Assembly (NCBI GenBank): GCA_903873805.1 | Contig: CAIQQB010000106.1 | Location: forward strand, 102,672-166,671 | Source: an uncultured Opitutia bacterium | GTDB lineage: Bacteria > Verrucomicrobiota > Verrucomicrobiia > Opitutales > Opitutaceae | Reading direction: 5' to 3' | Length of the DNA stretch: 64,000 bases | Shown here: positions 1 through 64,000 of the stretch, in pieces | Layout of the letters: each line of letters opens with the position of its first letter | Numbering within the stretch: the stretch's first letter is position 1 | Program-made: the position numbers and the translations under genes | The notes under the pieces: generated by a model | The model's database searches: none | Seen by the model: the letters and a program-made list of their open reading frames with translations, nothing else | What the model was told of the DNA's origin: nothing

Positions 1-1
1 G

Positions 2-283
2 GGGATCAGGCTGCAGGTCATCTACAGTGGAAAATATCTGCTGGGCGGGGTTTTTGTCGCCATCCTCCTGCTGCTGATCTGGGAGAACACCCAAGCGGCG
101 CGGCTGGCGCGGATCTTCGAGCAGCGCAGCGAACCCAACCTCAGCTTTGAAACCGCCGTGGTGCGCAGGGTCGGGAAGACGGTGGTGGGAATGGAGCGGT
201 TGGGCAATTTTCTCCTGCCCGACATGGGCAGTTTCCGCTGGTACCGCCGGCTGAAACGCTATTTTCGCAGAGACAAGCGTTAG
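2..283 (+). CDS. 3' end of a gene truncated by the window edge. It encodes a hydrophobic protein C-terminus (…GKYLLGGVFVAILLLLIWENTQAARLARIFEQRSEPNLSFETAVVRRVGKTVVGMERLGNFLLPDMGSFRWYRRLKRYFRRDKR*).
   Basis: Open frame from nt 2 to the TAG at 281-283 with codon usage typical of this genome. It is missing from the ORF track because it has no start codon. It converges on the EamA gene. Confidence 0.4.
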   Translation, partial: GIRLQVIYSGKYLLGGVFVAILLLLIWENTQAARLARIFEQRSEPNLSFETAVVRRVGKTVVGMERLGNFLLPDMGSFRWYRRLKRYFRRDKR

Positions 284-290
284 GCCTGCT

Positions 291-1226
291 TCAGGCGGAG
301 GGTGCCGGACTGCGTTGCATGGTGATGAGGGCCACGGCGGCGACGATGATGGCGGAGGCGGCGAGGGTGCGGGCGGTGACGGCTTCGTGTCCCAGCAGCC
401 AGCCGAGCAGCACGGCAACCACGGGATTGACGTAGGCATAGGTGGCCACGCGCGCGGGGGTACTGTGCTTCATCAGCCAGACAAACGTGGAGAAGCCGAC
501 TAGCGAACCCATCAGAACCAGATAGATGAAGGCGCCCCAGGCCGGCGGCGAAACGGCGGTCAGATCGAGTCCCCTCAGATCACCGTGCAGCAGGGAAGTG
601 AGCAGCAGTCCGGCCCCGCCGCCCAGCATCTGCAACGCGGCCGCGAGCAGCGGTTCGGCGCCGCTCCGGACATGCCGGGAGTGGATCGAACCCACGGACC
701 AGGAAAGGCAGGCGGCCAGCAGGGCGATCACTCCGGCCGGCGGCAGCCCGCCGCCAGCGGCGCTCGCCCACGGGGCGGCCAGCCAGACCACGCCGCCCAG
801 CCCCAGCAGCAGGGCGAGAAGCGTCATCCCTGCGGGCCGCCGGCCGCCGGGCCACGCCCAGGCCGTCAGCACCATGAAGAGCGGAGTGACCCCGATCAGA
901 AGCGCCGCGACCCCGGACGGAATGACGAGCTCGGCCCAGGAGACCAGCCCGTTGCCCCCGACGAGCAGAAACAGTCCGGAAATGACATTGTCCCCCCACT
1001 GCCGGGCGGTCGGCGACGCGGCCCCACGGACGCGGAGAAAAGTCAGCAGCCCGAGTCCGGCGAGGGCAAAGCGGGCGCCGCCGAGGAAGAACGGGGGCAG
1101 GGGCGAAGGCGAGGACACTGCGATCCGGATGGCGAGGTAGGTCGAGCCCCACACCAGATAAATCGTGGCGAAGGCGGCGACAAGCGCGGCGCGTGACGGA
1201 GCAGTCGGACGCATGAGGGCCGTCAT
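291..1226 (-). CDS. EamA/DMT-family (drug/metabolite transporter) membrane protein
   Basis: 311 aa with about 10 predicted TM helices and a duplicated EamA-like hydrophobic pattern. ATG at 1226. Confidence 0.65.
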   Translation of the reverse strand: MTALMRPTAPSRAALVAAFATIYLVWGSTYLAIRIAVSSPSPLPPFFLGGARFALAGLGLLTFLRVRGAASPTARQWGDNVISGLFLLVGGNGLVSWAELVIPSGVAALLIGVTPLFMVLTAWAWPGGRRPAGMTLLALLLGLGGVVWLAAPWASAAGGGLPPAGVIALLAACLSWSVGSIHSRHVRSGAEPLLAAALQMLGGGAGLLLTSLLHGDLRGLDLTAVSPPAWGAFIYLVLMGSLVGFSTFVWLMKHSTPARVATYAYVNPVVAVLLGWLLGHEAVTARTLAASAIIVAAVALITMQRSPAPSA

Positions 1227-1307
1227 GCTGGCACGGCCACGCGGCGGGGAAAGGCCAAAGCGGAGGGCTCCTCCGGCGGGGCACCGGGTCCGACACCGGG
1301 ACGGGGC

Positions 1308-2036
1308 TCACTTCCGCCGGAGCCGGTTCCACCAGGCCCGGATCCGATACGCCTGCAGGCGGGTGACGGCAAAGGGAGCGGCGGCGTCCGCCAAATTGTC
1401 GGCGCTGACGCGGTAGAGCAGGGGTTGCGACCAGTCGCGGTTGCCCGCCTGGCCGATGCGGAAGGCGTGGCGGTAGTGCCGGCGGGTGAGGGCGAGCGCG
1501 CGGCTGGAAAAACGGCCGTAGGGAAAGACAAAGTTTTCGACGGTCACGCCGAGCCGTTCCGCGAGCAGCCGCTGGGGCCCGACGATTTCCTGCTCGAGGT
1601 CGGCGGCGGGATCATCGAGGCGGACATGGTTGAGTCCGTGGGCGGCGATGGTGACCCGGCCGCTCCCCGCGAGTTCCCGGAGCTCGGGCCAGGTGCACAG
1701 GCCGTAGGTGCATTCCGGCGTTTGCAGGCCGAGGTCGGGCTGGACCAGGCGGATTTCGGGCGCCACGCCTGTCGCCTCGCTGCAGAGGCCGGGCGCCACG
1801 GCCAGCATTGCGGGCAGGGAGTATTTTTCCAGCAACGGGAACACCACCCGGTGGAAGTCAAAATACGCGTCGTCGAAGCTGAGGCAGACGTTGAGCCGGC
1901 CGGAGGCCAGGGGCTGGCCGGGGCGGACGCAGGGGTAATGTCGGGCGACGTGCGCGAAGTGGGCCTCGAGCAGGGCGGGGTCGTTGCCGTGCGGGCCGGC
2001 CTGGGCCCGGTGATACATGAGAACCAGCAGGTTCAT
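1308..2036 (-). CDS. polysaccharide deacetylase family protein
   Basis: 242 aa carrying the NodB-like motif 'LSFDDAY', a conserved His and a 'TIAAHGLNH' motif. ATG at 2036. Confidence 0.65.
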   Translation of the reverse strand: MNLLVLMYHRAQAGPHGNDPALLEAHFAHVARHYPCVRPGQPLASGRLNVCLSFDDAYFDFHRVVFPLLEKYSLPAMLAVAPGLCSEATGVAPEIRLVQPDLGLQTPECTYGLCTWPELRELAGSGRVTIAAHGLNHVRLDDPAADLEQEIVGPQRLLAERLGVTVENFVFPYGRFSSRALALTRRHYRHAFRIGQAGNRDWSQPLLYRVSADNLADAAAPFAVTRLQAYRIRAWWNRLRRK

Positions 2037-2189
2037 GGACGGCGGGAGAAAAGGGTGGGAGGGGAAGTCACGGTTTGGGAGTGCGGGCGCACGGGGCCAT
2101 GGGACCGGGAGGATGCCGCAGGGGGTGGAGCTTGTCCATCCGGCGTGGGTTAATTGCCGGCAGGGCGCCGTCCTACGGGAAGCGGCGGC

Positions 2190-2852
2190 TCACTCCCGCC
2201 GCTCGTTCTCGATCCAGCGGACGGCTTCGCGCATCAGCTCGGAGACGTTCGCCAGCCCGAGCTTGTCCTTGATCCGGGCGCAATAGGCCTGGACGGTTTT
2301 CATGCTGAGCCGCAGGTCCTCGGCGATGCGGCGCGTGCCCTGGCCCTGGCCGAGCCGGCGAAACACATCGAGTTCCCGGTCGCTGAGGGTCTCGACGGTG
2401 CCGGCGGCCCGGCCCGGGCCGCGGCCGACCATGCGTTCCGCGAGCTGGCCGAGCAGTTCGGGACTGGCATAGATCTGCCCCGCGTGCACGGCGCGGATGG
2501 CCGCAATGATCCGGCTGGTGGACTCGCGCTTGGTTACATAGCCCGAGGCGCCGGCCCGCAGCGCGCGCTCGGCGTACAGCACCTCCTCATGCATCGACAG
2601 CACGACGATCCGCGGCGCGGGTTTGCGCGCGAGGAGATCCTTGATGAGATCAAACCCCGAGCCGCTCTGCAGCGAGAGATCGATGACTGCCACGTCGGGT
2701 GGGCGGGCGGCCATGCCGGCGAGCGCATCGGCGGCGTTTTCGGCCTGTCCGCACATTTCGAAATCGGGTTGTTGGCGCAGCAGGGTCGCCAGCCAGTCGC
2801 GCACCAGCGGGTGGTCGTCAACGATGAAAACTCGGATGCGCGGGCTGGGCAT
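2190..2852 (-). CDS. two-component response regulator of the NarL/FixJ (LuxR-type HTH) family; orphan (no histidine kinase in the window)
   Basis: The REC domain has 'RVFIVDDHPLVR' and the phospho-acceptor Asp in 'VAVIDLSL'. The C-terminal LuxR HTH reads 'LSDRELDVFRRLGQGQGTRRIAEDLRLSMKTVQAY'. It starts 48 nt downstream of the giant coiled-coil gene on the same strand. Confidence 0.85.
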   Translation of the reverse strand: MPSPRIRVFIVDDHPLVRDWLATLLRQQPDFEMCGQAENAADALAGMAARPPDVAVIDLSLQSGSGFDLIKDLLARKPAPRIVVLSMHEEVLYAERALRAGASGYVTKRESTSRIIAAIRAVHAGQIYASPELLGQLAERMVGRGPGRAAGTVETLSDRELDVFRRLGQGQGTRRIAEDLRLSMKTVQAYCARIKDKLGLANVSELMREAVRWIENERRE

Positions 2853-2900
2853 GGGTGGAGTGGGAGCGGGCGGGCTTCACGGCCTGAGCCGGGGCGCCAT

Positions 2901-5900
2901 TCAGGGAATCCGCAGTTTCTGACCGGCGCGGAGCGAGTTTTCTCCCTTAAGCACGTCACGGTTGGCCTCGTAGATCTCCTGCCAGCGGTTGGGGGTGCCG
3001 TAGTAGCGCAGGCTGATCCGGGTGAGCGTCTCCCCTTCGGCCACCAGGTGGTAGCGCGGCTGGTCGGCGTCGGTCCCGCCGGAGGAGGGCGTGGCCGGAG
3101 TCGGCAACGGGCCGGCGCCGGGATTGATCAGACGTGCGGCTGAAGCGATCTGGTCGAGGGTGCTCTGGGCCTGCCGCAGGCGGGCGCTGAGCGCGCTGTT
3201 TTCCTGCTGGGCCTGGGCCAGGCGGGCACCCCGGTCGCGGTCGAGGGCCTGCACCTGTTCGCTCAGGCGGGCATTGTCGGCCTGGAGGCTGGCGAGCGTC
3301 TGCTGGCCGGCCGTCAGTCGGGCGTTGTCGGCCTGGAGGCTGGACAGCTGGGCGTTGACGCCGTCCAGCGACTGACGGAGCTGCTCCCGTTCCGTCGCGA
3401 TCTTCTCGTTCGTTCCGGTCAGCTCGGCGACGCTGGCGTTGTGCTGTTCGACGGCCTTGTCCGATTCGGCGAGGCGGGCCTTGAGCTCGGCGAGCTCGAT
3501 GCGGCTCTTGTCTGCCTCGGTGCGGACGGCGTCGGCCTGGGTGCGCGCGTCATCGGCGGCCTGCTGGAGCTGGCTGAGACGGGCGGCGTCGGCCTGGGCC
3601 GCGGCCAGCTGCTTGGCGAGGGCGGCTTTTTCCGTTTCCAGCCGGGTCTTGGCCGCGGTGAGATCGTCCACGGCGGCGTTCTGCTGCCGGGTCAGGCTTT
3701 CGGTGGCGGTGTACCGGGGTTTGAGTTCGGCCAGTTCGGCGCGGGCCTGGTCGAGGAGCGGTCGCAGTTGGGCGAGCTGCTGCTGCAGGTCCGTATTGGA
3801 GGTGGTGAGCTTGTCGTTGAGCCCCGTCAGCTCGGCGACGCTGGCGTTATGCTGTTCGACGGCCTTGTCGGATTCGGCGAGCTTGGCTTTGAAATCGGCC
3901 AGGGCGGAACGGTTCCGGTCGGCCTCGACCTGGCTGGACTCGGCCTGGGCGCGGGCGGCGTCGGCTTCCTGCTGGAGCCGGCTGTTGGTGGTGGCGAGAT
4001 CGCGGGCCTTGGCGGCGAGTTGGTCGGCCTCGGTCTTGGACATGGAGTCCTCGGTGGACTTGGAGTCGAGCAGCGCGCGGTTGGCTTCCGCGAGGAGTTT
4101 GTTGGTGTCGCGCGAGCGGCTGAGCTGGTCGGCGAGCTGGGAGATTTCACGGGCCGAGTTGCCGCGGTCCTCCTCGAGCTGAGATTCGACCTGCTGCACG
4201 CGCGCCTGGAGGGTGTGGATTTCCAGCTGGGAGGCGGCGGCGGCGGGCACGGCGGCGGCGGCGGCGGCCTGCGCAGCGAGGGCGGCGGCGGTGCCCTGTT
4301 TGGCGACTTCGAGATCCTTTTCGAGGGAATCATTCCGCCCGGTGAGCTCGGCGACGGTCTTCTGGCTGCTGTCGAGGGCCTTGTTGGCTTCGTCCAGCTG
4401 GCTGGCCAGCAGGGTCGCGTTGCCACCCGTTGCCTGGGCTTGCTGGGCGGCGGCGAGGGCGATCCTGAGCCGGGCCACTTCCGCGGCGGCCGTCGCGGCG
4501 TCGCGGCTGCCGGCGGACAGCTGCTGGTTGTCCGCCGTGAGGCGCTGCACCTCGGCCTGCAAACCGCTGACCGTCTGGCTGAGCTTGGCGGAAGCGGCGC
4601 GCTCATTGCTGAGCTGGGTGGCAAGCTGCGAGACGGCGGCATGATCCTGCGCCTGATCGCTGGCGGTGGCGGCGAGCTGCTCATTGCGGGCGGCCAGATC
4701 GGCGCGGGCCTTGTCCAGCGCCGCGTTGGCCGAGCGCTGTTCGTCGAGCTGCGCGGACAGAGCCGCGAGCTGCTGCCGCAGGACGGCGTCCTGTTTGGTC
4801 TGGTCGGCGGCGGTGGAGAGTCGGGCGTTGGCCTCGGCCAGCTGCAGGCGCAGGGCGCCGAGGTTGTGTTCGGCGTCGGTGGAAGTTTTGTCGCGGGCGG
4901 CGAGGGCGTCGCGGGCGGCAGTCTGGGCTTGGGCGGCGGCCTGCTGGGAGGCGGCGAGGGTCTTGCTGGTGTCGTCCAACTGGGCGCCGAGGGCGGCCTG
5001 TTCCTTCTGGGCGGCAGTGAGGGCGGCCTTGAGCCGGGTGTTTTCGGCCGCGGCAGCGGTTGCCTCCTGGGTGGTGGCGGCGAGGCTCTGTTTCTCGGCG
5101 GCGAGCCGCTGGTTTTCCGCCGTCAGGGCGGTGAGTCGGGCGGCCTGATCGGCGGCGTCCTTGGTCAGTTTTTCGGCGGCGGCGCGCTGTTCGGCGAGCT
5201 GCGCGGTCGTGGCGGCGAGTTGCTGCGCCTGGTCGCCGGCCGCGGAGAGGCGCGTGTTGGCGTCGGCCAGCTGCTGCCGCAGCCCCGCCAGTTCGCGCGC
5301 GGCCTCGTCGCGGGCGGCAGTCTGGGCCTGGGCGGCGGTCTGCCGGGCGGCCTCGAGCTCCTTGGCGAGACCGTCGGTTTTGGCGGTGCTCGCCGCAGCG
5401 GCGGCCTGGGTGTCCTTGTTCGTCTTGTTGGCCTCGAACAATTCGGCGGCGAGCCGCGAATTCTCGGTGCGTCGGGTGGCCGTTTCCTGCTGGAGCGTAT
5501 CGAGCTCGGTTTTGAGGCGGGTGAGTTCGGCGGCGTCGGCACCCGACGCTTCGGCGGGTGCCGTGCTCAAGCGCTGGTTGTCCGCGGCCAGCTTGTCGGC
5601 CCGGGCGGTTAGGTCGGTGTTGGCCTGGGCGAGCTTGTCCGCAGCGGCTTGCTGGGCCGCGAGCTTGGTCGTGAGGTCGGTGACCTGCTGGCGCAGCGTG
5701 GTGGTCTGGGCGGCCTGGTCGCCGCTGCCGGCCTGCGCGGTGGCGAGCTGGGCGGCCAGCTTGTCGCGGTCGGTCCGCGCCTGGGCGGCGGCTTGCTGGG
5801 CGACGGCCAGAGCGCGGCCGGCGTCGTCGAGCTGCGTCTGCAGGGCGGCGAGATTCGGCTGGGCGGCGGCGGATTTCTGGGCGTCCGCGGTGAGCTGGTC

Positions 5901-8681
5901 GACCTTCGCCGCCAGATTGGCGTTGGCCTTTTCGAGTTTGGTGCCGGTGTCGGTCTGGGCGGCGGCGGCCTGCGTGAGCCGGTCGTTGGCGGCCCGCTGG
6001 TCCGCGAGCTGTTTCGTGGCGTCGGCAAGCTGTTGCTGCAGGGCGGCGAGGTCGCGGCTTCCGGTCTGGGCGGTGGCGAGGGCGGCGATGGCCTTGTCCC
6101 GCTCGGCCTGGGCCGCCGCGGCGGCCTGCTGGGCGGCGGTGAGCTTGGTCTGGAGGGCGGCGAGATCGGGCCGGTCAGCCGAGGCTTTCTGGGTGTCGGC
6201 GGTGAGCTGGTCGACGCGGGCGGTCAGTTCGGTGTTGGTTCTTTCGAGGTTGGCGGCGACGGTCTGTTGGGTGGCGGCCGACTGGGTGAGCTCTTCGTTG
6301 GTCGTGCGCTGGGCGGCAAGCTGGGCGGTGAGATCGGCCACCTGCTGGCGGAGGGTCCCCTGGGTCTGGGCGGCGGCCTGCTGGGCGGCGGCGAGATCGG
6401 CGTTGGCCTTGTCGCGTTCGGTCTGTGAGAGCTTCACATTCGTGGCGCGCAAGTCGGCCACCAGGGCGTTGGCCGCGGCCATCTGCTGGCGCTGGGTGGC
6501 CCGTTCCTGGTCGGCGCTGCTGTGGGCGGCGGCAAGGTCCGTGGTGGCCTTGTCGCGGGCGGCGAGGGCGTCGCGGGAGGCGGTCTGGGCCTGGGCGGCG
6601 GCCTGCTGGGCGAGCACGAGCGCCTTGTTGGCGGCATCGAGCTGGGTCGCGAGCTTGTCATTCATGGCATGCTCGGCGGCGGATTTCCGGGCGTCGGCGG
6701 CGAGCTGGTCGTTGCGGACGGCGAAGTCGGAGTTGGCCTTTTCCAGCCGTGTGACGATGGCCTGCTGGGTGGCGGCGCTCACGGCGAGCTTGTCATTGGC
6801 GGCGCGCAGCTCGGCGAGCTGCGCCGTGGTGGCCTCGAGCTGCTGTTTGAGCGCCGTGGTCTGCTGGGTCTGGTTTCCGGCCGCGGCCACGCGCGCGGTG
6901 GCGTCACTCAGCTGGGCCTGGGCCGCCACCAGTTCGCGGGCGGCGGCTGTCCGGGCGCGCTCGGCGTCGGTGGCGAGCTGGGTCTGGGCGGCGACGGCGG
7001 CGTGGTCCTTTTCGGTCTGAAGGGCGAGCTTGGCGTTGGCGGCGCGGAGTTCCGCCAGCTGGCGTTCGGCATCGGGATTGGCGGCGGGAGTGGCCGGCGG
7101 GGTCGCGGCGAGTCGGCTGTTGTCGGCGATCAGGCTGGCCTTCTCCGTCGCGAGGCGCTCGTTGTCGGCGCGCAGTCCGGCGATGACCGCGTTGAGCGCG
7201 GCGTCGGAGGCGGGGGGAGTGCTGGCGGCGTCGGCGCCGGCGGGCTGGGTGGCCGTGGCGCTCAGCTGGCGGCGGATGTTGCCGAGTTCGATGGAGGCGC
7301 TTTTCACCTCGTCGTTGAGCCGGCGATTGTCGTCGGAAAGACTGCGGATGTGGTTTTCGTCGTCGGCGAGGCTCTGGCGGAGACGGGTGGCGTCGTCGGC
7401 GCCGGCGGTGCCGGTGGCGGCGGTGACGCGGAGTTGGGCGTTTTCGGCGGTGAGCTGTTCGACGCTGGCGCGGGCGGCGGCGAGCTGCGCGGTGAGATCG
7501 GGTGACGGCTGGGGGGCGGGGGTGGCGGCGGCCTTTTCGCGGGCGAGCTGCTGGTTGGTCTCGACCAGCTGGAGGTTGGTGGCGCGGGCCTGGGCAAGTT
7601 CCGTTTCCAGGCTGCGGACCCGGGCGGCGAGGGCGGCGGTGTCAGCCGATGGTACCGGCACAGCGGCCGGCGTGGGGGCGGGCGTGATGGCGGAGACGGA
7701 GACGGGGGTGGGAGCGCTGGTGCTGGCGGGCGGCGGCCGAGTGGGGCGGGCGGCCTCGGCGAGGAGCGGGGCGGTGGGGGCCAGACGGCTGCGCAGGCTG
7801 GCGAGCTGGGTGCGGCCGGCGGCGAGCTGGGCTTCGGACATGCGCTGCACAACCAGGTCGCGTCCCTTGGGTTCGGAGCCGTTTTCAACCGCGAGGGAGA
7901 GCCAGGCGTAGCCTTCGGGCAGATTGGCTTCAGCCCCGCCGCGGCCTTCGGCGATCATGATGCCGAGGTTGTTCTGGGCCGGCCCGAAGTTTTGTTCGGC
8001 GGCGGCGCGGTAGAGGGTGGCGGCGACGGCGTCGCTGTGGGCGACGCCGCGACCCTCCTCATACATCAGGGCGAGATTGTAGCGGGCGCGGGCGTAACCC
8101 TGGTCGGCGGCGGCCCGGTACCATTGTGCGGCCTTGGTGTCATCCTGCACGACGCCGCGGCCCAGTTCGTAGGCGAGGGCGAGGTTGTGCTGGGCCTCGG
8201 GCAGGCCGCTCTTCGCCGCCTGGCTGAACCAGACGGCCGCCTCGAGGAAATCCTGCTTCACGCCGAGACCGTTGCCATACATGTTGCCGACATTGAACTC
8301 CGCCGGCGGGTAGCCCAGCTGGGCGGACTGCAGGTAGAGCTTGAAGGCCGCGACGAGGTCGGCGGGCTGGTCCCGGCCGGTTTCCGCGAGGGTGCCGAGG
8401 TTGAAGATGGCCGGGGCGTAATGCTTGTCCGCAGCCGCGTGATAAAGCTGGGCGGCCTGGGCGTAATCCTGGGCGACGCCCTCGCCGTTGTTGTAGGCAT
8501 TGCCGAGGAGGGTGAGGGCGGCGGGATCGCCGCTGGCGGCTTTTTCGCGGATGGTGCGGAGGTCGGGCGCGGCGGAGTCGGCGGCGAGGAGGGGCAGGGC
8601 GAGCAGCGCGAGCAGAACCAAAATCTGGCTGGGTTGAAAAGCGGGGAAATGCCGCGATCGAAGGGGGAGCAATTGGGTCAT
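2901..8681 (-). CDS. giant (1926-aa) secreted protein: signal peptide, Sel1/TPR-like repeats, a ~1500-aa Ala/Gln-rich coiled coil with 136-aa tandem repeats, and a C-terminal LysM peptidoglycan-binding domain
   Basis: The likely start is the ATG at 8681 (MTQLLPLRSRHFPAFQPSQILVLLALLALPLLAADS); the ORF-track start at 8690 is a GTG. Sel1 repeats of the form 'A..L..GYP.A.FNVGNMYGNGLGV.QD...A..W' span about 7870-8525. Heptad-rich repeats include 'ESDKAVEQHNASVAELTG' twice, exactly 136 aa apart. The LysM motif 'YHLVAEGETLTRISLRYYG…LRAGQKLRIP' occupies about 2904-3059. Confidence 0.8.
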   Translation of the reverse strand: MTQLLPLRSRHFPAFQPSQILVLLALLALPLLAADSAAPDLRTIREKAASGDPAALTLLGNAYNNGEGVAQDYAQAAQLYHAAADKHYAPAIFNLGTLAETGRDQPADLVAAFKLYLQSAQLGYPPAEFNVGNMYGNGLGVKQDFLEAAVWFSQAAKSGLPEAQHNLALAYELGRGVVQDDTKAAQWYRAAADQGYARARYNLALMYEEGRGVAHSDAVAATLYRAAAEQNFGPAQNNLGIMIAEGRGGAEANLPEGYAWLSLAVENGSEPKGRDLVVQRMSEAQLAAGRTQLASLRSRLAPTAPLLAEAARPTRPPPASTSAPTPVSVSAITPAPTPAAVPVPSADTAALAARVRSLETELAQARATNLQLVETNQQLAREKAAATPAPQPSPDLTAQLAAARASVEQLTAENAQLRVTAATGTAGADDATRLRQSLADDENHIRSLSDDNRRLNDEVKSASIELGNIRRQLSATATQPAGADAASTPPASDAALNAVIAGLRADNERLATEKASLIADNSRLAATPPATPAANPDAERQLAELRAANAKLALQTEKDHAAVAAQTQLATDAERARTAAARELVAAQAQLSDATARVAAAGNQTQQTTALKQQLEATTAQLAELRAANDKLAVSAATQQAIVTRLEKANSDFAVRNDQLAADARKSAAEHAMNDKLATQLDAANKALVLAQQAAAQAQTASRDALAARDKATTDLAAAHSSADQERATQRQQMAAANALVADLRATNVKLSQTERDKANADLAAAQQAAAQTQGTLRQQVADLTAQLAAQRTTNEELTQSAATQQTVAANLERTNTELTARVDQLTADTQKASADRPDLAALQTKLTAAQQAAAAAQAERDKAIAALATAQTGSRDLAALQQQLADATKQLADQRAANDRLTQAAAAQTDTGTKLEKANANLAAKVDQLTADAQKSAAAQPNLAALQTQLDDAGRALAVAQQAAAQARTDRDKLAAQLATAQAGSGDQAAQTTTLRQQVTDLTTKLAAQQAAADKLAQANTDLTARADKLAADNQRLSTAPAEASGADAAELTRLKTELDTLQQETATRRTENSRLAAELFEANKTNKDTQAAAAASTAKTDGLAKELEAARQTAAQAQTAARDEAARELAGLRQQLADANTRLSAAGDQAQQLAATTAQLAEQRAAAEKLTKDAADQAARLTALTAENQRLAAEKQSLAATTQEATAAAAENTRLKAALTAAQKEQAALGAQLDDTSKTLAASQQAAAQAQTAARDALAARDKTSTDAEHNLGALRLQLAEANARLSTAADQTKQDAVLRQQLAALSAQLDEQRSANAALDKARADLAARNEQLAATASDQAQDHAAVSQLATQLSNERAASAKLSQTVSGLQAEVQRLTADNQQLSAGSRDAATAAAEVARLRIALAAAQQAQATGGNATLLASQLDEANKALDSSQKTVAELTGRNDSLEKDLEVAKQGTAAALAAQAAAAAAVPAAAASQLEIHTLQARVQQVESQLEEDRGNSAREISQLADQLSRSRDTNKLLAEANRALLDSKSTEDSMSKTEADQLAAKARDLATTNSRLQQEADAARAQAESSQVEADRNRSALADFKAKLAESDKAVEQHNASVAELTGLNDKLTTSNTDLQQQLAQLRPLLDQARAELAELKPRYTATESLTRQQNAAVDDLTAAKTRLETEKAALAKQLAAAQADAARLSQLQQAADDARTQADAVRTEADKSRIELAELKARLAESDKAVEQHNASVAELTGTNEKIATEREQLRQSLDGVNAQLSSLQADNARLTAGQQTLASLQADNARLSEQVQALDRDRGARLAQAQQENSALSARLRQAQSTLDQIASAARLINPGAGPLPTPATPSSGGTDADQPRYHLVAEGETLTRISLRYYGTPNRWQEIYEANRDVLKGENSLRAGQKLRIP

Positions 8682-8912
8682 TTTGCGCACGCCTCTCGTT
8701 TAGGGTGAAAACCCCAGCGGGCAAGCCGCGAGTTACGAGGCTGGCGGTGAGTGCGCCGCGGCAGGTTATGTTTGGGCCCCCGTTTCCCAGAGCCTGACTC
8801 TACAATCCTCCCTTGAAACCTCGCGTTTGGCTCCCCGTCATCACTTGTGCGCCGGTTCCGGTCGCCCGGTCTGACCTTGGTCTGTTCACCGCGAACGGTA
8901 CCTGTCGACCCC

Positions 8913-9728
8913 ATGAACATCAAAGTGCATATACCCACCCGGCTTGTCCTGGCCCTCGCTCGTGGGCTTGCCGTGGTGATTTGCGGGTTGATTCTTGCGA
9001 CGGTGAAGGCTCAGACCGCATCGCCACTTGCTTGGGGAGTCATTGCGTCCGCTGCCAAATCCACACCGACCCCCGCTTCTGCCGCCGTGCCTGCGCCGTC
9101 AGCCGGCCCGCTGCGGTTTGCCACCGGGTTTGCACCCGCCAACGCAGCGGCGCTGATCGGCAATCAACTGAAGTATCTCGCGGCCCTCGGAAATTTGGGT
9201 CATCCGGATCCCAAGGCACTGCGGACACGACAACCCCTCGCTTGCTATCATTTTGACATCAGTTTTTTTCAGCGGTCAGCCTTCACAACATCCGGCGAAT
9301 TACCAGTCACCAGCACCAAGCCCGACAGATTATATTACATCGTGGAGTTTGCCGGAGATCCTGTTGCCAGCCTCGATCTGGGAACGGGGGCGAATAACCC
9401 TCCTTCTGCAATGGGAAACACCGGTCCCTATCAAAATGGATTGGCCAAAACCGTTGCCCAATCCCTGAAAGAATTGGTGGCGTTGGAGCAGATCAAGTCC
9501 GGGGCGTATGAGCCCCGATTGTTGACGTTCGGATTTCCGCCCAGGGAGGTGATTTGGCTCAAGCAAGTATCAGTGGGATCCGACTTCATTTACCCGGCAG
9601 GCCCGACATCGGGCTATGGGTTGGAACCCAGGACCCTGTATTCCGTGGATGAGTTTCTCGCGACGGTTCTGCCAACTCTAAAACAACAACTGAGTGGCCC
9701 CCGAAAGTTGGGTGGCGGTGGTGACTGA
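8913..9728 (+). CDS. hypothetical secreted protein in a low-GC island (signal peptide MNIKVHIPTRLVLALARGLAVVICGLILATVKAQTA)
   Basis: 272-aa ORF from the ATG at 8913. GC is about 55% with AT-rich third positions against roughly 70% in the flanks. It has no recognisable domain. Confidence 0.45.
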   Translation: MNIKVHIPTRLVLALARGLAVVICGLILATVKAQTASPLAWGVIASAAKSTPTPASAAVPAPSAGPLRFATGFAPANAAALIGNQLKYLAALGNLGHPDPKALRTRQPLACYHFDISFFQRSAFTTSGELPVTSTKPDRLYYIVEFAGDPVASLDLGTGANNPPSAMGNTGPYQNGLAKTVAQSLKELVALEQIKSGAYEPRLLTFGFPPREVIWLKQVSVGSDFIYPAGPTSGYGLEPRTLYSVDEFLATVLPTLKQQLSGPRKLGGGGD

Positions 9729-9782
9729 TGGGGCTGGCCGCAACAGTCGCGGGAGATTCGTTCCGGCAGAGAGAAGCTGATT

Positions 9783-11228
9783 TTACCCGCTGATCCGGCA
9801 CGGCAGCAGGGCGGCGTCCTGCATGCCGTGGATGATCTTCTTGTCGGGCGGGCAGAACGTGGCGAGGGCGCCGGAGAGCCGGGCCACGCCGTCCTGCACG
9901 AAGTAATACGGGCAGAGACGCAGACGGCCGGCGGCGGGCGCGGCGATGTCGCCGGCCGCAGGGTCGAAGAGGCGGTGCTGGAGCCGGCGGGGTTTTCGGT
10001 ATTCCTGCACGATGTGCGGGCTGGCCGGGGCGTCGCCGACGGCGAGATCGACGGCGGCCCGCCATTCCTCGCGCGAGCAATCGCTGCCGAGCACGACACT
10101 GCGGGCGCCCCAGGCGGTTTCGTGGTAGCCGGAAATTTTCAGGATGAGTTCGCGTTCGCGCTGGGAGGCGGCGGCGAGCTGGCTCCAGCCCGTCAGTGCG
10201 CGGCCGCCGACCTGCGGTCCGGCGAGCACGGCGCCCGGGGGCAGCGGGGCGGGGTCGATCACCCAGGTCGGCGGGATCAGCCGGCTGAGCAGGGCGTGGG
10301 CGTCGCGGCTGAGGGTCTCGGACCAGAAGTCGGGCAGGAGGTGGTGGTGAAAAAGCGCGAACGCGAGCTTCTCCTCCTGGAAGGGCCGCATGGGCGGGGT
10401 GACGACAACTTCGCCGGCCGCCCAAGCGTCGAAAACGAAGGTGGCGGCGGGGATGTTGGCGAGGTCGAACAGCTCGAAGAAGCGGTAGAGGATATCGATC
10501 TTCTCGGGGTTGCCGTCGACATCGAAGCAGAGCGAGCTGCCGAGCGGAAACAGGTCGCCGGGCGCGACGCAGAAGACGCGTTGGCCCTGCAGCTGGAGCT
10601 GCGCGGCGAGCCATTGCATCTCGGGCCGGTAGGTGGCGGCCTCGGTGGAGACGACGAGGGCGATGAGCGGGTTGCGCAGGCCGGGGCGCAGCGCGGCCAG
10701 GGCGGCGTGAAAGTTCCGGATCATCGCGTCCCCGGCGCCGAGGATGGCGCCCCCTGCGATGGCGGAGTCTTGCGTTCCGGGTTCCGGGATCCGGGGGGCC
10801 GCCGTGTAGAGCCGGTTGAGAAACGCGGTGAGGCCGATGCCACCGGGCACCGAGTCGAGCTCGGTCATGACGAAGCCGTCGTCGGTGAGCAGCAGGTCGG
10901 GCCGGAGCACGGTGGGGAAGGCTCCGCGGTTGCGGCCGTCACGGGCGTGGGCGAGCAGGGCGGCGGGTTTTCCGCGGTCGAGGTAGTCCGCCACCCAAGG
11001 CGTGACGAGCGGCTTGTTGCGGAGGAGATTGCGGCCCGCGACCGAACGGAGGTAGAGCGTCTCCAGCGCCTGGTGGAACTCCAGGCAGGCGGCGCCAATC
11101 GCCCCGAGTTCCGCGACCTGGCTGGGGGTGAGCGGCCAGGCGTCGGGCGAGAGCCGCCAGGTTTTGGCCTCGAAGAGCGGCTGGCCCGCCAGGGCGGTGC
11201 GGATTGTTTCGTAGGCGAGGTCGGGCAT
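9783..11228 (-). CDS. hypothetical protein, possibly an ATP-grasp-like (circularly permuted) fold
   Basis: 482 aa from the ATG at 11228 (MPDLAYETIRT…). The ORF-track N-terminal extension 'MVIGHWSL' is a translation of the upstream heptamer repeats. Motifs such as 'TELDSVPGGIG' and 'RLCPYYFVQDG' are suggestive, but I cannot confirm a family. Confidence 0.45.
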   Translation of the reverse strand: MPDLAYETIRTALAGQPLFEAKTWRLSPDAWPLTPSQVAELGAIGAACLEFHQALETLYLRSVAGRNLLRNKPLVTPWVADYLDRGKPAALLAHARDGRNRGAFPTVLRPDLLLTDDGFVMTELDSVPGGIGLTAFLNRLYTAAPRIPEPGTQDSAIAGGAILGAGDAMIRNFHAALAALRPGLRNPLIALVVSTEAATYRPEMQWLAAQLQLQGQRVFCVAPGDLFPLGSSLCFDVDGNPEKIDILYRFFELFDLANIPAATFVFDAWAAGEVVVTPPMRPFQEEKLAFALFHHHLLPDFWSETLSRDAHALLSRLIPPTWVIDPAPLPPGAVLAGPQVGGRALTGWSQLAAASQRERELILKISGYHETAWGARSVVLGSDCSREEWRAAVDLAVGDAPASPHIVQEYRKPRRLQHRLFDPAAGDIAAPAAGRLRLCPYYFVQDGVARLSGALATFCPPDKKIIHGMQDAALLPCRISG

Positions 11229-11237
11229 GGCGGCAGT

Positions 11238-11270
11238 CAATGACCAATGACCAATGACCAAAGACCAATG
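11238..11270. repeat. tandem heptamer array (CAATGAC x4.7; CATTGGT on the minus strand) ending 10 nt upstream of the start codon of the 9783..11228 gene
   Basis: The sequence reads 'caatgaccaatgaccaatgaccaaagaccaatg'. An inverted copy 'tcgtcattgg' lies at about 11365. Confidence 0.7.
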
Positions 11271-11390
11271 TTATGTGTCTTCTGAACAGTGCCCAATGGC
11301 AAATGGCAGATAGACAAGATAAGTGCTGAGCGCATGGGGATCACAGAGGATTCTTCATTCGTCATTGGACATTCCGGCGCGCGGCGCCGG

Positions 11391-12534
11391 CTATTCCTCC
11401 ATCTGGATGTCCTTGTTGCGGTGCCGGGGGCAGCCGGCGCGGAGCCAGGCGTTGATGAAGCGGTCGAGGTCGCCGTCGAGCACGCCCTGCGTGTCACTGG
11501 TGCTGATGCCGGTGCGGAGGTCCTTCACCATCTGGTAGGGCTGGAGAACGTAGCTGCGGATCTGGGCGCCCCAGCCGATCTCACCCTTCTCGCCGTAGAA
11601 CTTCTCCATCTCGCTGCGCTGTTCGTCCTGCTTCTTCTCGTAGAGGCGGGCCTTGAGGATGCCGAGGGCGGAGGCCTTGTTCTTGATCTGCGAGCGCTCG
11701 TTCTGGCAGACGACGACGAGGCCGCTCGGAATATGCGTGATGCGCACGGCGGAGTCGGTGGTGTTGACGCCCTGGCCGCCCTTGCCGGAGGAACGGTAGA
11801 CGTCGATCCGCAGCTCGGACTCGGGGATCTCGAGCTTGATCTCATCGGTGATCTCGGCGACGACGTCGACGGCGCAGAACGAAGTGTGCCGGCGGGCGTT
11901 GGAGTCGAACGGGCTGATGCGCACGAGGCGGTGCACGCCGCGCTCGGCCTTGACGTAGCCGTAGGCGTTCTCGCCCTTGATGAGGAGGGTGGCCTTGCTG
12001 ATGCCGGCGGTGTCGCCGGCCTGGACGTCCTGCACCTCGACGGTGAAGCCGCGGCGCTCGGCCCAGCGGGTGTACATGCGGAACAGCATGTCGGCCCAGT
12101 CATTGGATTCGGTGCCGCCGGCGCCGGCCTGGATCGAAAAGATGGCGTTGTTCCGGTCGAACTGGCCGGTGAGGAACGAGGCGATTTCCAGCTCGTCGAG
12201 CTCGGTCACCAGGGCGGCGACGGTGGTGGTGAGTTCGCGGGCGTAGGTCTCGCGTTCGGCGGGCGACGCGGCCTCGACGAGCTCGACCATCACGGCGACG
12301 TCCTCCGTCTTGCGTCGGAAGGCGACGACCGGGAGCACGGCCTTCTTCAGGCCGTTGAGCTTGGCGATGTGCTTTTGGGCGCGCTCGGGGTTGTCCCAGA
12401 ATGCCGGAGCGCCCATTTCGGCCTCGAGGGCCTCGATTTCCCGCTGCTTTTGATCGCAGTCAAAGAAACCTCCACAGGTGGCCGGCGCGCTTCTGGATGC
12501 TTTCGATGTGGGCGGAGGTTTCGGGTGCGATCAT
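11391..12534 (-). CDS. prfB: peptide chain release factor 2 with a programmed +1 ribosomal frameshift
   Basis: Frame 0 runs from the ATG at 12534 as [24 protein letters not shown] and then hits an in-frame TGA at 12462-12460 inside 'GGAGG TTT CTT TGA C'. The +1 frame continues '[31 protein letters not shown]…' through the RF2 body, including SPF and the GGQ motif ('[19 protein letters not shown]'), to the stop at 11391. The ORF track lists only the downstream frame (11391..12416). Confidence 0.92.
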
Positions 12535-12593
12535 GGTGCGGGGCCTAGATAGGCCGTGGGGAACGGGTCGGGCGCAAGCGGAAAATCCGGCGC

Positions 12594-13577
12594 TCAGGCG
12601 TCAGTCGCCTCCGCCCGCTGCGCCTTGCGCTCCCAATACCAGGCGATCCAGATGCAGGCCTCGTAGAGCAGACAGAGCGGGACGGCCATGGCCACCTGCG
12701 TGATGACCTCGGGCGTGGTCAGCACCGCGCCCAGGACGAAGGAAACGACGATGACGTGGCGCCGGTAATGGCTGAGCTGGCGGTGGTCGAGGATCCCGAA
12801 TTTCACGAGACCGAGCACGACGAGCGGAAACTGGAAGCCGAGCCCCATCCCGATCATGAATTTGCAGGCGAAACTGATGTACTCGTCGGCCCGCCATTCG
12901 TCGGCGGCGAAGCCCAGCAGATGGGAGTACTCCATCGACGCGCGCAGCGCGAGCGGGAGGAGCAGGAAATAGGTCATCGCCACCCCGGTCATGAACAGCA
13001 GCACGCCCCAGCGCAGCCAGGTGAAGATCAGGCGTTTCTCTCGCACATGGAACGCCGGCAGGACAAACCCGCCAATGAAGTAAAAGCAGAACGGCGCGGC
13101 CAGGACCAGGCTGGCATAGAGGGCGATGGTGAACGCGACCATGAAGCCTTCGGCGGGACCGAAGTTGCGCAGCTTCACCGGCAGCGGTGGCGGCTCGCCA
13201 TTGGGCGGTTCGAGCTGGAGGGTCAGCACCTGGGCGCCACCCACGGTAGCCGTTCCGACCCGGAACATCGCGTGCGGGGCCGTCCCCTCCGGCAGGGCGG
13301 AGAACTGCTCGCGGGTCACCGGATACGGCCCGAACTTGGTCTCACCCAGCGCGAACGACACCGAGGGCTGGGGCTTGTCGAACGCATAGATCCGCTGGAG
13401 CGGCCATTCGAGGATGGCCACGATCTTGTCGCAGAAACACAGGCAGAGGACGAGCGCCAAACCCACGGCCATGGCGGACCGCAGCAGGGCCTGCCGCATG
13501 TCGTCCAGATGCTGCCAGAAGGATTTGCGCGGACCGCCTTCTCCCGGGTCAGGGGTCGTGTCAGTCGGATCGCTCAT
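12594..13577 (-). CDS. tatC: twin-arginine translocase subunit TatC, with an enlarged first periplasmic loop
   Basis: 327 aa. The N-terminus 'SFWQHLDDMRQALLRS' matches the TatC signature, and there are 6 TM helices. The first loop is roughly 85 aa against about 45 aa in typical TatC. Confidence 0.75.
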   Translation of the reverse strand: MSDPTDTTPDPGEGGPRKSFWQHLDDMRQALLRSAMAVGLALVLCLCFCDKIVAILEWPLQRIYAFDKPQPSVSFALGETKFGPYPVTREQFSALPEGTAPHAMFRVGTATVGGAQVLTLQLEPPNGEPPPLPVKLRNFGPAEGFMVAFTIALYASLVLAAPFCFYFIGGFVLPAFHVREKRLIFTWLRWGVLLFMTGVAMTYFLLLPLALRASMEYSHLLGFAADEWRADEYISFACKFMIGMGLGFQFPLVVLGLVKFGILDHRQLSHYRRHVIVVSFVLGAVLTTPEVITQVAMAVPLCLLYEACIWIAWYWERKAQRAEATDA

Positions 13578-13669
13578 GGCGCGGCGGAGGGCGGGACATC
13601 AGGGCTGGAGCGGATATTTTTTGCGGGGCCGCCGCCAGGGCGCAAGCTGCAATCACACGAAGCCCGGCC

Positions 13670-14605
13670 TCAGGTGCGGAGGGTGCCGGCCGCGGTTTCG
13701 GCGAGGAAGCTGGCGTAGGTGCGGGCGAGGCCGTCGCGGAGGCCGGTCTGCGCGCGCCAGCCGAGGGCGGCCAGGCGGGAGACATCCATCAGCTTGCGCG
13801 GGGTGCCATCAGGTTTGGTCGGGTCCCACACGATCCGGCCGGTGAAACCGGTGGCGGCGGCGACGGACTCGGTGAGCTCGCGAATCGTGACATCGGTGCC
13901 GGTCCCGACATTTATCCAATCGGGGGGCGCGGGCAGCTGGAGGAGGAAGGCGCAGGCGTCGGCGAGGTCGTCGACATGGAGGAACTCACGCCGGGGCGCC
14001 CCGGTGCCCCAGGCGGAGACCTCGGGGAGCCCCGCCAGCTTCGCCGCATGGAACCGGCGGATGAGGGCCGGCAGGACGTGGGAGTTCTGCGGATGGTAGT
14101 TGTCCCCGGGGCCATAGAGGTTGGTCGGCATGGCCGAGTGGAAAAGCACGCCGTATTGCTGGCGGTAATACTGGCAGAGCTTGAGGCCGGCGATCTTGGC
14201 GATGGCGTAGGCCTCGTTGGTCGGCTCCAGCGGGCTGGTCAGCAGGCAGTCTTCGCCCATCGGCTGCGGGGCGTGCTTGGGGTAGATGCACGAGCTGCCG
14301 AGAAAGAGGAGCCGGGACACGCCGTGGCGCCAGGCGGCGTGGATCGTGTTCGCCGCGACGATCATGTTGGAGTAGATGAACTCCGCCGGGTAGGTGTGGT
14401 TGGCGTGGATCCCGCCGACGCGGGCGGCCGCGATGATCGCGACCGCGGGCTTTTCCGCGGCGAAAAACGCGTCCACCGCTCCCTGGTTTTCCAGGTCGAG
14501 CCGGGCGCGTTCGCGGGTCACGAGCGTGACCCCGGGTTCGCGGGTGAAGCGGCGCACCAGCGCGGAGCCGACCATGCCCTGGTGTCCGGCGATGAAGAGT
14601 TTCAT
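13670..14605 (-). CDS. fcl: GDP-L-fucose synthase (GDP-4-keto-6-deoxy-D-mannose 3,5-epimerase/4-reductase)
   Basis: 311 aa with the Rossmann motif '[12 protein letters not shown]' and the catalytic '[15 protein letters not shown]'. The overall pattern is Fcl-like. Confidence 0.9.
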
Positions 14606-14625
14606 AGGGAAAAAGGTGTTAGGTT

Positions 14626-14982
14626 TTAGGACTTAGGTGTTAGGCTTTGGCGCAGGGCCTCCAGTTTGGCCCCCAAGACTTTGGTCTCGTCAACGAGGCC
14701 TTGGGTGGCAGCGGAATCCGCGAACTTCAAATCAGACAGCAAGTACAACTGCGTCCTGACCTCGGCGGCCGAACCTTTGGCGATACCGATGAAATGCCGG
14801 AACTCGGCGCTGGAGTTACGCTCGGCTCCTTCGGCGATGTTTGACGCGACCGACACGGCCGCCCGCCGTAACTGGTCACGCAAGGCCCAGTCCTGCAACC
14901 CGGAAGTCAGACGATAGACTGCCACGGCCAGCGCACGGGCGCGTTGCCAGACCTCAAGTTGTTCGAAAGATTGGTAAGCCAC
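14626..14982 (-). CDS. four-helix-bundle protein (23S rRNA intervening-sequence protein family, TIGR02436-like)
   Basis: 118 aa; '[23 protein letters not shown]…[30 protein letters not shown]' is characteristic. It uses a GTG start at 14982 and lies between gmd and fcl. Confidence 0.75.
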
Positions 14983-15036
14983 TTTGTCTTAAAACCTAAA
15001 TCATCTCACCTGAAACGCGTGGCGCGCCGCGCCGCC

Positions 15037-16053
15037 TTACGGTTGCGGCAGCGCCGCGACCTGGGCTTCGCGCTTGGCCAGCTCGAGGTCGGCCTCGACC
15101 ATGATTTTGACGAGGTCCTTGAAGCGGACCTTGGGTTCCCAGCCGAGCTGTTTCCGGGCCTTGGCGGGGTCGCCGATGAGGAGCTCGACTTCGGCGGGCC
15201 GCTCGTACCGGGCGTCGTACTTGACGTATTTTTCCCAGTCGAGCCCGAGGAGGCCGAACGTCTCCTGGCAGAATTCGCGCACGCTGTGGGTCTCGTTGGT
15301 CGCGACCACATAGTCGTCGGGCTGGTCCTGCTGGAGCATGAGCCACATCATCTCGACGTACTCCTTGGCGTAGCCCCAGTCGCGCTTGGCGTCGATGTTA
15401 CCGAGGACGAGCTTGTCCTGGAGGCCGAGCTTGATGCGGGTGGCGGCGCGGGTGACCTTGCGGGTGACGAAGGTCTCGCCGCGGCGCGGGGACTCGTGGT
15501 TGAAGAGGATGCCGTTGCTCGCGTGGAGGCCGTAGCTTTCGCGGTAGTTCACCGTCAGCCAGTAGGCGTAGACCTTGGCGCAGCCGTAGGGCGAGCGGGG
15601 CCAGAACGGGGTGGTCTCGGTCTGCGGGATCTGCTGGACCTTGCCGAACATTTCAGAGGACGAGGCCTGGTAGAAGCGCACCTTCTTCACCACGCCGGCC
15701 TCGCGGATGGCCTCGAGGATGCGCTGGGCGCCGAGACCGTCGACGTCGCCGGTATATTCCGGGATGTCAAACGAGACGCGGACATGCGACTGCGCGCCGA
15801 GGTTGTACACCTCATCGGGTTGCAGCTCATAGAGCAGCTTCACCATCTGCACAGAATCGGCGAGATCGCCGTAATGGAGGAACAGTTTCACCCCATTCAG
15901 CTTGGGGTCGGCAAACAGGTGGTCGATGCGGCTGGTGTTGAAGGTTGAGGCGCGACGGATGACGCCATGGACTTCGTAACCTTTTTCCAGCAGGAGTTCG
16001 GCAAGATAGGAACCGTCCTGGCCGGTGATGCCGGTGATGAGGGCTTTTTTCAT
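15037..16053 (-). CDS. gmd: GDP-mannose 4,6-dehydratase
   Basis: 338 aa. '[46 protein letters not shown]' is near-invariant Gmd sequence. Confidence 0.95.
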
Positions 16054-16150
16054 GTGGGCGGGAAACTACGCGGAGCATGGCGGACGAAGCAAGCCGTTCG
16101 CGCACGGGGGGGCGTCCGGGAGTTGGCCCTCGCCACGCGGATCGAAAAAT

Positions 16151-16246
16151 GTGGGCGGGGTGCCCTCACCCCGCTTCCGTGGCCGAAATCGCGCCGGGGA
16201 CGTCGCGCTCCACCTCAAACCAGCGGGGTGAGGGCACCCCGCCCAC
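16151..16246. mobile_element. REPIN: two REP hairpin units in inverted orientation (a perfect 24-nt inverted repeat gtgggcggggtgccctcaccccgc / gcggggtgagggcaccccgcccac) flanking a 48-nt spacer
   Basis: Read directly from the gmd-blaR1 intergenic region. Each unit is an 8-bp GC stem (GCGGGGTG/CACCCCGC) with a 4-5 nt loop. All frames give the REP-derived peptides 'GEGTPP' and 'AGCPHPA' in the ORF track. Confidence 0.8.
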
Positions 16247-16346
16247 ACCTCAAGCAACGCGCCGGAGATCGCGTTCCACCTCGGGACAGGCCCGGCTTTT
16301 GGTGATGCAAAGACTGAGCTGCACGCGCCCGCTCACGCAGCGGGTA

Positions 16347-19300
16347 TTACCGGCCGCTGCCGCCCACGATGCGGGCGGTGATCAGCATGAGCATCCGGCG
16401 CTCGGGTAAGGAGCGGTTCGTGATCTGCACGTGCTGATCTCGAATCGGAGCAAAATTCTCCTTCACCGGCACCATGGCGAAAACCGCCGTGCCGCCGTCG
16501 GGGACGGGATACCCTTGCGGGGGTACCTGCGGTTCATCCGGCTTCGGGGGATTGGTAGCAGGGTCGCCCTCGGTCGAGGCGGCAAACTTCGGCCCCCATG
16601 CATCGCCGAACTCGAAAACCGGCCGGCCGCCCGTGGGCCAGGCCGGGTTGCCGGCCTCCGCGCCAATGGAACGGTCCCCGTCGCCCACCTTGGCCCCGTT
16701 GGCGAGGACCGTCATGTAGGCGTTCATATCCTTGAGCCGGATGGTATGCCCGTCGTCATCCACCGCGACTGTGATCATGAGTTCGGCGCCGAGGGCGCGG
16801 ACGGTGAAATCTTGCGGCGTGCCGGCAGGAGGAGCGGGCGCGGCGCCTGGAGCGGCGGGGCTGGGCGTCTCACCGTAAGACTGGGGATAGATGAGTTCCG
16901 AACCCGCACTCGCCATGGCCCGATTGCTGGGGAGAACGATCATGTCCGGCACGGCCAGCAGCGTGGACCGGCCGGGCGGCTGGGTAAGCGCGCGGAGCAG
17001 GGCCGGAATGTCGAAGCGGCCCGTCAGCGGCGGCGGGGTGTTCGATCCGCCGTCCACCGATTCGGAACCCACCGGGATGGTCAGGGTGCCGGGCCGGGAC
17101 CCGTCGAGCAGATAGCGGCCCAGGTCCAGCGCCGCGAAATCCTCCGCGCTCATCTCCACCATCCTCGCCTCAATCGCCACGTTGGTACGCGAGGACAGCT
17201 GGACCGCGATCGCCCGGATCTTTTCGAGATTGGCGGCTGTCTGCGTCACGCGGATGCCCGTGCCGGTGAAGGTGAGACTGGCGCCCGGGACACTGGCAAA
17301 GTCCACGCCCTGCCTCTTGAACCACTCCAGCTCGGCCCGGGGCTTCGCTGCGGGAGGGTCGTCGTCAAACGGATCACCCGGATTATTCTCTTTAAACTTC
17401 AGCAGTGTTTCCATGGCCTCGCGCGGCAACGCAAACGTGGCGCGGCTCAGGCCGGACGGGATGGCGGCGGGCGCGGGCGGATCGGCTTCCACTGGCGTGA
17501 CGGCGGTAGCTGCCCGACCAGGCGTCACCACCCGCACGGTTGTGAAGGTGACGACACCACGGGTGGGCCACGGCGGGTTCGCTTCGAGCGAGAGGAAATG
17601 GGGCGCGGTTCCGCCGGCCGGGCCGGCCACAGGTGACGCGACCATCTGATCCCGGCCCGAGGCGCTTGTGATGAGCGTGGCCCCGTCCCAGAGCGCCAGC
17701 TTGCCGGAAGTCTCACGGGTGGCAAATAACGGCTTGATGACGCTGCCGGTGGCCGTGCTGCCGACGGGAAATGGGCCGATGGGGCTGGCTCCGGACAGGG
17801 TCGGAAATTCCAGCCAGCCCGTCAGGGTGGTATGGCGCGAAATATACGGCAGCAGGATGGTGTGGTTGTCCTCTTCGAGCACCGCTATCGCACGCAACTC
17901 ATTTCCGATGACTCGGGTGGTGTAGGCCCATTCCGTGCGCCGGCCGGACTGGCCGAGGATATCGGCCAAGTCGTTTCCGCGATAATTCTGATCTTCGCCG
18001 GCATCCATCGTCGCGCCCATGCCGGAGGATACGGTCGCAGACCGATGGCCGAGCACCCGGCCGCCCGATTTTTGCTCGAGGGCGCGCACCATCCCGGCCA
18101 CGTCGAATTCCCCGAGGATCAGATCCCCGGTGGAAAACCGTTCGCCGGGCGCCAGCGGGGAGCCGGACGGCTTGGTGCGGAACTTCTCCGGATCGATGGC
18201 GCGCAGGTCCTCCGGCGATGCGTCCACCATCTGGATGTCAAAGGCGAGCCGGCCGGTTTCGCCGCCGTAGTTGGCGGAGTTGCCGCCCGACGTCCACAGT
18301 TCGGTCCGCGGCGGATCGCCACAGTAAGCCAGCATCTTGGCGAGCGCGTCCAAGTTATAGGCGGTCTGTCGCACGACCAGCGTGTCGCCCTTGAGCACGA
18401 AGCTGGAACCGGGCACGCCCGCGAAGCCGACGCCCCAGTGTGCAACCCTTTCGATCAACACGGGCAGCACGTCGGCCTCGCTCACATTGGGGCCGATGAT
18501 GCGGAACAGCTTGGCACGGCTGAGCGGGAAGGCCCGCTCCTCAAGTCTGTCGGCGGTGGACGGTAATCCCCGCGACGCGGGAGAAGCACCGCTCACGCCG
18601 GTCGGTGCGGCCGCCGGCACGCCTTTCTTAACCTCGCGCCCGCCAAAATCCGTCACATAGACGGTGCCCGCTCCGTCCACGGCAATGCCGTAAGGACTCG
18701 AAAACTGGGCCGCGCTTCCCGTCCCGTCCACGCTGATCAATTCGCCACGACTGCCACCCAGGGTCGTTACGACTCCGGCCGATGTGATCTTCCTGACGGC
18801 ACCATTGCCCATGTCGGCGACATAGACGTTGCCCGCTTTGTCCACCGCGACGCCGACGGGGAAAACCGTGTCAACCCCGCCCGTGCCCAGCTGGGGCCGG
18901 CCAAACCGGGCGGCACTCCCGATGCCGTCGACCTTTCCGGGCTCGCCTGCCTTGCCCGCCATCGTCGTGACCAATCCCGCCGGCGTGACTTTCCGAATCG
19001 TGTAGTTATGAGAATCCGCCACGTAGATATTCCCGGCTTCGTCCACCGCGACCCCCATCGGCCGGTTGAATCGGGCGGCGCTCCCGAGACCGTCCGCGCT
19101 GCCGGCCTTTCCCGCCAAGCCGGCGAGCGTCGTGACCACTCCGGTCGGAGTGATTTTTCTGACCGTGTTGTCCAACGCATCGGCGATGTAGACGTTGCCC
19201 GCTTGGTCCACCGCGATTCCTTGGGGATAATCAAACTGGGCCGCGCTCCCAACCCCGTCAATTGAGACGCCGCTCTCGATGGCGGCCTCGTTGCCGGCCA

Positions 19301-20759
19301 GAACAGTCACAACGCCGTCGGGTGAGATCTTCCGGATCTTGGTATCCGCCGTGTAGAGGTTGCCGGCTGCGTCAGCGGCGATAAAGGTGCTGCCCGACAA
19401 GTTGTTGCCCGCCTTCATGCTCATGGTGCTCCCACCCCCGTCGGGCCCGATTTTCGAGATGATGTGGGTGCCGCTTTCCATCGCAAAGACTTTGCCCGCT
19501 GCGTTCACTGCCACTCCGCCGGGAAAATGATCGAAATCGATTAGGGTCGTGAAGGTGTAGGGCGTGGCATAATCCAGGGCGCTTTCGGCTGGCGGACTTC
19601 CGATGGTGGTGGACGACGACGGGGCCGATGACGCTGGTGCGGCGACTTGGGCGTCGGTCAGGCCGATGAGGGCGAGGCCGGCGGTGAGGGCGAGCGCGAA
19701 GACCGGCCCGCGGCGGCGGGGGGCGAAGCTGGCGATCTGGCTGATGCGCTGGCGCAGGCGCCGTTTGTCCTCCAGAATGCCCACCAGCCCTGGCGTCATC
19801 GGCTGGGGGACAAAACTTTCCAGGAGGCGGAGGATGGTCCGGCCGTAGGCGGTGTTGTGGCCGGGACCGGCGGCCTCGAGGGCGAGCGCGTCGCAGGCCA
19901 GTTCGCGGTCGGCCCGCCAACGGGCGAACGCGAGCCAGACGAGCGGGTTGAACCAGTGAACGGCCTGGAGCAGCGACAGAAGCCAGTTGACCGGCAGGTC
20001 GCGACGTTTCACGTGGGCGAGTTCGTGCAGTAGGACGTAGTCGAGCTCGGCGGCCGAAAACTTTTGCACAAAGCCGGCGGGCAGCAGCAGGCGGGGCCGC
20101 CAGCAGCCGTAAAGTGCGGGACTGCCGAGCCGGTCGCATTCGTGGATGGGCAGCGGAGCGGCGGCGAGTCCGAGCCGGCGTTGGGCGGTTCGCAGCCGCT
20201 CGTCAACGGCCGGATCGCGCAGGCGGCGTGCGGGCCGGAAGCGCCGGGCGAGCACGATGGTGGAAAGCAGGAGGCAGGCACACATTGCCAGCGCGCCGGT
20301 GAGCCAGAGACCGAGCAGGAGACGCGACCAGTGGAAGGGGGTTGGCGCCGGCGTGGGGGCGGCGGCGGGTGGCGCGGCGGTGGCGACTCCGGAGGCTGGC
20401 GCGGCGCGGGGTGGGGCGGATTCGGCGGAGCTTTCCGTCGGGGCGGCGGGCGCACGGGTGAGCCCGAGGGGCCGGTCGAGGCCGTGCAGCGCCTGGGGAT
20501 CACCGGATATTCCCGGAGGCGGCCGCATGGCGGTTTCGGCCGGGCGGCGAAGAGGCGGGACGAGGTTGAACAGACTGGCCGCGCTGTGGAGTGAAACGGG
20601 GACGAGCAGGCGCGCGGCCACGAGCAGCCAGAGCGCGCACCGCCAGTGGGGTGGGATCTGGCGGCGAAACACGGTTTGCGCCACAAGGATGAGCAGGGCG
20701 AGTGCCCCCGCCTGCGCGGAGCTGCGCCCAAGAGCGGCGAGGAACCCGGAAGCGTTCAT
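16347..20759 (-). CDS. BlaR1/MecR1-like M56 sensor metallopeptidase fused to an NHL-repeat beta-propeller and two tandem secretin-like (GspD/secretin C-terminal-type) modules
   Basis: 1470 aa from the ATG at 20759 (MNASGFLAALGRSSAQAGALALLILVAQ…). The ORF-track start at 21137 would overlap blaI. It carries the M56 HEXXH motif 'LLHELAHVKRRD' and about 6 NHL repeats of the form 'GNVY(I/V)AD..N..(I/V)RK(I/V)TP.GVVTT(L/M)AG'. Two modules follow, each ending in a secretin-like tail; the last is 'RRMLMLITARIVGGS'. Confidence 0.8.
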   Translation of the reverse strand: MNASGFLAALGRSSAQAGALALLILVAQTVFRRQIPPHWRCALWLLVAARLLVPVSLHSAASLFNLVPPLRRPAETAMRPPPGISGDPQALHGLDRPLGLTRAPAAPTESSAESAPPRAAPASGVATAAPPAAAPTPAPTPFHWSRLLLGLWLTGALAMCACLLLSTIVLARRFRPARRLRDPAVDERLRTAQRRLGLAAAPLPIHECDRLGSPALYGCWRPRLLLPAGFVQKFSAAELDYVLLHELAHVKRRDLPVNWLLSLLQAVHWFNPLVWLAFARWRADRELACDALALEAAGPGHNTAYGRTILRLLESFVPQPMTPGLVGILEDKRRLRQRISQIASFAPRRRGPVFALALTAGLALIGLTDAQVAAPASSAPSSSTTIGSPPAESALDYATPYTFTTLIDFDHFPGGVAVNAAGKVFAMESGTHIISKIGPDGGGSTMSMKAGNNLSGSTFIAADAAGNLYTADTKIRKISPDGVVTVLAGNEAAIESGVSIDGVGSAAQFDYPQGIAVDQAGNVYIADALDNTVRKITPTGVVTTLAGLAGKAGSADGLGSAARFNRPMGVAVDEAGNIYVADSHNYTIRKVTPAGLVTTMAGKAGEPGKVDGIGSAARFGRPQLGTGGVDTVFPVGVAVDKAGNVYVADMGNGAVRKITSAGVVTTLGGSRGELISVDGTGSAAQFSSPYGIAVDGAGTVYVTDFGGREVKKGVPAAAPTGVSGASPASRGLPSTADRLEERAFPLSRAKLFRIIGPNVSEADVLPVLIERVAHWGVGFAGVPGSSFVLKGDTLVVRQTAYNLDALAKMLAYCGDPPRTELWTSGGNSANYGGETGRLAFDIQMVDASPEDLRAIDPEKFRTKPSGSPLAPGERFSTGDLILGEFDVAGMVRALEQKSGGRVLGHRSATVSSGMGATMDAGEDQNYRGNDLADILGQSGRRTEWAYTTRVIGNELRAIAVLEEDNHTILLPYISRHTTLTGWLEFPTLSGASPIGPFPVGSTATGSVIKPLFATRETSGKLALWDGATLITSASGRDQMVASPVAGPAGGTAPHFLSLEANPPWPTRGVVTFTTVRVVTPGRAATAVTPVEADPPAPAAIPSGLSRATFALPREAMETLLKFKENNPGDPFDDDPPAAKPRAELEWFKRQGVDFASVPGASLTFTGTGIRVTQTAANLEKIRAIAVQLSSRTNVAIEARMVEMSAEDFAALDLGRYLLDGSRPGTLTIPVGSESVDGGSNTPPPLTGRFDIPALLRALTQPPGRSTLLAVPDMIVLPSNRAMASAGSELIYPQSYGETPSPAAPGAAPAPPAGTPQDFTVRALGAELMITVAVDDDGHTIRLKDMNAYMTVLANGAKVGDGDRSIGAEAGNPAWPTGGRPVFEFGDAWGPKFAASTEGDPATNPPKPDEPQVPPQGYPVPDGGTAVFAMVPVKENFAPIRDQHVQITNRSLPERRMLMLITARIVGGSGR

Positions 20760-21169
20760 GGCACGGGCCTTTTCTTTTGGGGTTTCGGTGCGCCGGGGGC
20801 TTTCTTGTCGAGCAGGATACGCAACTCGTCCAGGTCCTGCGGGGTGAGATGCTGGCGCTCGACCAGGTGGGCGAGCATCGGGCGGAACGAACCGCCGAAC
20901 ACGCGCTCGACAAAGCTCTCGCTGGCCGCCGCCACGCAGTCGGCCTCGGAAACGAGCGGGATGTAGGCATAGGCCCGGCCCTGCGGCTGGTAGCCGAGCG
21001 CCTTCTTCTGGACGAGGCGGGCGAGCAGCGTGCGGGCGGTCTTGGGGTGCCAGCTGGGATCGCGCGCTGTGAGTGTGGCGATGATGTTGGCGGCGGTGGC
21101 GGGGCTGCGGGCCCACACCACGCGCATCAGCTCCCATTCAGTGTCGGAAATACGCGGGGCGGTCTTCAT
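20756..21169 (-). CDS. BlaI/MecI/CopY-family transcriptional repressor (winged helix), translationally coupled to the BlaR1-like gene
   Basis: 137 aa from the ATG at 21169 (MKTAPRISDTEWELMRVVWARSPATAANIIATLTAR…). The stop TGA (20758-20756) overlaps the blaR1 start ATG (20759-20757) as ATGA. Confidence 0.85.
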   Translation of the reverse strand: MKTAPRISDTEWELMRVVWARSPATAANIIATLTARDPSWHPKTARTLLARLVQKKALGYQPQGRAYAYIPLVSEADCVAAASESFVERVFGGSFRPMLAHLVERQHLTPQDLDELRILLDKKAPGAPKPQKKRPVP

Positions 21170-21338
21170 GGGTGACGCCCACAATTGTAATCCATAGCGG
21201 CACGTCAAGACTACAAATGTAGTTTATGCCAGGTTTTAATCAGGGCTGATCGGATGGATCGTGGCGGGCCGCGGTTCAATTCACTTCGGGGAGCGCGACG
21301 TCCTGGCTCGCCTGGCTTTAGCCGCCTTGGTGAGAAAT

Positions 21339-21362
21339 GTGGGCGGAGTGCCCTCACCCCGC
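21339..21362. mobile_element. solitary REP unit (gtgggcggagtgccctcaccccgc), one mismatch relative to the REPIN arms
   Basis: Same hairpin and same upstream 'gaaa(a)atgtgggcgg' context as the REP at 16151. It lies in the intergenic region between blaI and the DHFR-like gene. Confidence 0.7.
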
Positions 21363-21497
21363 GGGTTTGGCCGGACAAACCGGGGCGGGGGCGCCCCGGC
21401 TCCAGGGTGCAGACGCGGCGCGCTTGGTGGCGTATTCATTTCGGACTGGAAATAGCGCGCGCTTGCGGCGCGGCGGAGGGCCGCCAAGCTGCGCCCC

Positions 21498-22025
21498 ATG
21501 CGCGTTGTCCTCATCGCCGTCCAGTCGCTGGACGGATTCATCACCCGCCATGACCGGCCGGGGGCCGGGTTTGCCTCGGCGGCGGATCAGGCGCATTTTC
21601 GCGCGGCCCTGCCGGAGTTCGACTGCGCGGTGATGGGACGGGTGACTTTTGAAACGGCACACGCGTCCGGCCCGGCACTGGCCAATCCGGTCCGGCGGCG
21701 GGTGGTGCTCACACGCACGCCCGGGCGCCACGCGGCCTCGGCCGTGCCTGGCGCCCTGGAATTCACCTCGGCCGGTCCGGCGGAGATCATCGCGAAGCTC
21801 CGATCCGACGGGTGCCGGGCCTGTGCGCTGCTGGGCGGCGGTCAGGTGCACCGGCTGTTTCTCGCCGCGGGTCTGGTGGATGAGGTTTGGCTGACGGTCG
21901 AGCCGCGCCTGTTCGGCGGCGGCACGCCCCTGCTGGCGGGTCCGGCGGACGTGGCGCTGGAGTTGCGGTCACATGCGCTGCTGGATGCCAACACGCTGCT
22001 GCTGAAATACGCGGTGCGGCGCTGA
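21498..22025 (+). CDS. dihydrofolate reductase-like / RibD C-terminal domain reductase
   Basis: 175 aa; 'MRVVLIAVQSLDGFITRHD…' and 'LLGGGQVHRLFLAAGLVDEVWLTVEPRLFG' match the RibD_C/DHFR fold. Confidence 0.75.
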   Translation: MRVVLIAVQSLDGFITRHDRPGAGFASAADQAHFRAALPEFDCAVMGRVTFETAHASGPALANPVRRRVVLTRTPGRHAASAVPGALEFTSAGPAEIIAKLRSDGCRACALLGGGQVHRLFLAAGLVDEVWLTVEPRLFGGGTPLLAGPADVALELRSHALLDANTLLLKYAVRR

Positions 22026-22069
22026 GCCGCGAACGCGGGCAACCGAACGACCGGATCGGAACACCCGGG

Positions 22070-22094
22070 GACGCGACGCCCTCGTCGCGTTTCT
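22070..22094 (+). terminator. putative intrinsic terminator after the DHFR-like gene (acgcgacg-ccct-cgtcgcgt followed by ttct)
   Basis: An 8-bp GC-rich stem with a 4-nt loop and a short T tract, 45 nt after the stop codon. Confidence 0.4.
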
Positions 22095-22176
22095 ATGGGC
22101 GAGATCCGACCGGGGCGGGGCGCCAAGGCCCCAGATCGGAAACGGCCCGTCGTAATTCCCGCCACTCCCTCCGCAC

Positions 22177-22890
22177 TCAGATCGAGAAATCGCCGGGCTC
22201 GTGGAGGCCGCACTCGCGCTTGGCGTCGCCGCCGCGGGTGTCCGCCTCGGTCATGCCCGGCTCCAGTTTCTTCGTGCTGTGCCAGTCGCCAACGGAAACG
22301 TAGCCCTGTTCCCACAGCGGGTGATACGGCAGGTCGTTGGCCTTGAGGTAGCGGTGGACCTGGCGGTTGTCCCAGTCGATGATCGGATAAACCTTGGTGA
22401 TCCGGTTCTGCGTTTCCACGACAGGCCGCGCTTCGCGCGTCCCCGCCTGCGAACGGCGCAGACCGGCCAGCCAGGCGGTCGCGCGCAATTCGCGCATCGC
22501 CCGGTCCCGCGGCTCGACCTTGTTGACGTACTTGTATTGCCGCAGCGCCTCGCCGTCGGCCTCCCAGCGTTTGCCGAAGAGCGCCTCCTGCTGGGCGGCG
22601 GTCATCGCGGGGCGGTAGGTTTTGAGATTCAGCTTCAGGCGGTCGGTGAGTTCCTGGGCGAACCGATAGGTCTCCGGGAACAGGTAGCCGGTGTCGATGA
22701 ACACCACGGGAATTTCCGGCGCAATCCGCGTCACCAGATGGAGCATGACGGCGGACTGGATACCGAAACTGGTCGTGAGGACCAGACCGTTGCCAAAGGT
22801 TTCCACCGCCCAACGGGCGCGCTCCTCGGCCCCCGCCCGCTCAAGATCGGGGACGGCGGGAAGAACGGCGGCTGCGGAAGAGGCGGGCAT
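22177..22890 (-). CDS. cysH: phosphoadenosine phosphosulfate (PAPS) reductase
   Basis: 237 aa. '[18 protein letters not shown]', '[15 protein letters not shown]' and the C-terminal 'KRECGLHEP' are all CysH signatures. Confidence 0.9.
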
Positions 22891-22905
22891 CGGAAGATAA
22901 AACAG

Positions 22906-22929
22906 TTACTTAGGACATGTCCTAAGTAA
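22906..22929. promoter_or_regulatory. perfect 24-bp palindrome TTACTTAGGACATGTCCTAAGTAA, 16 nt upstream of the cysH start; a second perfect 14-bp palindrome TCCTTGATCAAGGA lies at 22952-22965
   Basis: Read directly from the sequence. It sits in an AT-rich island in the cysH 5' region and is a candidate operator for a dimeric regulator. Confidence 0.5.
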
Positions 22930-23023
22930 AGTTGAAAGTCGATGAAGCTGGTCCTTGATCAAGGATAGGCTTGGAGTGGAATAGGTTTAGTAAGCAGGTG
23001 CCTACGCACTGTTTGCTGCTAAA

Positions 23024-23044
23024 GCGGGGTGAGGGCACCCCGCC
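23024..23044. mobile_element. solitary REP unit (gcggggtgagggcaccccgcc) downstream of valS
   Basis: Identical hairpin core to the REPIN arm at 16223-16246. Confidence 0.7.
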
Positions 23045-23066
23045 TGCATCGAATTGCGAGCACCAC

Positions 23067-25772
<2,706 letters not shown>

Positions 25773-25916
25773 GGGACGATGGGAAAGCGGTGAAGCAACC
25801 AGCCACCGCGCCCGCTGGCAAGCGTGCAGCGCGGGAGGCGTCGGTGGGGCAAACTGGTGGCGGCCGTCGCCAATTCTCCTCCGCCCGCCCTCAAGGGCAC
25901 GGCTCGCTCCCGCGAA

Positions 25917-25948
25917 CATGTCAACTATTGGTTGACGTGTTCGTGGGA
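25917..25948. promoter_or_regulatory. conserved 32-nt motif catgtcaac-tattgg-ttgacgtgttcgtggga in the valS/glnD divergent intergenic region; a second copy lies at 39524..39555
   Basis: Two copies share 'catgtcaac' and 'gacgtgttcgtggga' flanks, but the central 'CAACCAATAGT' core is reverse-complemented between them. Confidence 0.5.
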
Positions 25949-26110
25949 CCAAGGGCGGCCGATGACTGGAGGCGGCGCGCGCGAGTGAACCGAGGCTTAG
26001 CCGCTCGCGTGGCCCTCGCCGCGATCAGCAAAACCTCGGGGGGCAATCACCCCAGCAGGCAATTTCGCGCTTTGCTCCGCGCCCGGTTTTCCCCTTGCCT
26101 GCCCGCGTTC

Positions 26111-28909
26111 ATGACCGGCCGCATCCAAAAACACGCCCTCGAGCGCCTGAATTTCGCGGGGGAAGTCCCCACGGCGAAGCGTCTGGCCGCCTGCAAGACC
26201 TTCCTGCGGCTGGAAAGCGCCATGATCCGGATGCACCACGACGGCGGCGAGTCCGGCTTGGTGGTGGCCCGCGCCCGGGCCGCGATGGTGGACGTGATGC
26301 TTTCCCACCTGTTTGACTATGCGCTGGCGGACTATGTGCGGCGGCGGGGCGAGCCGCCGGCCCCAGTGGCACTGCTGGCCCTCGGTGGCTACGGGCGGGG
26401 CGAGCTGAGCCCGCTGAGCGACATCGACATCATGTTCCTGTTTCCCTCGAAGGTGAAGCCGACGGCGGTCAAGCCCCTGCAGGAGCAGCTGATCAACGAA
26501 ATCCTCTATGTGCTCTGGGACTGCGGCCTGAAGGTCGGGCATTCCACCCGGACCCTCGACGACGTTTTTGTCGAGGCACGCCGGGACATCCAGACCAAGA
26601 CCGCGCTGATCGAGGCGCGGCTGATTGCGGGCTCCGCCACCTTGTACGAGGGTTTCGCCCAGGCCTTCCGGCAGTTTTACACGACGGAAAAGCCGCTCGC
26701 CTACATCGCCATCCGGCTCGAGGACCAGGCGGCCCGTCGGGCCAAGTACGGGGGCACAGTCTTCCTGCAGGAGCCGGACATCAAGAACGGGGTCGGCGGC
26801 CTGCGCGACTACCAGAACGCCCTCTGGATGGCCCGGGTGAAGCTGGGCATCCGGGAGATGGGCGAGCTGGCGGCGCAAAATTATCTCCGCCGCAACGAAC
26901 TTCGCGACTTCCAGCGCGCCTACGAGTACCTTCTCCGCGTCCGCAACGAGCTGCATTTCCAAAGCAAGCGCGCCACCGACCTGCTCGACCTGGAGAGCCA
27001 GACCCGCGTGGCCCGCGGGCTGGGGTACGCCCACCGCAACCTGCTCGGCCGGGTGGAGCAGTTCATGCACGACTACTACCGGGCGGCCCAGTCGATCTAC
27101 CGCATCTCCAAGCTGCTGGAAAACCGGCTGGCGCTCGCGTCGGACCAGAAGGAGGGCGGGGCCTTTTCCTTCCGGGCCGCGGTGCGCGCCTACCGGTTCC
27201 AGAAGACGCAGCGGCTGGACGGTTTCATCTTGCGCGGCCGCGAGCTCAGCGCGGAGACCCCGGATGTGTTCAAGGCCGACCCGGTGCGCCTGATCCGCGT
27301 CTTCCGCCACTGCCAGCAGCTGGGAGCGGCCCCGGATTTCGCACTGCAGAATCTGATTCGCGATTCCCGCCCGCTGGTGACGCGCAAGGTCACGCACTCG
27401 CCCGACGCCAACACGAGTTTCCGGGCCATCCTCAGCGAGGCGGGGAATGTCTTCCCCACGCTCAATCTCATGCATGAGCTGGGCATGCTCGGACGGTTCA
27501 TCCCCGAGTTCGACGCGCTGACCTGCCTAGTGCAGCATGAGTTTTACCACCGCTACACGGCCGACGTGCACACGCTCAATGCCATCCGCGAACTCGACCG
27601 GATCTTCGCCGAGGCCGAGCCGATCACGCTCAAATACCGCAAGACCTTGCACGAGACGGCCGATCCGGTGCTTTTGTACCTTATTCTCTTGCTGCATGAT
27701 ATCGGGAAAGCGCGGGGCATCCAAGGGCATGCCGACAGTGGGGTGGAGATCGCCCGGCCGCTGCTTGTCCGCCTGGGCATCACCGGGGACAGTGCCGAAC
27801 TCGTCACATTTATCATCAAGAATCATCTGATTATGGCACGCTTTTGGCAGAAGCGGGACGTAGATGATCCCGCCACCGCCACCGCTTTTGCCGAACTCGT
27901 GCCCGACCCGGAGAAACTCCGGCTGCTCTACGTTCACACATTCTGTGATGCGCGGGGCACCGCCGCGGGTCTGTGGAACAGCTACAAGGACACCCTGCAC
28001 ACCAACCTTTATCTCGCGACCCTGGAACGCCTGATCCATGGCGCCGCACTGGACAGCCGGAACACCGAACGTCTGCAAATGATTCATCAGGACCTCATCA
28101 CCCAAAACATCCCCGGCGTCAGTCCGGAGGAGATCGCGGCGCATTTCAATCTGCTGCCCGAGCGCTATTTCATCCACACCGAACCCGCGGAGATCGCGCT
28201 GCACATCCAGATGGTGAACCGGCTGCTCCAATCGATCGCGCACGCCGACACAGTGGGGACGCTCAAGCCCGTGATTGAATGGAAGGACGACCTCAACCGT
28301 TCGCTCACGGTCGTCAACGTCGTCACCTGGGACCGCGCCGGGTTGTTTTACAAGCTGGCCGGCGCCTTCAGCGTGGCCGGGCTGTCGATCCTCGGCGCCA
28401 AGGTCATCTCGCGGCGCGACCACATCGCGATCGACACCTTCTACGTCATCGATCCCGGCCGCGGTCTGGTGCAGAGCGCCCGGGCGCAGGAGCTTTTTGC
28501 CCGCACGCTGGAGGAGGCGCTGATCCACAACCGGGACCTGCTGCCCGAGATCATCACGCAGGCGCAGAAGATCGCCGGCAGCCGGCTGCTGGCGCTGCCG
28601 GCCGGCGAGGCCCTGCAGTCATCGTTTCCGCCAACGGCGGAGGTGTACCACGAGATTTCGATGCAGCGCACCATCGTCGAGATCCAGGCCCGGGACGAGA
28701 TCGGCCTGCTCTTCCGGCTGGCCAAGACGATCTCCGACCACCAGTTCGACATCACCTTCGCGCGCATCGGCACGGAGCGGGGCATCGCGATCGACACCTT
28801 TTATATTGAAAGCACCAACCGCGAAGTCGCGGACGACGCGGTCCGGCTGCACGCCCTGCGGGATGCGCTGGCCGGAGTGATCGCGACCAAGCAGCTGGCC
28901 GCGGTTTGA
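26111..28909 (+). CDS. glnD: [protein-PII] uridylyltransferase / uridylyl-removing enzyme
   Basis: 932 aa from the ATG at 26111 (MTGRIQKHALERLNF…). It has the nucleotidyltransferase motif 'LLALGGYGRGELSPLSDIDIMFL', the HD domain 'LLLHDIGK' and two C-terminal ACT domains. Confidence 0.9.
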   Translation: MTGRIQKHALERLNFAGEVPTAKRLAACKTFLRLESAMIRMHHDGGESGLVVARARAAMVDVMLSHLFDYALADYVRRRGEPPAPVALLALGGYGRGELSPLSDIDIMFLFPSKVKPTAVKPLQEQLINEILYVLWDCGLKVGHSTRTLDDVFVEARRDIQTKTALIEARLIAGSATLYEGFAQAFRQFYTTEKPLAYIAIRLEDQAARRAKYGGTVFLQEPDIKNGVGGLRDYQNALWMARVKLGIREMGELAAQNYLRRNELRDFQRAYEYLLRVRNELHFQSKRATDLLDLESQTRVARGLGYAHRNLLGRVEQFMHDYYRAAQSIYRISKLLENRLALASDQKEGGAFSFRAAVRAYRFQKTQRLDGFILRGRELSAETPDVFKADPVRLIRVFRHCQQLGAAPDFALQNLIRDSRPLVTRKVTHSPDANTSFRAILSEAGNVFPTLNLMHELGMLGRFIPEFDALTCLVQHEFYHRYTADVHTLNAIRELDRIFAEAEPITLKYRKTLHETADPVLLYLILLLHDIGKARGIQGHADSGVEIARPLLVRLGITGDSAELVTFIIKNHLIMARFWQKRDVDDPATATAFAELVPDPEKLRLLYVHTFCDARGTAAGLWNSYKDTLHTNLYLATLERLIHGAALDSRNTERLQMIHQDLITQNIPGVSPEEIAAHFNLLPERYFIHTEPAEIALHIQMVNRLLQSIAHADTVGTLKPVIEWKDDLNRSLTVVNVVTWDRAGLFYKLAGAFSVAGLSILGAKVISRRDHIAIDTFYVIDPGRGLVQSARAQELFARTLEEALIHNRDLLPEIITQAQKIAGSRLLALPAGEALQSSFPPTAEVYHEISMQRTIVEIQARDEIGLLFRLAKTISDHQFDITFARIGTERGIAIDTFYIESTNREVADDAVRLHALRDALAGVIATKQLAAV

Positions 28910-29026
28910 CCCGTGGCCGGAAGGCCGTGACGGAGCGGTGGAAACCGCCCCCTGTACCAGGCGTCTTCCTGTTGCTATTGCGATTTTGGGCGGCATGCTT
29001 TGTCCAATCCGCCCCTCCCGCACCCC

Positions 29027-30682
29027 ATGAAAGAGCGGCTTTCCCACATCGTCCCCCTGACTCTGGCCATTGGTGTGGCCGGCGGGCTCCTGTGGTGGCT
29101 GCAGCTCCCTGGGAGCGGCCACGCCGTCACCGCGGCCAATCCCTCCGAACCGGATCAGGGACCGGCCAGCGTTCCGGCCGCGGCGTCGGAGCTCGACGCC
29201 GAGGCGCTCGCCCGGCTCCGGGCGGCCACGGCGGACGGGACGGGGCTGCTGGCCAAATTTCTACAGGAGCTGGATCCGGCTCACGCGCGGATCAATGAGG
29301 CGGTGCTCACCTTCAAGGATGCGGCCGCCTTCCGGGCCTTTCTGGGGCGGGCGGGGGCGGCCGGGCTGCAGGTGCTCGGCCGGATTGACGGTCTGCTGAC
29401 GGCGCGCGTCCGCTTTGCCTCGCTTTCCGCGCTGCAGACCGAAGTGGTGAGCAACATCGCCGACCTCGTGGACGTGAGCGCGAACATCATTGTGCAGGCC
29501 CCGGCGCTGCCGCCACCGGAGGCGCGGGCCGGGGTGCAGCAGGTGCCGATCAACAACAACCTGCTCGCATCGCTGGGGGTGACGGGCGACCACAGCCAGT
29601 GGGGCGCGGGCGTGACCATCGCGGTGCTCGACAGCGGCGTGGCCCCCGATCCCACGTTCGGATCCCGGGTGCAGTTTCTTGATGTCGGGCTCGGTACCGG
29701 CGTGACCCCGGGAGACGCCCATGGCACCTCGGTCGCCTCGATTGCCGCCGGCATGGCGGGGGATGCGCCCGGTATCGCACCGGCGGCCGGCATCCTCAGC
29801 GTGCGGATTACGGCGGCCGACGGGACGAGCGATCTCTTCACCCTCTCGCAAGGGATCATGGCCGCGGTGGACAAGGGGGCGCAGGTCATAAACATCAGCA
29901 TGGGCAGCTACTCGACCACCGGCCTGCTGACTGCGGCGATCGACTATGCCGGACAACATGGGGCGGTCGTGGTCGCTTCGGCCGGCAACGACCAGGCGTC
30001 GCAGCTGGTTTGGCCGGCCGCGGACCCCCGGGTGGCCTCGGTCGGGGCAGTGGATGCCGTGGAGCAGCAGGTGATCTTTTCCAACGCCGGTCCGCAGCTG
30101 AAGATCACCGCCCCCGGTTATGACGTGCAGACCGCCGGACTGGACGGCCAGCGGGTGCTGTTCACCGGCACCTCGGCGAGTGCGCCGGTGGTGGCGGGTG
30201 CCATTGCGGCGATGATCTCCCAGAATCCGGGAATGGATGCACCCCAAGCCTGGCAGGTGCTGCAGCAGTATGCCAGCGATGCGGGCACGCCGGGCCCGGA
30301 TCCCAACTACGGAAACGGCATCGTGAATCTCGGCTGGGCCATGAACCGCGCCGACGCCTCACGCATTGACACGGCGGTCGCCAGCCCGACTTACGACCCA
30401 CTGACGAGCACCGTGGACTATCTGGTGCAAAATCGCAGCGGCATGGGCATGGGCGGCATGCAGCTCAACCTCGACATCAGCGGGGTGTCCAGCAGTTACA
30501 CGCTGCCCTGGCTGGATGCCGGGGCGACGACCGTCGTGCAGGCCGCCATCGATCCGTCGCGCCTCACCACGTCGGGCAATCTGGTCCTACGGGCGCAACT
30601 GGTCAATCCGCCCGGATTTCAGGACGTGGTGCCGGCCAACAACCGCCGGGCGAGCGTCCTCACGCCGCCTCCGGCGAAGTAG
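29027..30682 (+). CDS. secreted subtilisin-like serine protease (peptidase S8)
   Basis: 551 aa from the ATG at 29027 (MKERLSHIVPLTLAIGVAGGLLWWL…); the ORF-track start at 29000 is TTG. The catalytic triad reads 'IAVLDSGV' (Asp), 'HGTSVASIAAG' (His) and 'GTSASAPVVAGAIAAM' (Ser). Confidence 0.85.
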   Translation: MKERLSHIVPLTLAIGVAGGLLWWLQLPGSGHAVTAANPSEPDQGPASVPAAASELDAEALARLRAATADGTGLLAKFLQELDPAHARINEAVLTFKDAAAFRAFLGRAGAAGLQVLGRIDGLLTARVRFASLSALQTEVVSNIADLVDVSANIIVQAPALPPPEARAGVQQVPINNNLLASLGVTGDHSQWGAGVTIAVLDSGVAPDPTFGSRVQFLDVGLGTGVTPGDAHGTSVASIAAGMAGDAPGIAPAAGILSVRITAADGTSDLFTLSQGIMAAVDKGAQVINISMGSYSTTGLLTAAIDYAGQHGAVVVASAGNDQASQLVWPAADPRVASVGAVDAVEQQVIFSNAGPQLKITAPGYDVQTAGLDGQRVLFTGTSASAPVVAGAIAAMISQNPGMDAPQAWQVLQQYASDAGTPGPDPNYGNGIVNLGWAMNRADASRIDTAVASPTYDPLTSTVDYLVQNRSGMGMGGMQLNLDISGVSSSYTLPWLDAGATTVVQAAIDPSRLTTSGNLVLRAQLVNPPGFQDVVPANNRRASVLTPPPAK

Positions 30683-30687
30683 CTGGG

Positions 30688-31746
30688 TTACGGCGCGGCG
30701 GAACCGGCAACCGTCGTGACCACTCCGGCCGGCGTGATGCGGCGGATCCGGCCGTTGTCCGAGTCGGCCACGTAAACGTTGCCGGCCCCGTCCACCGCCA
30801 GACTCCGCAGACCCGCGAACCCCGCGGCCGCGCCCGTGCCATCGGCGCTGCCGGACTGCCCGGCCTGGCCCGCCAGCGTGGTGACGACGCCCGCCGGGGT
30901 GATCTTGCGGACGATGGCGTTGTCGGTGTCGGCGACATAGACGTTGCCGGCGGCATCGGCGGCGAGCCCGCGCGGGGCGCCGAAGCTGGCGGCGCTGCCG
31001 GTGCCGTCCTTGCTGCCGGTGTCGCCAGCCTTGCCGGCCAGGGTGGTGACAACGCCGTCCGGGGTGATCTTGCGGATGTTGGAATTGCCCTCGTCGGCCA
31101 CGTAGAGGTTGCCGGTGGGATCGCTGGCGATCCCGCGCGGGGTGGCGAGGCGGGCGGACGTACCGGTGCCGTCGGTGCTGCCGCTCTCGCCCGCCTTGCC
31201 CGCAAAAATCGTGATCTTGCCGGCGGGGGTGACTTTGGCGATGCTGCTGCTGCCGTTGTTGGCGACGTAGGCGTTGCCGGCGGCATCGGTGGCCACGCTG
31301 ATGGGGCCGCTGATCAGGCCGTCGCTGCCGGTGCCCGTCGCGCTGGCGATGGTGGTGATTTTGCCGTCCGGCGCGATCCGGTGGACGGCGCCCCCGTCGA
31401 CATCGGCCACGAAGATGTTGCCAGTGGCATCCACTGCGAGGCCGCTGGGAGACTGGAAGGGTCCGGCGCCGGCCGCGCCGCCCCAGGAGGTGACCTTGCC
31501 GGCGGGCGTGAGGCGGTAGACGAGGCCGTCGGTGAAGTCGCCGATGTAGAGATTGCCGGCGGCGTCGACGGCGACGGCGCGGGGATTGGTGAGGCTGACG
31601 GCGACAAAATGGTCGAGCGCGGCGGCGGATTTTTTGATGTCAGCCGGGGCGGCTTTGGTCTCGGCGGCGGCGGGAGCCGGGGTGGTCGCGCCGGAGGCCG
31701 AGAGAGTCAGGACGAGGCTGCAGAGCAGGGCGGGGGTGGATTTCAT
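30688..31746 (-). CDS. secreted NHL-repeat beta-propeller protein, paralogous to the NHL region of the BlaR1-like protein
   Basis: 352 aa from the ATG at 31746 (MKSTPALLCSLVLTLSASGATT…). There are about 7 repeats of the form 'GN(L/V)YVAD..N..(I/V)R(K/R)ITP.G.VTT(L/V)AG'. It is convergent with the S8 protease, with the two stops 5 nt apart. Confidence 0.8.
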   Translation of the reverse strand: MKSTPALLCSLVLTLSASGATTPAPAAAETKAAPADIKKSAAALDHFVAVSLTNPRAVAVDAAGNLYIGDFTDGLVYRLTPAGKVTSWGGAAGAGPFQSPSGLAVDATGNIFVADVDGGAVHRIAPDGKITTIASATGTGSDGLISGPISVATDAAGNAYVANNGSSSIAKVTPAGKITIFAGKAGESGSTDGTGTSARLATPRGIASDPTGNLYVADEGNSNIRKITPDGVVTTLAGKAGDTGSKDGTGSAASFGAPRGLAADAAGNVYVADTDNAIVRKITPAGVVTTLAGQAGQSGSADGTGAAAGFAGLRSLAVDGAGNVYVADSDNGRIRRITPAGVVTTVAGSAAP

Positions 31747-32144
31747 GGGAAGGAAAACGGGGAAGCCGGTGGTAACAGGGGAGATAATGACATGCCCCGT
31801 CGCCGGTGATTTGTCGAGCCCGGGATGTACGCGGGGCGGAGGGAGCGCAGGTTTCCCGCCTGCCAATCCAAGCCTGCAGGCAAGGATGCCTGCGCTACTT
31901 GGCTGCCGAGTCAGAGCGCGCCGTCACAAAGACACTTCGGATTTTTGGCGTCGTCAATCGGTCGGTGAATTCTTTGATCAAGCAGGAAAGGGAGCCAGAT
32001 GATGGCCCTGAAGCCCAAGTATCCCAAGCGACGGAAGCGAAAGAAATACACAACGACCAAGCGAGTGGCGGTATGCCCGCCGGCAATACAAACGGGCTTT
32101 ACCGACGAAGCGGGGAGCATCCACCGCCTCGTGGTGAAGAGTGC

Positions 32145-33068
32145 TCAACTCAGCGTCACGCCCTTGGCCTTGGCGGCGCGGAGGAGGGCGTCGGCCATGT
32201 CGCTCGGGGTCACGGCGACCTCGATGCCGCATTCCCTAAACACCGCGATCTTGGCGGCGGCGGTATCCTCGGCGCCGCCGACGATCGCGCCGGCGTGGCC
32301 CATGCGGCGGCCCGCGGGGGCGGTGGCGCCCGCGATGAAGCCGGCCACCGGCTTGGTGCAGTGGGCCTTGATCCAGCGCGCGGCCTCGACCTCGGCGTTG
32401 CCGCCGATTTCACCAATCAGGATGATGCCGTGCGTCTCGGGGTCGGCGTTGAAGAGCTTGATCACGTCGAGGTGCGAAGTCCCGTTGACCGGGTCGCCGC
32501 CGATGCCGACGCAGGTCGTCTGGCCGATGTTTTTCTCCGTGAGCTGGAAGACCGCCTCGTAGGTGAGCGTGCCGGAGCGGGAGACGACGCCGACATGGCC
32601 GCGGCGGTGGATGTAGCCGGGCGCGATGCCGATGCGGCAACCGCCCTTGGAGCCGGCGCCGGGCCCGGGGGTGACGATGCCGGGGCAGTTCGGTCCGAGC
32701 AGGCGCGTGCGGCGGCCCAGCATGGCGCGTTTCACGCGGACCATGTCGCGGACCGGGATCCCCTCGGTGATCGCGACGGCGAGGTCGAGGTCGGCGTCGA
32801 CGCACTCGAGGATGGCGTCGGCCGCGAACGGCGGCGGCACGAAGATGGCGGAGACCGTGGCGCCGGTGGCGGCCTTGGCTTCGGCGACGGTGTTGAAGAT
32901 CGGCACGCGGTACGTGCTGTATTCAAAAATTTGCCCGCCCTTGCCCGGCGTGACGCCGGCGACGATGCCGGAGCCGTAGTCGAGCGAGAGTTTGGCGTGG
33001 CGGCCACCGAAGTCGCCGGTGATGCCTTGGACAAGGACCTTGGTCTCGGGAGTGATGAGGATGGACAT
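32145..33068 (-). CDS. sucD: succinate--CoA ligase [ADP-forming] subunit alpha
   Basis: 307 aa; '[10 protein letters not shown]', '[11 protein letters not shown]' and the phospho-His loop 'GHAGAIV' are present. Confidence 0.95.
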
Positions 33069-33074
33069 GGAAGA

Positions 33075-33174
33075 AAGTAGCGAGGAGTGAGTAGCGGGTA
33101 GCGAGTAGTTGTCAGAGCGCGAGTTTGAGGCAGTTGATTGCGATATGCTCGCTACCCGCTACTCACTCCTCGCT
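33075..33174. repeat. perfect 29-bp inverted repeat (gtagcgaggagtgagtagcgggtagcgag … ctcgctacccgctactcactcctcgctac) flanking a 42-nt spacer, between the VOC gene stop and the sucD start
   Basis: Arms at 33075-33103 and 33146-33174 are exact reverse complements. The left arm contains the internal direct repeat GTAGCGAG. Confidence 0.85.
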
Positions 33175-33181
33175 ACACATT

Positions 33182-33547
33182 TCATTTGGCCTTGCGCTGG
33201 TGGAGGGTGATGACGTTGCCGTCGTCGTCCTTGATCTGGAACATGCGGCAGGGAGGGAACTCGACGGGGGCGGTGGTGATGGTGACGCCGGCGGCCAGGA
33301 CGGCCCGGTGGGCGGCGTCGAGATCGGCGACCTCGAGCGCGAGGGAGGAGGCGGGCTTGCCGGGCATGGCGTTGGAGACCGCCAGGGCCTGGCCGGCGAT
33401 GTCGTATTCGATCCACCACTGGCCGGGGGCGAATTCAACCTGCACGCCCGTCTTCAGGCCGAGCAGGCCCTCGTAAAACTTGCGGGCGCGCGGGATGTCG
33501 GTGACGAGGTGAAATACGAACGCGATTTCTTTGACCTGGATGCTCAT
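33182..33547 (-). CDS. VOC/glyoxalase-bleomycin-resistance family protein, inserted between sucC and sucD
   Basis: 121 aa. 'IAFVFHLVTDIPRARKFYEGLLGLK' and the C-terminal 'MFQIKDDDGNVITL' match the VOC beta-alpha-beta-beta-beta fold. Confidence 0.8.
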   Translation of the reverse strand: MSIQVKEIAFVFHLVTDIPRARKFYEGLLGLKTGVQVEFAPGQWWIEYDIAGQALAVSNAMPGKPASSLALEVADLDAAHRAVLAAGVTITTAPVEFPPCRMFQIKDDDGNVITLHQRKAK

Positions 33548-33709
33548 GGTTTCGGGGGGCGAAGGGATTCAGCGCAAAGCGGCAAAGTTGCGAAGGGCAG
33601 AGGCGAAGCGGGGCGAATATTGGAAGCAGAGAGAGACACGGGGCCCGGCCGATTTTGATGCCATTTTCACTCTGTGTCCTCCGTGTCTCTGTGGTTCAAT
33701 GGATTGAAG

Positions 33710-34891
33710 TTAGCCCACGAGCTTGACGATCTTCTGGGCGGCGTCGGCCATCGACGTGCCGCTGACGATGGTGAGGCCGGAGTCGGCGAGGGTCTGCCGG
33801 CCCATGACGGCGTTGTTGCCCTCGAGGCGGACGACCAGCGGGAGCTTGAGGCCGACGACCTTGACGGCCTCGACGATGCCGGCGGCGATGACGTTGCAGT
33901 CCATGATGCCGCCGAAGATGTTCACGAGGATCCCCTTCACATGCGGGTCGCCGAGGATGATGTTGAAGGCGGCGACGACTTGGTCCTTGGAGGCGCCGCC
34001 GCCGACATCGAGAAAGTTGGCGGGTTCGCCGCCGCAGTGCTTGATGATGTCCATCGTGGCCATGGCGAGGCCGGCGCCGTTGACGAGGCAGGCGATGTTG
34101 CCGTCGAGCGCGATGTAGCTGAGCGAGGAGCGCGAAGCCTCGATTTCCTTCGGGTCCTCCTCGTTGAGGTCGCGCAGCGCGACAATGTCGGGATGACGGA
34201 AGAGCGCGTTGTCCTCGAAGGAGACCTTGGCGTCGAGCGCAAGCACCTCGCCGGTGGGCGTGGTGATGAGCGGGTTGACCTCGACCATGGAGGCGTCGGT
34301 CTCCCAGTAGAAATTGTAAAGGTTGCGGATGAGCTTGGTGGCGTTCTTGGCCTCGGCACCGGCCAGGCCGAGGCTGAAGATGATCTGGCGGATCTGGAAA
34401 TCGGCGAGCCCATAGGCGGGGTCGACGAAGATCTTCACGATCTTCTCGGGGGTCTCGTGCGCGACCTTCTCGATCTCGACGCCGCCCTCGGTGGAGGCGA
34501 CGATGACCGGCCGGGAAGAGGCGCGGTCGAGGAGGATGGCGAGGTAATACTCCTTCTTGATCTCGCTGGCGACGGTGAAGTAGACGGTCTGCACCTTGCG
34601 ACCGGCCGGGCCGGTCTGGATGGTGACGAGGGTGTTGTTGAGCATGCGGCCTGCGAGGAGCTTCGCGTCGGCCTTGGTCTTGCAGTACTTGACGCCGCCC
34701 TTGAAGCCGTCGGTGAACGTGCCCTTGCCGCGGCCGCCGGCGTGGATCTGCGATTTGACCATGGTGGGGCCTTCGGGCAGCGCTCCGAGGGCGGTGTCAA
34801 ACTCGGCGGTGGACTTGGCGGCGGCGCCCTTGGGGACGGGCACGCCATACTTTTCAAAAAGGGCTTTGGCCTGATACTCGTGGATGTTCAT
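33710..34891 (-). CDS. sucC: succinate--CoA ligase [ADP-forming] subunit beta
   Basis: 393 aa with the ATP-grasp N-terminus 'MNIHEYQAKALFEKYGVPVPKG'. Confidence 0.95.
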   Translation of the reverse strand: MNIHEYQAKALFEKYGVPVPKGAAAKSTAEFDTALGALPEGPTMVKSQIHAGGRGKGTFTDGFKGGVKYCKTKADAKLLAGRMLNNTLVTIQTGPAGRKVQTVYFTVASEIKKEYYLAILLDRASSRPVIVASTEGGVEIEKVAHETPEKIVKIFVDPAYGLADFQIRQIIFSLGLAGAEAKNATKLIRNLYNFYWETDASMVEVNPLITTPTGEVLALDAKVSFEDNALFRHPDIVALRDLNEEDPKEIEASRSSLSYIALDGNIACLVNGAGLAMATMDIIKHCGGEPANFLDVGGGASKDQVVAAFNIILGDPHVKGILVNIFGGIMDCNVIAAGIVEAVKVVGLKLPLVVRLEGNNAVMGRQTLADSGLTIVSGTSMADAAQKIVKLVG

Positions 34892-34947
34892 TGAAGAAAG
34901 TGGAGGGGGAGCGGACAGTAAGCCACAGGTTGGGCCGGGGACGCACG

Positions 34948-34981
34948 AAAAAAAGGGGCCGGATCCCGCAGGACCGGCCCC
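34948..34981 (-). terminator. rho-independent terminator of the sigma-NfeD/flotillin operon
   Basis: Minus-strand hairpin GGGGCCGG-11nt-CCGGCCCC followed by T7, 45 nt downstream of the flotillin stop. Confidence 0.65.
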
Positions 34982-35025
34982 GGCACCAGCTTGTAAGGCG
35001 GGCTAATGCGCCGCGCACCGACTGC

Positions 35026-36534
35026 TTACGGTTCCTTATGCTCCATGGCCTTTTTCAGCGCGGGCACCTGCTCCATGAGCCTCTCGAGCTTCACGCCGGT
35101 GAGCGCCTCGAGCACGGGCGGCAGCTGGCTGAGAATGGTGGTGACATCGCCGGTGAGCTTGCTGGCCCCGCCGCCGGGGCCGGAACCGGCGTTGATAATG
35201 ACCATCTTCTCGGTCTTGGCGAGGGGGGCCGAGATCTGTCCGGCAATTTCCGGCAGGGCGCGGACGATGAGCTCGATGATGGCGGCCTGGTTGTACTCCT
35301 TGAACGACTCGGCCTTCTTGCGCATCGCCTCGGCAGTCGCGAGGCCCTGCGCCTCGATCACGGACGCTTCGGCCAGACCGCGGGCCTTGTTGGCGTCGGC
35401 CTCGGCCGAACCGGTGGCTTTCACGACGTCGGCGGCGGCAAAGCCGGTGGCCTTGGTCGCCGCCGCGGTGCCGGCGGCCTCGGTCTCCAGCTGGAACTTC
35501 CGCGCGGCGGCGAGCGTCTCGACCTTGTAGCGTTCGGCGTCCGCCGGCTTCTGGACATTGGCCTCGAGCTCGCGCTGGCGGCGGAGAATTTCCTGCTGCT
35601 GCAGCTCGATCTGCTTCTGCTTCTCGACGATACTGACCTGCACCTCCTCGGCCTTGACGAGCTGGTTGGTCTTGAACTTCTGGAGATCGTAGGCGAGCTC
35701 GGACTGGGCCTTCTTCTGGTTCACCGATGCATTGTAGTCGGCGACGTTCATCTGGTAGTCGCGCTGGGCCTCGGCGATCTTGCTGTCGGCGGCAAACTTC
35801 GCCTCCTGTCCGGCCTGCGAGGCCAGGGCGGTGCGGATGGCGGCGTCGCGGTCGGCCTCGGCCTGGGCGATCTGGGCGTCGCGCTTGACCTGGGCGATGC
35901 GGGGCTTGCCGAGGGCGTCGAGGTAACCCTGGGTGTCGCGGATGTCGCGGATGGTGAAGCTGACGATGCTGAGGCCCATGTTGGCCATGTCGCCGGCGGC
36001 GACCTCCTGGACCTTCGAGGCGAACGCGTCGCGGTTCTGGTAGATCTCCTCGACGGTCATCGTGCCGAGGATGGCGCGCAGGTGGCCCTCGAGCGTCTGC
36101 ATGGCGATGTTCTTGATGTCGTCCACGCCCTTGCTGAGGAACTGTTCGGCGGCGGTGGCGATCGAGACGTCGTCGCCCTTGACTTTGATCTGCGCGACGC
36201 CGTCGACCTTCACCGGCACGCCCTTGCTGGTGTAGACCTCGGGGGTCTGCACATCGATGGTCAGCAGCTCGAGCGAGAGGATGTCGGACTTTTCGAGAAC
36301 CGGGATGATGAAGGTGCCGCCGCCCTTGACGACCCGGAACCCGCGGATGGCGGTCTTGCCATCGGCCCCGGTGACGCGGTGCTGTTTGCCGGAGACGATG
36401 AGCACCTCGTTGGGGCCGACCTTGGTGTAGCGGCTGGCCCAGACGACGGCGAACACGAAGATGACGGCGACAATGCCGACGATCGCGACGATGGTGGTGC
36501 TGACGCCGAGGATATCTGCGAGGGGGAGGTTCAT
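35026..36534 (-). CDS. flotillin-like SPFH/band-7 domain protein (FloT/YqiK-like)
   Basis: 502 aa with an N-terminal TM anchor and the SPFH domain 'VGPNEVLIVSGK…'. A long EA-rich coiled coil follows ('AQAEADRDAAIRTALASQAGQEAKFAADSKIAEAQRD…'). Confidence 0.9.
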   Translation of the reverse strand: MNLPLADILGVSTTIVAIVGIVAVIFVFAVVWASRYTKVGPNEVLIVSGKQHRVTGADGKTAIRGFRVVKGGGTFIIPVLEKSDILSLELLTIDVQTPEVYTSKGVPVKVDGVAQIKVKGDDVSIATAAEQFLSKGVDDIKNIAMQTLEGHLRAILGTMTVEEIYQNRDAFASKVQEVAAGDMANMGLSIVSFTIRDIRDTQGYLDALGKPRIAQVKRDAQIAQAEADRDAAIRTALASQAGQEAKFAADSKIAEAQRDYQMNVADYNASVNQKKAQSELAYDLQKFKTNQLVKAEEVQVSIVEKQKQIELQQQEILRRQRELEANVQKPADAERYKVETLAAARKFQLETEAAGTAAATKATGFAAADVVKATGSAEADANKARGLAEASVIEAQGLATAEAMRKKAESFKEYNQAAIIELIVRALPEIAGQISAPLAKTEKMVIINAGSGPGGGASKLTGDVTTILSQLPPVLEALTGVKLERLMEQVPALKKAMEHKEP

Positions 36535-36582
36535 GGTGAAATGGTCGGGAGGTGGACAGGCGATTTGCCGGCGGGCCGGCGC

Positions 36583-37956
36583 TCAGGGCGCGGAGACATA
36601 AAACTGGGTGCCGACGATGCGGGTGATCTTCACCGTGGCGCCGCTGGCGAAAGTCGCGCCGCCCTCGGAGCGGGCGGGGGCGGTGTAGCGCGAGCCGAGC
36701 TGCACATAGGCGATTTCGCCGACGCCCTCGGCGGCGATGGGCGTGATGACGGTCGCAGCCTGACCGGCCAGGCCGGCCACGCGGCCCTCGCTGGAGCCCT
36801 GGGTTTTCCGGAAAATCGTGTCGAACAGCCAGAACACCACGGCCGCAATGATGATGCCGCCGGCAGCCGAGAGCGGCCCGCTGATCCACCAGGTGCGTGT
36901 GGCCTCGACTTGGGTGAAAATCATCCCCAGTCCGCCGAACGCGGTGACAAACGCCGCCAGCGTGGTCGGGCTGAGCGGGGAAAAGCCGGGCATCTCGTTC
37001 GGGCCGCCGCCAGCCTCGGCGTGGCCCTGGGCGTGGCCGCCATGGTCAACATGCCCGCCGATCTCATTGCCCGCTTCGGCATGGCCGCCGAACGCATGAC
37101 CGGCCACCGCGCTCAGCAGCGTAAAAAGCAGTCCGACCCCGAAGCAGACCGAGTAGACCAGCACCGCCGTGCTGTCGGCCGTCTCGTCGCCAGTGGCGAA
37201 ACCAGCCGCGCCCACGCCGGCGAGCGCGATGACGCCCGGCTGGACTTTGTTCAGGGAGAAAATCTTTGAGAGCTTGGCAAGCAGGCCCGCGCCGCCCACG
37301 ACCGCGGTCGGGTGGGTCAACGCGCCGGCCGCCAGCGTCGTGGCGAGGCCGGCCGGGAACGCCGTCGCCGCGTTGGTGGTGAGGACCAGGCCGAGGGCGG
37401 CGGCCGTCGAGGTGATGCCTTTCTTCACGAGGACGAGGCGCAATTTTTCCAGTGCCCGTTCCGCGCGCATCCGGGCCGAGCTTTCGCCGATGCCGAGCTT
37501 TTCGCCCATCGCGGCGAACGGCTGCTCTTCAAAATAGCGCAACAAAATCGCCGCGCGGTCCGGCTCCGCGAGTTCGCAGATGGCTTCGTCAATCAGCGGG
37601 CGGACCTGCGCCCAGGCGTGATCGTCGGGGGAGCCGCGTTCCATTTCCTGCCAGGTTCCGGACTCCCGTTCGCGGGCCTGGCGCCGCTTTTCCGCCCGCC
37701 GGGCCTTGAGCGAGGCGAAGCGGGTGCTGGTGTAGAGCCAACTGACGAGGACCGGCCGGTCGGCGAGCTGGCCGGCTTTGCGGGCGAGGTCGATGAACAC
37801 GCTTTGGCTCACATCCTGCGCCAGCAACGTGTCGCCGCCGACCTGGCGCAGCGCGGCGGAATAAACGAGACTGGTCCGGCGCTGGACCAGCTCGGCAAAG
37901 GCGGTATCCGACCCTTCATGAACATGGCGGCGCAGCAATTCGGCATCGTTCATCAT
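36583..37956 (-). CDS. ECF (sigma-70 family) RNA polymerase sigma factor fused to a multi-TM, His-rich NfeD-like membrane and OB-fold domain
   Basis: 457 aa from ATGATG at 37956 (MMNDAELLRRHV…). Region 2 reads 'FAELVQRRTSLVYSAALRQVGGDTLLAQDVSQSVFIDLARK' and region 4 'ILLRYFEEQPFAAMGEKLGIGESSARMRAERALEKLR'. About 5 TM helices flank the His-rich loop 'HAFGGHAEAGNEIGGHVDHGGHAQGHAEAGGG'. The C-terminus is an NfeD-type OB barrel ('GRVAGLAGQAATVITPIAAEGVGEIAYVQLGSRYTAPARSEGGATFASGATVKITRIVGTQFYV'). A 48-nt gap separates it from the flotillin gene. Confidence 0.75.
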   Translation of the reverse strand: MMNDAELLRRHVHEGSDTAFAELVQRRTSLVYSAALRQVGGDTLLAQDVSQSVFIDLARKAGQLADRPVLVSWLYTSTRFASLKARRAEKRRQARERESGTWQEMERGSPDDHAWAQVRPLIDEAICELAEPDRAAILLRYFEEQPFAAMGEKLGIGESSARMRAERALEKLRLVLVKKGITSTAAALGLVLTTNAATAFPAGLATTLAAGALTHPTAVVGGAGLLAKLSKIFSLNKVQPGVIALAGVGAAGFATGDETADSTAVLVYSVCFGVGLLFTLLSAVAGHAFGGHAEAGNEIGGHVDHGGHAQGHAEAGGGPNEMPGFSPLSPTTLAAFVTAFGGLGMIFTQVEATRTWWISGPLSAAGGIIIAAVVFWLFDTIFRKTQGSSEGRVAGLAGQAATVITPIAAEGVGEIAYVQLGSRYTAPARSEGGATFASGATVKITRIVGTQFYVSAP

Positions 37957-38319
37957 TGCCTCATTACACCCGCCGGCGGAGGCAATGGCACATCCGGGCG
38001 AAGAAGATTCGCCCGGGAGGGTGGCGGGACGGCGGGGACAGGCGTCCATAACGCACCCATTTAAGCAAGTTTTCCCGGCGAGCGCACTTAGAATCTGGCC
38101 GGCGGTTTCCAATCGTCGTGTCGCCGCCCTTTTGGGGTTGGGCGCGGGCTTGGGGCCATTTAACGAAGGCTGTATTGAGCAGGGCCGGATTGGGCCCAGC
38201 CTCCGGATGGCCGGTCACAGCTGGTCCTGTTCCCCAATGCATCGTAAGTCGAAAAGTCCAAGTGCCGGCGCGCTCTCGCGCTTGCCAATCCCAGCGCCGG
38301 CGCACAACCTCGGCCCACC

Positions 38320-38796
38320 ATGGACTCACATGAGGTGATGAAGGAGCTGCTGAAAAAGACCGGGGCGAAGCAGGTGGCCGCCGAGCTCGGGCTGTCGCTG
38401 TCCCTGATCTACAAATGGGCCGAGCCGCCCGAGGAGGGCACCGGTAGTGGTGCCGGCAACCCGCTCGACCGCGTTGGTCAGCTCATCCGCCTCACGGGCG
38501 ACGCCCGGCTCGCGCAATGGGTCTGCGAACAGGCGGGCGGATTTTACATCCGCAATCCGAAGAACCTCGCGCCGGGGCGGGCGTTGATCCCGATCACCAA
38601 CGACATCGTGCAGGAGTTTGCCGACATGCTCGCCACCATCGCAATCTCGTCGTCGGACAATGTGATCACCGATGAGGAGGCGAAGAAAATCCGGGCGCGG
38701 TGGGAGGAGCTGAAGAGCGTGACGGAGGGATTCGTGCAGGCGGCGGAGGTCGGCAACTTCGGTCCGCCGGTGGAGCCGAGGACAGCACGGGGCTGA
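38320..38796 (+). CDS. hypothetical HTH protein (phage CII-like / Cro-CI-like regulator?)
   Basis: 158 aa. 'KQVAAELGLSLSLIYKWAEP' looks like a helix-turn-helix. It diverges from the sigma-NfeD gene and I could not place it in a family. Confidence 0.45.
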   Translation: MDSHEVMKELLKKTGAKQVAAELGLSLSLIYKWAEPPEEGTGSGAGNPLDRVGQLIRLTGDARLAQWVCEQAGGFYIRNPKNLAPGRALIPITNDIVQEFADMLATIAISSSDNVITDEEAKKIRARWEELKSVTEGFVQAAEVGNFGPPVEPRTARG

Positions 38797-38801
38797 TCCG
38801 C

Positions 38802-39317
38802 TCAGAGGCTGTCCCGCCCCTGATGGCGGACGGCGGCGCATTCCGGGCAGAGCCGCTGTTCGGTCGGTCGGACGGGATGTTCCCGCAGGCAGTCCGCGAG
38901 GCTCTTGCGCAGACCGGCAATCTGTTCGATGCGGTCGCAGGCGGGGCAGATCCGCAGCAGCGTTTCGAGCTGCTCGATCCGTTCCCGGTCGGATTTGCGG
39001 CCGCGTTTAAAGATGTGAAAACTGAAGGCGATAAAGGCGAGAATCACAAAGCTCGACAGACCGCGCTCCCAGAAAATCCACGGGCGGGAATAGTGGGTGT
39101 TGACCGCCCAGTCCGCCCAGCGGTGGACGAGGGTGGAGATGATGCCGAGCCAGAGTCCCGCCGCCAGACCCGAAAACCAAGTCGCCCAGACCACGGGAAG
39201 AATATAGAGAAAGAAAACGCTGATCTCGAATCCCGTCTCATAGTCCAGCCAGGTCGCCAGCACGAGCATCGCCAGAGCGATGAGCAGCGCAGTGAACTGA
39301 CGGGGGGCAGGTTTCAT
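38802..39317 (-). CDS. hypothetical membrane protein with a C-terminal CxxC…CxxC zinc-ribbon
   Basis: 171 aa with 4 TM helices and 'ICPACDRIEQ…CPECAAV' at the C-terminus. Confidence 0.5.
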   Translation of the reverse strand: MKPAPRQFTALLIALAMLVLATWLDYETGFEISVFFLYILPVVWATWFSGLAAGLWLGIISTLVHRWADWAVNTHYSRPWIFWERGLSSFVILAFIAFSFHIFKRGRKSDRERIEQLETLLRICPACDRIEQIAGLRKSLADCLREHPVRPTEQRLCPECAAVRHQGRDSL

Positions 39318-39523
39318 GGGTCGGGCCGGATTTAACGGGTTATCCGAATAGGAGGCCGCCTATCCAGTGGCAAGCCAAGTCCGCCCGATGCATTGCCGCG
39401 GGCGGTAATCCACGACCGGCTGCGCCGGCGGCGGGCGTGAAAGGGATCCTTTCAAGGTATAAATCCCTCGGTGACCAAAGAGAGCACTTAATCGACCGCC
39501 GAACGGCCTCCCGGTCCCGCTAG

Positions 39524-39555
39524 CATGTCAACCAATAGTAGACGTGTTCGTGGGA
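39524..39555. promoter_or_regulatory. second copy of the 32-nt conserved motif (catgtcaac-caatag-tagacgtgttcgtggga), with its core inverted relative to the copy at 25917
   Basis: See the feature at 25917. It lies about 210 nt upstream of the 38802..39317 gene, on the same side as that gene's start. Confidence 0.5.
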
Positions 39556-39624
39556 AAACATGGGCAATGGGCCCAAGCCCGAGGTGAAATTAACGGGGCG
39601 GAGCGCGGAGCCGCGCCGCGGTGC

Positions 39625-40371
39625 TCAGCGGGCCAGCAACTGTCGGGTCAGGAACGCTGTCTGCAGGCCCGCCAGTTCCAGGAGGCCGCGCTGGGCAAGA
39701 CCGACCAGGCCCAGCAGCTGGGCATGGGAAAACGTCGTCTCCTCGCCGCTGCCCTGCACCTCGACGAACTGGCCGCGGCCGGTCATGACGATGTTGGCGT
39801 CGACCTCGGCGTCCCGGTCCTCGGGGTAGTTCAGGTCGAGCAGTTCCTGGCCGGCGCAGACGCCGACGCTGACGGCGGCGACGGAGTCGGTGAGCGGGTT
39901 TTCGGGAATTTTTTTCGCATCGAGCAGCTTTTGCACCGCGAGGCGGGCGGCCAGGAACGCGCCGGTGATGGAGGCGGTGCGGGTGCCGCCGTCGGCCTGG
40001 AGGACGTCGCAGTCGAGCCAGAGGGTGTTCGGCCCGAGCTTTTGGAGGTCGAGGACGGCGCGGAGGGAGCGGCCGATGAGCCGCTGGATCTCGATGTTGC
40101 GGCCGTCGGGCTTGCCCTTGGAGATTTCGCGCGGCTTCCGGTCGAGCGTCGAGTAGGGGAGCATGGAATACTCGGCGGTGAGCCAGCCGCCGGGGACCTT
40201 CTGCTGTTTCATCCAGAGCGGGACGCCGGGCTCGATGGTGGCGGCGCAGATGACGCGGGTGGAGCCGAACCCCACGAGGACGGAGCCGGTGGCGTGCGGC
40301 GCGATGCCGGCCTCGAAGGTGATGGGGCGGAGCTGGTCGGGACGGCGGCCGTCGGCGCGGAGGGAGGACAT
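39625..40371 (-). CDS. rph: ribonuclease PH
   Basis: 248 aa. 'RADGRRPDQLRPITFE', 'GSVLVGFGSTRVICAA' and 'DCDVLQADGGTRTASITGA' are RNase PH signatures. Confidence 0.95.
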   Translation of the reverse strand: MSSLRADGRRPDQLRPITFEAGIAPHATGSVLVGFGSTRVICAATIEPGVPLWMKQQKVPGGWLTAEYSMLPYSTLDRKPREISKGKPDGRNIEIQRLIGRSLRAVLDLQKLGPNTLWLDCDVLQADGGTRTASITGAFLAARLAVQKLLDAKKIPENPLTDSVAAVSVGVCAGQELLDLNYPEDRDAEVDANIVMTGRGQFVEVQGSGEETTFSHAQLLGLVGLAQRGLLELAGLQTAFLTRQLLAR

Positions 40372-40478
40372 GGTGCGGGTCAGTCAGCCCGCCGCCGCGG
40401 CGGGTGCAAGCTTGGAGCGGGGGGGCGGTGGTGGTGTAGGGCTCGACCTTGCGTCGAGCTTCGGGCACGCTTTGCAAC

Positions 40479-41030
40479 ATGGCGACATTTACGCCCAGAC
40501 AAACGGAACGTTTGCGGCTCGGGAGGGTATCTCTGCCAGGGGCGCGTTATTTTGTGACGGTCTGCACCCGTGGTCGTGAACCTGTCCTGTCGGTTGCCGA
40601 AAACGCCGAACGGATTATCGCCGCGATGGTCGAGCTCGATGCCAGTGGAGACGGGCAGTTTCTCGCGGGAACCGTCATGCCAGACCATATTCATCTCTTG
40701 TTCGTTTTGGGAGAGCGTTTGACGCTGGCACGGATCATGGCCAAAGTGAAAAGTCGGGCCCGGCGGGCCGATGCGCCCTGGCGCTGGCAAGGCAATAGCT
40801 TTGAGCACTGAATTCGCCCGGAGGAGGAGGCCGAGGACTATGCGTTCTACATCTTCATGAATCCCTATCGCGCCGGGTTGATCGGCATGCAGGCAACTTG
40901 GCCGTGGTGGCGGCGAAGTCCGGTGTGGCCATGGCAGTTTGAGGCCGGTTTGGATTCGGTCGGACGGCCACCCGCGGAATGGTTGCAGTGGAGCGAGGAA
41001 GTGGTGGCGAGGGTCTCAGAGCGGGATTGA
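40479..41030 (+). pseudogene. REP-associated tyrosine transposase (RAYT, IS200/Y1-transposase-like) interrupted by an in-frame opal (TGA) codon at 40809-40811
   Basis: The upstream part 'MATFTPRQTERLRLGRVSLPGARYFVTVCTRGREPVLS…MPDHIHLLFVL…WQGNSFEH' carries the HuH motif. Reading straight through the TGA in the same frame continues 'IRPEEEAEDYAFYIFMNPYRAGLIGMQATW…', which holds the catalytic Tyr and NP motif aligned to the RAYT consensus 'WDHVIRDEEDYERHVDYIHYNPVKHGLV'. Confidence 0.7.
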
Positions 41031-41066
41031 GCGAAGAAAAGAAAGGCCTCACGCAAGGTGAGGCCC
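41030..41066 (-). terminator. rho-independent terminator of hprK; probably bidirectional and also serving the RAYT gene
   Basis: Hairpin GGCCTCAC-gcaag-GTGAGGCC at 41045-41065. On the minus strand it is followed by TTTCTTTTCTTC. Confidence 0.6.
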
Positions 41067-41102
41067 TACGACGGAAGAATCGGTGACTGCTGACCATCCC
41101 CT

Positions 41103-42095
41103 TCACTTCTCCTGCGAGGCGTCGAGGCGGATGACTTTGGCGGGGGACTCGGACTGCTGGCTCATGTGGGCGATGAGGCGGTCGTTGAAATCCTTGGCGG
41201 GGTCGTGGCCCATCTTCTTCAGCGCCTGGGTGAGCGCGGCGACCTCGACCAGCCGGGCGATGTCGCGGCCGGGGCGCACATACAGCTCGATGTGCGGCAC
41301 CTGCAGGCCGAGGATGTCGTAGTGGTTCTCCTCGAGTCCGGTGCGCTCCTCCACGGCGTCGGACGTCCATTCGCGGAGGGTGACGACGAGGTCGATCCGT
41401 TTCTGGACCCGGACGCATTTCACGCCGAACATCTCGGCGACGTTGATGATGCCGAGGCCGCGGCACTCCATGTAGCCGCGGTTGAGCTCGCGGCTGGAGG
41501 CCATGAGCTCGCGCTCATCGAGCAGCCGGATGACGGTAAGGTCGTCGGCCACGAGCGAGTGGCCGCGCTCGATCAGGGCGAGCGCGCACTCGCTCTTGCC
41601 GACGCCGGAATCGCCGCGGAGCATCACGCCGATGCCGCGGACGTCGAGCATGGTGGCGTGCTCGGTGGAGGCGGGGGCGAACTCGTTGTCGACGCAGAGG
41701 GTGGCGAGGTTCACCCAGTTCATCGTGATCATGGGTGACCGGAAGAGCGGGAGGTTGCGCTCGGTGGCCACGACCAGCATGGGGTGCGTCGGGTGGTAGT
41801 TGCGGGTGAGGACGAGGCAGGGCACCTGGCGGTCGACCATCTCGCTCATGATCTCGATCTGCTTTCGCTGGTCGAGGGTCTTGAAGAAGGTCATTTCGGC
41901 GGCGCCAAAGACCTGGATGCGTTTGTTGGCAAAATACTTGAAGAAACCGGTGAGGGCGAGGGCGGGGCGATTGATGGAGCCCTCCTTGATGAGCCGGTGG
42001 AGGCCGCCGCCGCCGGTCACGAGCTCAAGCTTGAGTTTCTCGCGGTAGGTCTCGAGGAAATGCGCGACCGTGATGCCCTGGATGGCTTTTTGCAT
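41103..42095 (-). CDS. hprK: HPr kinase/phosphorylase
   Basis: 330 aa with Walker A 'GDSGVGKSE' and the HprK signature 'LVADD…GLGII'. Confidence 0.9.
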   Translation of the reverse strand: MQKAIQGITVAHFLETYREKLKLELVTGGGGLHRLIKEGSINRPALALTGFFKYFANKRIQVFGAAEMTFFKTLDQRKQIEIMSEMVDRQVPCLVLTRNYHPTHPMLVVATERNLPLFRSPMITMNWVNLATLCVDNEFAPASTEHATMLDVRGIGVMLRGDSGVGKSECALALIERGHSLVADDLTVIRLLDERELMASSRELNRGYMECRGLGIINVAEMFGVKCVRVQKRIDLVVTLREWTSDAVEERTGLEENHYDILGLQVPHIELYVRPGRDIARLVEVAALTQALKKMGHDPAKDFNDRLIAHMSQQSESPAKVIRLDASQEK

Positions 42096-42213
42096 GGGAA
42101 AGGAAAACTCTTATTGGTTATGGGTGGTCGCTCATCGGGCCATTGGCCGGAGTTTTCTGAAATGGAAAAATGAGCGTTAGGCGACAACCAATGAGCGATC
42201 TGCCAATCCCTGT

Positions 42214-43017
<804 letters not shown>

Positions 43018-43024
43018 CGCGGGG

Positions 43025-43588
43025 TTACTTCGTCGGCTCGGGTGCGGGCACCGGCGTGGGGGGCTGCATTGGCTTGGCCTTGTCGAAGCCGAGGTCCTTG
43101 ACGGGCGGTCCGCTGAACTTGACCTTGTCGCCGAAAATGCGGCGTTCGCCCCGCAGCAGGATGAGGCGTTCGCCAGTGGCGACCCACGGACCGGAATGGT
43201 CGAAGACCACCGGTTCCTCGGTGAGCACGATCTTGTCTTCGCCGGGCAGAATCTCGGCCCGGCCACAGGTGACCTCGCGATCGCCCTGGACGATGTGCAC
43301 GTTGCCGGTGGCGAGCAGCGACTTGAACTGGTCGGGTTTCACCAGCGTGGTCAGCTGATCGGCGCTGCGGGAAGCGACCACGAGCAGCCGGTCACAGGTG
43401 ATCCGGATGTTGTTTCCGGTCACCACGACACTGCCTGTAAAATCCGAGGTGGTTTCCGTGTTGGTGCTCCAGATCTCAACCTTGGTGCTGGTGATTTCGG
43501 TCGGGGAAATGGCGTCGGCAGCCAGCAGGCCGGTGACCGACAGCAGGAGGCCGGCGGCCAGGCGGCAGAGCAGGGGGGATGGTTTCAT
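43025..43588 (-). CDS. lptA: LptA-like periplasmic LPS transport protein (OstA-like beta-jellyroll)
   Basis: 187 aa with a signal peptide and the OstA-like 'ITCDRLLVV…TGNVHIVQGDREVTCGRAEI'. It sits immediately upstream of lptB. Confidence 0.7.
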   Translation of the reverse strand: MKPSPLLCRLAAGLLLSVTGLLAADAISPTEITSTKVEIWSTNTETTSDFTGSVVVTGNNIRITCDRLLVVASRSADQLTTLVKPDQFKSLLATGNVHIVQGDREVTCGRAEILPGEDKIVLTEEPVVFDHSGPWVATGERLILLRGERRIFGDKVKFSGPPVKDLGFDKAKPMQPPTPVPAPEPTK

Positions 43589-44043
43589 TTGAGGATGTCC
43601 GGCAGCTTGGCCCGGAAGACTATCCGGGCGTTCTTTTCGATCAAAACCCTTTTTTCACGGTAAAAATAGCTCCATTGCTCCCCGGTGATTTCCAGGTTGT
43701 CCCGCACCACCCGCACCGATTGGGACCCGTGGATGCTTTCGTGGTCCGGCTCCGTGTGGACGGTGGCGGCCGGGCTGACGAACACCGTGTCCACCCGGTT
43801 GTTGGCATCACCGCTGAAGATCGTGAGCGTTACGCCCGTCATATCGACCTGCGACTGGCTGATGATGTGGGCGGTGTCGGCCCGCAGCACGCTGGCGATC
43901 CAGCTATCCTTGGTGAAGGTCGGCAGGCGGAAGTCCTTCACCGGTGCGTCCGCCAGCACCTGCGGGGTGCCGGAGCCGCCCCGCAGCAGGAGGGCGCACG
44001 GGGCGAGCAGCAGGAGGGCCACGGCGAGGCGGCGAAACATCAT
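43585..44043 (-). CDS. LptC-like membrane-anchored LPS transport protein
   Basis: 152 aa from ATGATG at 44043 (MMFRRLAVALLLLAPCALLL…). Its stop overlaps the lptA start as ATGA. The call rests on position within the kdsC-lptC-lptA-lptB order. Confidence 0.55.
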   Translation of the reverse strand: MMFRRLAVALLLLAPCALLLRGGSGTPQVLADAPVKDFRLPTFTKDSWIASVLRADTAHIISQSQVDMTGVTLTIFSGDANNRVDTVFVSPAATVHTEPDHESIHGSQSVRVVRDNLEITGEQWSYFYREKRVLIEKNARIVFRAKLPDILK

Positions 44044-44618
44044 CGTTTCGTCCTCCGGCGGGGGCGTTGGTTCCCGGCTTTCGGGCCGGACAGGGCGGTC
44101 CGGCTGGCGAGCAGCAGCTCGCAGATTTCGCGGACGGCGCCCAGGCCGGCGGGCCGGGAGGGAACGAGATCGGCGGCGGCGAGGGCGGCGGGCATGGCGC
44201 CGGCGGGAGCGATACCGACGCCGGCCCAGGCCATGGCGGGGGCGTCGATGTCGTCGTCGCCCATGTAGGCGCATTCGGCCGCGGTGAGGCCGAGAGCGGC
44301 GGCGAGTTCCTGAAGTGCGGCGAGTTTGTCGGTCCGGCCCTCGATGAGGTGCGGGATCTTCAGCTCGGTGGCGCGGGCGCGCGTGGCGCCGGACGGCCGG
44401 CCGCTGATCCAAGCGACGATGAATCCGGCCCGCAGCAGGCGCACCAGGCCCAGGCCGTCGAGGATGGAGAAGGTCTTTGTTTCCGTGCAGCCGTCGGAGG
44501 AGATTTGCACGGTGCCGTCGGTGAGGACGCCATCGACGTCCAGCGCGAGGAGCCGGACCGCCGCCCAGCGGGCGGCAGGTATTTTGGATTTTGCAATTTG
44601 GATTTTGGGGCGAAGCAC
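44040..44618 (-). CDS. kdsC: 3-deoxy-D-manno-octulosonate 8-phosphate phosphatase (HAD superfamily); start uncertain (GTG at 44618 lies inside an AT-rich mini-repeat)
   Basis: 'LLALDVDGVLTDG' is HAD motif I and 'YMGDDDIDAPAMAWAGVGIA' is motif IV. The ORF-track N-terminus 'MLRPKIQIAKSKIP' is encoded by the repeat. Confidence 0.8.
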   Translation of the reverse strand: MLRPKIQIAKSKIPAARWAAVRLLALDVDGVLTDGTVQISSDGCTETKTFSILDGLGLVRLLRAGFIVAWISGRPSGATRARATELKIPHLIEGRTDKLAALQELAAALGLTAAECAYMGDDDIDAPAMAWAGVGIAPAGAMPAALAAADLVPSRPAGLGAVREICELLLASRTALSGPKAGNQRPRRRTKR

Positions 44619-44688
44619 GGGGAAACTGCGGGTGAGCGTGAGTGGTTAATCCAAAATCGAAAATCCAAATTCAAAAATTTTCAGCCCA
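44583..44688. repeat. inverted pair of AT-rich mini-repeats (ttttggattttgcaatttggattttgg … aatccaaaatcgaaaatccaaattcaaaaatttt) at the kdsC 5' end and the kdsC/E1 intergenic region
   Basis: The motif CCAAAATCCAAA(A/T)TC in a ~70% GC genome recurs at 45640-45675 and 48857-48890. Confidence 0.75.
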
Positions 44689-46744
44689 GCCATGTGGCGA
44701 TCTGTTCAATCAGTTTGTCCCGGGTTGGGCGGAACGCATTTTCCAGTTCGGGGGCGAAGGGCACCGGCAGGTCGAGCGCGCCGATCCGCAGCGGGGGCGC
44801 CTCGAGAGTGAAGAAGTGGTCCTCAACCAGCCGGGCGACCAGTTCGGCGCCGAAGCCGTGGGTGCGGCGGCCCTCGTGCAGGACGATGAGGCGGTGCGTG
44901 CGTTCGAGGGAGGCGCGGATGGCGTCGAGCCGGAGCGGCGCGAGGGCGCGCAGGTCGAAGAGGTCGAAGGTCTTTTCGTATTCGCCGGCAAAATACTCGC
45001 AGGCCTCGGCGGCGAGCAGCGTCATCTCGCCGTAGGTGACGAAGGTGGCGTGGTCGCCGGCGCGGACATGGCGCGGCGTCCACACGTCGCGGAAGTTGGG
45101 GTCCCATGCGACCGGCTGTTTGCCGCGGCGGTAGAGCCCCTTGTGCTCGAAGAGGAGGACGGGATTGTCGTCTTCGTAGGCGGCGAGAAGGGCGTTGAAG
45201 GCGTCCTGCGGGGTGCTCGGGTAGAGCGCCTTGAGGCCGGGCATGGCGAGATAGACGGACTCGAGTTCCTGCGAGTGGAACGAGCCGAAGGTCAGGCCGC
45301 CACCACAGGGGAGGCGCAGCACGAGCGGCACCTTCGCGCCGGAGCGGAAGTGCATGGTGGCGGCGTTGAGCGTGATCTGGGTAAACGCCTCGGTGGAGAA
45401 GTCGGCGAACTGGAACTCCTCGATGGGGCGGTGGCCGTTGAGCGCGAGGCCGATGGCCCAGCCGGTGCAGGCGCTTTCGGCGAGGGGGACATTGCAGACC
45501 CGCGGGCGGCCGAAGTCGGCGAGGAGACCCTCCGTGACCTTGAACGCGCCGCCGTAGGTGGCGATGTCCTGACCGAGGACGATGGATTCTTTTCGTTCGG
45601 TGAGGATTTTTCTGTGCGCGAGATTCAAGGCCTGCGCTGAATTCAGAATTTGGATTTTTGATTTTGGATTTTGGACTGCGGAGTCCAGCGAAGGAAGCCA
45701 AGGAATGGGCGGGGCGGGTGGGGCGAAGACTTCGGCCTGCAAGGTGGCGAGGTCGGCCGTGGGGCGCGGGGTGGCGAGCGACTGCTGGACGCAGGCTTCG
45801 AGGAAGGCGTCGAGTTCGGCCTCCGCCGCGGCCAGGGCGGCGGGCTGGGTGGTGGCGAGGCGGGCCCGAAATTTGGGCAGCGGGTCGGCGGTGAAAAACG
45901 CGTCGCTCTCGCCGGGCCGGAGGTAGTCGCCGGTGTCGTAGGCGGCGTGGCCGCGGAGGCGGAGCGTGTGGGCCTCGATCACGAGCGGGCGGCGGGATGC
46001 GCGCACCCGGGTGATGGCGGCCGCGAGGGTGCGGGCGGTCGCGGCGGGATCGGCGGTGGCGTCGAGCGCGAAGCCCTCGAGGCCGTAGCCGGCCGCCCGG
46101 CGCCAGAGCTCGGTGCCGGCGGCGAACTGTTCGGCCACCGGTGTCGAGTAGGCGTAGCGGTTGTTCTCGATGATGAAGATGACGGGAAGGGACAGGAGCG
46201 ACACGAGGTTGAGCGTCTCATGGACGTCACCGGTGCTTGACGAACCGTCGCCCAGAAAGGCGAAACCGACGGCGGGACACCCGAGCCGGCGCTGGGAGTC
46301 GGTGCTGCCGGCGACGGTGGAGAGCATCGCGCCCAGATGGCTGATCATCGGCAGCGAGCGGTGGGCGGGGTCGCCGTGGTGGATGTTGCCCTCGCGGGCG
46401 TGGGTGGGACTTAGGGCGTTGGCAAAATACTGATTGAGATGGTCGCAAAGATGGCCGCTCCAGAGCAGATGTCCGCCGAGGCCGCGATGGGAGAAGGAAA
46501 CGACGTCGATCGCCTTGTCGGCCAGCAGCGCCAGGGGGACGACGAGACCCTCGTTGCCCTGGCCACCGCAGACCGTGCCCTTGATCAGCCCCTGCCGGAA
46601 GAGATCGAGGATGCGGTTGTCCATGGTCCGCGACAGCTGCATCCAGGCATAGAGGCGGAGCTCGGCGGCGGCGGGCGATTGCTCCAGCTCGGTGGCCGAA
46701 AGGTCGCGGGCCGAGAGACAGGCGGGATACGGAGGGAAGGCCAT
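44681..46744 (-). CDS. fused TPP-dependent 2-oxoacid (pyruvate/acetoin-type) dehydrogenase E1 component, alpha and beta subunits in one polypeptide
   Basis: 687 aa from the ATG at 46744 (MAFPPYPACLSARDL…). The alpha part carries the TPP motif 'GDGSSSTGDVHETLNLVSLLSLPVIFIIENNRYA'. The beta part is transketolase-like ('IVLGQDIATYGGAFKVTEGL…'). The linker 'SLDSAVQNPKSKIQILNSAQ' is encoded by an AT-rich mini-repeat. Confidence 0.85.
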   Translation of the reverse strand: MAFPPYPACLSARDLSATELEQSPAAAELRLYAWMQLSRTMDNRILDLFRQGLIKGTVCGGQGNEGLVVPLALLADKAIDVVSFSHRGLGGHLLWSGHLCDHLNQYFANALSPTHAREGNIHHGDPAHRSLPMISHLGAMLSTVAGSTDSQRRLGCPAVGFAFLGDGSSSTGDVHETLNLVSLLSLPVIFIIENNRYAYSTPVAEQFAAGTELWRRAAGYGLEGFALDATADPAATARTLAAAITRVRASRRPLVIEAHTLRLRGHAAYDTGDYLRPGESDAFFTADPLPKFRARLATTQPAALAAAEAELDAFLEACVQQSLATPRPTADLATLQAEVFAPPAPPIPWLPSLDSAVQNPKSKIQILNSAQALNLAHRKILTERKESIVLGQDIATYGGAFKVTEGLLADFGRPRVCNVPLAESACTGWAIGLALNGHRPIEEFQFADFSTEAFTQITLNAATMHFRSGAKVPLVLRLPCGGGLTFGSFHSQELESVYLAMPGLKALYPSTPQDAFNALLAAYEDDNPVLLFEHKGLYRRGKQPVAWDPNFRDVWTPRHVRAGDHATFVTYGEMTLLAAEACEYFAGEYEKTFDLFDLRALAPLRLDAIRASLERTHRLIVLHEGRRTHGFGAELVARLVEDHFFTLEAPPLRIGALDLPVPFAPELENAFRPTRDKLIEQIATWLG
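45640..45675. repeat. AT-rich mini-repeat (aatttggatttttgattttggattttggactg) embedded in-frame in the E1 alpha-beta linker
   Basis: Its reverse complement translates as D S A V Q N P K S K I Q I L N S A within the 44681..46744 CDS. Confidence 0.75.
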
Positions 46745-46998
46745 GAAGGAGCCTCCACGTTGCCCGGCCCGGCAGCCGGGGCAAGCCTGCGCTGGAGGGC
46801 GGAGTCGAGCGATTCGCAGACTGGTGGATTTGGCTTCGGACGAAACTTTCGCGCTGCAACAATGGCGGCGAACGAACATTAAAGCGCGTTGACCGCAACG
46901 CCCCTGCAAATCGCGATTGCGCGAACCAGCGCATTGGGGTCAATGCGCTCCACCTACATGCGACTGGACCGGAAGGAATCGGCCTTGATTTGCCGCGC

Positions 46999-48279
46999 TT
47001 AGCCCGCGGGCTTGGGGGCGGCGGGCGGCGTGGTTGCGGCTGGGGCTGGTGCAGCGCTGTCTTTTGCTGGCGGGGTGGGCGCAGCGGCGGCCGGCGGGGT
47101 GGGCGGCGGAGGCAGCGGTTCAAAGACATCCTCGGGCTTTTGCGGCAGGCTGGTGAAGAGGTAATCGGTTACCTCGAAAGCGCGTTTCTGCATCAAGGCG
47201 TTAACCGGGGCTGAGGCATCGCTGTGCGTGACAAACGCGAAGACCGGGCCGGCGGGGATGGTCTCAAACTCCGGCTCGGCCGGCTTGGCGGGCGCCTGGA
47301 CCTCGGTCGGGGCAGCGGCAGCGTCGGGCTTGGTGGGCAGGGCCGGCGGATACGTCGCGGCCGGTTTAATGTCGGCCGGAAGGGTCGGCACGGGTGGCTT
47401 GGGCCGTTTCTCCTCGGGCTTGCGACCGAGGGCGATCGTGACGGCCTTGCCGTCAAAGGTGGTGAATTTGGACGTCCGGACGTTGGCCCGGGCGGTGGTG
47501 GCGCTGGCGTCATCCGACGCGGTGGTGTCGGTGAAACGCAGCGAAGAGAGGTTGTTCAGGATCGGGCTGAGGGCGTCGGTCTTCAGCCGCTGTCCGGTGG
47601 GAGTCTGGCTGGCGACCCACGGGGCGTCCTTCTTCTCTCGGGTGAAGGTGAGCGAGGGGGCGGGCTTCGAAGCCAGGTCAGCGACCTGGCCTACAGCCGG
47701 AGTCGGCGCGGGGAAACTCAGCTCAATCTTGGCGATGTCGTCGGGCGTGAGCTTGAGCAGGGTGGCGTCGGCCCAGTTCTTCGGGTCGGTGTCAAGCGAG
47801 GGGTCGAAGCGCGCTTGGAAGGCCTTGTCCTCGCTGCCGAAGCGGAGGAACCGGCCGCCGGCGTCATCGGACTTGCCGAGGGTGAGTTCGAGCAGGGGGG
47901 CGCCGGCGGCGTCGAAGAGCGAGCACTTGGAGTCCTTGAACTCGAGGCGGGCGAGCACGGCCGGCTGGGCGCTCACGAAGCGGTCGACCTTGGCCGAGGT
48001 GAGGTCGTCGATGAAACGGGCGAGCTTGTCGAAGTCGGCGGGAAAGTCGTAATAGGATGTGACCCGCCAGACGCCGTCGGCCGCCTTGGCGAGTTCGACG
48101 GTCTTGCCGTCGGCGGTGAGGCGGACCTTGGCGGTCTTTTCGGCGGTGGCGGCCGGGATGACCGGCTGGCCGACGCGGGGATCGGCGGCATGCGCGGCCG
48201 AGGGGCGGTTGACAAAGCTGACCACGCCGGCGAGGGCGGCGAGGACGGCGACAGCAATGACGAGGGTGCGGAGTTTCAT
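46999..48279 (-). CDS. DUF4340-like secreted protein (GldG-associated), with a Pro/Ala-rich C-terminal tail
   Basis: 426 aa with a signal peptide (MKLRTLVIAVAVLAALAGVVSFV). It lies immediately downstream of the GldG-like gene, as DUF4340 genes typically do. The call is positional. Confidence 0.55.
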   Translation of the reverse strand: MKLRTLVIAVAVLAALAGVVSFVNRPSAAHAADPRVGQPVIPAATAEKTAKVRLTADGKTVELAKAADGVWRVTSYYDFPADFDKLARFIDDLTSAKVDRFVSAQPAVLARLEFKDSKCSLFDAAGAPLLELTLGKSDDAGGRFLRFGSEDKAFQARFDPSLDTDPKNWADATLLKLTPDDIAKIELSFPAPTPAVGQVADLASKPAPSLTFTREKKDAPWVASQTPTGQRLKTDALSPILNNLSSLRFTDTTASDDASATTARANVRTSKFTTFDGKAVTIALGRKPEEKRPKPPVPTLPADIKPAATYPPALPTKPDAAAAPTEVQAPAKPAEPEFETIPAGPVFAFVTHSDASAPVNALMQKRAFEVTDYLFTSLPQKPEDVFEPLPPPPTPPAAAAPTPPAKDSAAPAPAATTPPAAPKPAG

Positions 48280-48300
48280 CGCAGAAGGTGCGGAAGGGGC

Positions 48301-50214
48301 TTAGGCGCGGCGGCGCGAGCGGTGGAACCAGAGGCCGAAGCAGCCCACGGCCAGGGGGGTGGCGAGGAGATTGATCCAAAGCAGGCGGCGGCCGAGCGAG
48401 TCGATGTCCTCGCGGAGGGTGCGGCGGATGTCGCGCTGCTCGGTCTTGATGCCGGCCTGCTGCGTGCGGAAATCGTCGATTGCCTTCTGCATTTCGGGCG
48501 TGGCGACCAGCCGGCCGCCCTCGGTCTTCTTGGTCTGGAGGGCGCTCAGCTTGGTCTGGACCTCGTTCAGCCGGGCCTCAAGCGCGGTGAGCTGCGCGTC
48601 AAACTTCTTTCGGGCGGTGGCCTCCATGTCCTGGACGACCTTGAACGGGCGCTGCGCGGGCATCTTGCCGCGGATTGAGAGCAGGTCGGTCGAGCCGGTG
48701 AGGAAGTCGAGCGCGTTGTCGGCGAAATCGAGGTCGTCGTTGCGCGGCATGAGATATCCGGCCTGGCGGGCGTCGGGATCAAAGATGAAGTCGTCGAACA
48801 GCCAGTCAGTGTCGGCGACGACCAACAGGGTGGAGGTGGTGGCGGACTCCGTCAGGGATTTTGGATTTTGGGTTTTGGCTTTTGGATCATCGGCGGGCTT
48901 GGGTGCGTCCGGGGCCGGCGCGGGGTCCTTCGGCGGTCCGTCGGGGAAGGCGGTCTTGAACTTGCCCTGGAGAAGGGCGGCAATGGTCTTTTTGCCGGAC
49001 GGGGTGATCTGGCGGGCGATTTCGTCGGGCGGGGCAAACTGGAGCATCGCGGCCTGGAGGTCGCCGGACTGGTCGGAGGTCTCGATCAGGGGCGTAACGG
49101 TGACCCCCGGGGCGGCCTTGATGTTGAAGCTGCCGGCCTCGACGAAGAAGAAGGACTTGAGCTGGGCGGTGGCGGGGCTCTGGGCGTTGCCGCTGTCCTT
49201 GTCGAGTGAGAGCCAGGTGGGCAGATCGGACACGGCACCGGATCGGCTGGTCCGGACCTTGGTGGAGTGGAGCGGATCGCCGACGATGGCTTGGGCGTTG
49301 TAGCCGATGCCATAGGAGTTCAGCAGCTGGGGCAGGTCGCTCGAAACGCCGGGCTGCGGGCCGCCCATCATCATCTGCTGTCCGCCCTGCCGCTTGAAAT
49401 ACTGCGAGGACGGATCGACCGCGAGGAACACCGGCTTGCCGGACAGGATGAACTGGTCGATGGCGAACTGGAGCTTGGGGCTGAGGTTCTGCGGATGAAT
49501 GACGGCGAGGGCGTCAAGGTTGTCCGGCAGCTTGTCGGCGTCGGACTGGACGGCCTGCAGGTTGAAATTATGGGACCACTCGGTGGCGACATACTGGCCG
49601 GGCTTGGGTTGCTGCTGCATCATCATCAGCATCTGGGTCTCCTGCGGCGCGCTGCCCTGGAGCGGGAGACTGGTGATGAGTCCGAGCTTGGGCTTGTCCG
49701 CGTCGACCCGGCCGACATCGGAGACGAGCAGGGAGAGGTCGTATTCCAGGAGCTGTTCCCGGGTGGCGGAGAAGCTGGGCAGGGAGGCGTGCTTGTCGGC
49801 TTGGGTGGCGGCGAGGCCGAAGTAAACGGGGTCTCCGCCGGAGTCGGGGCTGTTGATCGGCTGGAGGCCGGCGGCGGCGGCCTTTTCCTCCTCGGGGGTG
49901 TCGGGCTCGGGATTGATGACGTTCAGGGTGATCCGGCCGCCGGAGGCGCGCACATACTGGTGGAGCATTTCCAGCACCTGATCGGCGTAGTTCTTGACCT
50001 GGATGGGCGTGCTAGCGGAGTCGCGGGAGAAATAGAAGTCGAGTGTGATGGGCTCGCCCACGCGGGCGAGGATGGCGCGGGTGCCGGGGGTGAGCGTGTA
50101 GATTTTGCCGGCGGTGGCGTCGAGGCGCAGGGGGAGGTTCGCCGCCAGGTAGTTGACGAGCACGAGGCCGGCGAAGAGGAGGAGGATGGCGAGGGCTTTG
50201 AGGCCGGGTTTCAT
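48301..50214 (-). CDS. GldG-family ABC-transporter auxiliary (periplasmic/membrane-anchored) protein
   Basis: 637 aa with N- and C-terminal TM anchors. 'GKIYTLTPGTRAILARVGEPITLDFYFSRD' resembles the GldG N-terminus. It contains the in-frame mini-repeat peptide 'DDPKAKTQNPKS'. Confidence 0.75.
   Translation of the reverse strand: MKPGLKALAILLLFAGLVLVNYLAANLPLRLDATAGKIYTLTPGTRAILARVGEPITLDFYFSRDSASTPIQVKNYADQVLEMLHQYVRASGGRITLNVINPEPDTPEEEKAAAAGLQPINSPDSGGDPVYFGLAATQADKHASLPSFSATREQLLEYDLSLLVSDVGRVDADKPKLGLITSLPLQGSAPQETQMLMMMQQQPKPGQYVATEWSHNFNLQAVQSDADKLPDNLDALAVIHPQNLSPKLQFAIDQFILSGKPVFLAVDPSSQYFKRQGGQQMMMGGPQPGVSSDLPQLLNSYGIGYNAQAIVGDPLHSTKVRTSRSGAVSDLPTWLSLDKDSGNAQSPATAQLKSFFFVEAGSFNIKAAPGVTVTPLIETSDQSGDLQAAMLQFAPPDEIARQITPSGKKTIAALLQGKFKTAFPDGPPKDPAPAPDAPKPADDPKAKTQNPKSLTESATTSTLLVVADTDWLFDDFIFDPDARQAGYLMPRNDDLDFADNALDFLTGSTDLLSIRGKMPAQRPFKVVQDMEATARKKFDAQLTALEARLNEVQTKLSALQTKKTEGGRLVATPEMQKAIDDFRTQQAGIKTEQRDIRRTLREDIDSLGRRLLWINLLATPLAVGCFGLWFHRSRRRA
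48857..48890. repeat. AT-rich mini-repeat (gattttggattttgggttttggcttttggatcat) embedded in-frame in the GldG-like CDS
   Basis: Its reverse complement translates as A D D P K A K T Q N P K S L. This is the same Q-N-P-K-S frame as the copy in the E1 linker. Confidence 0.75.
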
Positions 50215-50236
50215 GGCAAAGGGGGTGGGGCGGGTT

Positions 50237-50959
50237 TCAGCGCTCGAGGGCGACCACGTTGAGGAAGAGGGTGAAGGCGGTGAGCGAGAGGAAGAACACG
50301 ACGTCCTTCAGCTCGACGACGCCCTTGAGAAAGGGGTCGAAGTGGGTCTTGAAGCTGAAGTTGGCGAGCAGGTCGACACCCCAAGCCGGCAGGTAGGCGG
50401 CGGCGAACGTGCTGAAGATGTTCCAGCCGAGAAACACCAGCACGAGGCAGGCGAGCAGACTGAGGACGAAGCTGATGACCTGGTTTTTGGTCAGCGCCGA
50501 GGTGAGTGAGCAGACGCCGAGATACGAACCGGCCATGAGGATGCTGCCGATGTAGCTGGTGACCACGACGCCCCAGTCGGGACTGCCAAGGTGGTGGAGG
50601 GTCAGCACCAGCGGAAAGCTCATCAGCACGGCGAGCGTGAGAAACGCCCAGGCGGCGAGAAACTTGCCCAGCACGGCCTCCAGGGTGGTGACCGGCAGGG
50701 TGAAAAGCAGCTCGACAGTCCCGGTGCGCTTTTCTTCCGACCACAGGCGCATGCCGGCGGCGGGGATGAGGAACAGGAACAGCCACGGGTGCCAGGTGAA
50801 GTAGCCCTCGAGCGAGGCGTTGTTGTATTCGTAGAAATGGCTGAGGAAAAACGTGCAGATGATCGAGGCGACGAGGAACACGATCAGGAACACGTAGGCC
50901 ACCGGCGCGCGGAAGTAGCCGAGAAACTCGCGGCGGAAGAGCGGACAAATTTGTTTCAT
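50237..50959 (-). CDS. ABC-2 type transporter permease (GldF-like)
   Basis: 240 aa with 6 TM helices. It lies between the ABC ATPase and GldG genes. Confidence 0.75.
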   Translation of the reverse strand: MKQICPLFRREFLGYFRAPVAYVFLIVFLVASIICTFFLSHFYEYNNASLEGYFTWHPWLFLFLIPAAGMRLWSEEKRTGTVELLFTLPVTTLEAVLGKFLAAWAFLTLAVLMSFPLVLTLHHLGSPDWGVVVTSYIGSILMAGSYLGVCSLTSALTKNQVISFVLSLLACLVLVFLGWNIFSTFAAAYLPAWGVDLLANFSFKTHFDPFLKGVVELKDVVFFLSLTAFTLFLNVVALER

Positions 50960-50984
50960 GGGGGGCGGAGCGGAAGGTCGAATG

Positions 50985-51012
50985 ACTAAGGACTAAGGTC
51001 TAAGGTCGGAGG
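50985..51012. repeat. tandem heptamer array (ACTAAGG ACTAAGG TCTAAGG TCGGAGG) in the ATPase-permease intergenic region, 26 nt upstream of the permease start
   Basis: Read directly from the sequence. On the mRNA (minus) strand it reads CCUCCGA CCUUAGA CCUUAGU CCUUAGU. Confidence 0.7.
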
Positions 51013-51059
51013 ATCTGGATCGAGGGCGGCATTGTTGACCGACGCCCGTCGGTCCGGGT

Positions 51060-51782
51060 TCAAACATCGCTACTGGTGAGTTGGCGGAAGATCTCGTCGA
51101 GGCGGGCCCCGGGTGAGCGGGCGCGGAAACGCTCGGGGGTTTCGTCCACCACGACCTTGCCGCGGGAAATGATGATGACGCGCGTGCAGATGGCCTCCAC
51201 TTCCTCGAGGATGTGGGTCGAGAGGATGACCGCCTTCTGGGAGGCCATCTTCTTGATGAGGGCGCGGACCTCGTTCTTCTGGTTGGGATCGAGGCCGTCG
51301 GTCGGCTCGTCGAGGATGAGCACGGGCGGGTCGTGCAGGAGGGCCTGGGCGAGGCCGACGCGCTGCTTAAACCCCTTGGACAGCGTCTCGATGGTCTGCC
51401 GGCGGACGGGCTCGAGGTGGGTGAGGGCCAGGGCGCGCTCGACCTGGGTGTTGCGGGCGGCCTTGTCGCGGAAGCCGCGGATTTCGGCGATGAAGGTGAG
51501 GAACTCGCCGACGGTCATCTCGCCATAGGCGGGGGCGCTTTCAGGCAGGTAGCCGATCCGGCGTTTCACCGCAACGGGGTCGACGGTCACGTCGATGCCC
51601 TCCACGGTGGCCGTGCCGGCATTCGGGCGCAGGAAGCCCGTGATCATCTTCATCGTGGTGGACTTGCCGGCGCCGTTAGGGCCGAGGAAGCCGAGGATGT
51701 CGCCGCGTTTGACAGCGAAACTGACACCGTCGACGGCGCGTTTGGAGCCGTATGTTTTTACCAGGCCTTTGACTTCAATCAT
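51060..51782 (-). CDS. ABC transporter ATP-binding protein (GldA-like)
   Basis: 240 aa from the ATG at 51782 (MIEVKGLVKTYGSKRAV…). It has Walker A 'GPNGAGKST', the signature 'LSKGFKQRVGLAQAL' and Walker B 'LILDEPTDGLD'. Confidence 0.9.
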   Translation of the reverse strand: MIEVKGLVKTYGSKRAVDGVSFAVKRGDILGFLGPNGAGKSTTMKMITGFLRPNAGTATVEGIDVTVDPVAVKRRIGYLPESAPAYGEMTVGEFLTFIAEIRGFRDKAARNTQVERALALTHLEPVRRQTIETLSKGFKQRVGLAQALLHDPPVLILDEPTDGLDPNQKNEVRALIKKMASQKAVILSTHILEEVEAICTRVIIISRGKVVVDETPERFRARSPGARLDEIFRQLTSSDV

Positions 51783-51983
51783 GGGGGAAGGGGAATGAAG
51801 AATGGAACGCGCTGCGAAACGGCAACAGGAAAAAAGTTCCCTGCAAAAAATCTGCGGAAACGGGCGGCCGGCGCCCCGGGGGAAGCCGGAAGCCACAGCG
51901 GGTGACGTTCGGCGCTGATCCCAGCCGCCCCGACCCTTGTGGCGAACTTTGCCGGGGGCAGGCGGACTGGGCCAAACGCAGGG

Positions 51984-53195
51984 TTAGGCCCTATCAGCCG
52001 GGTCGGCAACGGGGGTGACCGCCGCGCGGCTATGCTCCGTCTGCAGGCGGAGCTGGCCGCAGGCGGCATCGATGTCGTGGCCCTTTTCGCGGCGGAGCGT
52101 CACGGAGACGCGCGCGCGGCGCAGGACCTCGGCGAAGCGCTCCTGCCGGGTAAGGCTCGGCCGCTTCCACGGCAGGCCCGCGACAGTATTGTAGGGAATC
52201 AGGTTCACGTGCGCGTGCAGGTCGCGCGCGAGGTCGCGGAGCTTCTCGGCCTGCTCCAGCGCGTCGTTGACCTCCGCGATCAGGATGAACTCCAGCGTGA
52301 CCATGCGACCGTGCTTTTCGGAGAACGCCCGCACCGCCGGGATGAGCTTGGCCAGCGGATAGGCCTTGTTCACCGGCATGATCTTCTCGCGGACCTCGTC
52401 GGTCGCGCCATGGAGCGAGATGGCAAGGCGGAAGCCGAGCGGCTCGTCGGCCAGCTGCAGGATTCGCGGAACGAGGCCGCTGGTCGAGACGGTGATGCGG
52501 CGGGCGCCGAAGCCGAGGCCCCAGTCGGCGTTGACAATCGTGAGGGCGCGGATGAGCGCGTCGTAGTTGGCGAGCGGCTCGCCCATGCCCATGACGACGA
52601 TGTTGTCGAACGAGGCCAGCTCCGTCCGCGCGCGGGGCGTGAGGGCGTCCTCGAGGTGGCAAACGTGGAGCAGCTGGGCAACAATCTCGCCGGCGGAGAG
52701 ATCGCGCTTGAGGCCGGCGAGCCCGCTGGCGCAGAACACGCAGCCCATCGCGCAACCGACCTGGGTGGAGATGCAGATGGTCTTGCGCGAATGGTCGAGG
52801 CCCACGCCCTCCTGCGGCACGCGGATGATGACGGTCTCGATCAGCGAGCGGTCGCGCAGCTCGAGGAGGAGCTTGTCGGTCACGTCGGCCGACTGCTTGT
52901 TCAGCACCAGCGCGGCGGGCAGCAGGTCAAAGGTCTCCGCGAGCCAGGCGCGGAGCGGCTTGGACAGGCTGGTCATGTCGTCCCAGGAGCGGGCGCGCTT
53001 TTTGTAGAGCCAGTCGAGGATCTGCTTCGCGCGGAACGCCGGCTCGCCGCGCTCCGCGAGGCGGGCGGTGAGGGTGGCGAGGGTTTCGCCGGTGAGCGGC
53101 GGCAGGGACGGGAGGAATTTGGCCAAGGTGGGAGGGGCCGGCGGCGCGGGCGCCAAGCTGGGCGTGACATTCGACCGGCAACCGTCAACTTTCAA
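51984..53195 (-). CDS. rlmN: 23S rRNA (adenine2503-C2)/tRNA methyltransferase, radical SAM
   Basis: It has the radical-SAM cluster 'CAMGCVFCASG' and 'GMGEPLANYDALI' with a C-terminal Cys. The start is uncertain because the ORF-track start is a TTG. 'FRAKQILDWLY' matches the RlmN N-terminal region. Confidence 0.85.
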   Translation of the reverse strand: MKVDGCRSNVTPSLAPAPPAPPTLAKFLPSLPPLTGETLATLTARLAERGEPAFRAKQILDWLYKKRARSWDDMTSLSKPLRAWLAETFDLLPAALVLNKQSADVTDKLLLELRDRSLIETVIIRVPQEGVGLDHSRKTICISTQVGCAMGCVFCASGLAGLKRDLSAGEIVAQLLHVCHLEDALTPRARTELASFDNIVVMGMGEPLANYDALIRALTIVNADWGLGFGARRITVSTSGLVPRILQLADEPLGFRLAISLHGATDEVREKIMPVNKAYPLAKLIPAVRAFSEKHGRMVTLEFILIAEVNDALEQAEKLRDLARDLHAHVNLIPYNTVAGLPWKRPSLTRQERFAEVLRRARVSVTLRREKGHDIDAACGQLRLQTEHSRAAVTPVADPADRA

Positions 53196-53206
53196 CCCCG
53201 TAGCGC

Positions 53207-54334
53207 ATGCACACCCTCCAACGCCATATTTTCACGAGCGTGTTGTTCGCGTGCGCGGCGGCGGTCGGGGTGTTCGCTTTTGTGTTCATGGCCGTCAACG
53301 GGACCAAGGACCTGCTGAGCTATGTGCTGGCGGGGCAGCTCACGCCCGGGGAGGTTGTGCACCTGTTCCTGCTGCTCGTGCCCTTTGTCCTGGCCTTCGC
53401 CCTGCCGATGGGGCTGCTGACGGGCGTCCTGCTGGTGCTGGGCCGGATGTCGGCGCAGCAGGAGATCACCGCAGCCCGGGCGGCCGGGCTGAGTTTCGGC
53501 TACGTCACCCGGCCGGTCCTGCTGCTGGGGGGGCTGGCGATGTTGCTGGCCCTGGCGGTCAACTATTCCTTCCTGCCCCGGGCGCGCGTGGCCTACCACG
53601 AGTTGTTGACCGACACCCTCCGCACCAAGCCGCTCAACCTGATCGTGCCAAAGACCGCCATCCGGGATTTTCCCGGCTGGGTGGTCTATATCGGCGACAA
53701 GGACGGCGGCATCCTGCACGACTGCTGGGTCTGGCGGCTCGACGAGCAGAAGCGCGTCATCCAGTTCTTGAAGGCCAAGTCGGGTCATATCGATTATACT
53801 CCGGAGGACGGCCGGCTGCAGATCACGCTGACGGAGTGCACGGTGGAGGAACGGGACGCCACCGACCCGGAGGATTTCTCGAAGCCGAACTCGATTGCGA
53901 CCGTCGGCCAGGCGGGCCCGATCGAGCTCAAGAATTTCTTCAACACCCAGACCTTCACGAAAAAGCAGGCTTGGTTCACGGTCAGCGAACTCCTGGCTGA
54001 GCACGCCCGGCTGGTGGCGGCCCCGCCTTCGCCCGAGCGCGACCGCGCCGTCATGCAGGTGCTGATCACGCTGAACGAGAAGGGGGCGCTCGCACTGTCG
54101 GTCTTCTCGCTGACGCTCCTGGCCGTGCCGCTGGGCATCCGCGTTTCGCGCAAGGAAACCACGGCCAACCTCGCGCTCGCGATCCTCTGCGCCCTCGGCT
54201 ACTACTTTCTCACCGTGATGGTGAGCTGGCTCAACAACAAGCCGGCGCTCCGGCCGGACCTGCTGCTGTGGGTGCCGAACCTGGTGCTGCTGGCGGTGGG
54301 GGCCGGGCTGTACCGCCGGCTGGACCGCCGTTAG
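53207..54334 (+). CDS. LptF/LptG-family LPS export permease
   Basis: 375 aa with 6 TM helices and a central periplasmic beta-jellyroll. The 'HRYL…'-type N-terminus here reads 'LQRHIFTSVLF'. Confidence 0.8.
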   Translation: MHTLQRHIFTSVLFACAAAVGVFAFVFMAVNGTKDLLSYVLAGQLTPGEVVHLFLLLVPFVLAFALPMGLLTGVLLVLGRMSAQQEITAARAAGLSFGYVTRPVLLLGGLAMLLALAVNYSFLPRARVAYHELLTDTLRTKPLNLIVPKTAIRDFPGWVVYIGDKDGGILHDCWVWRLDEQKRVIQFLKAKSGHIDYTPEDGRLQITLTECTVEERDATDPEDFSKPNSIATVGQAGPIELKNFFNTQTFTKKQAWFTVSELLAEHARLVAAPPSPERDRAVMQVLITLNEKGALALSVFSLTLLAVPLGIRVSRKETTANLALAILCALGYYFLTVMVSWLNNKPALRPDLLLWVPNLVLLAVGAGLYRRLDRR

Positions 54335-54391
54335 GACAGCTGGCCGGCCCTCCTGGTCGAAAAAGGTTTTGCGGCCTTCCGGCGAAGGCCT

Positions 54392-54766
54392 ATGCCCCTT
54401 CAACCCATGGAGCATCAGAAACGCTTTCGCCGGATTGGCGCCGCCATCCTGGTCGCCGGTTTGCTGGCGGCGGCGGTGGTTTATTGCGTGCAGCCGCCGG
54501 ACGAGGAAAACGATCTCATGGGCCTGGGGACGCCGTCGAAGCGCGACCTGTACCAGATGGAGCGGCTCGGCGGCAAAGCCAACGTGGTGGCCAACGAGCT
54601 GACCACCTGGTTCGACAGCCGGTGGCACGGCCGGAAGCTGGCGACCACGCTGGCCGTGCTGGCGGCAGCCGGGGCCGGCGTCTGTTTCCTGTTCGCACGC
54701 CTCCCGCACGATCCGTTTGCCCCGGACGAGGGGAGCGACCCCACGCCGCCGGCTCCGGGTGCGTAG
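54392..54766 (+). CDS. hypothetical small membrane protein
   Basis: 124 aa with two TM segments and no recognisable domain. Confidence 0.4.
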   Translation: MPLQPMEHQKRFRRIGAAILVAGLLAAAVVYCVQPPDEENDLMGLGTPSKRDLYQMERLGGKANVVANELTTWFDSRWHGRKLATTLAVLAAAGAGVCFLFARLPHDPFAPDEGSDPTPPAPGA

Positions 54767-54798
54767 ACCGACGCGGGCATTCCTGCCGGTCCCGGATT

Positions 54799-56796
54799 TC
54801 AGGCGGCGGCGCTGAGCGGCGGCAGCGGCACGTCCAGCGCGGCGGCGAGCGCGCGGTAGAGCTCACCTTCCTCGACCGTCACCACGCCGTCGGCCCCGAT
54901 CACCGCGGCGGCGGCGGTGAGCAGCCGCCGCTTGATCGGCCCGGAGGCGCGCACCAGCCGGTCGAGCACCGGATCGAGCCGGGCGAGGGTGCAATCGGCC
55001 GCGGGCTGGAGTCCGAGTCGCCCGTCGAGCAGCCGCAGCTGCGCAGTCCCCGCAGCGAACGCGTCCCCGGCCGCGGCTTCGTCGCCGGAGAGTCGGGCGA
55101 GCACCGAGAGCACCAGCGCGATCTCGTCGGCCACGGCGGCGAAGGATTGAATGTCGCCGATGGCCGCGTTGGGCTGGGCGATGAGGTGCAGATGGCGTTC
55201 CAGGACCTTTTGCAGGGCGAACTCAAAGGGGGACACGCGGCCGTCGGCGTGGACGAGTTCGTCGAGCGTGCCGAGCAGACGATCGAGGGCGCCGCGATCC
55301 AGCGCGGCGAGGGCGGGAAGCGCGAGTTGCAGCAGTGGCAACCGCGCCTCGGGGGCGACGGCGGCGAGCGGTTCGCGGAGGGCGGCCAGGGCGGCGGCGG
55401 TCACCTCGCCGGCCTGCGTGGCGACGAGCGCGAGCTGGCGCTCGGCGATGCCGGGGTCGGGGTCGAGCAGGAGTCCGCAGACGACCGCCGGGGCCCGCGC
55501 GGGATCGCGGACGGCCTCGCGCACCTCGGCGGGAATCCGGTCGAGGAGCTCTTGCGCGTGCGCCAGGTGGCCGGCGGTGAGCTGGCCCGCGCGCGCCGCC
55601 GCAGTTTCCGGTGGCAGCCAGTTCCGGCGCGGCGGGGGCGGGGATTTGAAACCTGAACTTTGGGCCGGCGGCGCGAAACCGGCCACCGGGTGGAGCGGCG
55701 GCGCGAAGCCGGCGACGGCCGAGCTGGTGTGGGCGACGTCGACCATCTCGGGAGGCTCGAAAAACTGCCCGTCGAACTGCGGTTCGATGGCGCGGATGCG
55801 CCGGTCGAGCGGCGGGTGGGTGGCCATGAGCCCGTCGAAGCTGGAGCGGAAACCCTGGGCGAAGAAGAAGTGGCGGATCGGGGCCGTGTCGTGGTGGACG
55901 ACGAGCCCGCCGAGGGCGTAGCCGCCAATCTTCTTGAGCGCACCGGTGATGCCCCCGGGGTTGCGCGTGAACTGCACGCTGGAGGCGTCGGCGAGGAACT
56001 CGCGCTGGCGCGAGATGGCGGCCTGGATGAGCCGGCCGAAGAACCAGCCGAGGTAGCCGATGACCATCAGGGCGAGGCCGGTGACCGCGAGGGCGGCGAC
56101 AATGCCGCCGGCGTTCTTGCCGCGCACCCGGCTGCCGCGCAGGCTGTAGAGCAGGCCGCGTCCCGCCAGGGCGATGACGAGGATGCCGAAGACGAGTGCG
56201 GTGATCCGCAAGTTGAGCCGCATGTCGCCGTTGAGGATGTGGCTGAATTCGTGGCCGATCACGCCCTGGAGCTCGTCGCGCGTGAGACGGTCGAGTGTGC
56301 CGCGAGTGACGGTGACGACGGCGTCGCTGGTGGTGAGCCCGGCAGCGAAGGCGTTGATGCCAATCTCGTCGTCGAGGACGTAGACGGCGGGGAGCGGGAT
56401 GCCGGAGGCGATGGCCATCTCCTCGACGACATTGAGCAGCTGGCGTTCCCGGGGGTCGGCGGAGCCGGGCTCGAGGCGGCGGGCACCGACGCTCTCGGCC
56501 ACGGCCGCGCCGCCGCCGGCGTATTCATTCCACTTATACAGCGCCGCTAGGCCGACGACGGCGAAGGTGCCGGTGACGACCGCGGCGAACAGTCCGGGCT
56601 GCCAGAGGGCAGGGGAGTCGTCGGCGGATTGGTAGTCAACGTAGCCGCGGCGCGCCCCGTGGTTGTGCCACTGGGAGGTCAGCAGAAGCGCCGCGAGGTA
56701 GCCGGTGAGCACGGTGCCGACCACCGCACACGCGAACAGCCCGACGAGCCGGTGGGTGCGTTTCTTCGCCAGGGCCTGGGCCTCGAAGAAGTCCAT
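54799..56796 (-). CDS. M48-family zinc metalloprotease (HtpX-like) with a long (~370 aa) C-terminal extension
   Basis: It has N-terminal TM helices and the HEXXH motif in 'VIGHEFSHILNGD'. The rest of the M48 fold is present, and the C-terminal half is Ala/Leu-rich helical. Confidence 0.8.
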   Translation of the reverse strand: MDFFEAQALAKKRTHRLVGLFACAVVGTVLTGYLAALLLTSQWHNHGARRGYVDYQSADDSPALWQPGLFAAVVTGTFAVVGLAALYKWNEYAGGGAAVAESVGARRLEPGSADPRERQLLNVVEEMAIASGIPLPAVYVLDDEIGINAFAAGLTTSDAVVTVTRGTLDRLTRDELQGVIGHEFSHILNGDMRLNLRITALVFGILVIALAGRGLLYSLRGSRVRGKNAGGIVAALAVTGLALMVIGYLGWFFGRLIQAAISRQREFLADASSVQFTRNPGGITGALKKIGGYALGGLVVHHDTAPIRHFFFAQGFRSSFDGLMATHPPLDRRIRAIEPQFDGQFFEPPEMVDVAHTSSAVAGFAPPLHPVAGFAPPAQSSGFKSPPPPRRNWLPPETAAARAGQLTAGHLAHAQELLDRIPAEVREAVRDPARAPAVVCGLLLDPDPGIAERQLALVATQAGEVTAAALAALREPLAAVAPEARLPLLQLALPALAALDRGALDRLLGTLDELVHADGRVSPFEFALQKVLERHLHLIAQPNAAIGDIQSFAAVADEIALVLSVLARLSGDEAAAGDAFAAGTAQLRLLDGRLGLQPAADCTLARLDPVLDRLVRASGPIKRRLLTAAAAVIGADGVVTVEEGELYRALAAALDVPLPPLSAAA

Positions 56797-57117
56797 GGGG
56801 TCAGAAGTCAGGAATTAGAATTGGCCACAATAGGTCACAAAGAGCGCAAAACAACGGTGGGATCCTAACGTGATATTGCGGGTGGGCCCGGGTTTCCCTT
56901 CTTACTGCGGTGTGCTCTGCAAACCCGCCTGATTTCTGCCAGCAACACCCAGCCCCAACAGGTTAGGAATAGGGTGAGCAAAAGGCATACTTGCAGCTCC
57001 GAGGTTTGCCACGTCGACAGGGCGATAAAAGAGCTTCCTCCGAGATAAAGCAAAAGAAGGCCGAAAGGCTTATTCATTTTCTTGCGCTCGCCGCGAGGGC
57101 GGCCCGCACCGCGGTCC

Positions 57118-57723
57118 TCAAGTGAAGCTCACCTTCGGCGCGTTGCGCTCCGTCGGGTCCTCGATGTGGAAGAGCTCGGCGGGGAGAAAGCCGAACATGC
57201 CGGCGAAAACCACGTTGGGGAAGACCTCGCGCGAGGTGTTGTATTGCATGACCGAGTCGTTGTAGGCCTGCCGGGCGAAGGAGACCTTGTTCTCGGTCGA
57301 GGTCAGCTCCTCGGTGAGCTGCATCATGTTCTGGTTGGCCTTGAGATCGGGATACTGTTCGGAAACGACCATCAGGCGGCTGAGGGCGCCGGTGAGGCCG
57401 CCCTCGGCGGAGACGAGGCCCTTGACCGCATTGGCGTCGGTCGGATTGGCGGCGGCCGTCTGCGACGCGGCGTAGGCGATGTTGCGCGCCTTGATGACGG
57501 CCTCGAGCGTCGAGCTCTCGTGCTTCATATAGCCCTTGGCGGTCTCGACGAGATTGGGGATGAGGTCGTAGCGGCGCTTGAGTTGGACGTCGATCTGCGC
57601 GAAGGCGTTCTTGAAACGATTGCGCAGGGCGACGAGCGAGTTGTAGATGCCGGCGACCCAGAGGGCGAGAACCACGGCGAGACCGAGCAGGACGAGGAGG
57701 ACAATGAGGATGGCGCTGTTCAT
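57118..57723 (-). CDS. lemA: LemA family protein
   Basis: 201 aa from the ATG at 57723. It has an N-terminal TM helix followed by 'NSLVALRNRFKNAFAQIDVQLKRRYDLIPNLVETAKGYMKHE', the LemA signature. Confidence 0.85.
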   Translation of the reverse strand: MNSAILIVLLVLLGLAVVLALWVAGIYNSLVALRNRFKNAFAQIDVQLKRRYDLIPNLVETAKGYMKHESSTLEAVIKARNIAYAASQTAAANPTDANAVKGLVSAEGGLTGALSRLMVVSEQYPDLKANQNMMQLTEELTSTENKVSFARQAYNDSVMQYNTSREVFPNVVFAGMFGFLPAELFHIEDPTERNAPKVSFT

Positions 57724-57840
57724 GGTGAGGAAGGGTTGGGAACTGCGGGCCATTGTGCCGGTCAGCCGACTCGGGGCGAGGCGGAACTGGTTACAAGACG
57801 GTTGATTGTTTCCACCGTCCCCCGCAACCTCCCCCCGCCC

Positions 57841-60471
57841 ATGTCCCGCCGCCTTCTGCCCATCCTTCTGCTGGCCGCGTCCGCGGTGGCGCGCGCCGCC
57901 GAGCCGCCGCTGTTTCCGGACGCGCCGCTGGCCGCACCCGCGCAGACGCCGGCAGGGGCCATGCTGCTGAAGCTGGCCGCGGCCCGGAGCGCGCTGGCGC
58001 TCGGCTACCCGTCGGTCGCGGCGGCGTTGGACGAGGAACTCCTGGCGGCGGCCGACACACCGGCGGCGGACCACAACGGTCTCGTGCTTGACCTGGTGAG
58101 CGCGCGGCTGAACGAAGGCCGGCTGGCGGAGGCGGAGCAGGCCCTGCAGCGCTTCACGGACCGGCCAGACTCGGCCTACCGCCTGCGGGCGGGACTGATC
58201 GCCGTGCGGTCGAAGCGGCTGGACCCGGCGCGGGCGGCGGTGGCGGCGATCCGCCCGGAGGAGCTGCCGGCGGGCGACCGCGGCTGGTTCTATTTTTTAC
58301 AGGGGGCGCTTGCAGATGCGACGGGCGATTTTGCCCGGGCGCGCGATGCCTACCAGCAGGCGGGGGACGCGGCGGGTTCGGACCTGCAGCGGGCGCAGTT
58401 CACGCTGGCCCGGGAGTTGGCGCGTCTTCGCGCCGGCGGGGTGAGCGAGCCAGACGCTGCCGCGTTGCGCCAGAACGCGGACCGGTTTCAGGGGCGGAGC
58501 GAGGGCTACGGCTTTGCCCGGCAGTACGCCGTGGCGTGGGCGGCGCTTGGGCACACGGGCGAGGCGGTCGCATATCTGCAGAAACAGCTGCAGGCGTTGC
58601 CGGCGGCTGAACGCGCGATCAGCGACAGTTTCCGGCTGGAACTGGGTTTGATCGCCGGGGCCCGTGACGGGGTGGGGCGCAACGCCCTGGAAAGCCTGCT
58701 GGCCGACGCGGACAACCAGGATTACCAGCAGGTGGCGCTGCAGCTCCTGGCCAACGCGGCGGGCGACGAGACGGCGCGGGCGGAGTTTCGCGGTCAGCTC
58801 GACCGACTGATCAATTCGCCGGTCCGGCATCCGATCCTCGAGGACCTGCTGCAGTTCCGCGCCCAGCTCGGGCTGGTGGAGAAAAACTATGCCGGGGCCG
58901 AGGCCGACGCGACCCAGCTGCTGCAACGGTTTCCCGGGTCGCAGCTCAAGCCGGATGCGCTGACGGTGCTGACCGGCGTGGCCTGGGAGAAGCACAACTA
59001 CCGCACCGCGGCGGCCCGGGCGGCGGAGGCGCACGCCGCGCTGCCGGCGGGTGACCTGCGCAGCCGGCTGGGTGTGTTGGCGGCCGAGGCGGATTTCCGC
59101 CACGGGGATTTTCAGAACGCCGTCGCAGCCTACGAAGAAGCGCTCAAAGAGCCGCCGCCGGACGTGGCGGCGGGCAACCTGATGTTCCAGCTGGTGCTCT
59201 CCGAGATCAGTGCCGGCCGGCTGCCGGACGCGGGCCGCCGCATCGACGATCTGGCCCGCGACCCCCGCTTCGACACCGTGAACCGCTGGCAGGCCGAGTG
59301 GAACCTCGCGCGGGCCATGCAGGCGGCCGGCCAGACGGAAGCGGCGCTGGCCCGGGTGGACCGCCTGCTGCAGGAAACGGGGCCCGCGAGCGCGGAGCTG
59401 GATGGGCTGCGGATCCGGCTCGGCTGGCTCCAGGTCCAACTCAACTTTGAGGCGGGCAAGTACGAGCGGACCATCCTCCTCGCCCAGGCCCTGCCGGATC
59501 CGGTGGCGGCACCGGCGGAGACGGGCTCCCCGCTTGGCCGCCAAGTGGCGGCGGGCACCCGGCTGCTGCAGGCGCGGGCCAACTTCAAGCTCAAGCGCCC
59601 CGAGCAGGCGGTCGCCCTGCTCAAGCAGCTGCGCGAAGACTTCACCCCGGCAGATTCGGCGGCATCGCCCCCCGACGCGGTGGTCTATTCATATGTAGCC
59701 GAGGCGGATTATCAGGCGGGGGAGGGGCGGCTGGTGGACGCCCAGATCCTGCTGATCAAGCTGGCGGACACCTTCAAGGGCCACCCCTACGCGCCCTACG
59801 CGCTCTACCTGGCCGCGGGTGATGCCGAGCGCCGTGGGTTGGACAAAACCTACAAGGACGCCTACGACATTCTGGGTCGGTTGGTGACGGACTACCCGCA
59901 GAGCGACCTGGTGTTTTACGCGCGTCTGAAGCAGGGCGACCTGCAGCGCCGGATGAACGATTTTGGCGGCGCGTTGCAGACCTACAAGTTTCTCACCGAC
60001 AATTTCGCGCAGCATGCGGACGTGCTCACCGCCGAACTCGCCCTGGCGGACTGCCACCGGGCCCTGATGTCCAGCGACAGCTCGCACTACGAGAGTGCGC
60101 TCAGCATTCTGGAGCGCCTGCAGGACCTCAAGCCCCCGCCGGCGCCGGCGCCGGTGGATCTGTATGTCGAGGCCTGCTACAAGCTCGGCGACCTGCTGGC
60201 GGCGCATGGCACGCCCGAGACACTGGCCGATGCCCAGAAGGTATGGTGGACGTTGGTCACCGGCCTGCTCCTTGATGAAACCCAGGCGGCCCGGCTGGGC
60301 CCGACCGGCCGGAGTTGGATGGCGCGCACGCTCCTCCATTTTGGCGACTCCCTCGTCCAGCAGAACCGTCTGGGCGAGGCCGGCGACGCCTACCGGCTGC
60401 TGCTGGCCAAGCAGCTGCCCTCCGACTCCGTGGCCCGCGCCAAGCTCGCCGCGGTGGGCGGCAAACCCTGA
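57841..60471 (+). CDS. secreted tetratricopeptide (TPR) repeat protein, YbgF/CpoB-like
   Basis: 876 aa from the ATG at 57841 with a signal peptide (MSRRLLPILLLAASAVARAAEP). Multiple TPR-like helical pairs follow. It is upstream of exbB/exbD. Confidence 0.75.
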   Translation: MSRRLLPILLLAASAVARAAEPPLFPDAPLAAPAQTPAGAMLLKLAAARSALALGYPSVAAALDEELLAAADTPAADHNGLVLDLVSARLNEGRLAEAEQALQRFTDRPDSAYRLRAGLIAVRSKRLDPARAAVAAIRPEELPAGDRGWFYFLQGALADATGDFARARDAYQQAGDAAGSDLQRAQFTLARELARLRAGGVSEPDAAALRQNADRFQGRSEGYGFARQYAVAWAALGHTGEAVAYLQKQLQALPAAERAISDSFRLELGLIAGARDGVGRNALESLLADADNQDYQQVALQLLANAAGDETARAEFRGQLDRLINSPVRHPILEDLLQFRAQLGLVEKNYAGAEADATQLLQRFPGSQLKPDALTVLTGVAWEKHNYRTAAARAAEAHAALPAGDLRSRLGVLAAEADFRHGDFQNAVAAYEEALKEPPPDVAAGNLMFQLVLSEISAGRLPDAGRRIDDLARDPRFDTVNRWQAEWNLARAMQAAGQTEAALARVDRLLQETGPASAELDGLRIRLGWLQVQLNFEAGKYERTILLAQALPDPVAAPAETGSPLGRQVAAGTRLLQARANFKLKRPEQAVALLKQLREDFTPADSAASPPDAVVYSYVAEADYQAGEGRLVDAQILLIKLADTFKGHPYAPYALYLAAGDAERRGLDKTYKDAYDILGRLVTDYPQSDLVFYARLKQGDLQRRMNDFGGALQTYKFLTDNFAQHADVLTAELALADCHRALMSSDSSHYESALSILERLQDLKPPPAPAPVDLYVEACYKLGDLLAAHGTPETLADAQKVWWTLVTGLLLDETQAARLGPTGRSWMARTLLHFGDSLVQQNRLGEAGDAYRLLLAKQLPSDSVARAKLAAVGGKP

Positions 60472-60526
60472 ACGAGGGTTTGCGCTGCACCGTCCGCTCC
60501 CCTCACACTCCGCACCTTTCAACCCG

Positions 60527-61219
60527 ATGTCCCCGTCCGAACTCAAATTCAGCCTGCTGACCGACGGCGGTCCCATGGTCTGGGTCCTGCTCCTTATGGC
60601 GGCGGCGGGCGCCGTCATGCTGGCTGAGCGCACCTTCTACCTGCACCGGGCCCAGATCCGCACGACGGCGTTTCTGGCCGGACTCAAAAACATCCTGGCT
60701 AAACGCCGGATCGTGGAGGCGCTCACCGTGTGCGAAGAAACCCCCGGACCGGCGGCCGCGGTCGTCAAGGTGGCCCTGCTGCACGCCCACGACGACGAGG
60801 TGACCATGCGCTATGCCGTGCAGGAGGCCGCCCTCGTCGAGTTGCCGTCTCTGGAACGCCGGCTCGGCGCGATCGCCGCCCTGGCGCAGGCCGCACCCCT
60901 GGTCGGGCTGCTCGGCACCGTGCTCGGCATGGCGACCACATTTCACGCCTTCTCCCAAGGTTCGGCGCAGTATCAGACCGTGCAGCAGCTGTCGCACGGC
61001 ATGTGGCAGGCCTTGCTGGCCACCGCCGCCAGCCTCGCCGTAGCCATTCCCGCCCACCTCTCCCACCAATTTCTGCAGGCGCGCGTCCGCTCCATCGTCC
61101 GTGATGTCGAATGGTCCGCCAACGAGATCATGCGCTACCTGCTCACCGAATACCGCCAGGCCCCCGCCGCGGCGGACCCGGCGCCGGAGGGAACGCCCGA
61201 CGGGGGGCCGCCGCCATGA
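60527..61219 (+). CDS. MotA/TolQ/ExbB proton-channel family protein
   Basis: 230 aa with 3 TM helices. The conserved 'PLVGLLGTVLGM' is the TolQ/ExbB signature. Confidence 0.85.
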   Translation: MSPSELKFSLLTDGGPMVWVLLLMAAAGAVMLAERTFYLHRAQIRTTAFLAGLKNILAKRRIVEALTVCEETPGPAAAVVKVALLHAHDDEVTMRYAVQEAALVELPSLERRLGAIAALAQAAPLVGLLGTVLGMATTFHAFSQGSAQYQTVQQLSHGMWQALLATAASLAVAIPAHLSHQFLQARVRSIVRDVEWSANEIMRYLLTEYRQAPAAADPAPEGTPDGGPPP

Positions 61220-61647
61220 TCACCCGTCCGCTCGACCTGGCTTCCCGGCTGGCGCCGCCGCCGCGTAATTTCGATCTATTCTTCTATGTGAACGTGCCAC
61301 TGATCGTACTCTTTTTCAGCCTGTTTTACTCGCGCTTCGTGCTGGCCCCGGGTCTGGGCATGGACTTCAGCCTGCCAGTCATCGCGGGGGCGGACGCAGG
61401 AGCTCGACCAACCGACATCGTCATTGCAGTCCGCAGCGCCGACATGATCCTAGTGGAGGAGACGGTGCTCAAGCTGTCCCAGCTGCAACCCTGGCTCATG
61501 CAGCAGGCGCGTGGGCGCTCCGGCCTGCGGCTGCTGGTCCAGGTGAACGCCGGACTGCCGACCAAGGACACGATGTCCATTGCGGAAATGGCCAAAGCGG
61601 CCGGATTTGAGGTGCAGATCGCGGCCGAGCCTCCGGCGGAACCGTAA
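61216..61647 (+). CDS. ExbD/TolR biopolymer transport protein
   Basis: 143 aa with a single N-terminal TM and a periplasmic domain. Its start overlaps the exbB stop (ATGA). Confidence 0.8.
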   Translation: MITRPLDLASRLAPPPRNFDLFFYVNVPLIVLFFSLFYSRFVLAPGLGMDFSLPVIAGADAGARPTDIVIAVRSADMILVEETVLKLSQLQPWLMQQARGRSGLRLLVQVNAGLPTKDTMSIAEMAKAAGFEVQIAAEPPAEP

Positions 61648-61660
61648 TCCGGGCGGCTCC

Positions 61661-62386
61661 ATGCCCACGAACGTCAAGTTTCCCTGGGGGCTGGCCGGAC
61701 TGCTGTCCGTCGCACTGATCGTTGCGGCGGTGACCTGGCTCCGGTTGCCGCCATTGCCGGGTCCCGTCGGACCGCCGGGACCGGCGGCAAAAGCCACGGC
61801 TCCCCGGCTCTATTTCGCCGGGGATTCATCCCGGCAGAATGAGGCGATGCTGCCGTATGATCCAACCCCGCTGTTTTTGCCGACCCAATGGAACAGCGGG
61901 CAGGCCGCCGCTCCCCGCGCCCTGATCCCGGAATCCGGCCGACTGGCCGCTGCCATCGAACCGAAACTGAACCTTGGGGATGACTTTGGGTTGCAGTTTC
62001 CGGCGACCGTGGCCGTGCCGGCGACCCCGGTCTTGGGTCTTGGGCTCACCGAGCGGGGCGAGGCTCCGCTGGCGCTGGGCCGGACCGACGGTAACTTGGC
62101 CAAGCTTCCGCTCCGCTCGGGGTTTGTGGAGGCGGTGGCGGTGGGGACCGGCCAAGTGGTTCTGTCGCAGGCCCTGCCAGCCGGTGAAGGCGGGCCCGAC
62201 GGTGACTGGCAGCCACTGGAATTCATGGGCAATGTCGGCGTGGCCGGACTGGTCGGCGATTTGGCGGTGGTGAACCCGTCGGGCTCCGCGCCCGTTGACG
62301 ATTTCTTCCGGACCAAACTGGTCCAGGCTATCCACATGGGCGAGCGGCTGCCCCCCGGAATCTACCTGTTTCGCGTCGGTCCGTAG
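61661..62386 (+). CDS. hypothetical membrane-anchored proline-rich protein (possible TonB/TolA-like energy transducer)
   Basis: 241 aa from the ATG at 61661. An N-terminal TM (GLAGLLSVALIVAAVTWL) is followed by the Pro-rich 'LPPLPGPVGPPGPAAKATAP'. The call is positional because the C-terminal domain does not clearly match TonB_C. Confidence 0.4.
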   Translation: MPTNVKFPWGLAGLLSVALIVAAVTWLRLPPLPGPVGPPGPAAKATAPRLYFAGDSSRQNEAMLPYDPTPLFLPTQWNSGQAAAPRALIPESGRLAAAIEPKLNLGDDFGLQFPATVAVPATPVLGLGLTERGEAPLALGRTDGNLAKLPLRSGFVEAVAVGTGQVVLSQALPAGEGGPDGDWQPLEFMGNVGVAGLVGDLAVVNPSGSAPVDDFFRTKLVQAIHMGERLPPGIYLFRVGP

Positions 62387-62481
62387 GAATTTGCATCGAA
62401 GTGCAAGTTTGCAGTTGACGGGGCAAAATTGGCGGCTCACGTTCGACCCTCTTTTCTCGTTTTTTGACCCAGTCTTAGTCT

Positions 62482-62557
62482 GCCCAGATAGCTCAGTTGG
62501 CAGAGCACGTCCTTGGTAAGGACGAGGTCGCCGGTTCGAATCCGGTTCTGGGCTCCA
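62482..62557 (+). tRNA. tRNA-Thr (anticodon GGT)
   Basis: Cloverleaf with acceptor GCCCAGA/TCTGGGC, anticodon stem CGTCC/GGACG around loop TTGGTAA, T-loop TTCGAAT and a CCA end. Confidence 0.9.
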
Positions 62558-62646
62558 GGTCAGATTACCACGTCGCAGGCTACCCCGACGCTAAAAACAG
62601 ACGGCCAATTTTCCAATCCAAACCCAACCTCCCGTCCCAAACCTCC

Positions 62647-63837
<1,191 letters not shown>

Positions 63838-63865
63838 TCGTTGCATCGAACTGTTTTCCACGACC

Positions 63866-63893
63866 GCCGAGGCTTCCCCCAGGGGGCCTCGGC
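63866..63893 (+). terminator. putative tuf terminator hairpin (gccgaggc-ttcccccaggggg-cctcggc)
   Basis: An 8-bp GC stem with an inner C5/G5 extension, 29 nt after the tuf stop. It lacks a clear U tract. Confidence 0.45.
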
Positions 63894-63921
63894 TGCGTCG
63901 TCTAAAAACCATCAATCATAC

Positions 63922-63997
63922 AGGGGTGTAGCTCAATTGGTAGAGTAGCGGTCTCCAAAACCGTTGGTTGGGGGTTCGATTCCCTCCGCCCCTGCCA
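63922..63997 (+). tRNA. tRNA-Trp (anticodon CCA)
   Basis: Acceptor AGGGGTG/CGCCCCT, anticodon stem GCGGT/ACCGT around loop CTCCAAA, T-loop TTCGATT and a CCA end. This is the usual tuf-tRNATrp(-secE-nusG) arrangement. Confidence 0.9.
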
Positions 63998-64000
63998 GCC

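What the first reader, a model, noticed from the sequence alone, without database searches (positions are those of the whole stretch)
16347..21169. BlaI repressor coupled to a 1470-aa BlaR1-type M56 sensor protease fused to an NHL propeller and two tandem secretin-like modules
A BlaI/MecI/CopY repressor (20756..21169) overlaps by ATGA the start of a giant protein. That protein has an N-terminal peptidase-M56 (BlaR1) domain with an intact HEXXH (HELAH). In place of the beta-lactam sensor domain it carries about 6 NHL repeats and then two successive modules, each ending in a secretin-type C-terminal tail; the second ends '…RRMLMLITARIV'. This looks like a BlaR1-like signal-transducing protease wired to an outer-membrane-channel-like or ligand-binding propeller module rather than a penicillin-binding domain. 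A free-standing paralogous NHL propeller is encoded next to an S8 protease at 29-31.7 kb.
Basis: partly seen in the sequence, partly recalled or inferred. Interest (0 to 1): 0.6.

Follow-up and report, generated by a model that had tools for sequence, protein, structure and literature searches.

The report
BlaI/BlaR1-like sensor with secretin-derived periplasmic modules
A repressor gene and a giant membrane protease gene form a BlaI/BlaR1-type signalling pair in which the usual antibiotic-sensing domain is replaced by a beta-propeller and two copies of a degenerate outer-membrane-channel (secretin) module; this is an uncharacterised variant of a sensor family that is common in Verrucomicrobia.

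Summary
A 137-aa BlaI/MecI-type repressor gene (20756-21169, minus strand) overlaps by ATGA an intact 1470-aa ORF (16347-20759). That protein has four TM helices, a Peptidase_M56 domain with HELAH and ELACD zinc ligands, a six-bladed NHL propeller, and two paralogous ~350-aa modules.

Pfam's Secretin model does not hit the modules. They are still secretin homologues:
- A profile built only from free-standing PVC-type secretins scores 150 bits; shuffled controls score at most 5.5.
- AlphaFold models of both modules retrieve only secretins at the top of PDB fold searches.

Both modules lack the conserved amphipathic-helical-loop motif and have a truncated beta-lip region. These are the two parts that put a secretin into the outer membrane, so an outer-membrane pore is unlikely.

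The architecture is not unique. Dozens of Verrucomicrobiota proteins combine Peptidase_M56 and Secretin, and blaI lay directly upstream at every locus examined. The closest M56 relatives carry many other periplasmic domains. Two TACAnnTGTA boxes precede blaI, here and in a relative.

Best reading: a self-regulated proteolytic signalling pair with an unknown periplasmic signal. One caveat: a sister strain carries a nonsense codon in the gene, and constraint on module A looks weak. I rate it a new variant of a known kind, of moderate interest.

The parts
21210..21223 (-). Operator box 1: perfect 14-bp palindrome ACTACAnnTGTAGT (TACAnnTGTA core) upstream of blaI
   Evidence: This is the only perfect TACANNTGTA match in the 64-kb window; sequence read. 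The relative L096 has the same type of box upstream of its blaI.
21179..21190 (-). Operator box 2: TTACAATTGTGG (one mismatch to TACAnnTGTA). It lies 32 bp from box 1 and ends 9 nt before the blaI ATG, and it contains a TACAAT hexamer.
   Evidence: No canonical sigma-70 promoter was called here: TTGACG and TACAAT are separated by only 13 nt.
20756..21169 (-). blaI-like gene: 137-aa BlaI/MecI/CopY-family winged-helix repressor
   Evidence: Pfam Penicillinase_R 2e-32 over the full model. NCBIfam BlaI_of_BCL 8.5e-37, below its cut-off. MecI 1sd6 7.5e-22 over residues 6-123. There is no C-terminal CxC metal motif.
16347..20759 (-). 1470-aa ORF: M56 protease, NHL propeller and two secretin-derived modules; its start overlaps the blaI stop (ATGA)
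   Evidence: GC3 is 0.78, similar to the neighbouring genes. The ORF is collinear with the independent contig L095.
19734..20732 (-). Peptidase_M56 (BlaR1-type gluzincin) region, aa 10-342, with TM1-TM3 (aa 13-31, 39-64, 145-174)
   Evidence: Pfam 4.4e-57. Aligns to S. aureus BlaR1 structure 8exp residues 161-266. Hydropathy.
20013..20027 (-). HELAH zinc-binding motif (aa 245-249), aligned with BlaR1 H201-E202-x-x-H205
19890..19904 (-). ELACD (aa 286-290): third zinc ligand in the ExxxD motif, aligned with BlaR1 E242...D246
   Evidence: Motif definition taken from bioRxiv 10.64898/2026.08.03.742534.
19638..19712 (-). TM4 (aa 350-374), ending in the conserved GLTDAQ junction after which relatives carry different periplasmic domains
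   Evidence: Hydropathy. The junction is conserved in P0278, P0371, P0382 and P0369, which have different C-terminal domains.
18621..19526 (-). Six-bladed NHL beta-propeller (aa ~412-713)
   Evidence: Pfam NHL 1.4e-23 and TEN_NHL 9e-20. Six DNA repeat copies. 42% identical to the free-standing NHL protein at 30688-31866.
17505..18545 (-). Secretin-derived module A (aa 739-1085): alpha-beta-beta-alpha-beta N-domain plus a degenerate secretin core, with a short 'lip' and no AHL motif
   Evidence: Profile of canonical secretins only: core hit at aa 879-1039, i-E 3.5e-10. AF2 model has pLDDT 69.5, and its top 34 PDB hits are all secretins. Lip region is 36 residues against a canonical median of 99.
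16350..17450 (-). Secretin-derived module B (aa 1104-1470), ending in RRMLMLITARIVGGSGR, with a short 'lip' and the AHL replaced by 10 residues
   Evidence: NCBIfam Amuc_1098_fam 5e-11 at aa 1125-1211. Canonical-only profile i-E 4e-14 and 3e-15. AF2 model has pLDDT 74 and pTM 0.65, and its top 15 PDB hits are all secretins. Lip region is 44 residues.
16149..16176 (-). Terminator-like GC hairpin followed by a T-run, ~170 nt after the stop codon; also one copy of a REP-like palindrome

Best explanation
This is a two-gene, self-contained BlaI/BlaR1-type regulated-proteolysis signalling unit from a Verrucomicrobiota chromosome. Each step below is marked as shown or inferred.

1. **Repression (inferred).** The BlaI-like dimer binds the two TACAnnTGTA boxes over its own promoter and start region, and represses blaI and the M56 gene.
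2. **Topology (inferred from hydropathy and the positive-inside rule).** The 1470-aa protein sits in the inner membrane with four TM helices. Its gluzincin M56 domain faces the cytoplasm. About 1,090 residues after TM4 lie in the periplasm.
3. **Sensor region (homology shown; location and role inferred).** The periplasmic part replaces the penicillin-binding sensor of BlaR1. It consists of a six-bladed NHL propeller and two tandem modules descended from PVC-type secretins. [quoted passage not shown] I therefore read them as periplasmic binding or oligomerisation domains and not as a pore.
4. **Signalling (inferred by analogy with BlaR1/MecR1).** An unknown periplasmic or envelope signal, received by the propeller and/or the modules, activates the protease. 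The protease cleaves BlaI and derepresses the operon, and possibly unlinked targets.
For: **BlaI**
- Full-length Penicillinase_R match and a MecI alignment that includes the PKTxRTLxxRL recognition helix.

**M56 protease**
- 193.9 bits.
- HELAH and ELACD align to BlaR1 H201/E202/H205 and E242/D246.
- Four hydrophobic segments place the protease between TM3 and TM4.

**Operators**
- The only perfect TACANNTGTA in 64 kb, plus a one-mismatch copy 32 bp away, lie directly upstream of blaI.
- The relative L096 (M56 48% identical) has CTACAAGTGTAG and TTACATTTGTAGT in the same position.

**Conserved gene pairing**
- blaI lies directly upstream of the M56 gene at all six independent loci checked: the window, P0003, P0161, P0198, P0382 and P0278. 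In the window, P0382 and P0278 the two genes overlap by 4 nt.

**Secretin ancestry of the modules**
- A profile of the four modules finds 1165 proteins. Their top members are Pfam Secretin proteins.
- A canonical-only profile scores 150.6 bits against at most 5.5 for 400 shuffles.
- The PVC-type family profile matches GspD/PilQ chains at 1e-28.
- Fold searches return only secretins at the top.

**Loss of membrane-embedding parts**
- The AHL motif is absent from both modules.
- The lip region is 36 and 44 residues, against a median of 99 and a minimum of 50 in 133 free-standing relatives.
- The AHL regex is present in 122 of 146 free-standing hits but in only 3 of 59 M56+Secretin proteins.
- The beta-lip and AHL are the only membrane-contacting parts of secretins (PMC6532946; PMC10653833).

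**Variable sensor position**
- The closest M56 relatives (45-68% identical) carry CarboxypepD_reg, thioredoxin, PD40, vWA, STN/Secretin_N, NHL or unknown domains after the same GLTDAQ junction.
Against: - No experiment links any non-PBP M56 protein of this kind to BlaI cleavage, and the signal is unknown.
- The residues aligned with the MecI/BlaI scissile bond N101-F102 are H-L here.
- No sigma-70-type promoter is called at the operators.
- No obvious regulated target gene lies nearby; the neighbours are housekeeping genes.
- The 94%-identical sister contig has TGG->TGA at codon 275 of the M56 domain. Pairwise dN/dS is 0.84 for module A and 0.58 for module B, against 0.32 for M56. The gene may therefore be dispensable or decaying in this lineage.
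- Assigning the truncated segment to the beta-lip rests on its position in the sequence (N3, then lip, then PF00263). It does not rest on a residue-level superposition.
- Both AF2 models used alignments that contain canonical secretins, and global TM-scores are low (0.22-0.29).
Confidence: 0.68

Rival explanations
1. Trans-envelope device. The two secretin modules still multimerise and associate with the outer membrane. One polypeptide would then link an outer-membrane ring to an inner-membrane protease and report the ring's state (assembly, opening, passage of a substrate or pilus) to BlaI.
For: - The modules keep the whole N-domain plus the secretin beta core, and the C-terminal tail strand.
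- Their models match secretin protomers.
- The segments that replace the lip are the best-conserved stretches between the window and the 43%-identical P0002. An example is PEDLRAIDPEKFRT.
- About 330 residues of propeller and linkers could span the periplasm.
Against: - The AHL motif is absent and the lip region is shorter than in any of 133 free-standing relatives. These are the membrane-contacting parts.
- No hydrophobic segment occurs after TM4.
- In the common ~600-aa M56+Secretin proteins the core starts only ~40-70 residues after TM4, with no N-domains. This argues for a periplasmic role for this domain class.
- No pilotin, pilus or T2SS genes lie in the 64-kb window.
Confidence: 0.12
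2. A decaying or dispensable gene. The fusion arose by recent domain shuffling and is under relaxed selection, with no working sensor function.
For: - The sister contig L095 has a TGA at codon W275, between HELAH and the third zinc ligand.
- dN/dS is 0.84 for module A, 0.58 for module B and 0.46 overall.
- Pfam cannot recognise the modules.
- Only two relatives of the C-terminal half were found among 5.8 billion clustered proteins.
Against: - The window copy is an uninterrupted 4.4-kb ORF with all catalytic residues, an intact coupled blaI and intact operators.
- Both modules are conserved at 43% identity, in the same A-B order, in a distant relative (P0002). That implies long-term constraint.
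- dN/dS at dS of about 0.05-0.15 is inflated by polymorphism, and is based on few substitutions (19.5 synonymous against 45.5 nonsynonymous in module A).
- The single TGA could be a metagenome assembly error or a strain-specific loss.
Confidence: 0.12
3. The protein is mainly an envelope protein with an M56 membrane anchor, comparable to the M56-TonB fusions of Bacteroides. The C-terminal modules would do structural or transport work and the protease would not signal through BlaI.
For: - M56 domains are fused to TonB C-terminal domains whose function is uncharacterised (bioRxiv 10.1101/2023.07.07.548152). M56+TonB_C architectures also appear.
- The periplasmic part makes up three quarters of the protein.
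Against: - The strictly conserved, translationally coupled blaI at six of six loci, with paired operators, is hard to explain without a repressor-protease relationship.
- The catalytic residues are intact.
Confidence: 0.06

Closest known systems
BlaR1/BlaI and MecR1/MecI of Staphylococcus aureus and Bacillus licheniformis
   Same: - Four-TM M56 gluzincin with HExxH and ExxxD.
- An adjacent BlaI-family winged-helix repressor.
- TACA/TGTA palindromic operators.
- The presumed logic is the same: an extracytoplasmic signal leads to cleavage of the repressor.
   Different: - There is no penicillin-binding sensor domain. NCBIfam blaR1_generic scores 148 bits against a cut-off of 400 and matches only model positions 104-305 of 585.
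- Here blaI comes first and overlaps the M56 gene.
- No beta-lactamase or PBP target gene is adjacent.
- The host is a diderm.
- The scissile N-F bond aligns with H-L.
Peptidase_M56 + Secretin proteins of Verrucomicrobiota (database entries named only 'M56 family metallopeptidase' or 'beta-lactamase regulating signal transducer'; for example P0003, P0161, P0382)
   Same: - An M56 domain followed by a secretin-derived domain that lacks the AHL motif (56 of 59 proteins).
- blaI directly upstream, with paired palindromic operators.
- P0003 and P0151 also have two tandem cores.
   Different: - Most are ~600 aa, with a single core, no N-domain and no propeller.
- Their M56 and BlaI belong to a different lineage: at most 35% identity over ~200 aa, with TGCTAA-N4-TTAGCA operators.
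- P0382 belongs to the window's M56 clade but has only one module and no NHL.
- I found no literature describing any of them.
Secretins (GspD, PilQ, InvG, pIV; PVC-type Amuc_1098 family)
   Same: - N-domain (alpha-beta-beta-alpha-beta) plus the secretin beta-sheet core and the C-terminal tail strand.
- Profile and fold matches.
   Different: - No signal peptide; the modules are tethered to an inner-membrane protein.
- Two modules sit in one chain.
- The AHL motif is missing and the beta-lip region is truncated.
- Pfam PF00263 is not matched.
- The Amuc_1098 model scores 41 bits against a cut-off of 750.
Sensor-less or atypical BlaI/BlaR pairs (Mycobacterium Rv1846c/Rv1845c; Pseudomonas aeruginosa PvmSR)
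   Same: A BlaI/M56 pair not tied to beta-lactam sensing, with HExxH and ExxxD retained.
   Different: Those lack an extracytoplasmic sensor domain altogether. This one has ~1,090 periplasmic residues.
M56-TonB_C fusions (Bacteroides TonB1/TonB10, Xanthomonas) and FecR/STN trans-envelope signalling
   Same: An inner-membrane signalling protein carries a periplasmic domain borrowed from outer-membrane machinery. M56 relatives with STN, Secretin_N or TonB_C domains occur in the same searches.
   Different: The borrowed domain is different (a secretin core, not TonB_C or STN). No TonB-dependent transporter or sigma/anti-sigma partner lies at this locus.

Membership tests
BlaR1/MecR1-type M56 signal transducers | Peptidase_M56 domain above the curated threshold | tested here: met
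   PF05569: 193.9 bits against a cut-off of 31; aa 10-342 cover model positions 3-296 of 296.
BlaR1/MecR1-type M56 signal transducers | Zinc ligands HExxH plus a downstream Glu (ExxxD) | tested here: met
   HELAH at aa 245-249 and ELACD at aa 286-290 align to BlaR1 H201/E202/H205 and E242/D246.
BlaR1/MecR1-type M56 signal transducers | Four TM helices with the protease loop between TM3 and TM4 | tested here: met
   Hydropathy peaks at aa 13-31, 39-64, 145-174 and 350-374, and none afterwards. The orientation is inferred from flanking Arg clusters.
BlaR1/MecR1-type M56 signal transducers | C-terminal penicillin-binding (class D beta-lactamase-like) sensor domain | tested here: not met
   There is no transpeptidase or beta-lactamase hit. 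NCBIfam blaR1_generic scores 148 bits against 400 and covers only model positions 104-305 of 585. sensor_BlaR1 and MecR1 score 19 and 48 bits against 1200.
BlaR1/MecR1-type M56 signal transducers | Cognate BlaI/MecI repressor gene in the same operon | tested here: met
   ATGA overlap with a Penicillinase_R gene. The same pairing is seen at five other loci.
BlaR1/MecR1-type M56 signal transducers | Signal-dependent cleavage of the repressor | not testable with these tools
   This needs biochemistry. The position aligned with the MecI N101-F102 bond reads H-L.
BlaI/MecI/CopY repressors | Winged-helix plus dimerisation domain (Penicillinase_R) over the full length | tested here: met
   PF03965 2e-32, model positions 1-114 of 115. 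MecI 1sd6 7.5e-22 over residues 7-123.
BlaI/MecI/CopY repressors | TACA/TGTA inverted-repeat operators at the regulated promoter | tested here: met
   ACTACAnnTGTAGT at 21210-21223 and TTACAATTGTGG at 21179-21190. The perfect box is unique in the 64-kb window. Equivalent boxes occur in L096. Binding itself was not tested.
BlaI/MecI/CopY repressors | CopY-type C-terminal CxCxxxxCxC metal site (copper-sensing subtype) | tested here: not met
   The protein has a single Cys and ends in ...KKAPGAPKPQKKRPVP. TIGR02698 scores 95.8 bits against 121.95.
Secretins (PF00263; GspD/PilQ/InvG) | Match to the Pfam Secretin model | tested here: not met
   No hit on the whole protein at E<=1, and none on the isolated modules at E<=10.
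Secretins (PF00263; GspD/PilQ/InvG) | Homology of the core to bona fide secretins by profile and by fold | tested here: met
   The canonical-only HMM scores 150.6 bits, with hits in both modules, against at most 5.5 for shuffles. The top hits of the module profile are PF00263 proteins. Foldseek's top 15 and top 34 PDB hits are all secretins. Caveats: the model MSAs include secretins, and TM-scores are 0.22-0.29.
Secretins (PF00263; GspD/PilQ/InvG) | Amphipathic helical loop motif (K-V-P-x-L-G-D-I-P-x-L-G-x-L-F), the most conserved secretin element and the inner-leaflet contact | tested here: not met
   Module B has 10 unrelated residues at those profile states and module A has VASPVAGPAGGTAPHFLSLE. 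The motif is present in 122 of 146 free-standing relatives. Equating this motif with the AHL is an inference from PMC6532946, which calls the AHL the most highly conserved region.
Secretins (PF00263; GspD/PilQ/InvG) | Full-length beta-lip region between the N3 domain and PF00263 (the membrane-spanning part) | tested here: not met
   36 residues (A) and 44 residues (B), against a median of 99 and a minimum of 50 in 133 relatives. The segment is assigned to the lip by its position only (PMC10653833).
Secretins (PF00263; GspD/PilQ/InvG) | Sec signal peptide and assembly as a 12-15-mer outer-membrane pore | not testable with these tools
   There is no separate signal peptide, because the modules follow TM4 of an inner-membrane protein. 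Oligomeric state and location need experiments.
Amuc_1098 family type IV pilus outer membrane protein (NF042912) | Score above the NCBIfam equivalog cut-off | tested here: not met
   41.3 bits against a cut-off of 750. Only aa 1125-1211 match model positions 387-480 of 805.
NHL-repeat beta-propellers | Six NHL blades | tested here: met
   PF01436 1.4e-23 with 4 stretches; TEN_NHL 9e-20. Six DNA repeat copies. 42% identity to a free-standing NHL protein.

The most novel reading that the evidence does not exclude
The inner-membrane-tethered, lip-less and AHL-less secretin modules may act as decoy protomers. They would pair by beta-strand augmentation with unassembled or mislocalised PVC-type secretin subunits, or with another envelope beta-sheet client, while the NHL propeller adds a second specificity. 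In that case the blaI/M56-secretin pairs of Verrucomicrobiota would be a dedicated surveillance system for secretin or outer-membrane assembly. This would be a regulated-proteolysis counterpart of the proteobacterial Psp 'secretin stress' response. The repeated recruitment of secretin cores to two different M56/BlaI lineages would then reflect selection for that function.
Probability: 0.08. Interest if true: 0.8.

Novelty: new variant of a known kind. Interest (0 to 1): 0.45.

Why it matters
- **Scale of the family.** BlaR1-type signalling has been studied almost only as a beta-lactam sensor. In Verrucomicrobiota and Planctomycetota the same blaI/M56 cassette has radiated into a large family. 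The periplasmic domain after a conserved TM4 junction is swapped freely: thioredoxins, propellers, vWA, STN and secretin pieces.
- **What this locus adds.** It is an extreme example, and it documents a use of the secretin fold outside outer-membrane pores. The membrane-embedding elements have been systematically removed.
- **Possible payoff.** If the signals could be identified, these pairs would give a new class of one-step envelope-to-transcription sensors for a poorly studied phylum.
- **Limits.** The function is unknown. The particular gene may be under weak constraint. The general M56+Secretin architecture is already visible in databases, though only with generic names.

Tried and rejected
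- **Pfam on the isolated modules at E<=10.** No secretin-related hit; the only hit was a chance Sgs1 match.
- **phmmer of the C-terminal half against PDB sequences.** Only a chance antibody hit.
- **Word-indexed homologue search with the C-terminal half.** Only 2 proteins found.
- **GTDB genome scan with the whole protein.** Only the M56 part found relatives, at up to 47% identity. The source species is therefore not in that collection. The taxonomic call (Verrucomicrobiota, possibly Limisphaerales-like) rests on best hits only.
- **Metagenome-contig scan with the module alignment.** It returned 9 loci: seven canonical free-standing secretins, and two whose longest reading frame I did not resolve. 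None showed an M56 fusion.
- **Assembly chimera.** Rejected, because the independent contig L095 is collinear.
- **CopY-type copper repressor.** Rejected, because there is no Cys motif.
- **Special relationship to the ~600-aa M56+Secretin family.** Not supported. The M56 and BlaI parts are only distantly related and the operators differ. Per module, canonical secretins score as well as the P0003 modules.
- **Sigma-70 promoter at the operators.** None was called.
- **Mobile cassette bounded by the flanking REP-like repeats.** Considered, but composition and GC3 match the neighbours, and the repeats are short hairpins of the REP or terminator kind. Not pursued.
- **Structure of the whole tandem region.** Not predicted.

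Full report
**1. What is in the sequence**

On the minus strand, an ORF of 137 codons (20756-21169) ends in a TGA that overlaps the ATG of a 1470-codon ORF (16347-20759) as ATGA. The longest reading of the second frame (1596 aa from 21137) runs through blaI. It is not the likely start.

The small protein matches Pfam Penicillinase_R over the whole model (2e-32). It aligns with MecI structures at 7.5e-22, including the recognition-helix signature PKTxRTLxxRL.

The large protein has these features:
- A Peptidase_M56 match at aa 10-342 (4.4e-57).
- HELAH at aa 245-249 and ELACD at aa 286-290. These align with H201/E202/H205 and E242/D246 of S. aureus BlaR1 (8exp).
- Hydropathy peaks at aa 13-31, 39-64, 145-174 and 350-374, and none afterwards. 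This gives the BlaR1 arrangement, with the protease loop between TM3 and TM4.

Everything after residue ~375 is therefore predicted to be periplasmic. The host is a diderm: the best M56 relatives are Verrucomicrobiota, Limisphaerales and Planctomycetota MAGs.

**2. The periplasmic part**

Residues ~412-713 form six NHL blades:
- Pfam NHL 1.4e-23 and TEN_NHL 9e-20.
- Six copies of a 37-nt DNA repeat.
- 42% identity (4e-64) to the free-standing NHL protein at 30688-31866, which lies tail-to-tail with an S8 protease gene.

Two modules follow: A (aa 739-1085) and B (aa 1104-1470). They are paralogous (BLASTP 9e-13).

**3. Are the modules secretin-like?**

Curated models mostly say no:
- Pfam Secretin, Secretin_N and STN give nothing, even at E<=10 on the isolated modules.
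- Only the NCBIfam Amuc_1098 model (a verrucomicrobial type IV pilus outer-membrane protein) touches aa 1125-1211, at 5e-11. That is far below its cut-off.

Deeper searches say yes:
- A profile of the four available modules (window A and B; P0002 A and B) was searched against 1.84 billion representative proteins. It found 1165 proteins at E<=1e-3.
- The top hits that I scanned are Pfam Secretin proteins at 1e-28 to 1e-39.
- A profile of the joint alignment, which these free-standing PVC-type secretins dominate, matches GspD and PilQ chains of the PDB at 1e-28.
- As a test that does not depend on my joint alignment, I built an HMM from 45 free-standing secretin segments only. It scores the window protein at 150.6 bits. 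Separate hits fall on the N-domain and the core of both modules: A core 3.5e-10, B 4e-14 and 3e-15. The best of 400 shuffled module sequences scored 5.5 bits.
- AlphaFold2 models of module B (pLDDT 74, pTM 0.65) and module A (pLDDT 69.5, pTM 0.53) show an alpha-beta-beta-alpha-beta N-domain followed by long beta-hairpins.
- In Foldseek searches of the PDB, the first 15 hits for B and the first 34 hits for A are all secretins: PilQ, PulD, GspD, XcpQ, InvG, pIV and BfpB.

Two caveats apply to the models. Their alignments contain canonical secretins. Global TM-scores are low (0.22-0.29), as expected for an extended protomer modelled alone.

**4. What the modules have lost**

In the alignment with free-standing relatives, the modules keep three elements:
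- the N-domain;
- the long strand QVxIEAKFxEV;
- the core, from FDVxAxxRAL...LLSAPxxTV to the tail strand (K)RxLLIFxTAxxV.

Two elements are missing.

- **The AHL motif.** The motif DKVPxLGDIPxLGRLFRS is absent. Module B has 10 unrelated residues at those profile states, and module A has VASPVAGPAGGTAPHFLSLE.
- **The beta-lip region.** The segment between the first strand and the FDV helix is 36 residues in A and 44 in B. In 133 free-standing relatives the median is 99 and the minimum is 50.

According to the literature, the order in PilQ is N3, then beta-lip region, then PF00263 (PMC10653833). [quoted passage not shown] The AHL is also the most conserved secretin segment (PMC6532946). Equating the KVPxLGDIP motif with the AHL, and the truncated segment with the lip, is my inference from conservation and position.

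The same losses characterise M56-fused secretin domains in general. The AHL regex is found in 3 of 59 M56+Secretin proteins, against 122 of 146 free-standing hits.

The short replacement segments are the best-conserved stretches between the window and the 43%-identical P0002. Examples are VDASPEDLRAIDPEKFRT in A and IEARxxEMSAExFAALDLG in B. They are therefore likely to be functional.

**5. The architecture is recurrent**

- P0003 (904 aa) has Peptidase_M56 plus two tandem secretin cores. A 111-aa Penicillinase_R gene lies 5 nt upstream.
- A search seeded with P0003 listed about 60 proteins carrying PF05569+PF00263. Most are ~600 aa. Named sources include Rariglobus, Chthoniobacteraceae and Opitutae. 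Some also carry a C-terminal STN domain, an LptD_N domain or prenyltransferase repeats. Their source names are all generic.
- blaI lies directly upstream at P0161, P0198, P0382 and P0278 as well.

The window's M56 and BlaI do not belong to that ~600-aa family:
- M56 is at most 35% identical over ~200 aa.
- Among the BlaI proteins of those loci, only one gives a BLASTP hit (34% identity).
- The operators differ: TGCTAAnnAATTAGCA x2 in that family, against TACAnnTGTA x2 here.

The window's M56 clade (45-68% identity) carries very different domains after the same GLTDAQ junction: CarboxypepD_reg/Big_1, AhpC/thioredoxin, PD40 propellers, vWA, LamG, SGNH, STN+Secretin_N, NHL (P0369), a single AHL-less secretin module (P0382), or an unknown 170-aa domain in the closest relative P0278.

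Secretin-derived domains therefore appear to have been recruited to BlaI/M56 cassettes at least twice. The window protein combines two options seen separately elsewhere (NHL and secretin module).

The exact combination was found only here and in L095. P0002 encodes the tandem A-B unit without M56. It has no obvious signal peptide and lies after a leuD-like gene.

**6. Regulation**

The only perfect TACANNTGTA in the window is the core of a 14-bp palindrome, ACTACAnnTGTAGT (21210-21223). A second box, TTACAATTGTGG (21179-21190), lies 32 bp downstream of it and ends 9 nt before the ATG.

The window-wide count (3 matches allowing one mismatch, against 1.2 expected) is not significant by itself. 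The argument rests on three other points:
- the two boxes sit side by side at the blaI start;
- L096 (M56 48% identical) has CTACAAGTGTAG and TTACATTTGTAGT at the same place;
- the other lineage has a parallel two-box layout around a TTGACA element.

No canonical sigma-70 promoter is called. A terminator-like hairpin follows the operon at 16149-16176. The neighbours are housekeeping genes: GDP-mannose dehydratase, GDP-fucose synthase, TatC, RF, RibD_C, CysH-like, ValRS and GlnD. No local target is evident.

**7. Integrity and constraint**

Contig L095 comes from another sample. It matches the window at 94.2% over 4540 bp, which excludes a chimera.

L095 carries TGG->TGA at codon 275 of the M56 domain. 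Pairwise dN/dS values are:

| Region | dN/dS |
|---|---|
| M56 | 0.32 |
| NHL | 0.33 |
| Module A | 0.84 |
| Module B | 0.58 |

The counts are small and the divergence is low. There is no neighbouring-gene baseline, because L095 holds only this gene. Even so, relaxed constraint or strain-specific loss is a real possibility. It is the main reason for not rating the functional model higher.

**8. Verdict**

The most likely mechanism is BlaR1-like regulated proteolysis of a BlaI repressor, triggered by an unknown periplasmic cue. The cue would be sensed by a propeller and by secretin-derived modules that are probably not a pore (confidence about 0.68).

Rivals:

| Rival | Confidence |
|---|---|
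| True trans-envelope secretin link | 0.12 |
| Decaying gene | 0.12 |
| Mainly structural envelope protein | 0.06 |

I found no paper describing M56-secretin fusions. M56-TonB fusions are noted in the literature as uncharacterised, and sensor-less BlaIR pairs are known. I class this as a new variant of a known kind, with moderate interest.

Noticed in passing
window 16149-16172 (-), 16225-16248 (+), 21337-21360 (-), 23026-23049 (+): A REP-like GC-rich palindrome (GGGGTGAGGGCACxCCGCCCACAT) occurs four times, against none expected by chance. All copies lie in intergenic gaps within 7 kb around the blaI/M56 operon, and none elsewhere in the 64 kb. Two copies form an inverted doublet just downstream of the big ORF. 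42-nt direct copies bracket the operon (16144-16185 and 21332-21373, 83% identical).
   Followed up: partly
L095 (ena:ERZ27313607:k141_203321), aligned to window 16206-20739: A sister-strain contig, 94.2% identical, has TGG->TGA at codon W275 of the M56 domain, so the gene caller split the gene there. Pairwise dN/dS is 0.32 (M56), 0.33 (NHL), 0.84 (module A) and 0.58 (module B).
   Followed up: yes
window 36583-38214 (-) and 35026-36582 (-): A 543-aa ORF combines sigma-70 regions 2 and 4 with a weak NfeD-like C-terminal match (below cut-off). It lies directly upstream of a flotillin/Band_7 gene. NfeD-flotillin pairs are known, but a sigma-factor fusion would be unusual.
   Followed up: no
window 2901-8699 (-): A 1932-aa ORF with Sel1 repeats and a C-terminal LysM domain lies in the most GC-rich stretch of the window (72-73% GC). 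Long spurious ORFs appear on the opposite strand.
   Followed up: no
window 29000-30682 (+) and 30688-31866 (-): An S8 subtilase gene and a free-standing NHL propeller gene (predicted signal peptide, 42% identical to the fused propeller) lie tail-to-tail, 5 nt apart.
   Followed up: partly
window 14626-14982 (-): A 118-aa ORF ([15 protein letters not shown]...) sits between the GDP-fucose-synthase-like gene and the GDP-mannose-dehydratase-like gene. From memory it resembles the 'four-helix-bundle / 23S rRNA intervening-sequence protein' family. I did not test this.
   Followed up: no
L092 1-854 and 2051-4976 (JGI 3300045996, Rariglobus-like): A Thioredoxin+Secretin fusion protein, an ECF sigma factor and two unannotated genes lie immediately upstream of a blaI/M56-Secretin pair. 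This suggests that secretin cores serve as general periplasmic modules in this phylum.
   Followed up: no
L096 2204-3433: A group II intron reverse transcriptase (RVT_1+GIIM) lies just upstream of the blaI/M56-Secretin pair of P0382.
   Followed up: no
L001 5556-5617, L092 4534-4596, L094 4555-4616: The ~600-aa M56-Secretin family uses different paired operators. L001 and L092 have boxes built on TGCTA/TAGCA half-sites (TGCTAAnnAATTAGCA; the second L001 box is ATGCTATAAGCTTAGCAT), and L094 has TGTTAAAAATTTAACA. The second box overlaps the blaI start codon, which implies a leaderless or near-leaderless mRNA.
   Followed up: partly
window 54799-56814 (-): A 671-aa Peptidase_M48 protein (2e-29), another membrane zinc protease, is followed on the other strand by small ORFs. 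I did not check it for a regulator partner.
   Followed up: no

Follow-up and report, generated by a model that had tools for sequence, protein, structure and literature searches.

An in-frame fusion of an ECF sigma factor to an NfeD protein, encoded in a flotillin operon of Opitutaceae

In Bacillus subtilis the release of sigmaW proceeds through cleavage of RsiW by PrsW and RasP. This membrane-stress ECF sigma factor drives flotillin operons (yuaF[nfeD2]-floT-yuaI, with its nfeD gene; floA) (PMC8581546). Sigma factor, anti-sigma factor and NfeD are separate proteins in that system, encoded at separate loci. Single-chain arrangements have been described as well: IutY (ECF243) of Pseudomonas putida has a sigma domain followed by transmembrane (TM) segment(s) and becomes active when cleaved by Prc and RseP, and ECF48, ECF52 and ECF53 (e.g. 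SCO4117) are fused sigma/anti-sigma proteins that are also activated by proteolysis (PMC8999054). ECF263 has the only multi-TM ECF extension in the classification of Casas-Pastor et al. (2021), with 5 or 7 TM segments. In the proteobacterial group ECF273, SPFH/Band 7 and NfeD-like genes are conserved nearby, but the sigma factor comes without fusion and with a separate RskA-like anti-sigma factor and a PDZ protein (Casas-Pastor et al. 2021).

Short NfeD proteins such as YuaF (with FloT), S. aureus NfeD (with FloA) and E. coli YbbJ (with QmcA; 8Z5G) have three TM segments and a cytoplasmic OB-fold, and their genes directly precede an SPFH/flotillin gene. In S. aureus NfeD-FloA the coiled coil of the flotillin is contacted by the OB domain, which is cytosolic (PMC11222466). 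QmcA and YbbJ form a cage of 26 heterodimers protruding into the cytoplasm, as described in a passage of PMC13086221 that cites Tan 2024. The role of NfeD, and largely also that of bacterial flotillins, is still described as unclear (PMC11222466, PMC13086221).

Here we describe a locus where sigma factor and NfeD form one chain, encoded within a flotillin operon. The window (the whole stretch of Opitutaceae DNA that was analysed, 64 kb) contains at 36583..37956 on the minus strand a single ORF of 457 aa in which an ECF sigma factor is joined in frame to an NfeD protein. The protein has four parts: the sigma domain (residues 1-180), an Ala-rich segment with a weak TM helix (181-262), the NfeD membrane part (263-385) and the OB-fold (386-457). 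Although the frame stays open as far as 38112, conservation places the start at the methionine of MMNDAELL/MxDDxELL. In a database copy (P0121) that agrees 100% with the window protein, the second Met is taken as the start, which gives 456 aa. We found no published description of a sigma-NfeD fusion in the literature, in line with the initial impression that the architecture is undescribed.

The same in-frame fusion is present in about 70 protein clusters (90% identity), all within one 50%-identity cluster. These have diverged to 56-78% identity with the frame kept and the flotillin always downstream, and all named loci are from Opitutaceae or Verrucomicrobiota. The junction lies in one frame at the related loci L001-L005 and L022-L024 and in the about 70 independent clusters, which stem from different studies and different assemblers. 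It is also found on contigs of 6.5 and 8.1 Mb, the name of the former suggesting long reads. Over 71 fusions the top-residue frequency is 0.80 for the sigma domain and 0.78 for the OB-fold, matching the conservation of unfused relatives, and family-invariant residues are still present. Judging from this pattern, both halves are under purifying selection. The fusion is a real, conserved gene and not a frameshift artefact, in agreement with the sequence-only reading, which treated the ORF as one gene.

The sigma domain is encoded at 37417..37956 (minus strand). Sigma70_r2 is matched at residues 23-92 and r4/r4_2 at residues 122-173, all over the curated Pfam cut-offs (PF04542, PF04545 and PF08281 exceed their gathering scores), and TIGR02937 (NCBIfam sigma70-ECF) reaches 57.7 bits against a cut-off of 42.9. 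This confirms the regions 2 and 4 that had been recognised by eye. With sigma2 and sigma4 as the only sigma domains, the protein belongs to the ECF (group 4) sigma-70 factors. The AlphaFold2 (AF2) model has a pLDDT >90 in this part and Foldseek matches it to SigW, AlgU, SigK, SigE and SigL; its domains superpose on sigmaE region 2 and on SigL region 4 with TM-scores of 0.82-0.89. The domain is predicted to act as an ECF sigma factor, RNA polymerase binding included.

Directly after sigma4 follows a segment (GITSTAAALG...AAPAGLA..., residues 181-238, 37243..37416, minus strand) that is common to the whole family of sigma factors discussed below. Its top-residue frequency is 0.74 over the 71 fusions; among 119 family members P201 never varies, and the conservation of G180, L188 and G203 reaches at least 90%. 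The segment is predicted to form short helices (185-195, 204-213 and 225-234 in the AF2 model, where the pLDDT drops from 82 to 50), and residues 181-235, rich in Ala, Gly and Thr, probably do not span the membrane. Neither Pfam nor NCBIfam matches an anti-sigma domain in residues 181-262. This stretch is devoid of Cys and therefore has no HxxxCxxC motif, and no FecR, ZAS or RskA domain is recognisable between sigma4 and the TM helix, which sets the protein apart from the fused sigma/anti-sigma ECFs. The fusion resembles IutY and ECF48/52/53 in being a single polypeptide with a sigma domain followed by TM segment(s). Those proteins have recognisable FecR- or ZAS-type anti-sigma domains and periplasmic sensor domains; in the fusion no anti-sigma domain is detected, and its C-terminal module is a multi-pass NfeD predicted to end in the cytoplasm. 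A short class-II-like anti-sigma element may be present in residues 181-262. The conserved segment may pack on sigma2/sigma4; in the AlphaFold models the relative arrangement of the domains fits neither the anti-sigma-bound nor the RNA polymerase-bound forms.

Residues 239-262 (37171..37242, minus strand) form the anchor helix TM0, followed by a short acidic loop that is predicted to lie outside. TM0 is located at about 239-257 and is weak: across the 71 fusions the median of the best 17-aa hydropathy is 1.62, which is borderline hydrophobic, and the AlphaFold confidence is low. The net charge is +2.7 before TM0 and negative after it (71 fusions), and paralogues have a TM segment at the same position, followed by extracytoplasmic-type domains.

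The NfeD membrane part (TM1, His-rich loop, TM2 and TM3) is encoded at 36802..37170 (minus strand). Hydropathy indicates three strong TM segments at about 264-286, 328-348 and 358-380, and the AF2 helices lie at 261-289, 330-349 and 356-385. Together with TM0 this makes three strong and one weak TM segment, fewer than the 'about 5' counted at first. The His-rich loop is present at residues 287-318 as originally quoted, and the acidic loop of residues 290-327 closes with an invariant MPGF.P..PTT motif. NfeDs of this subfamily that stand alone have kept the His-rich loop as well. Metal sensing at this loop, as suggested at first, would therefore not be a feature specific to the fusion; the loop is predicted to be cytoplasmic. 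From about residue 263-266 onward the fusion can be aligned over the full length of stand-alone NfeDs, which have about 190 aa. Stand-alone relatives that are 65-78% identical to this part carry PF25842 (NfeD_TM), and those with a named source are called NfeD family protein by NCBI. PF25842 is also a precomputed match on P0121, the identical copy of the window protein.

The C-terminal, partner-binding OB-fold (residues 386-457) is encoded at 36586..36801 (minus strand). In the window protein PF01957 matches residues 394-454 with an E-value of 5.4e-4 and 20.6 bits, below the gathering score of 29.1, whereas seven of ten fusion orthologues match it (best E 1.9e-6). The AlphaFold C-terminus superposes on YuaF 2K14 (TM-score 0.72), 3CP0 (0.76) and PH1510-C 3WWV (0.75), and with Foldseek also on YbbJ in 8Z5G. 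The motif GVGEIAYVQ.G.RY.APAR is invariant among fusions and near-identical in distant stand-alone NfeDs. Because of the PF01957 matches of the orthologues, PF25842 on P0121, the stand-alone relatives and the AlphaFold superpositions, the NfeD assignment is secure, and the OB-fold expected at the C-terminus is indeed there. Three features of a short-form NfeD are found: the OB domain (through orthologue matches and model superposition, the window protein itself staying below the Pfam cut-off), a multi-pass part before it (PF25842, three TMs) and a gene position directly upstream of the flotillin, in the same order in all related loci. YuaF, S. aureus NfeD and YbbJ, however, are without an N-terminal sigma domain and without the extra anchor TM. 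By analogy with NfeD-FloA and YbbJ-QmcA, the OB domain of the fusion is predicted to bind flotillin.

By its sigma half the fusion is a member of a very large family in Verrucomicrobia, whose proteins always consist of a sigma domain, the conserved segment, a TM anchor and a variable C-terminal module. The stretch up to about residue 255 has matches in hundreds of 50% clusters with proteins of 250-1129 aa and is shared at about 50% identity (about 45-58% in the paralogues); only the region after the anchor varies (TonB_C, CarboxypepD_reg, Big_1, HEAT, coiled-coil and others). As far as checked, none of the ECF groups listed for Verrucomicrobia covers this family. The paralogues sigma-TM-TonB_C and sigma-TM-CarboxypepD_reg share the GxTSTAAAL...AAPAGLA segment, the anchor TM and related promoter boxes, but their C-terminal module is a single extracytoplasmic domain and their genes do not adjoin nfeD or flotillin. 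NfeD stands where the variable sensor module stands in the family. Since the family always has an anchor plus a variable module, NfeD is a swapped-in module and does not simply replace an anti-sigma factor, as had been thought at first. Tethering or inhibition is probably a property of the shared segment and of the whole family, given that segment and anchor are common to its members.

Traces of how the fusion arose are still visible. At L026 and L028 the synteny is the same, but nfeD stands alone, and upstream of the sigma cassette the window retains the promoter and start-codon sequence of such a stand-alone nfeD. The first relic, TTGGAAAC-N10-ATTCTAAGTG (38085..38112, minus strand; aligned with L026, L028, L025 and L006), is common to the window and the stand-alone-nfeD loci and would have acted as the promoter region of the ancestral nfeD. 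The second, ATGGACGCC (M-D-A; 38041..38049, minus strand), aligns with the stand-alone nfeD ATG of L026 and L028. Only in the window genome does it share the frame of the sigma ORF; elsewhere among the fusion loci, stop codons lie 21-34 codons ahead of the conserved start. These alignments show that in an ancestor within the Opitutaceae a sigma paralogue of the family, together with its own promoter-like boxes, entered nfeD at the 5' end. Some relatives have lost the sigma again (L025 and P0003 have TM0 without it), so the coupling is dispensable, and L001 carries an in-frame stop inside the sigma part.

Promoter-like boxes, TGTGCC-N14-CGGGTGTAA, are located at 37964..37992 (minus strand), with exactly 7 nt between their end and the ATG. 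All seven independent fusion loci have retained the two boxes at this distance while the flanks diverge, with the consensus TGTGC(C/G)-N13-14-CGG..GTA(A/T)-N7-ATG, and paralogous sigma genes carry related boxes upstream. There is no second copy elsewhere in the 64-kb window, and a metagenome scan for the motif gave chance matches only. The boxes constitute a putative ECF promoter under autoregulation, whose mRNA would have no leader or almost none.

The flotillin gene follows at 35026..36534 (minus strand) and encodes 502 aa. Band_7 (E 2.9e-33) and Flot (E 3.4e-7) are matched by Pfam, and a TM segment at residues 10-31 is followed by RYTK; the protein thus has the SPFH/Band_7 domain, the flotillin C-terminal domain and the N-terminal anchor of a flotillin. 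NCBIfam FloT matches with E 3.7e-157 and 524 bits, below the equivalog cut-off of 700, and we therefore call it FloT-like or flotillin-family, not an equivalog. The gap to the fusion gene is exactly the 48 nt given in the sequence-only reading. It contains no terminator, and both genes are probably co-transcribed. The flotillin gene lies directly 3' of the fusion in L001-L005 and L022-L024, that is, wherever downstream DNA is available. The terminator that had been placed after it also stands: a hairpin read directly, GGGGCCGG-N11-CCGGCCCC followed by T7 (34948..34981, minus strand), closes the two-gene unit ahead of sucC. The automatic scan missed it because of the 11-nt loop.

A gene for a CII-like HTH regulator is divergently oriented at 38320..38796 (plus strand), with matches to Pfam Phage_CP76 (E 2e-6) and PHROG 101 'CII-like transcriptional activator' (E 2.6e-10). 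It is found at L002, L003, L005, L006, L022-L024 and L026-L027. The gene is a conserved neighbour of nfeD-floT whether the sigma is fused or not, and a candidate member of the system.

Identity with ECF263 was considered and rejected. This group likewise has an ECF sigma domain with a multi-TM C-terminal extension, and a minority of its members are from Verrucomicrobia. However, it is about 90% proteobacterial, its extension has fatty-acid-desaturase homology, TGCAC(A/C)-Xn-CGTC is predicted as its promoter, and the gene at -1 encodes a DUF2007 anti-sigma factor. None of this fits the fusion locus, where the extension is NfeD, the boxes differ and the -1 gene is the CII-like regulator.

TM count and charge distribution point to the following topology. 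The sigma domain would be in the cytoplasm, TM0 would run from inside to outside and the three NfeD helices would return the chain, so that His-rich loop and OB domain would both be cytoplasmic, on the same side as the SPFH domain of the flotillin. The insertion point would keep the native topology of both the sigma and the NfeD part. We propose, with about even confidence for and against, a single-chain membrane-tethered ECF sigma factor that is released according to the state of NfeD-flotillin and feeds back on its own operon; the tethering and the autoregulation are both deduced. In a first step the OB domain would dock, like that of other NfeD proteins, on the flotillin co-transcribed with it, holding the sigma domain at or within flotillin assemblies and away from RNA polymerase. 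Loss of contact between NfeD and flotillin, or a disturbance of the membrane, would then lead to cutting of the tether. IutY and ECF48/52/53 make a release by regulated proteolysis plausible; candidate cutters are a site-2 protease, acting in the Gly-rich TM0, and processing of the FtsH/Clp type. For a site-2 protease, however, a multi-pass NfeD part is no classical substrate context. The freed sigma would finally activate the boxes directly upstream of its own ATG and raise sigma-NfeD and flotillin together, forming a homeostatic loop.

Several other readings have to be weighed. It is possible, if rather doubtful, that flotillin is not sensed at all: the sigma factor would work like its paralogues through the shared segment and TM0, NfeD would merely have replaced a lost C-terminal module as membrane anchor, and the fusion would persist via co-expression of three membrane-stress genes. 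Consistent with this, the sigma family tolerates many unrelated C-terminal modules, the insertion looks one-off (one 50% cluster), some lineages lost the sigma again and the NfeD part has not changed in comparison with NfeDs that stand alone (65-78% identity). However, the frame is kept across about 70 clusters at 56-78% identity with the flotillin always downstream, and the partner-binding motif of the OB domain is fully retained. Also, the position taken by NfeD is one of input, because the variable modules of the paralogues are extracytoplasmic and plausibly sensory.

An unlikely variant is that the flotillin assembly itself is the anti-sigma factor, the NfeD-fused sigma being enclosed or crowded by the SPFH cage and hidden from RNA polymerase. 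NfeD would stand 1:1 in a cytoplasm-facing cage as in QmcA-YbbJ, and opening or disassembly of the cage, or a shortage of flotillin, would expose or release the sigma. If true, transcription would follow the assembly state of a scaffold of membrane microdomains, and the fusion would be a 'Rosetta stone' pointing to a signalling role of NfeD-flotillin complexes generally.

Membrane regulators of the ToxR/CadC type act without release. We consider it unlikely that the sigma works in the same manner, remaining membrane-bound and drawing RNA polymerase and its own locus to flotillin microdomains. Neither a protease site nor an anti-sigma domain is detected in the fusion protein, some 80 residues of linker separate sigma4 from TM0 and could give the reach needed, and the sole motif instance in the window belongs to its own gene. 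To our knowledge, however, there is no precedent for a membrane-anchored sigma subunit working in holoenzyme, and IutY, a characterised fused ECF, is freed by proteolysis (PMC8999054). Finally, that the ORF is an artefact (two genes merged by faulty sequencing or assembly, or a pseudogene in decay) is almost certainly wrong: the stop in L001 and the flotillin broken into two ORFs in L022, a copy of the window locus, would fit, but the one-frame junction in L001-L005, L022-L024 and about 70 independent protein clusters, including the 6.5-Mb contig, and the purifying selection on both halves refute it as far as sequence data allow.

The fusion represents a new module type for single-chain ECFs, a multi-pass protein predicted to end in the cytoplasm, and draws attention to the very large Verrucomicrobial sigma-TM-module family. 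If the coupling is real, the locus would be a compact one-operon version of the Bacillus sigmaW-flotillin stress circuit. The fusion suggests that the state of the flotillin scaffold may be wired directly to gene expression. Located in a flotillin operon with its own conserved putative promoter, it offers an experimental handle on NfeD-flotillin, as promoter activity or sigma cleavage could read out their engagement.

A single open reading frame (36583..37956, minus strand) encodes a protein of 457 amino acids in which an ECF sigma factor is joined to an NfeD protein. The flotillin gene follows 48 nt downstream with no terminator in between (35026..36534, minus strand; 502 amino acids, Band_7 and Flot domains), and a strong terminator hairpin (GGGGCCGG-N11-CCGGCCCC, then seven T; 34981..34948, minus strand) lies just before sucC. 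Sigma70_r2 (residues 23-92) and Sigma70_r4/r4_2 (residues 122-173) all exceed the curated Pfam cut-offs, and the NCBIfam model of the ECF superfamily, TIGR02937, scores 57.7 bits (cut-off 42.9). The downstream protein matches the NCBIfam model FloT with an E-value of 3.7e-157, yet falls short of its equivalog cut-off. Sigma regions 2 and 4, and a flotillin followed by a terminator, had been proposed from the sequence-only reading and are both borne out. The roughly five transmembrane helices it counted are reduced by hydropathy to three strong ones (about residues 264-286, 328-348 and 358-380) and a weaker hydrophobic stretch (about 239-257), which follows an Ala/Gly/Thr-rich region (181-235). 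An exact look-up of the 457-residue protein gave no match because the database copy (P0121, 456 amino acids) begins at the second Met; through this copy the locus was also recognized in several ENA assemblies. In one of them (L022, 4420..5927) flotillin is broken up into two ORFs (370 and 132 amino acids), probably by an assembly frameshift, and the window copy is intact at 502 amino acids.

The C-terminal half of the fusion is a complete NfeD, in agreement with the OB fold first recognized there. PF01957, the C-terminal partner-binding domain of NfeD, is found at residues 394-454 with an E-value of 5.4e-4, which is under the Pfam cut-off, and is matched by 7/10 fusion orthologues (best E 1.9e-6). 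A search with residues 228-457 yields more than 2,500 relatives. Nearly all of the best matches listed are stand-alone proteins of 187-200 amino acids, 58-78% identical to the window protein, and their starts align at its residues ~263-266. These carry PF25842 (NfeD_TM), often together with PF01957, and those that are named bear the NCBI label 'NfeD family protein'. The AlphaFold2 model of the fusion (mean pLDDT 79.5; above 90 in the sigma domain, TM2-TM3 and the OB strands) matches the soluble domain of YuaF (2K14, TM 0.72), 3CP0 (TM 0.76), the C-terminal domain of PH1510 (3WWV, TM 0.75) and YbbJ in the QmcA-YbbJ cryo-EM complex (8Z5G), as well as the ECF sigmas SigW, AlgU, SigK, SigE and SigL.

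Between strong helices 1 and 2 lies a His-rich acidic loop (residues 290-327; 36976..37089, minus strand) that ends in an invariant MPGF.P..PTT. The same loop and motif occur in unfused NfeDs of Verrucomicrobia, and a looser form in Syntrophia and Planctomycetes. The loop had been noted from the start and is indeed present, but unfused proteins carry it too, and it is a trait of the NfeD subfamily rather than of the fusion. Predicted to be cytoplasmic, it resembles the His-rich loops that metal transporters have on their cytoplasmic side.

The fusion is conserved. When one genome per species is scanned, full-length matches (residues 1-456, 60-65% identity) are found in four further MAG species, three labelled Opitutaceae and one Verrucomicrobiota. 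At these four loci and on one metagenome contig, sigma, linker and NfeD share a single frame and are followed by a flotillin (82-93% identity). Grouped at 90% identity, the matches listed for residues 1-278 include about 70 distinct clusters with lengths of 447-487 amino acids, all of them containing Sigma70_r2, r4 and NfeD_TM. The window protein is identical (100%) to one of these, and contigs as long as 6.5 and 8.1 Mb encode some of the proteins. At 50% identity the full-length fusions collapse into one cluster and thus form one fairly young clade. Over 71 fusions the sigma (top-residue frequency 0.80) and OB (0.78) parts are best conserved, and residues that are invariant in the unfused relatives are retained in both halves. 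The sequence-only reading had also named a frameshift joining two genes as a concern; surveyed across the related loci and the approximately 70 protein clusters, the junction is in one frame throughout, and a frameshift or assembly artefact is excluded.

The sigma half belongs to a much larger group. At ~45-58% identity, residues 1 to ~255 align with hundreds of clusters formed at 50% identity, and the Verrucomicrobial members span 250-1129 amino acids with divergent sequence beyond the shared part. This single-chain family includes proteins P0195-P0383 and the loci L007-L010, L012 and L014-L016; no sigma paralogue was found within the 64-kb window. Common to the family are the sigma domain, a GxTSTAAALG...AAPAGLA segment and one transmembrane helix. 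In the segment P201 is invariant, and G180, L188 and G203 are each at least 90% conserved; several members have Arg, Gln or Asn there. The modules after the helix (TonB_C, CarboxypepD_reg or Big_1 repeats, HEAT repeats, coiled coils) are mostly of extracytoplasmic types, which implies that the hydrophobic stretch would be a single inside-to-outside anchor and that the conserved segment would not span the membrane. A second AlphaFold run, on a 119-sequence family alignment, predicts helices in the segment at residues 185-195 and 204-213 with moderate confidence (pLDDT ~82-71). As a candidate built-in inhibitor the segment was searched with Pfam, NCBIfam and PDB profiles, which found no anti-sigma domain in residues 181-262; in both AlphaFold runs the predicted sigma2/sigma4 arrangement is unlike anti-sigma-bound or polymerase-bound structures.

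With one anchor helix and three NfeD helices, we infer a chain that runs from the sigma domain inside, through a short loop outside, the His-rich loop inside and another short loop outside, to the OB domain inside. Charges across the fusions are distributed as follows: about +2.7 net before the anchor helix, an acidic stretch after it and positive charges after TM3. This topology agrees with published placements: the OB domain of NfeD is cytosolic and bound to the flotillin coiled coil (PMC11222466), and a cage built of 26 QmcA-YbbJ heterodimers protrudes into the cytoplasm, as PMC13086221 describes with reference to Tan et al. 2024. The window flotillin has one N-terminal transmembrane helix followed by RYTK, which suggests that most of it lies in the cytoplasm as well. 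Taken together, the two orientations indicate that the graft point would keep the native topology of both parents.

Relatives with a stand-alone nfeD suggest how the fusion arose. In L026 and L028 the neighbourhood matches that of the window exactly (nfeD with a CII-like gene diverging from it, followed by floT, sucC, glyoxalase and sucD), and their NfeD of 191-199 amino acids is 71-74% identical to the NfeD part of the fusion. Window positions 38125..38020 align with the promoter and start region of the stand-alone loci (TGGAAAC...ATTCTAAGTG...ATGGACGCC), and the same alignment places a relic of the old nfeD start codon at 38049..38047 (minus strand). Only past this relic promoter and start does the sigma cassette begin. 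On the simplest reading, therefore, nfeD took up a paralogous sigma gene within its 5' end, and this gene would have come with a promoter, a conserved segment and an anchor helix of its own. Two NfeD proteins, P0005 (L025, 5001..5846) and P0003, have the fusion leader and anchor helix TM0 without the sigma domain; a secondary deletion of the cassette seems to have taken place in them and would give a four-TM NfeD. The direction of events is judged from the retained ancestral start and promoter and from the existence of such TM0-only derivatives. On metagenome contig L001 an in-frame stop (3269..3271) interrupts the linker that joins sigma regions 2 and 4 and leaves one ORF of 132 amino acids with region 2 and another with region 4 and NfeD; the stop reflects either a sequencing error or the ongoing loss of the sigma part, and in the comparison of loci it looks like a secondary loss. 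In a neighbour-joining tree of the NfeD part the fusions mostly cluster, with some stand-alone forms interleaved. The tree is short, noisy and too poorly resolved for counting gains and losses, and is compatible with insertion followed by loss.

Several neighbouring genes are kept as well. The divergent CII-like HTH gene (38320..38796, plus strand) matches Phage_CP76 in Pfam (E 2e-6) and PHROG 101, 'CII-like transcriptional activator' (E 2.6e-10), and is present at both fused and stand-alone nfeD loci (L002, L003, L005, L006, L022-L024, L026-L027), among the latter a Pedosphaera MAG. To find a CII regulator of phage type beside an SPFH operon is intriguing, since FtsH, together with the SPFH proteins HflK/C, controls how stable lambda CII is. 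A membrane protein of 171 amino acids (38802..39317, minus strand), with about four N-terminal transmembrane helices and a C-terminal CPAC...CPEC pair, has no Pfam match above threshold; L022, L023 and L028 have it too, flanked by rph and the CII-like gene. A glyoxalase-family gene (33182..33547, minus strand) separates sucC from sucD, an unusual interruption that is conserved in relatives; in L024 (12384..13521) it is present in three tandem copies.

In 7/7 independent fusion loci the motif TGTGC(C/G)-N13-14-CGG(G/C)(T/G)GTA(A/T) ends exactly 7 nt before the ATG (37992..37964, minus strand, in the window), and the DNA around the boxes diverges. Related boxes (TGTGCG or TGTTCGG ... CGGGT or CGGTTA) lie 10-16 nt ahead of the ATG of the paralogous sigmas. 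The boxes look like the autoregulated ECF promoter of the family, from which the transcript would be leaderless or near-leaderless. The 64-kb window holds no second copy, and a metagenome scan for TGTGCS-N14-CGGGTGTAA-N7-ATG gave six chance matches, 0/6 at a gene start. A sigma-70 promoter scan of the region found nothing.

Full-text literature searches found no description of an ECF-NfeD fusion. Casas-Pastor et al., in their classification of ECFs, have a single group with a multi-TM extension, ECF263. According to the supplement of the bioRxiv version, this group is mostly proteobacterial and desaturase-like and has a DUF2007 anti-sigma and a promoter that differs from that of the fusion, and it is thereby ruled out as a prior description. 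NfeD appears in the classification only as a neighbour of ECF273. Compared by description, no ECF group listed there for Verrucomicrobia is given as sigma-TM-variable module, nor is the sigma family obviously any of these groups; its peptides, and Opitutus, were not found in the portion of the supplement sequences consulted. The fusion is already in public databases, annotated only generically: the source names of the listed clusters read 'sigma-70 family RNA polymerase sigma factor' and nothing else.

As to function, the sequence-only reading had NfeD replace the anti-sigma; its observation stands and its interpretation does so in part. We give about an even chance to NfeD being the input module of a membrane-tethered ECF sigma whose flotillin-linked release boosts its own operon, a mechanism that we infer in its entirety. 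The OB domain would bring the fusion into flotillin assemblies, where the tethered sigma would be inactive. A change in NfeD-flotillin engagement or membrane state would then lead to cutting of the tether, possibly by a site-2 protease in the Gly-rich anchor helix or by FtsH/Clp-type processing that halts at the folded sigma, and the freed sigma would raise its operon, hence flotillin, from the conserved promoter. Such a loop would parallel B. subtilis, in which sigmaW controls both flotillin operons (PMC8581546), and the release would parallel IutY and similar fused ECFs, which are freed by proteolysis (PMC8999054).

That NfeD is only a membrane anchor, swapped for another, seems to us rather doubtful. 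We think a flotillin cage that itself conceals the sigma domains improbable, and a sigma active without release a little more improbable still. An artefact is practically out of the question.

Summarizing, the fusion combines known kinds: ECF sigmas that carry a regulatory extension on the same chain, and the NfeD-flotillin operon pair. With NfeD as the putative input module, it is of interest because a link from flotillin scaffolds to transcription can be tested on it.
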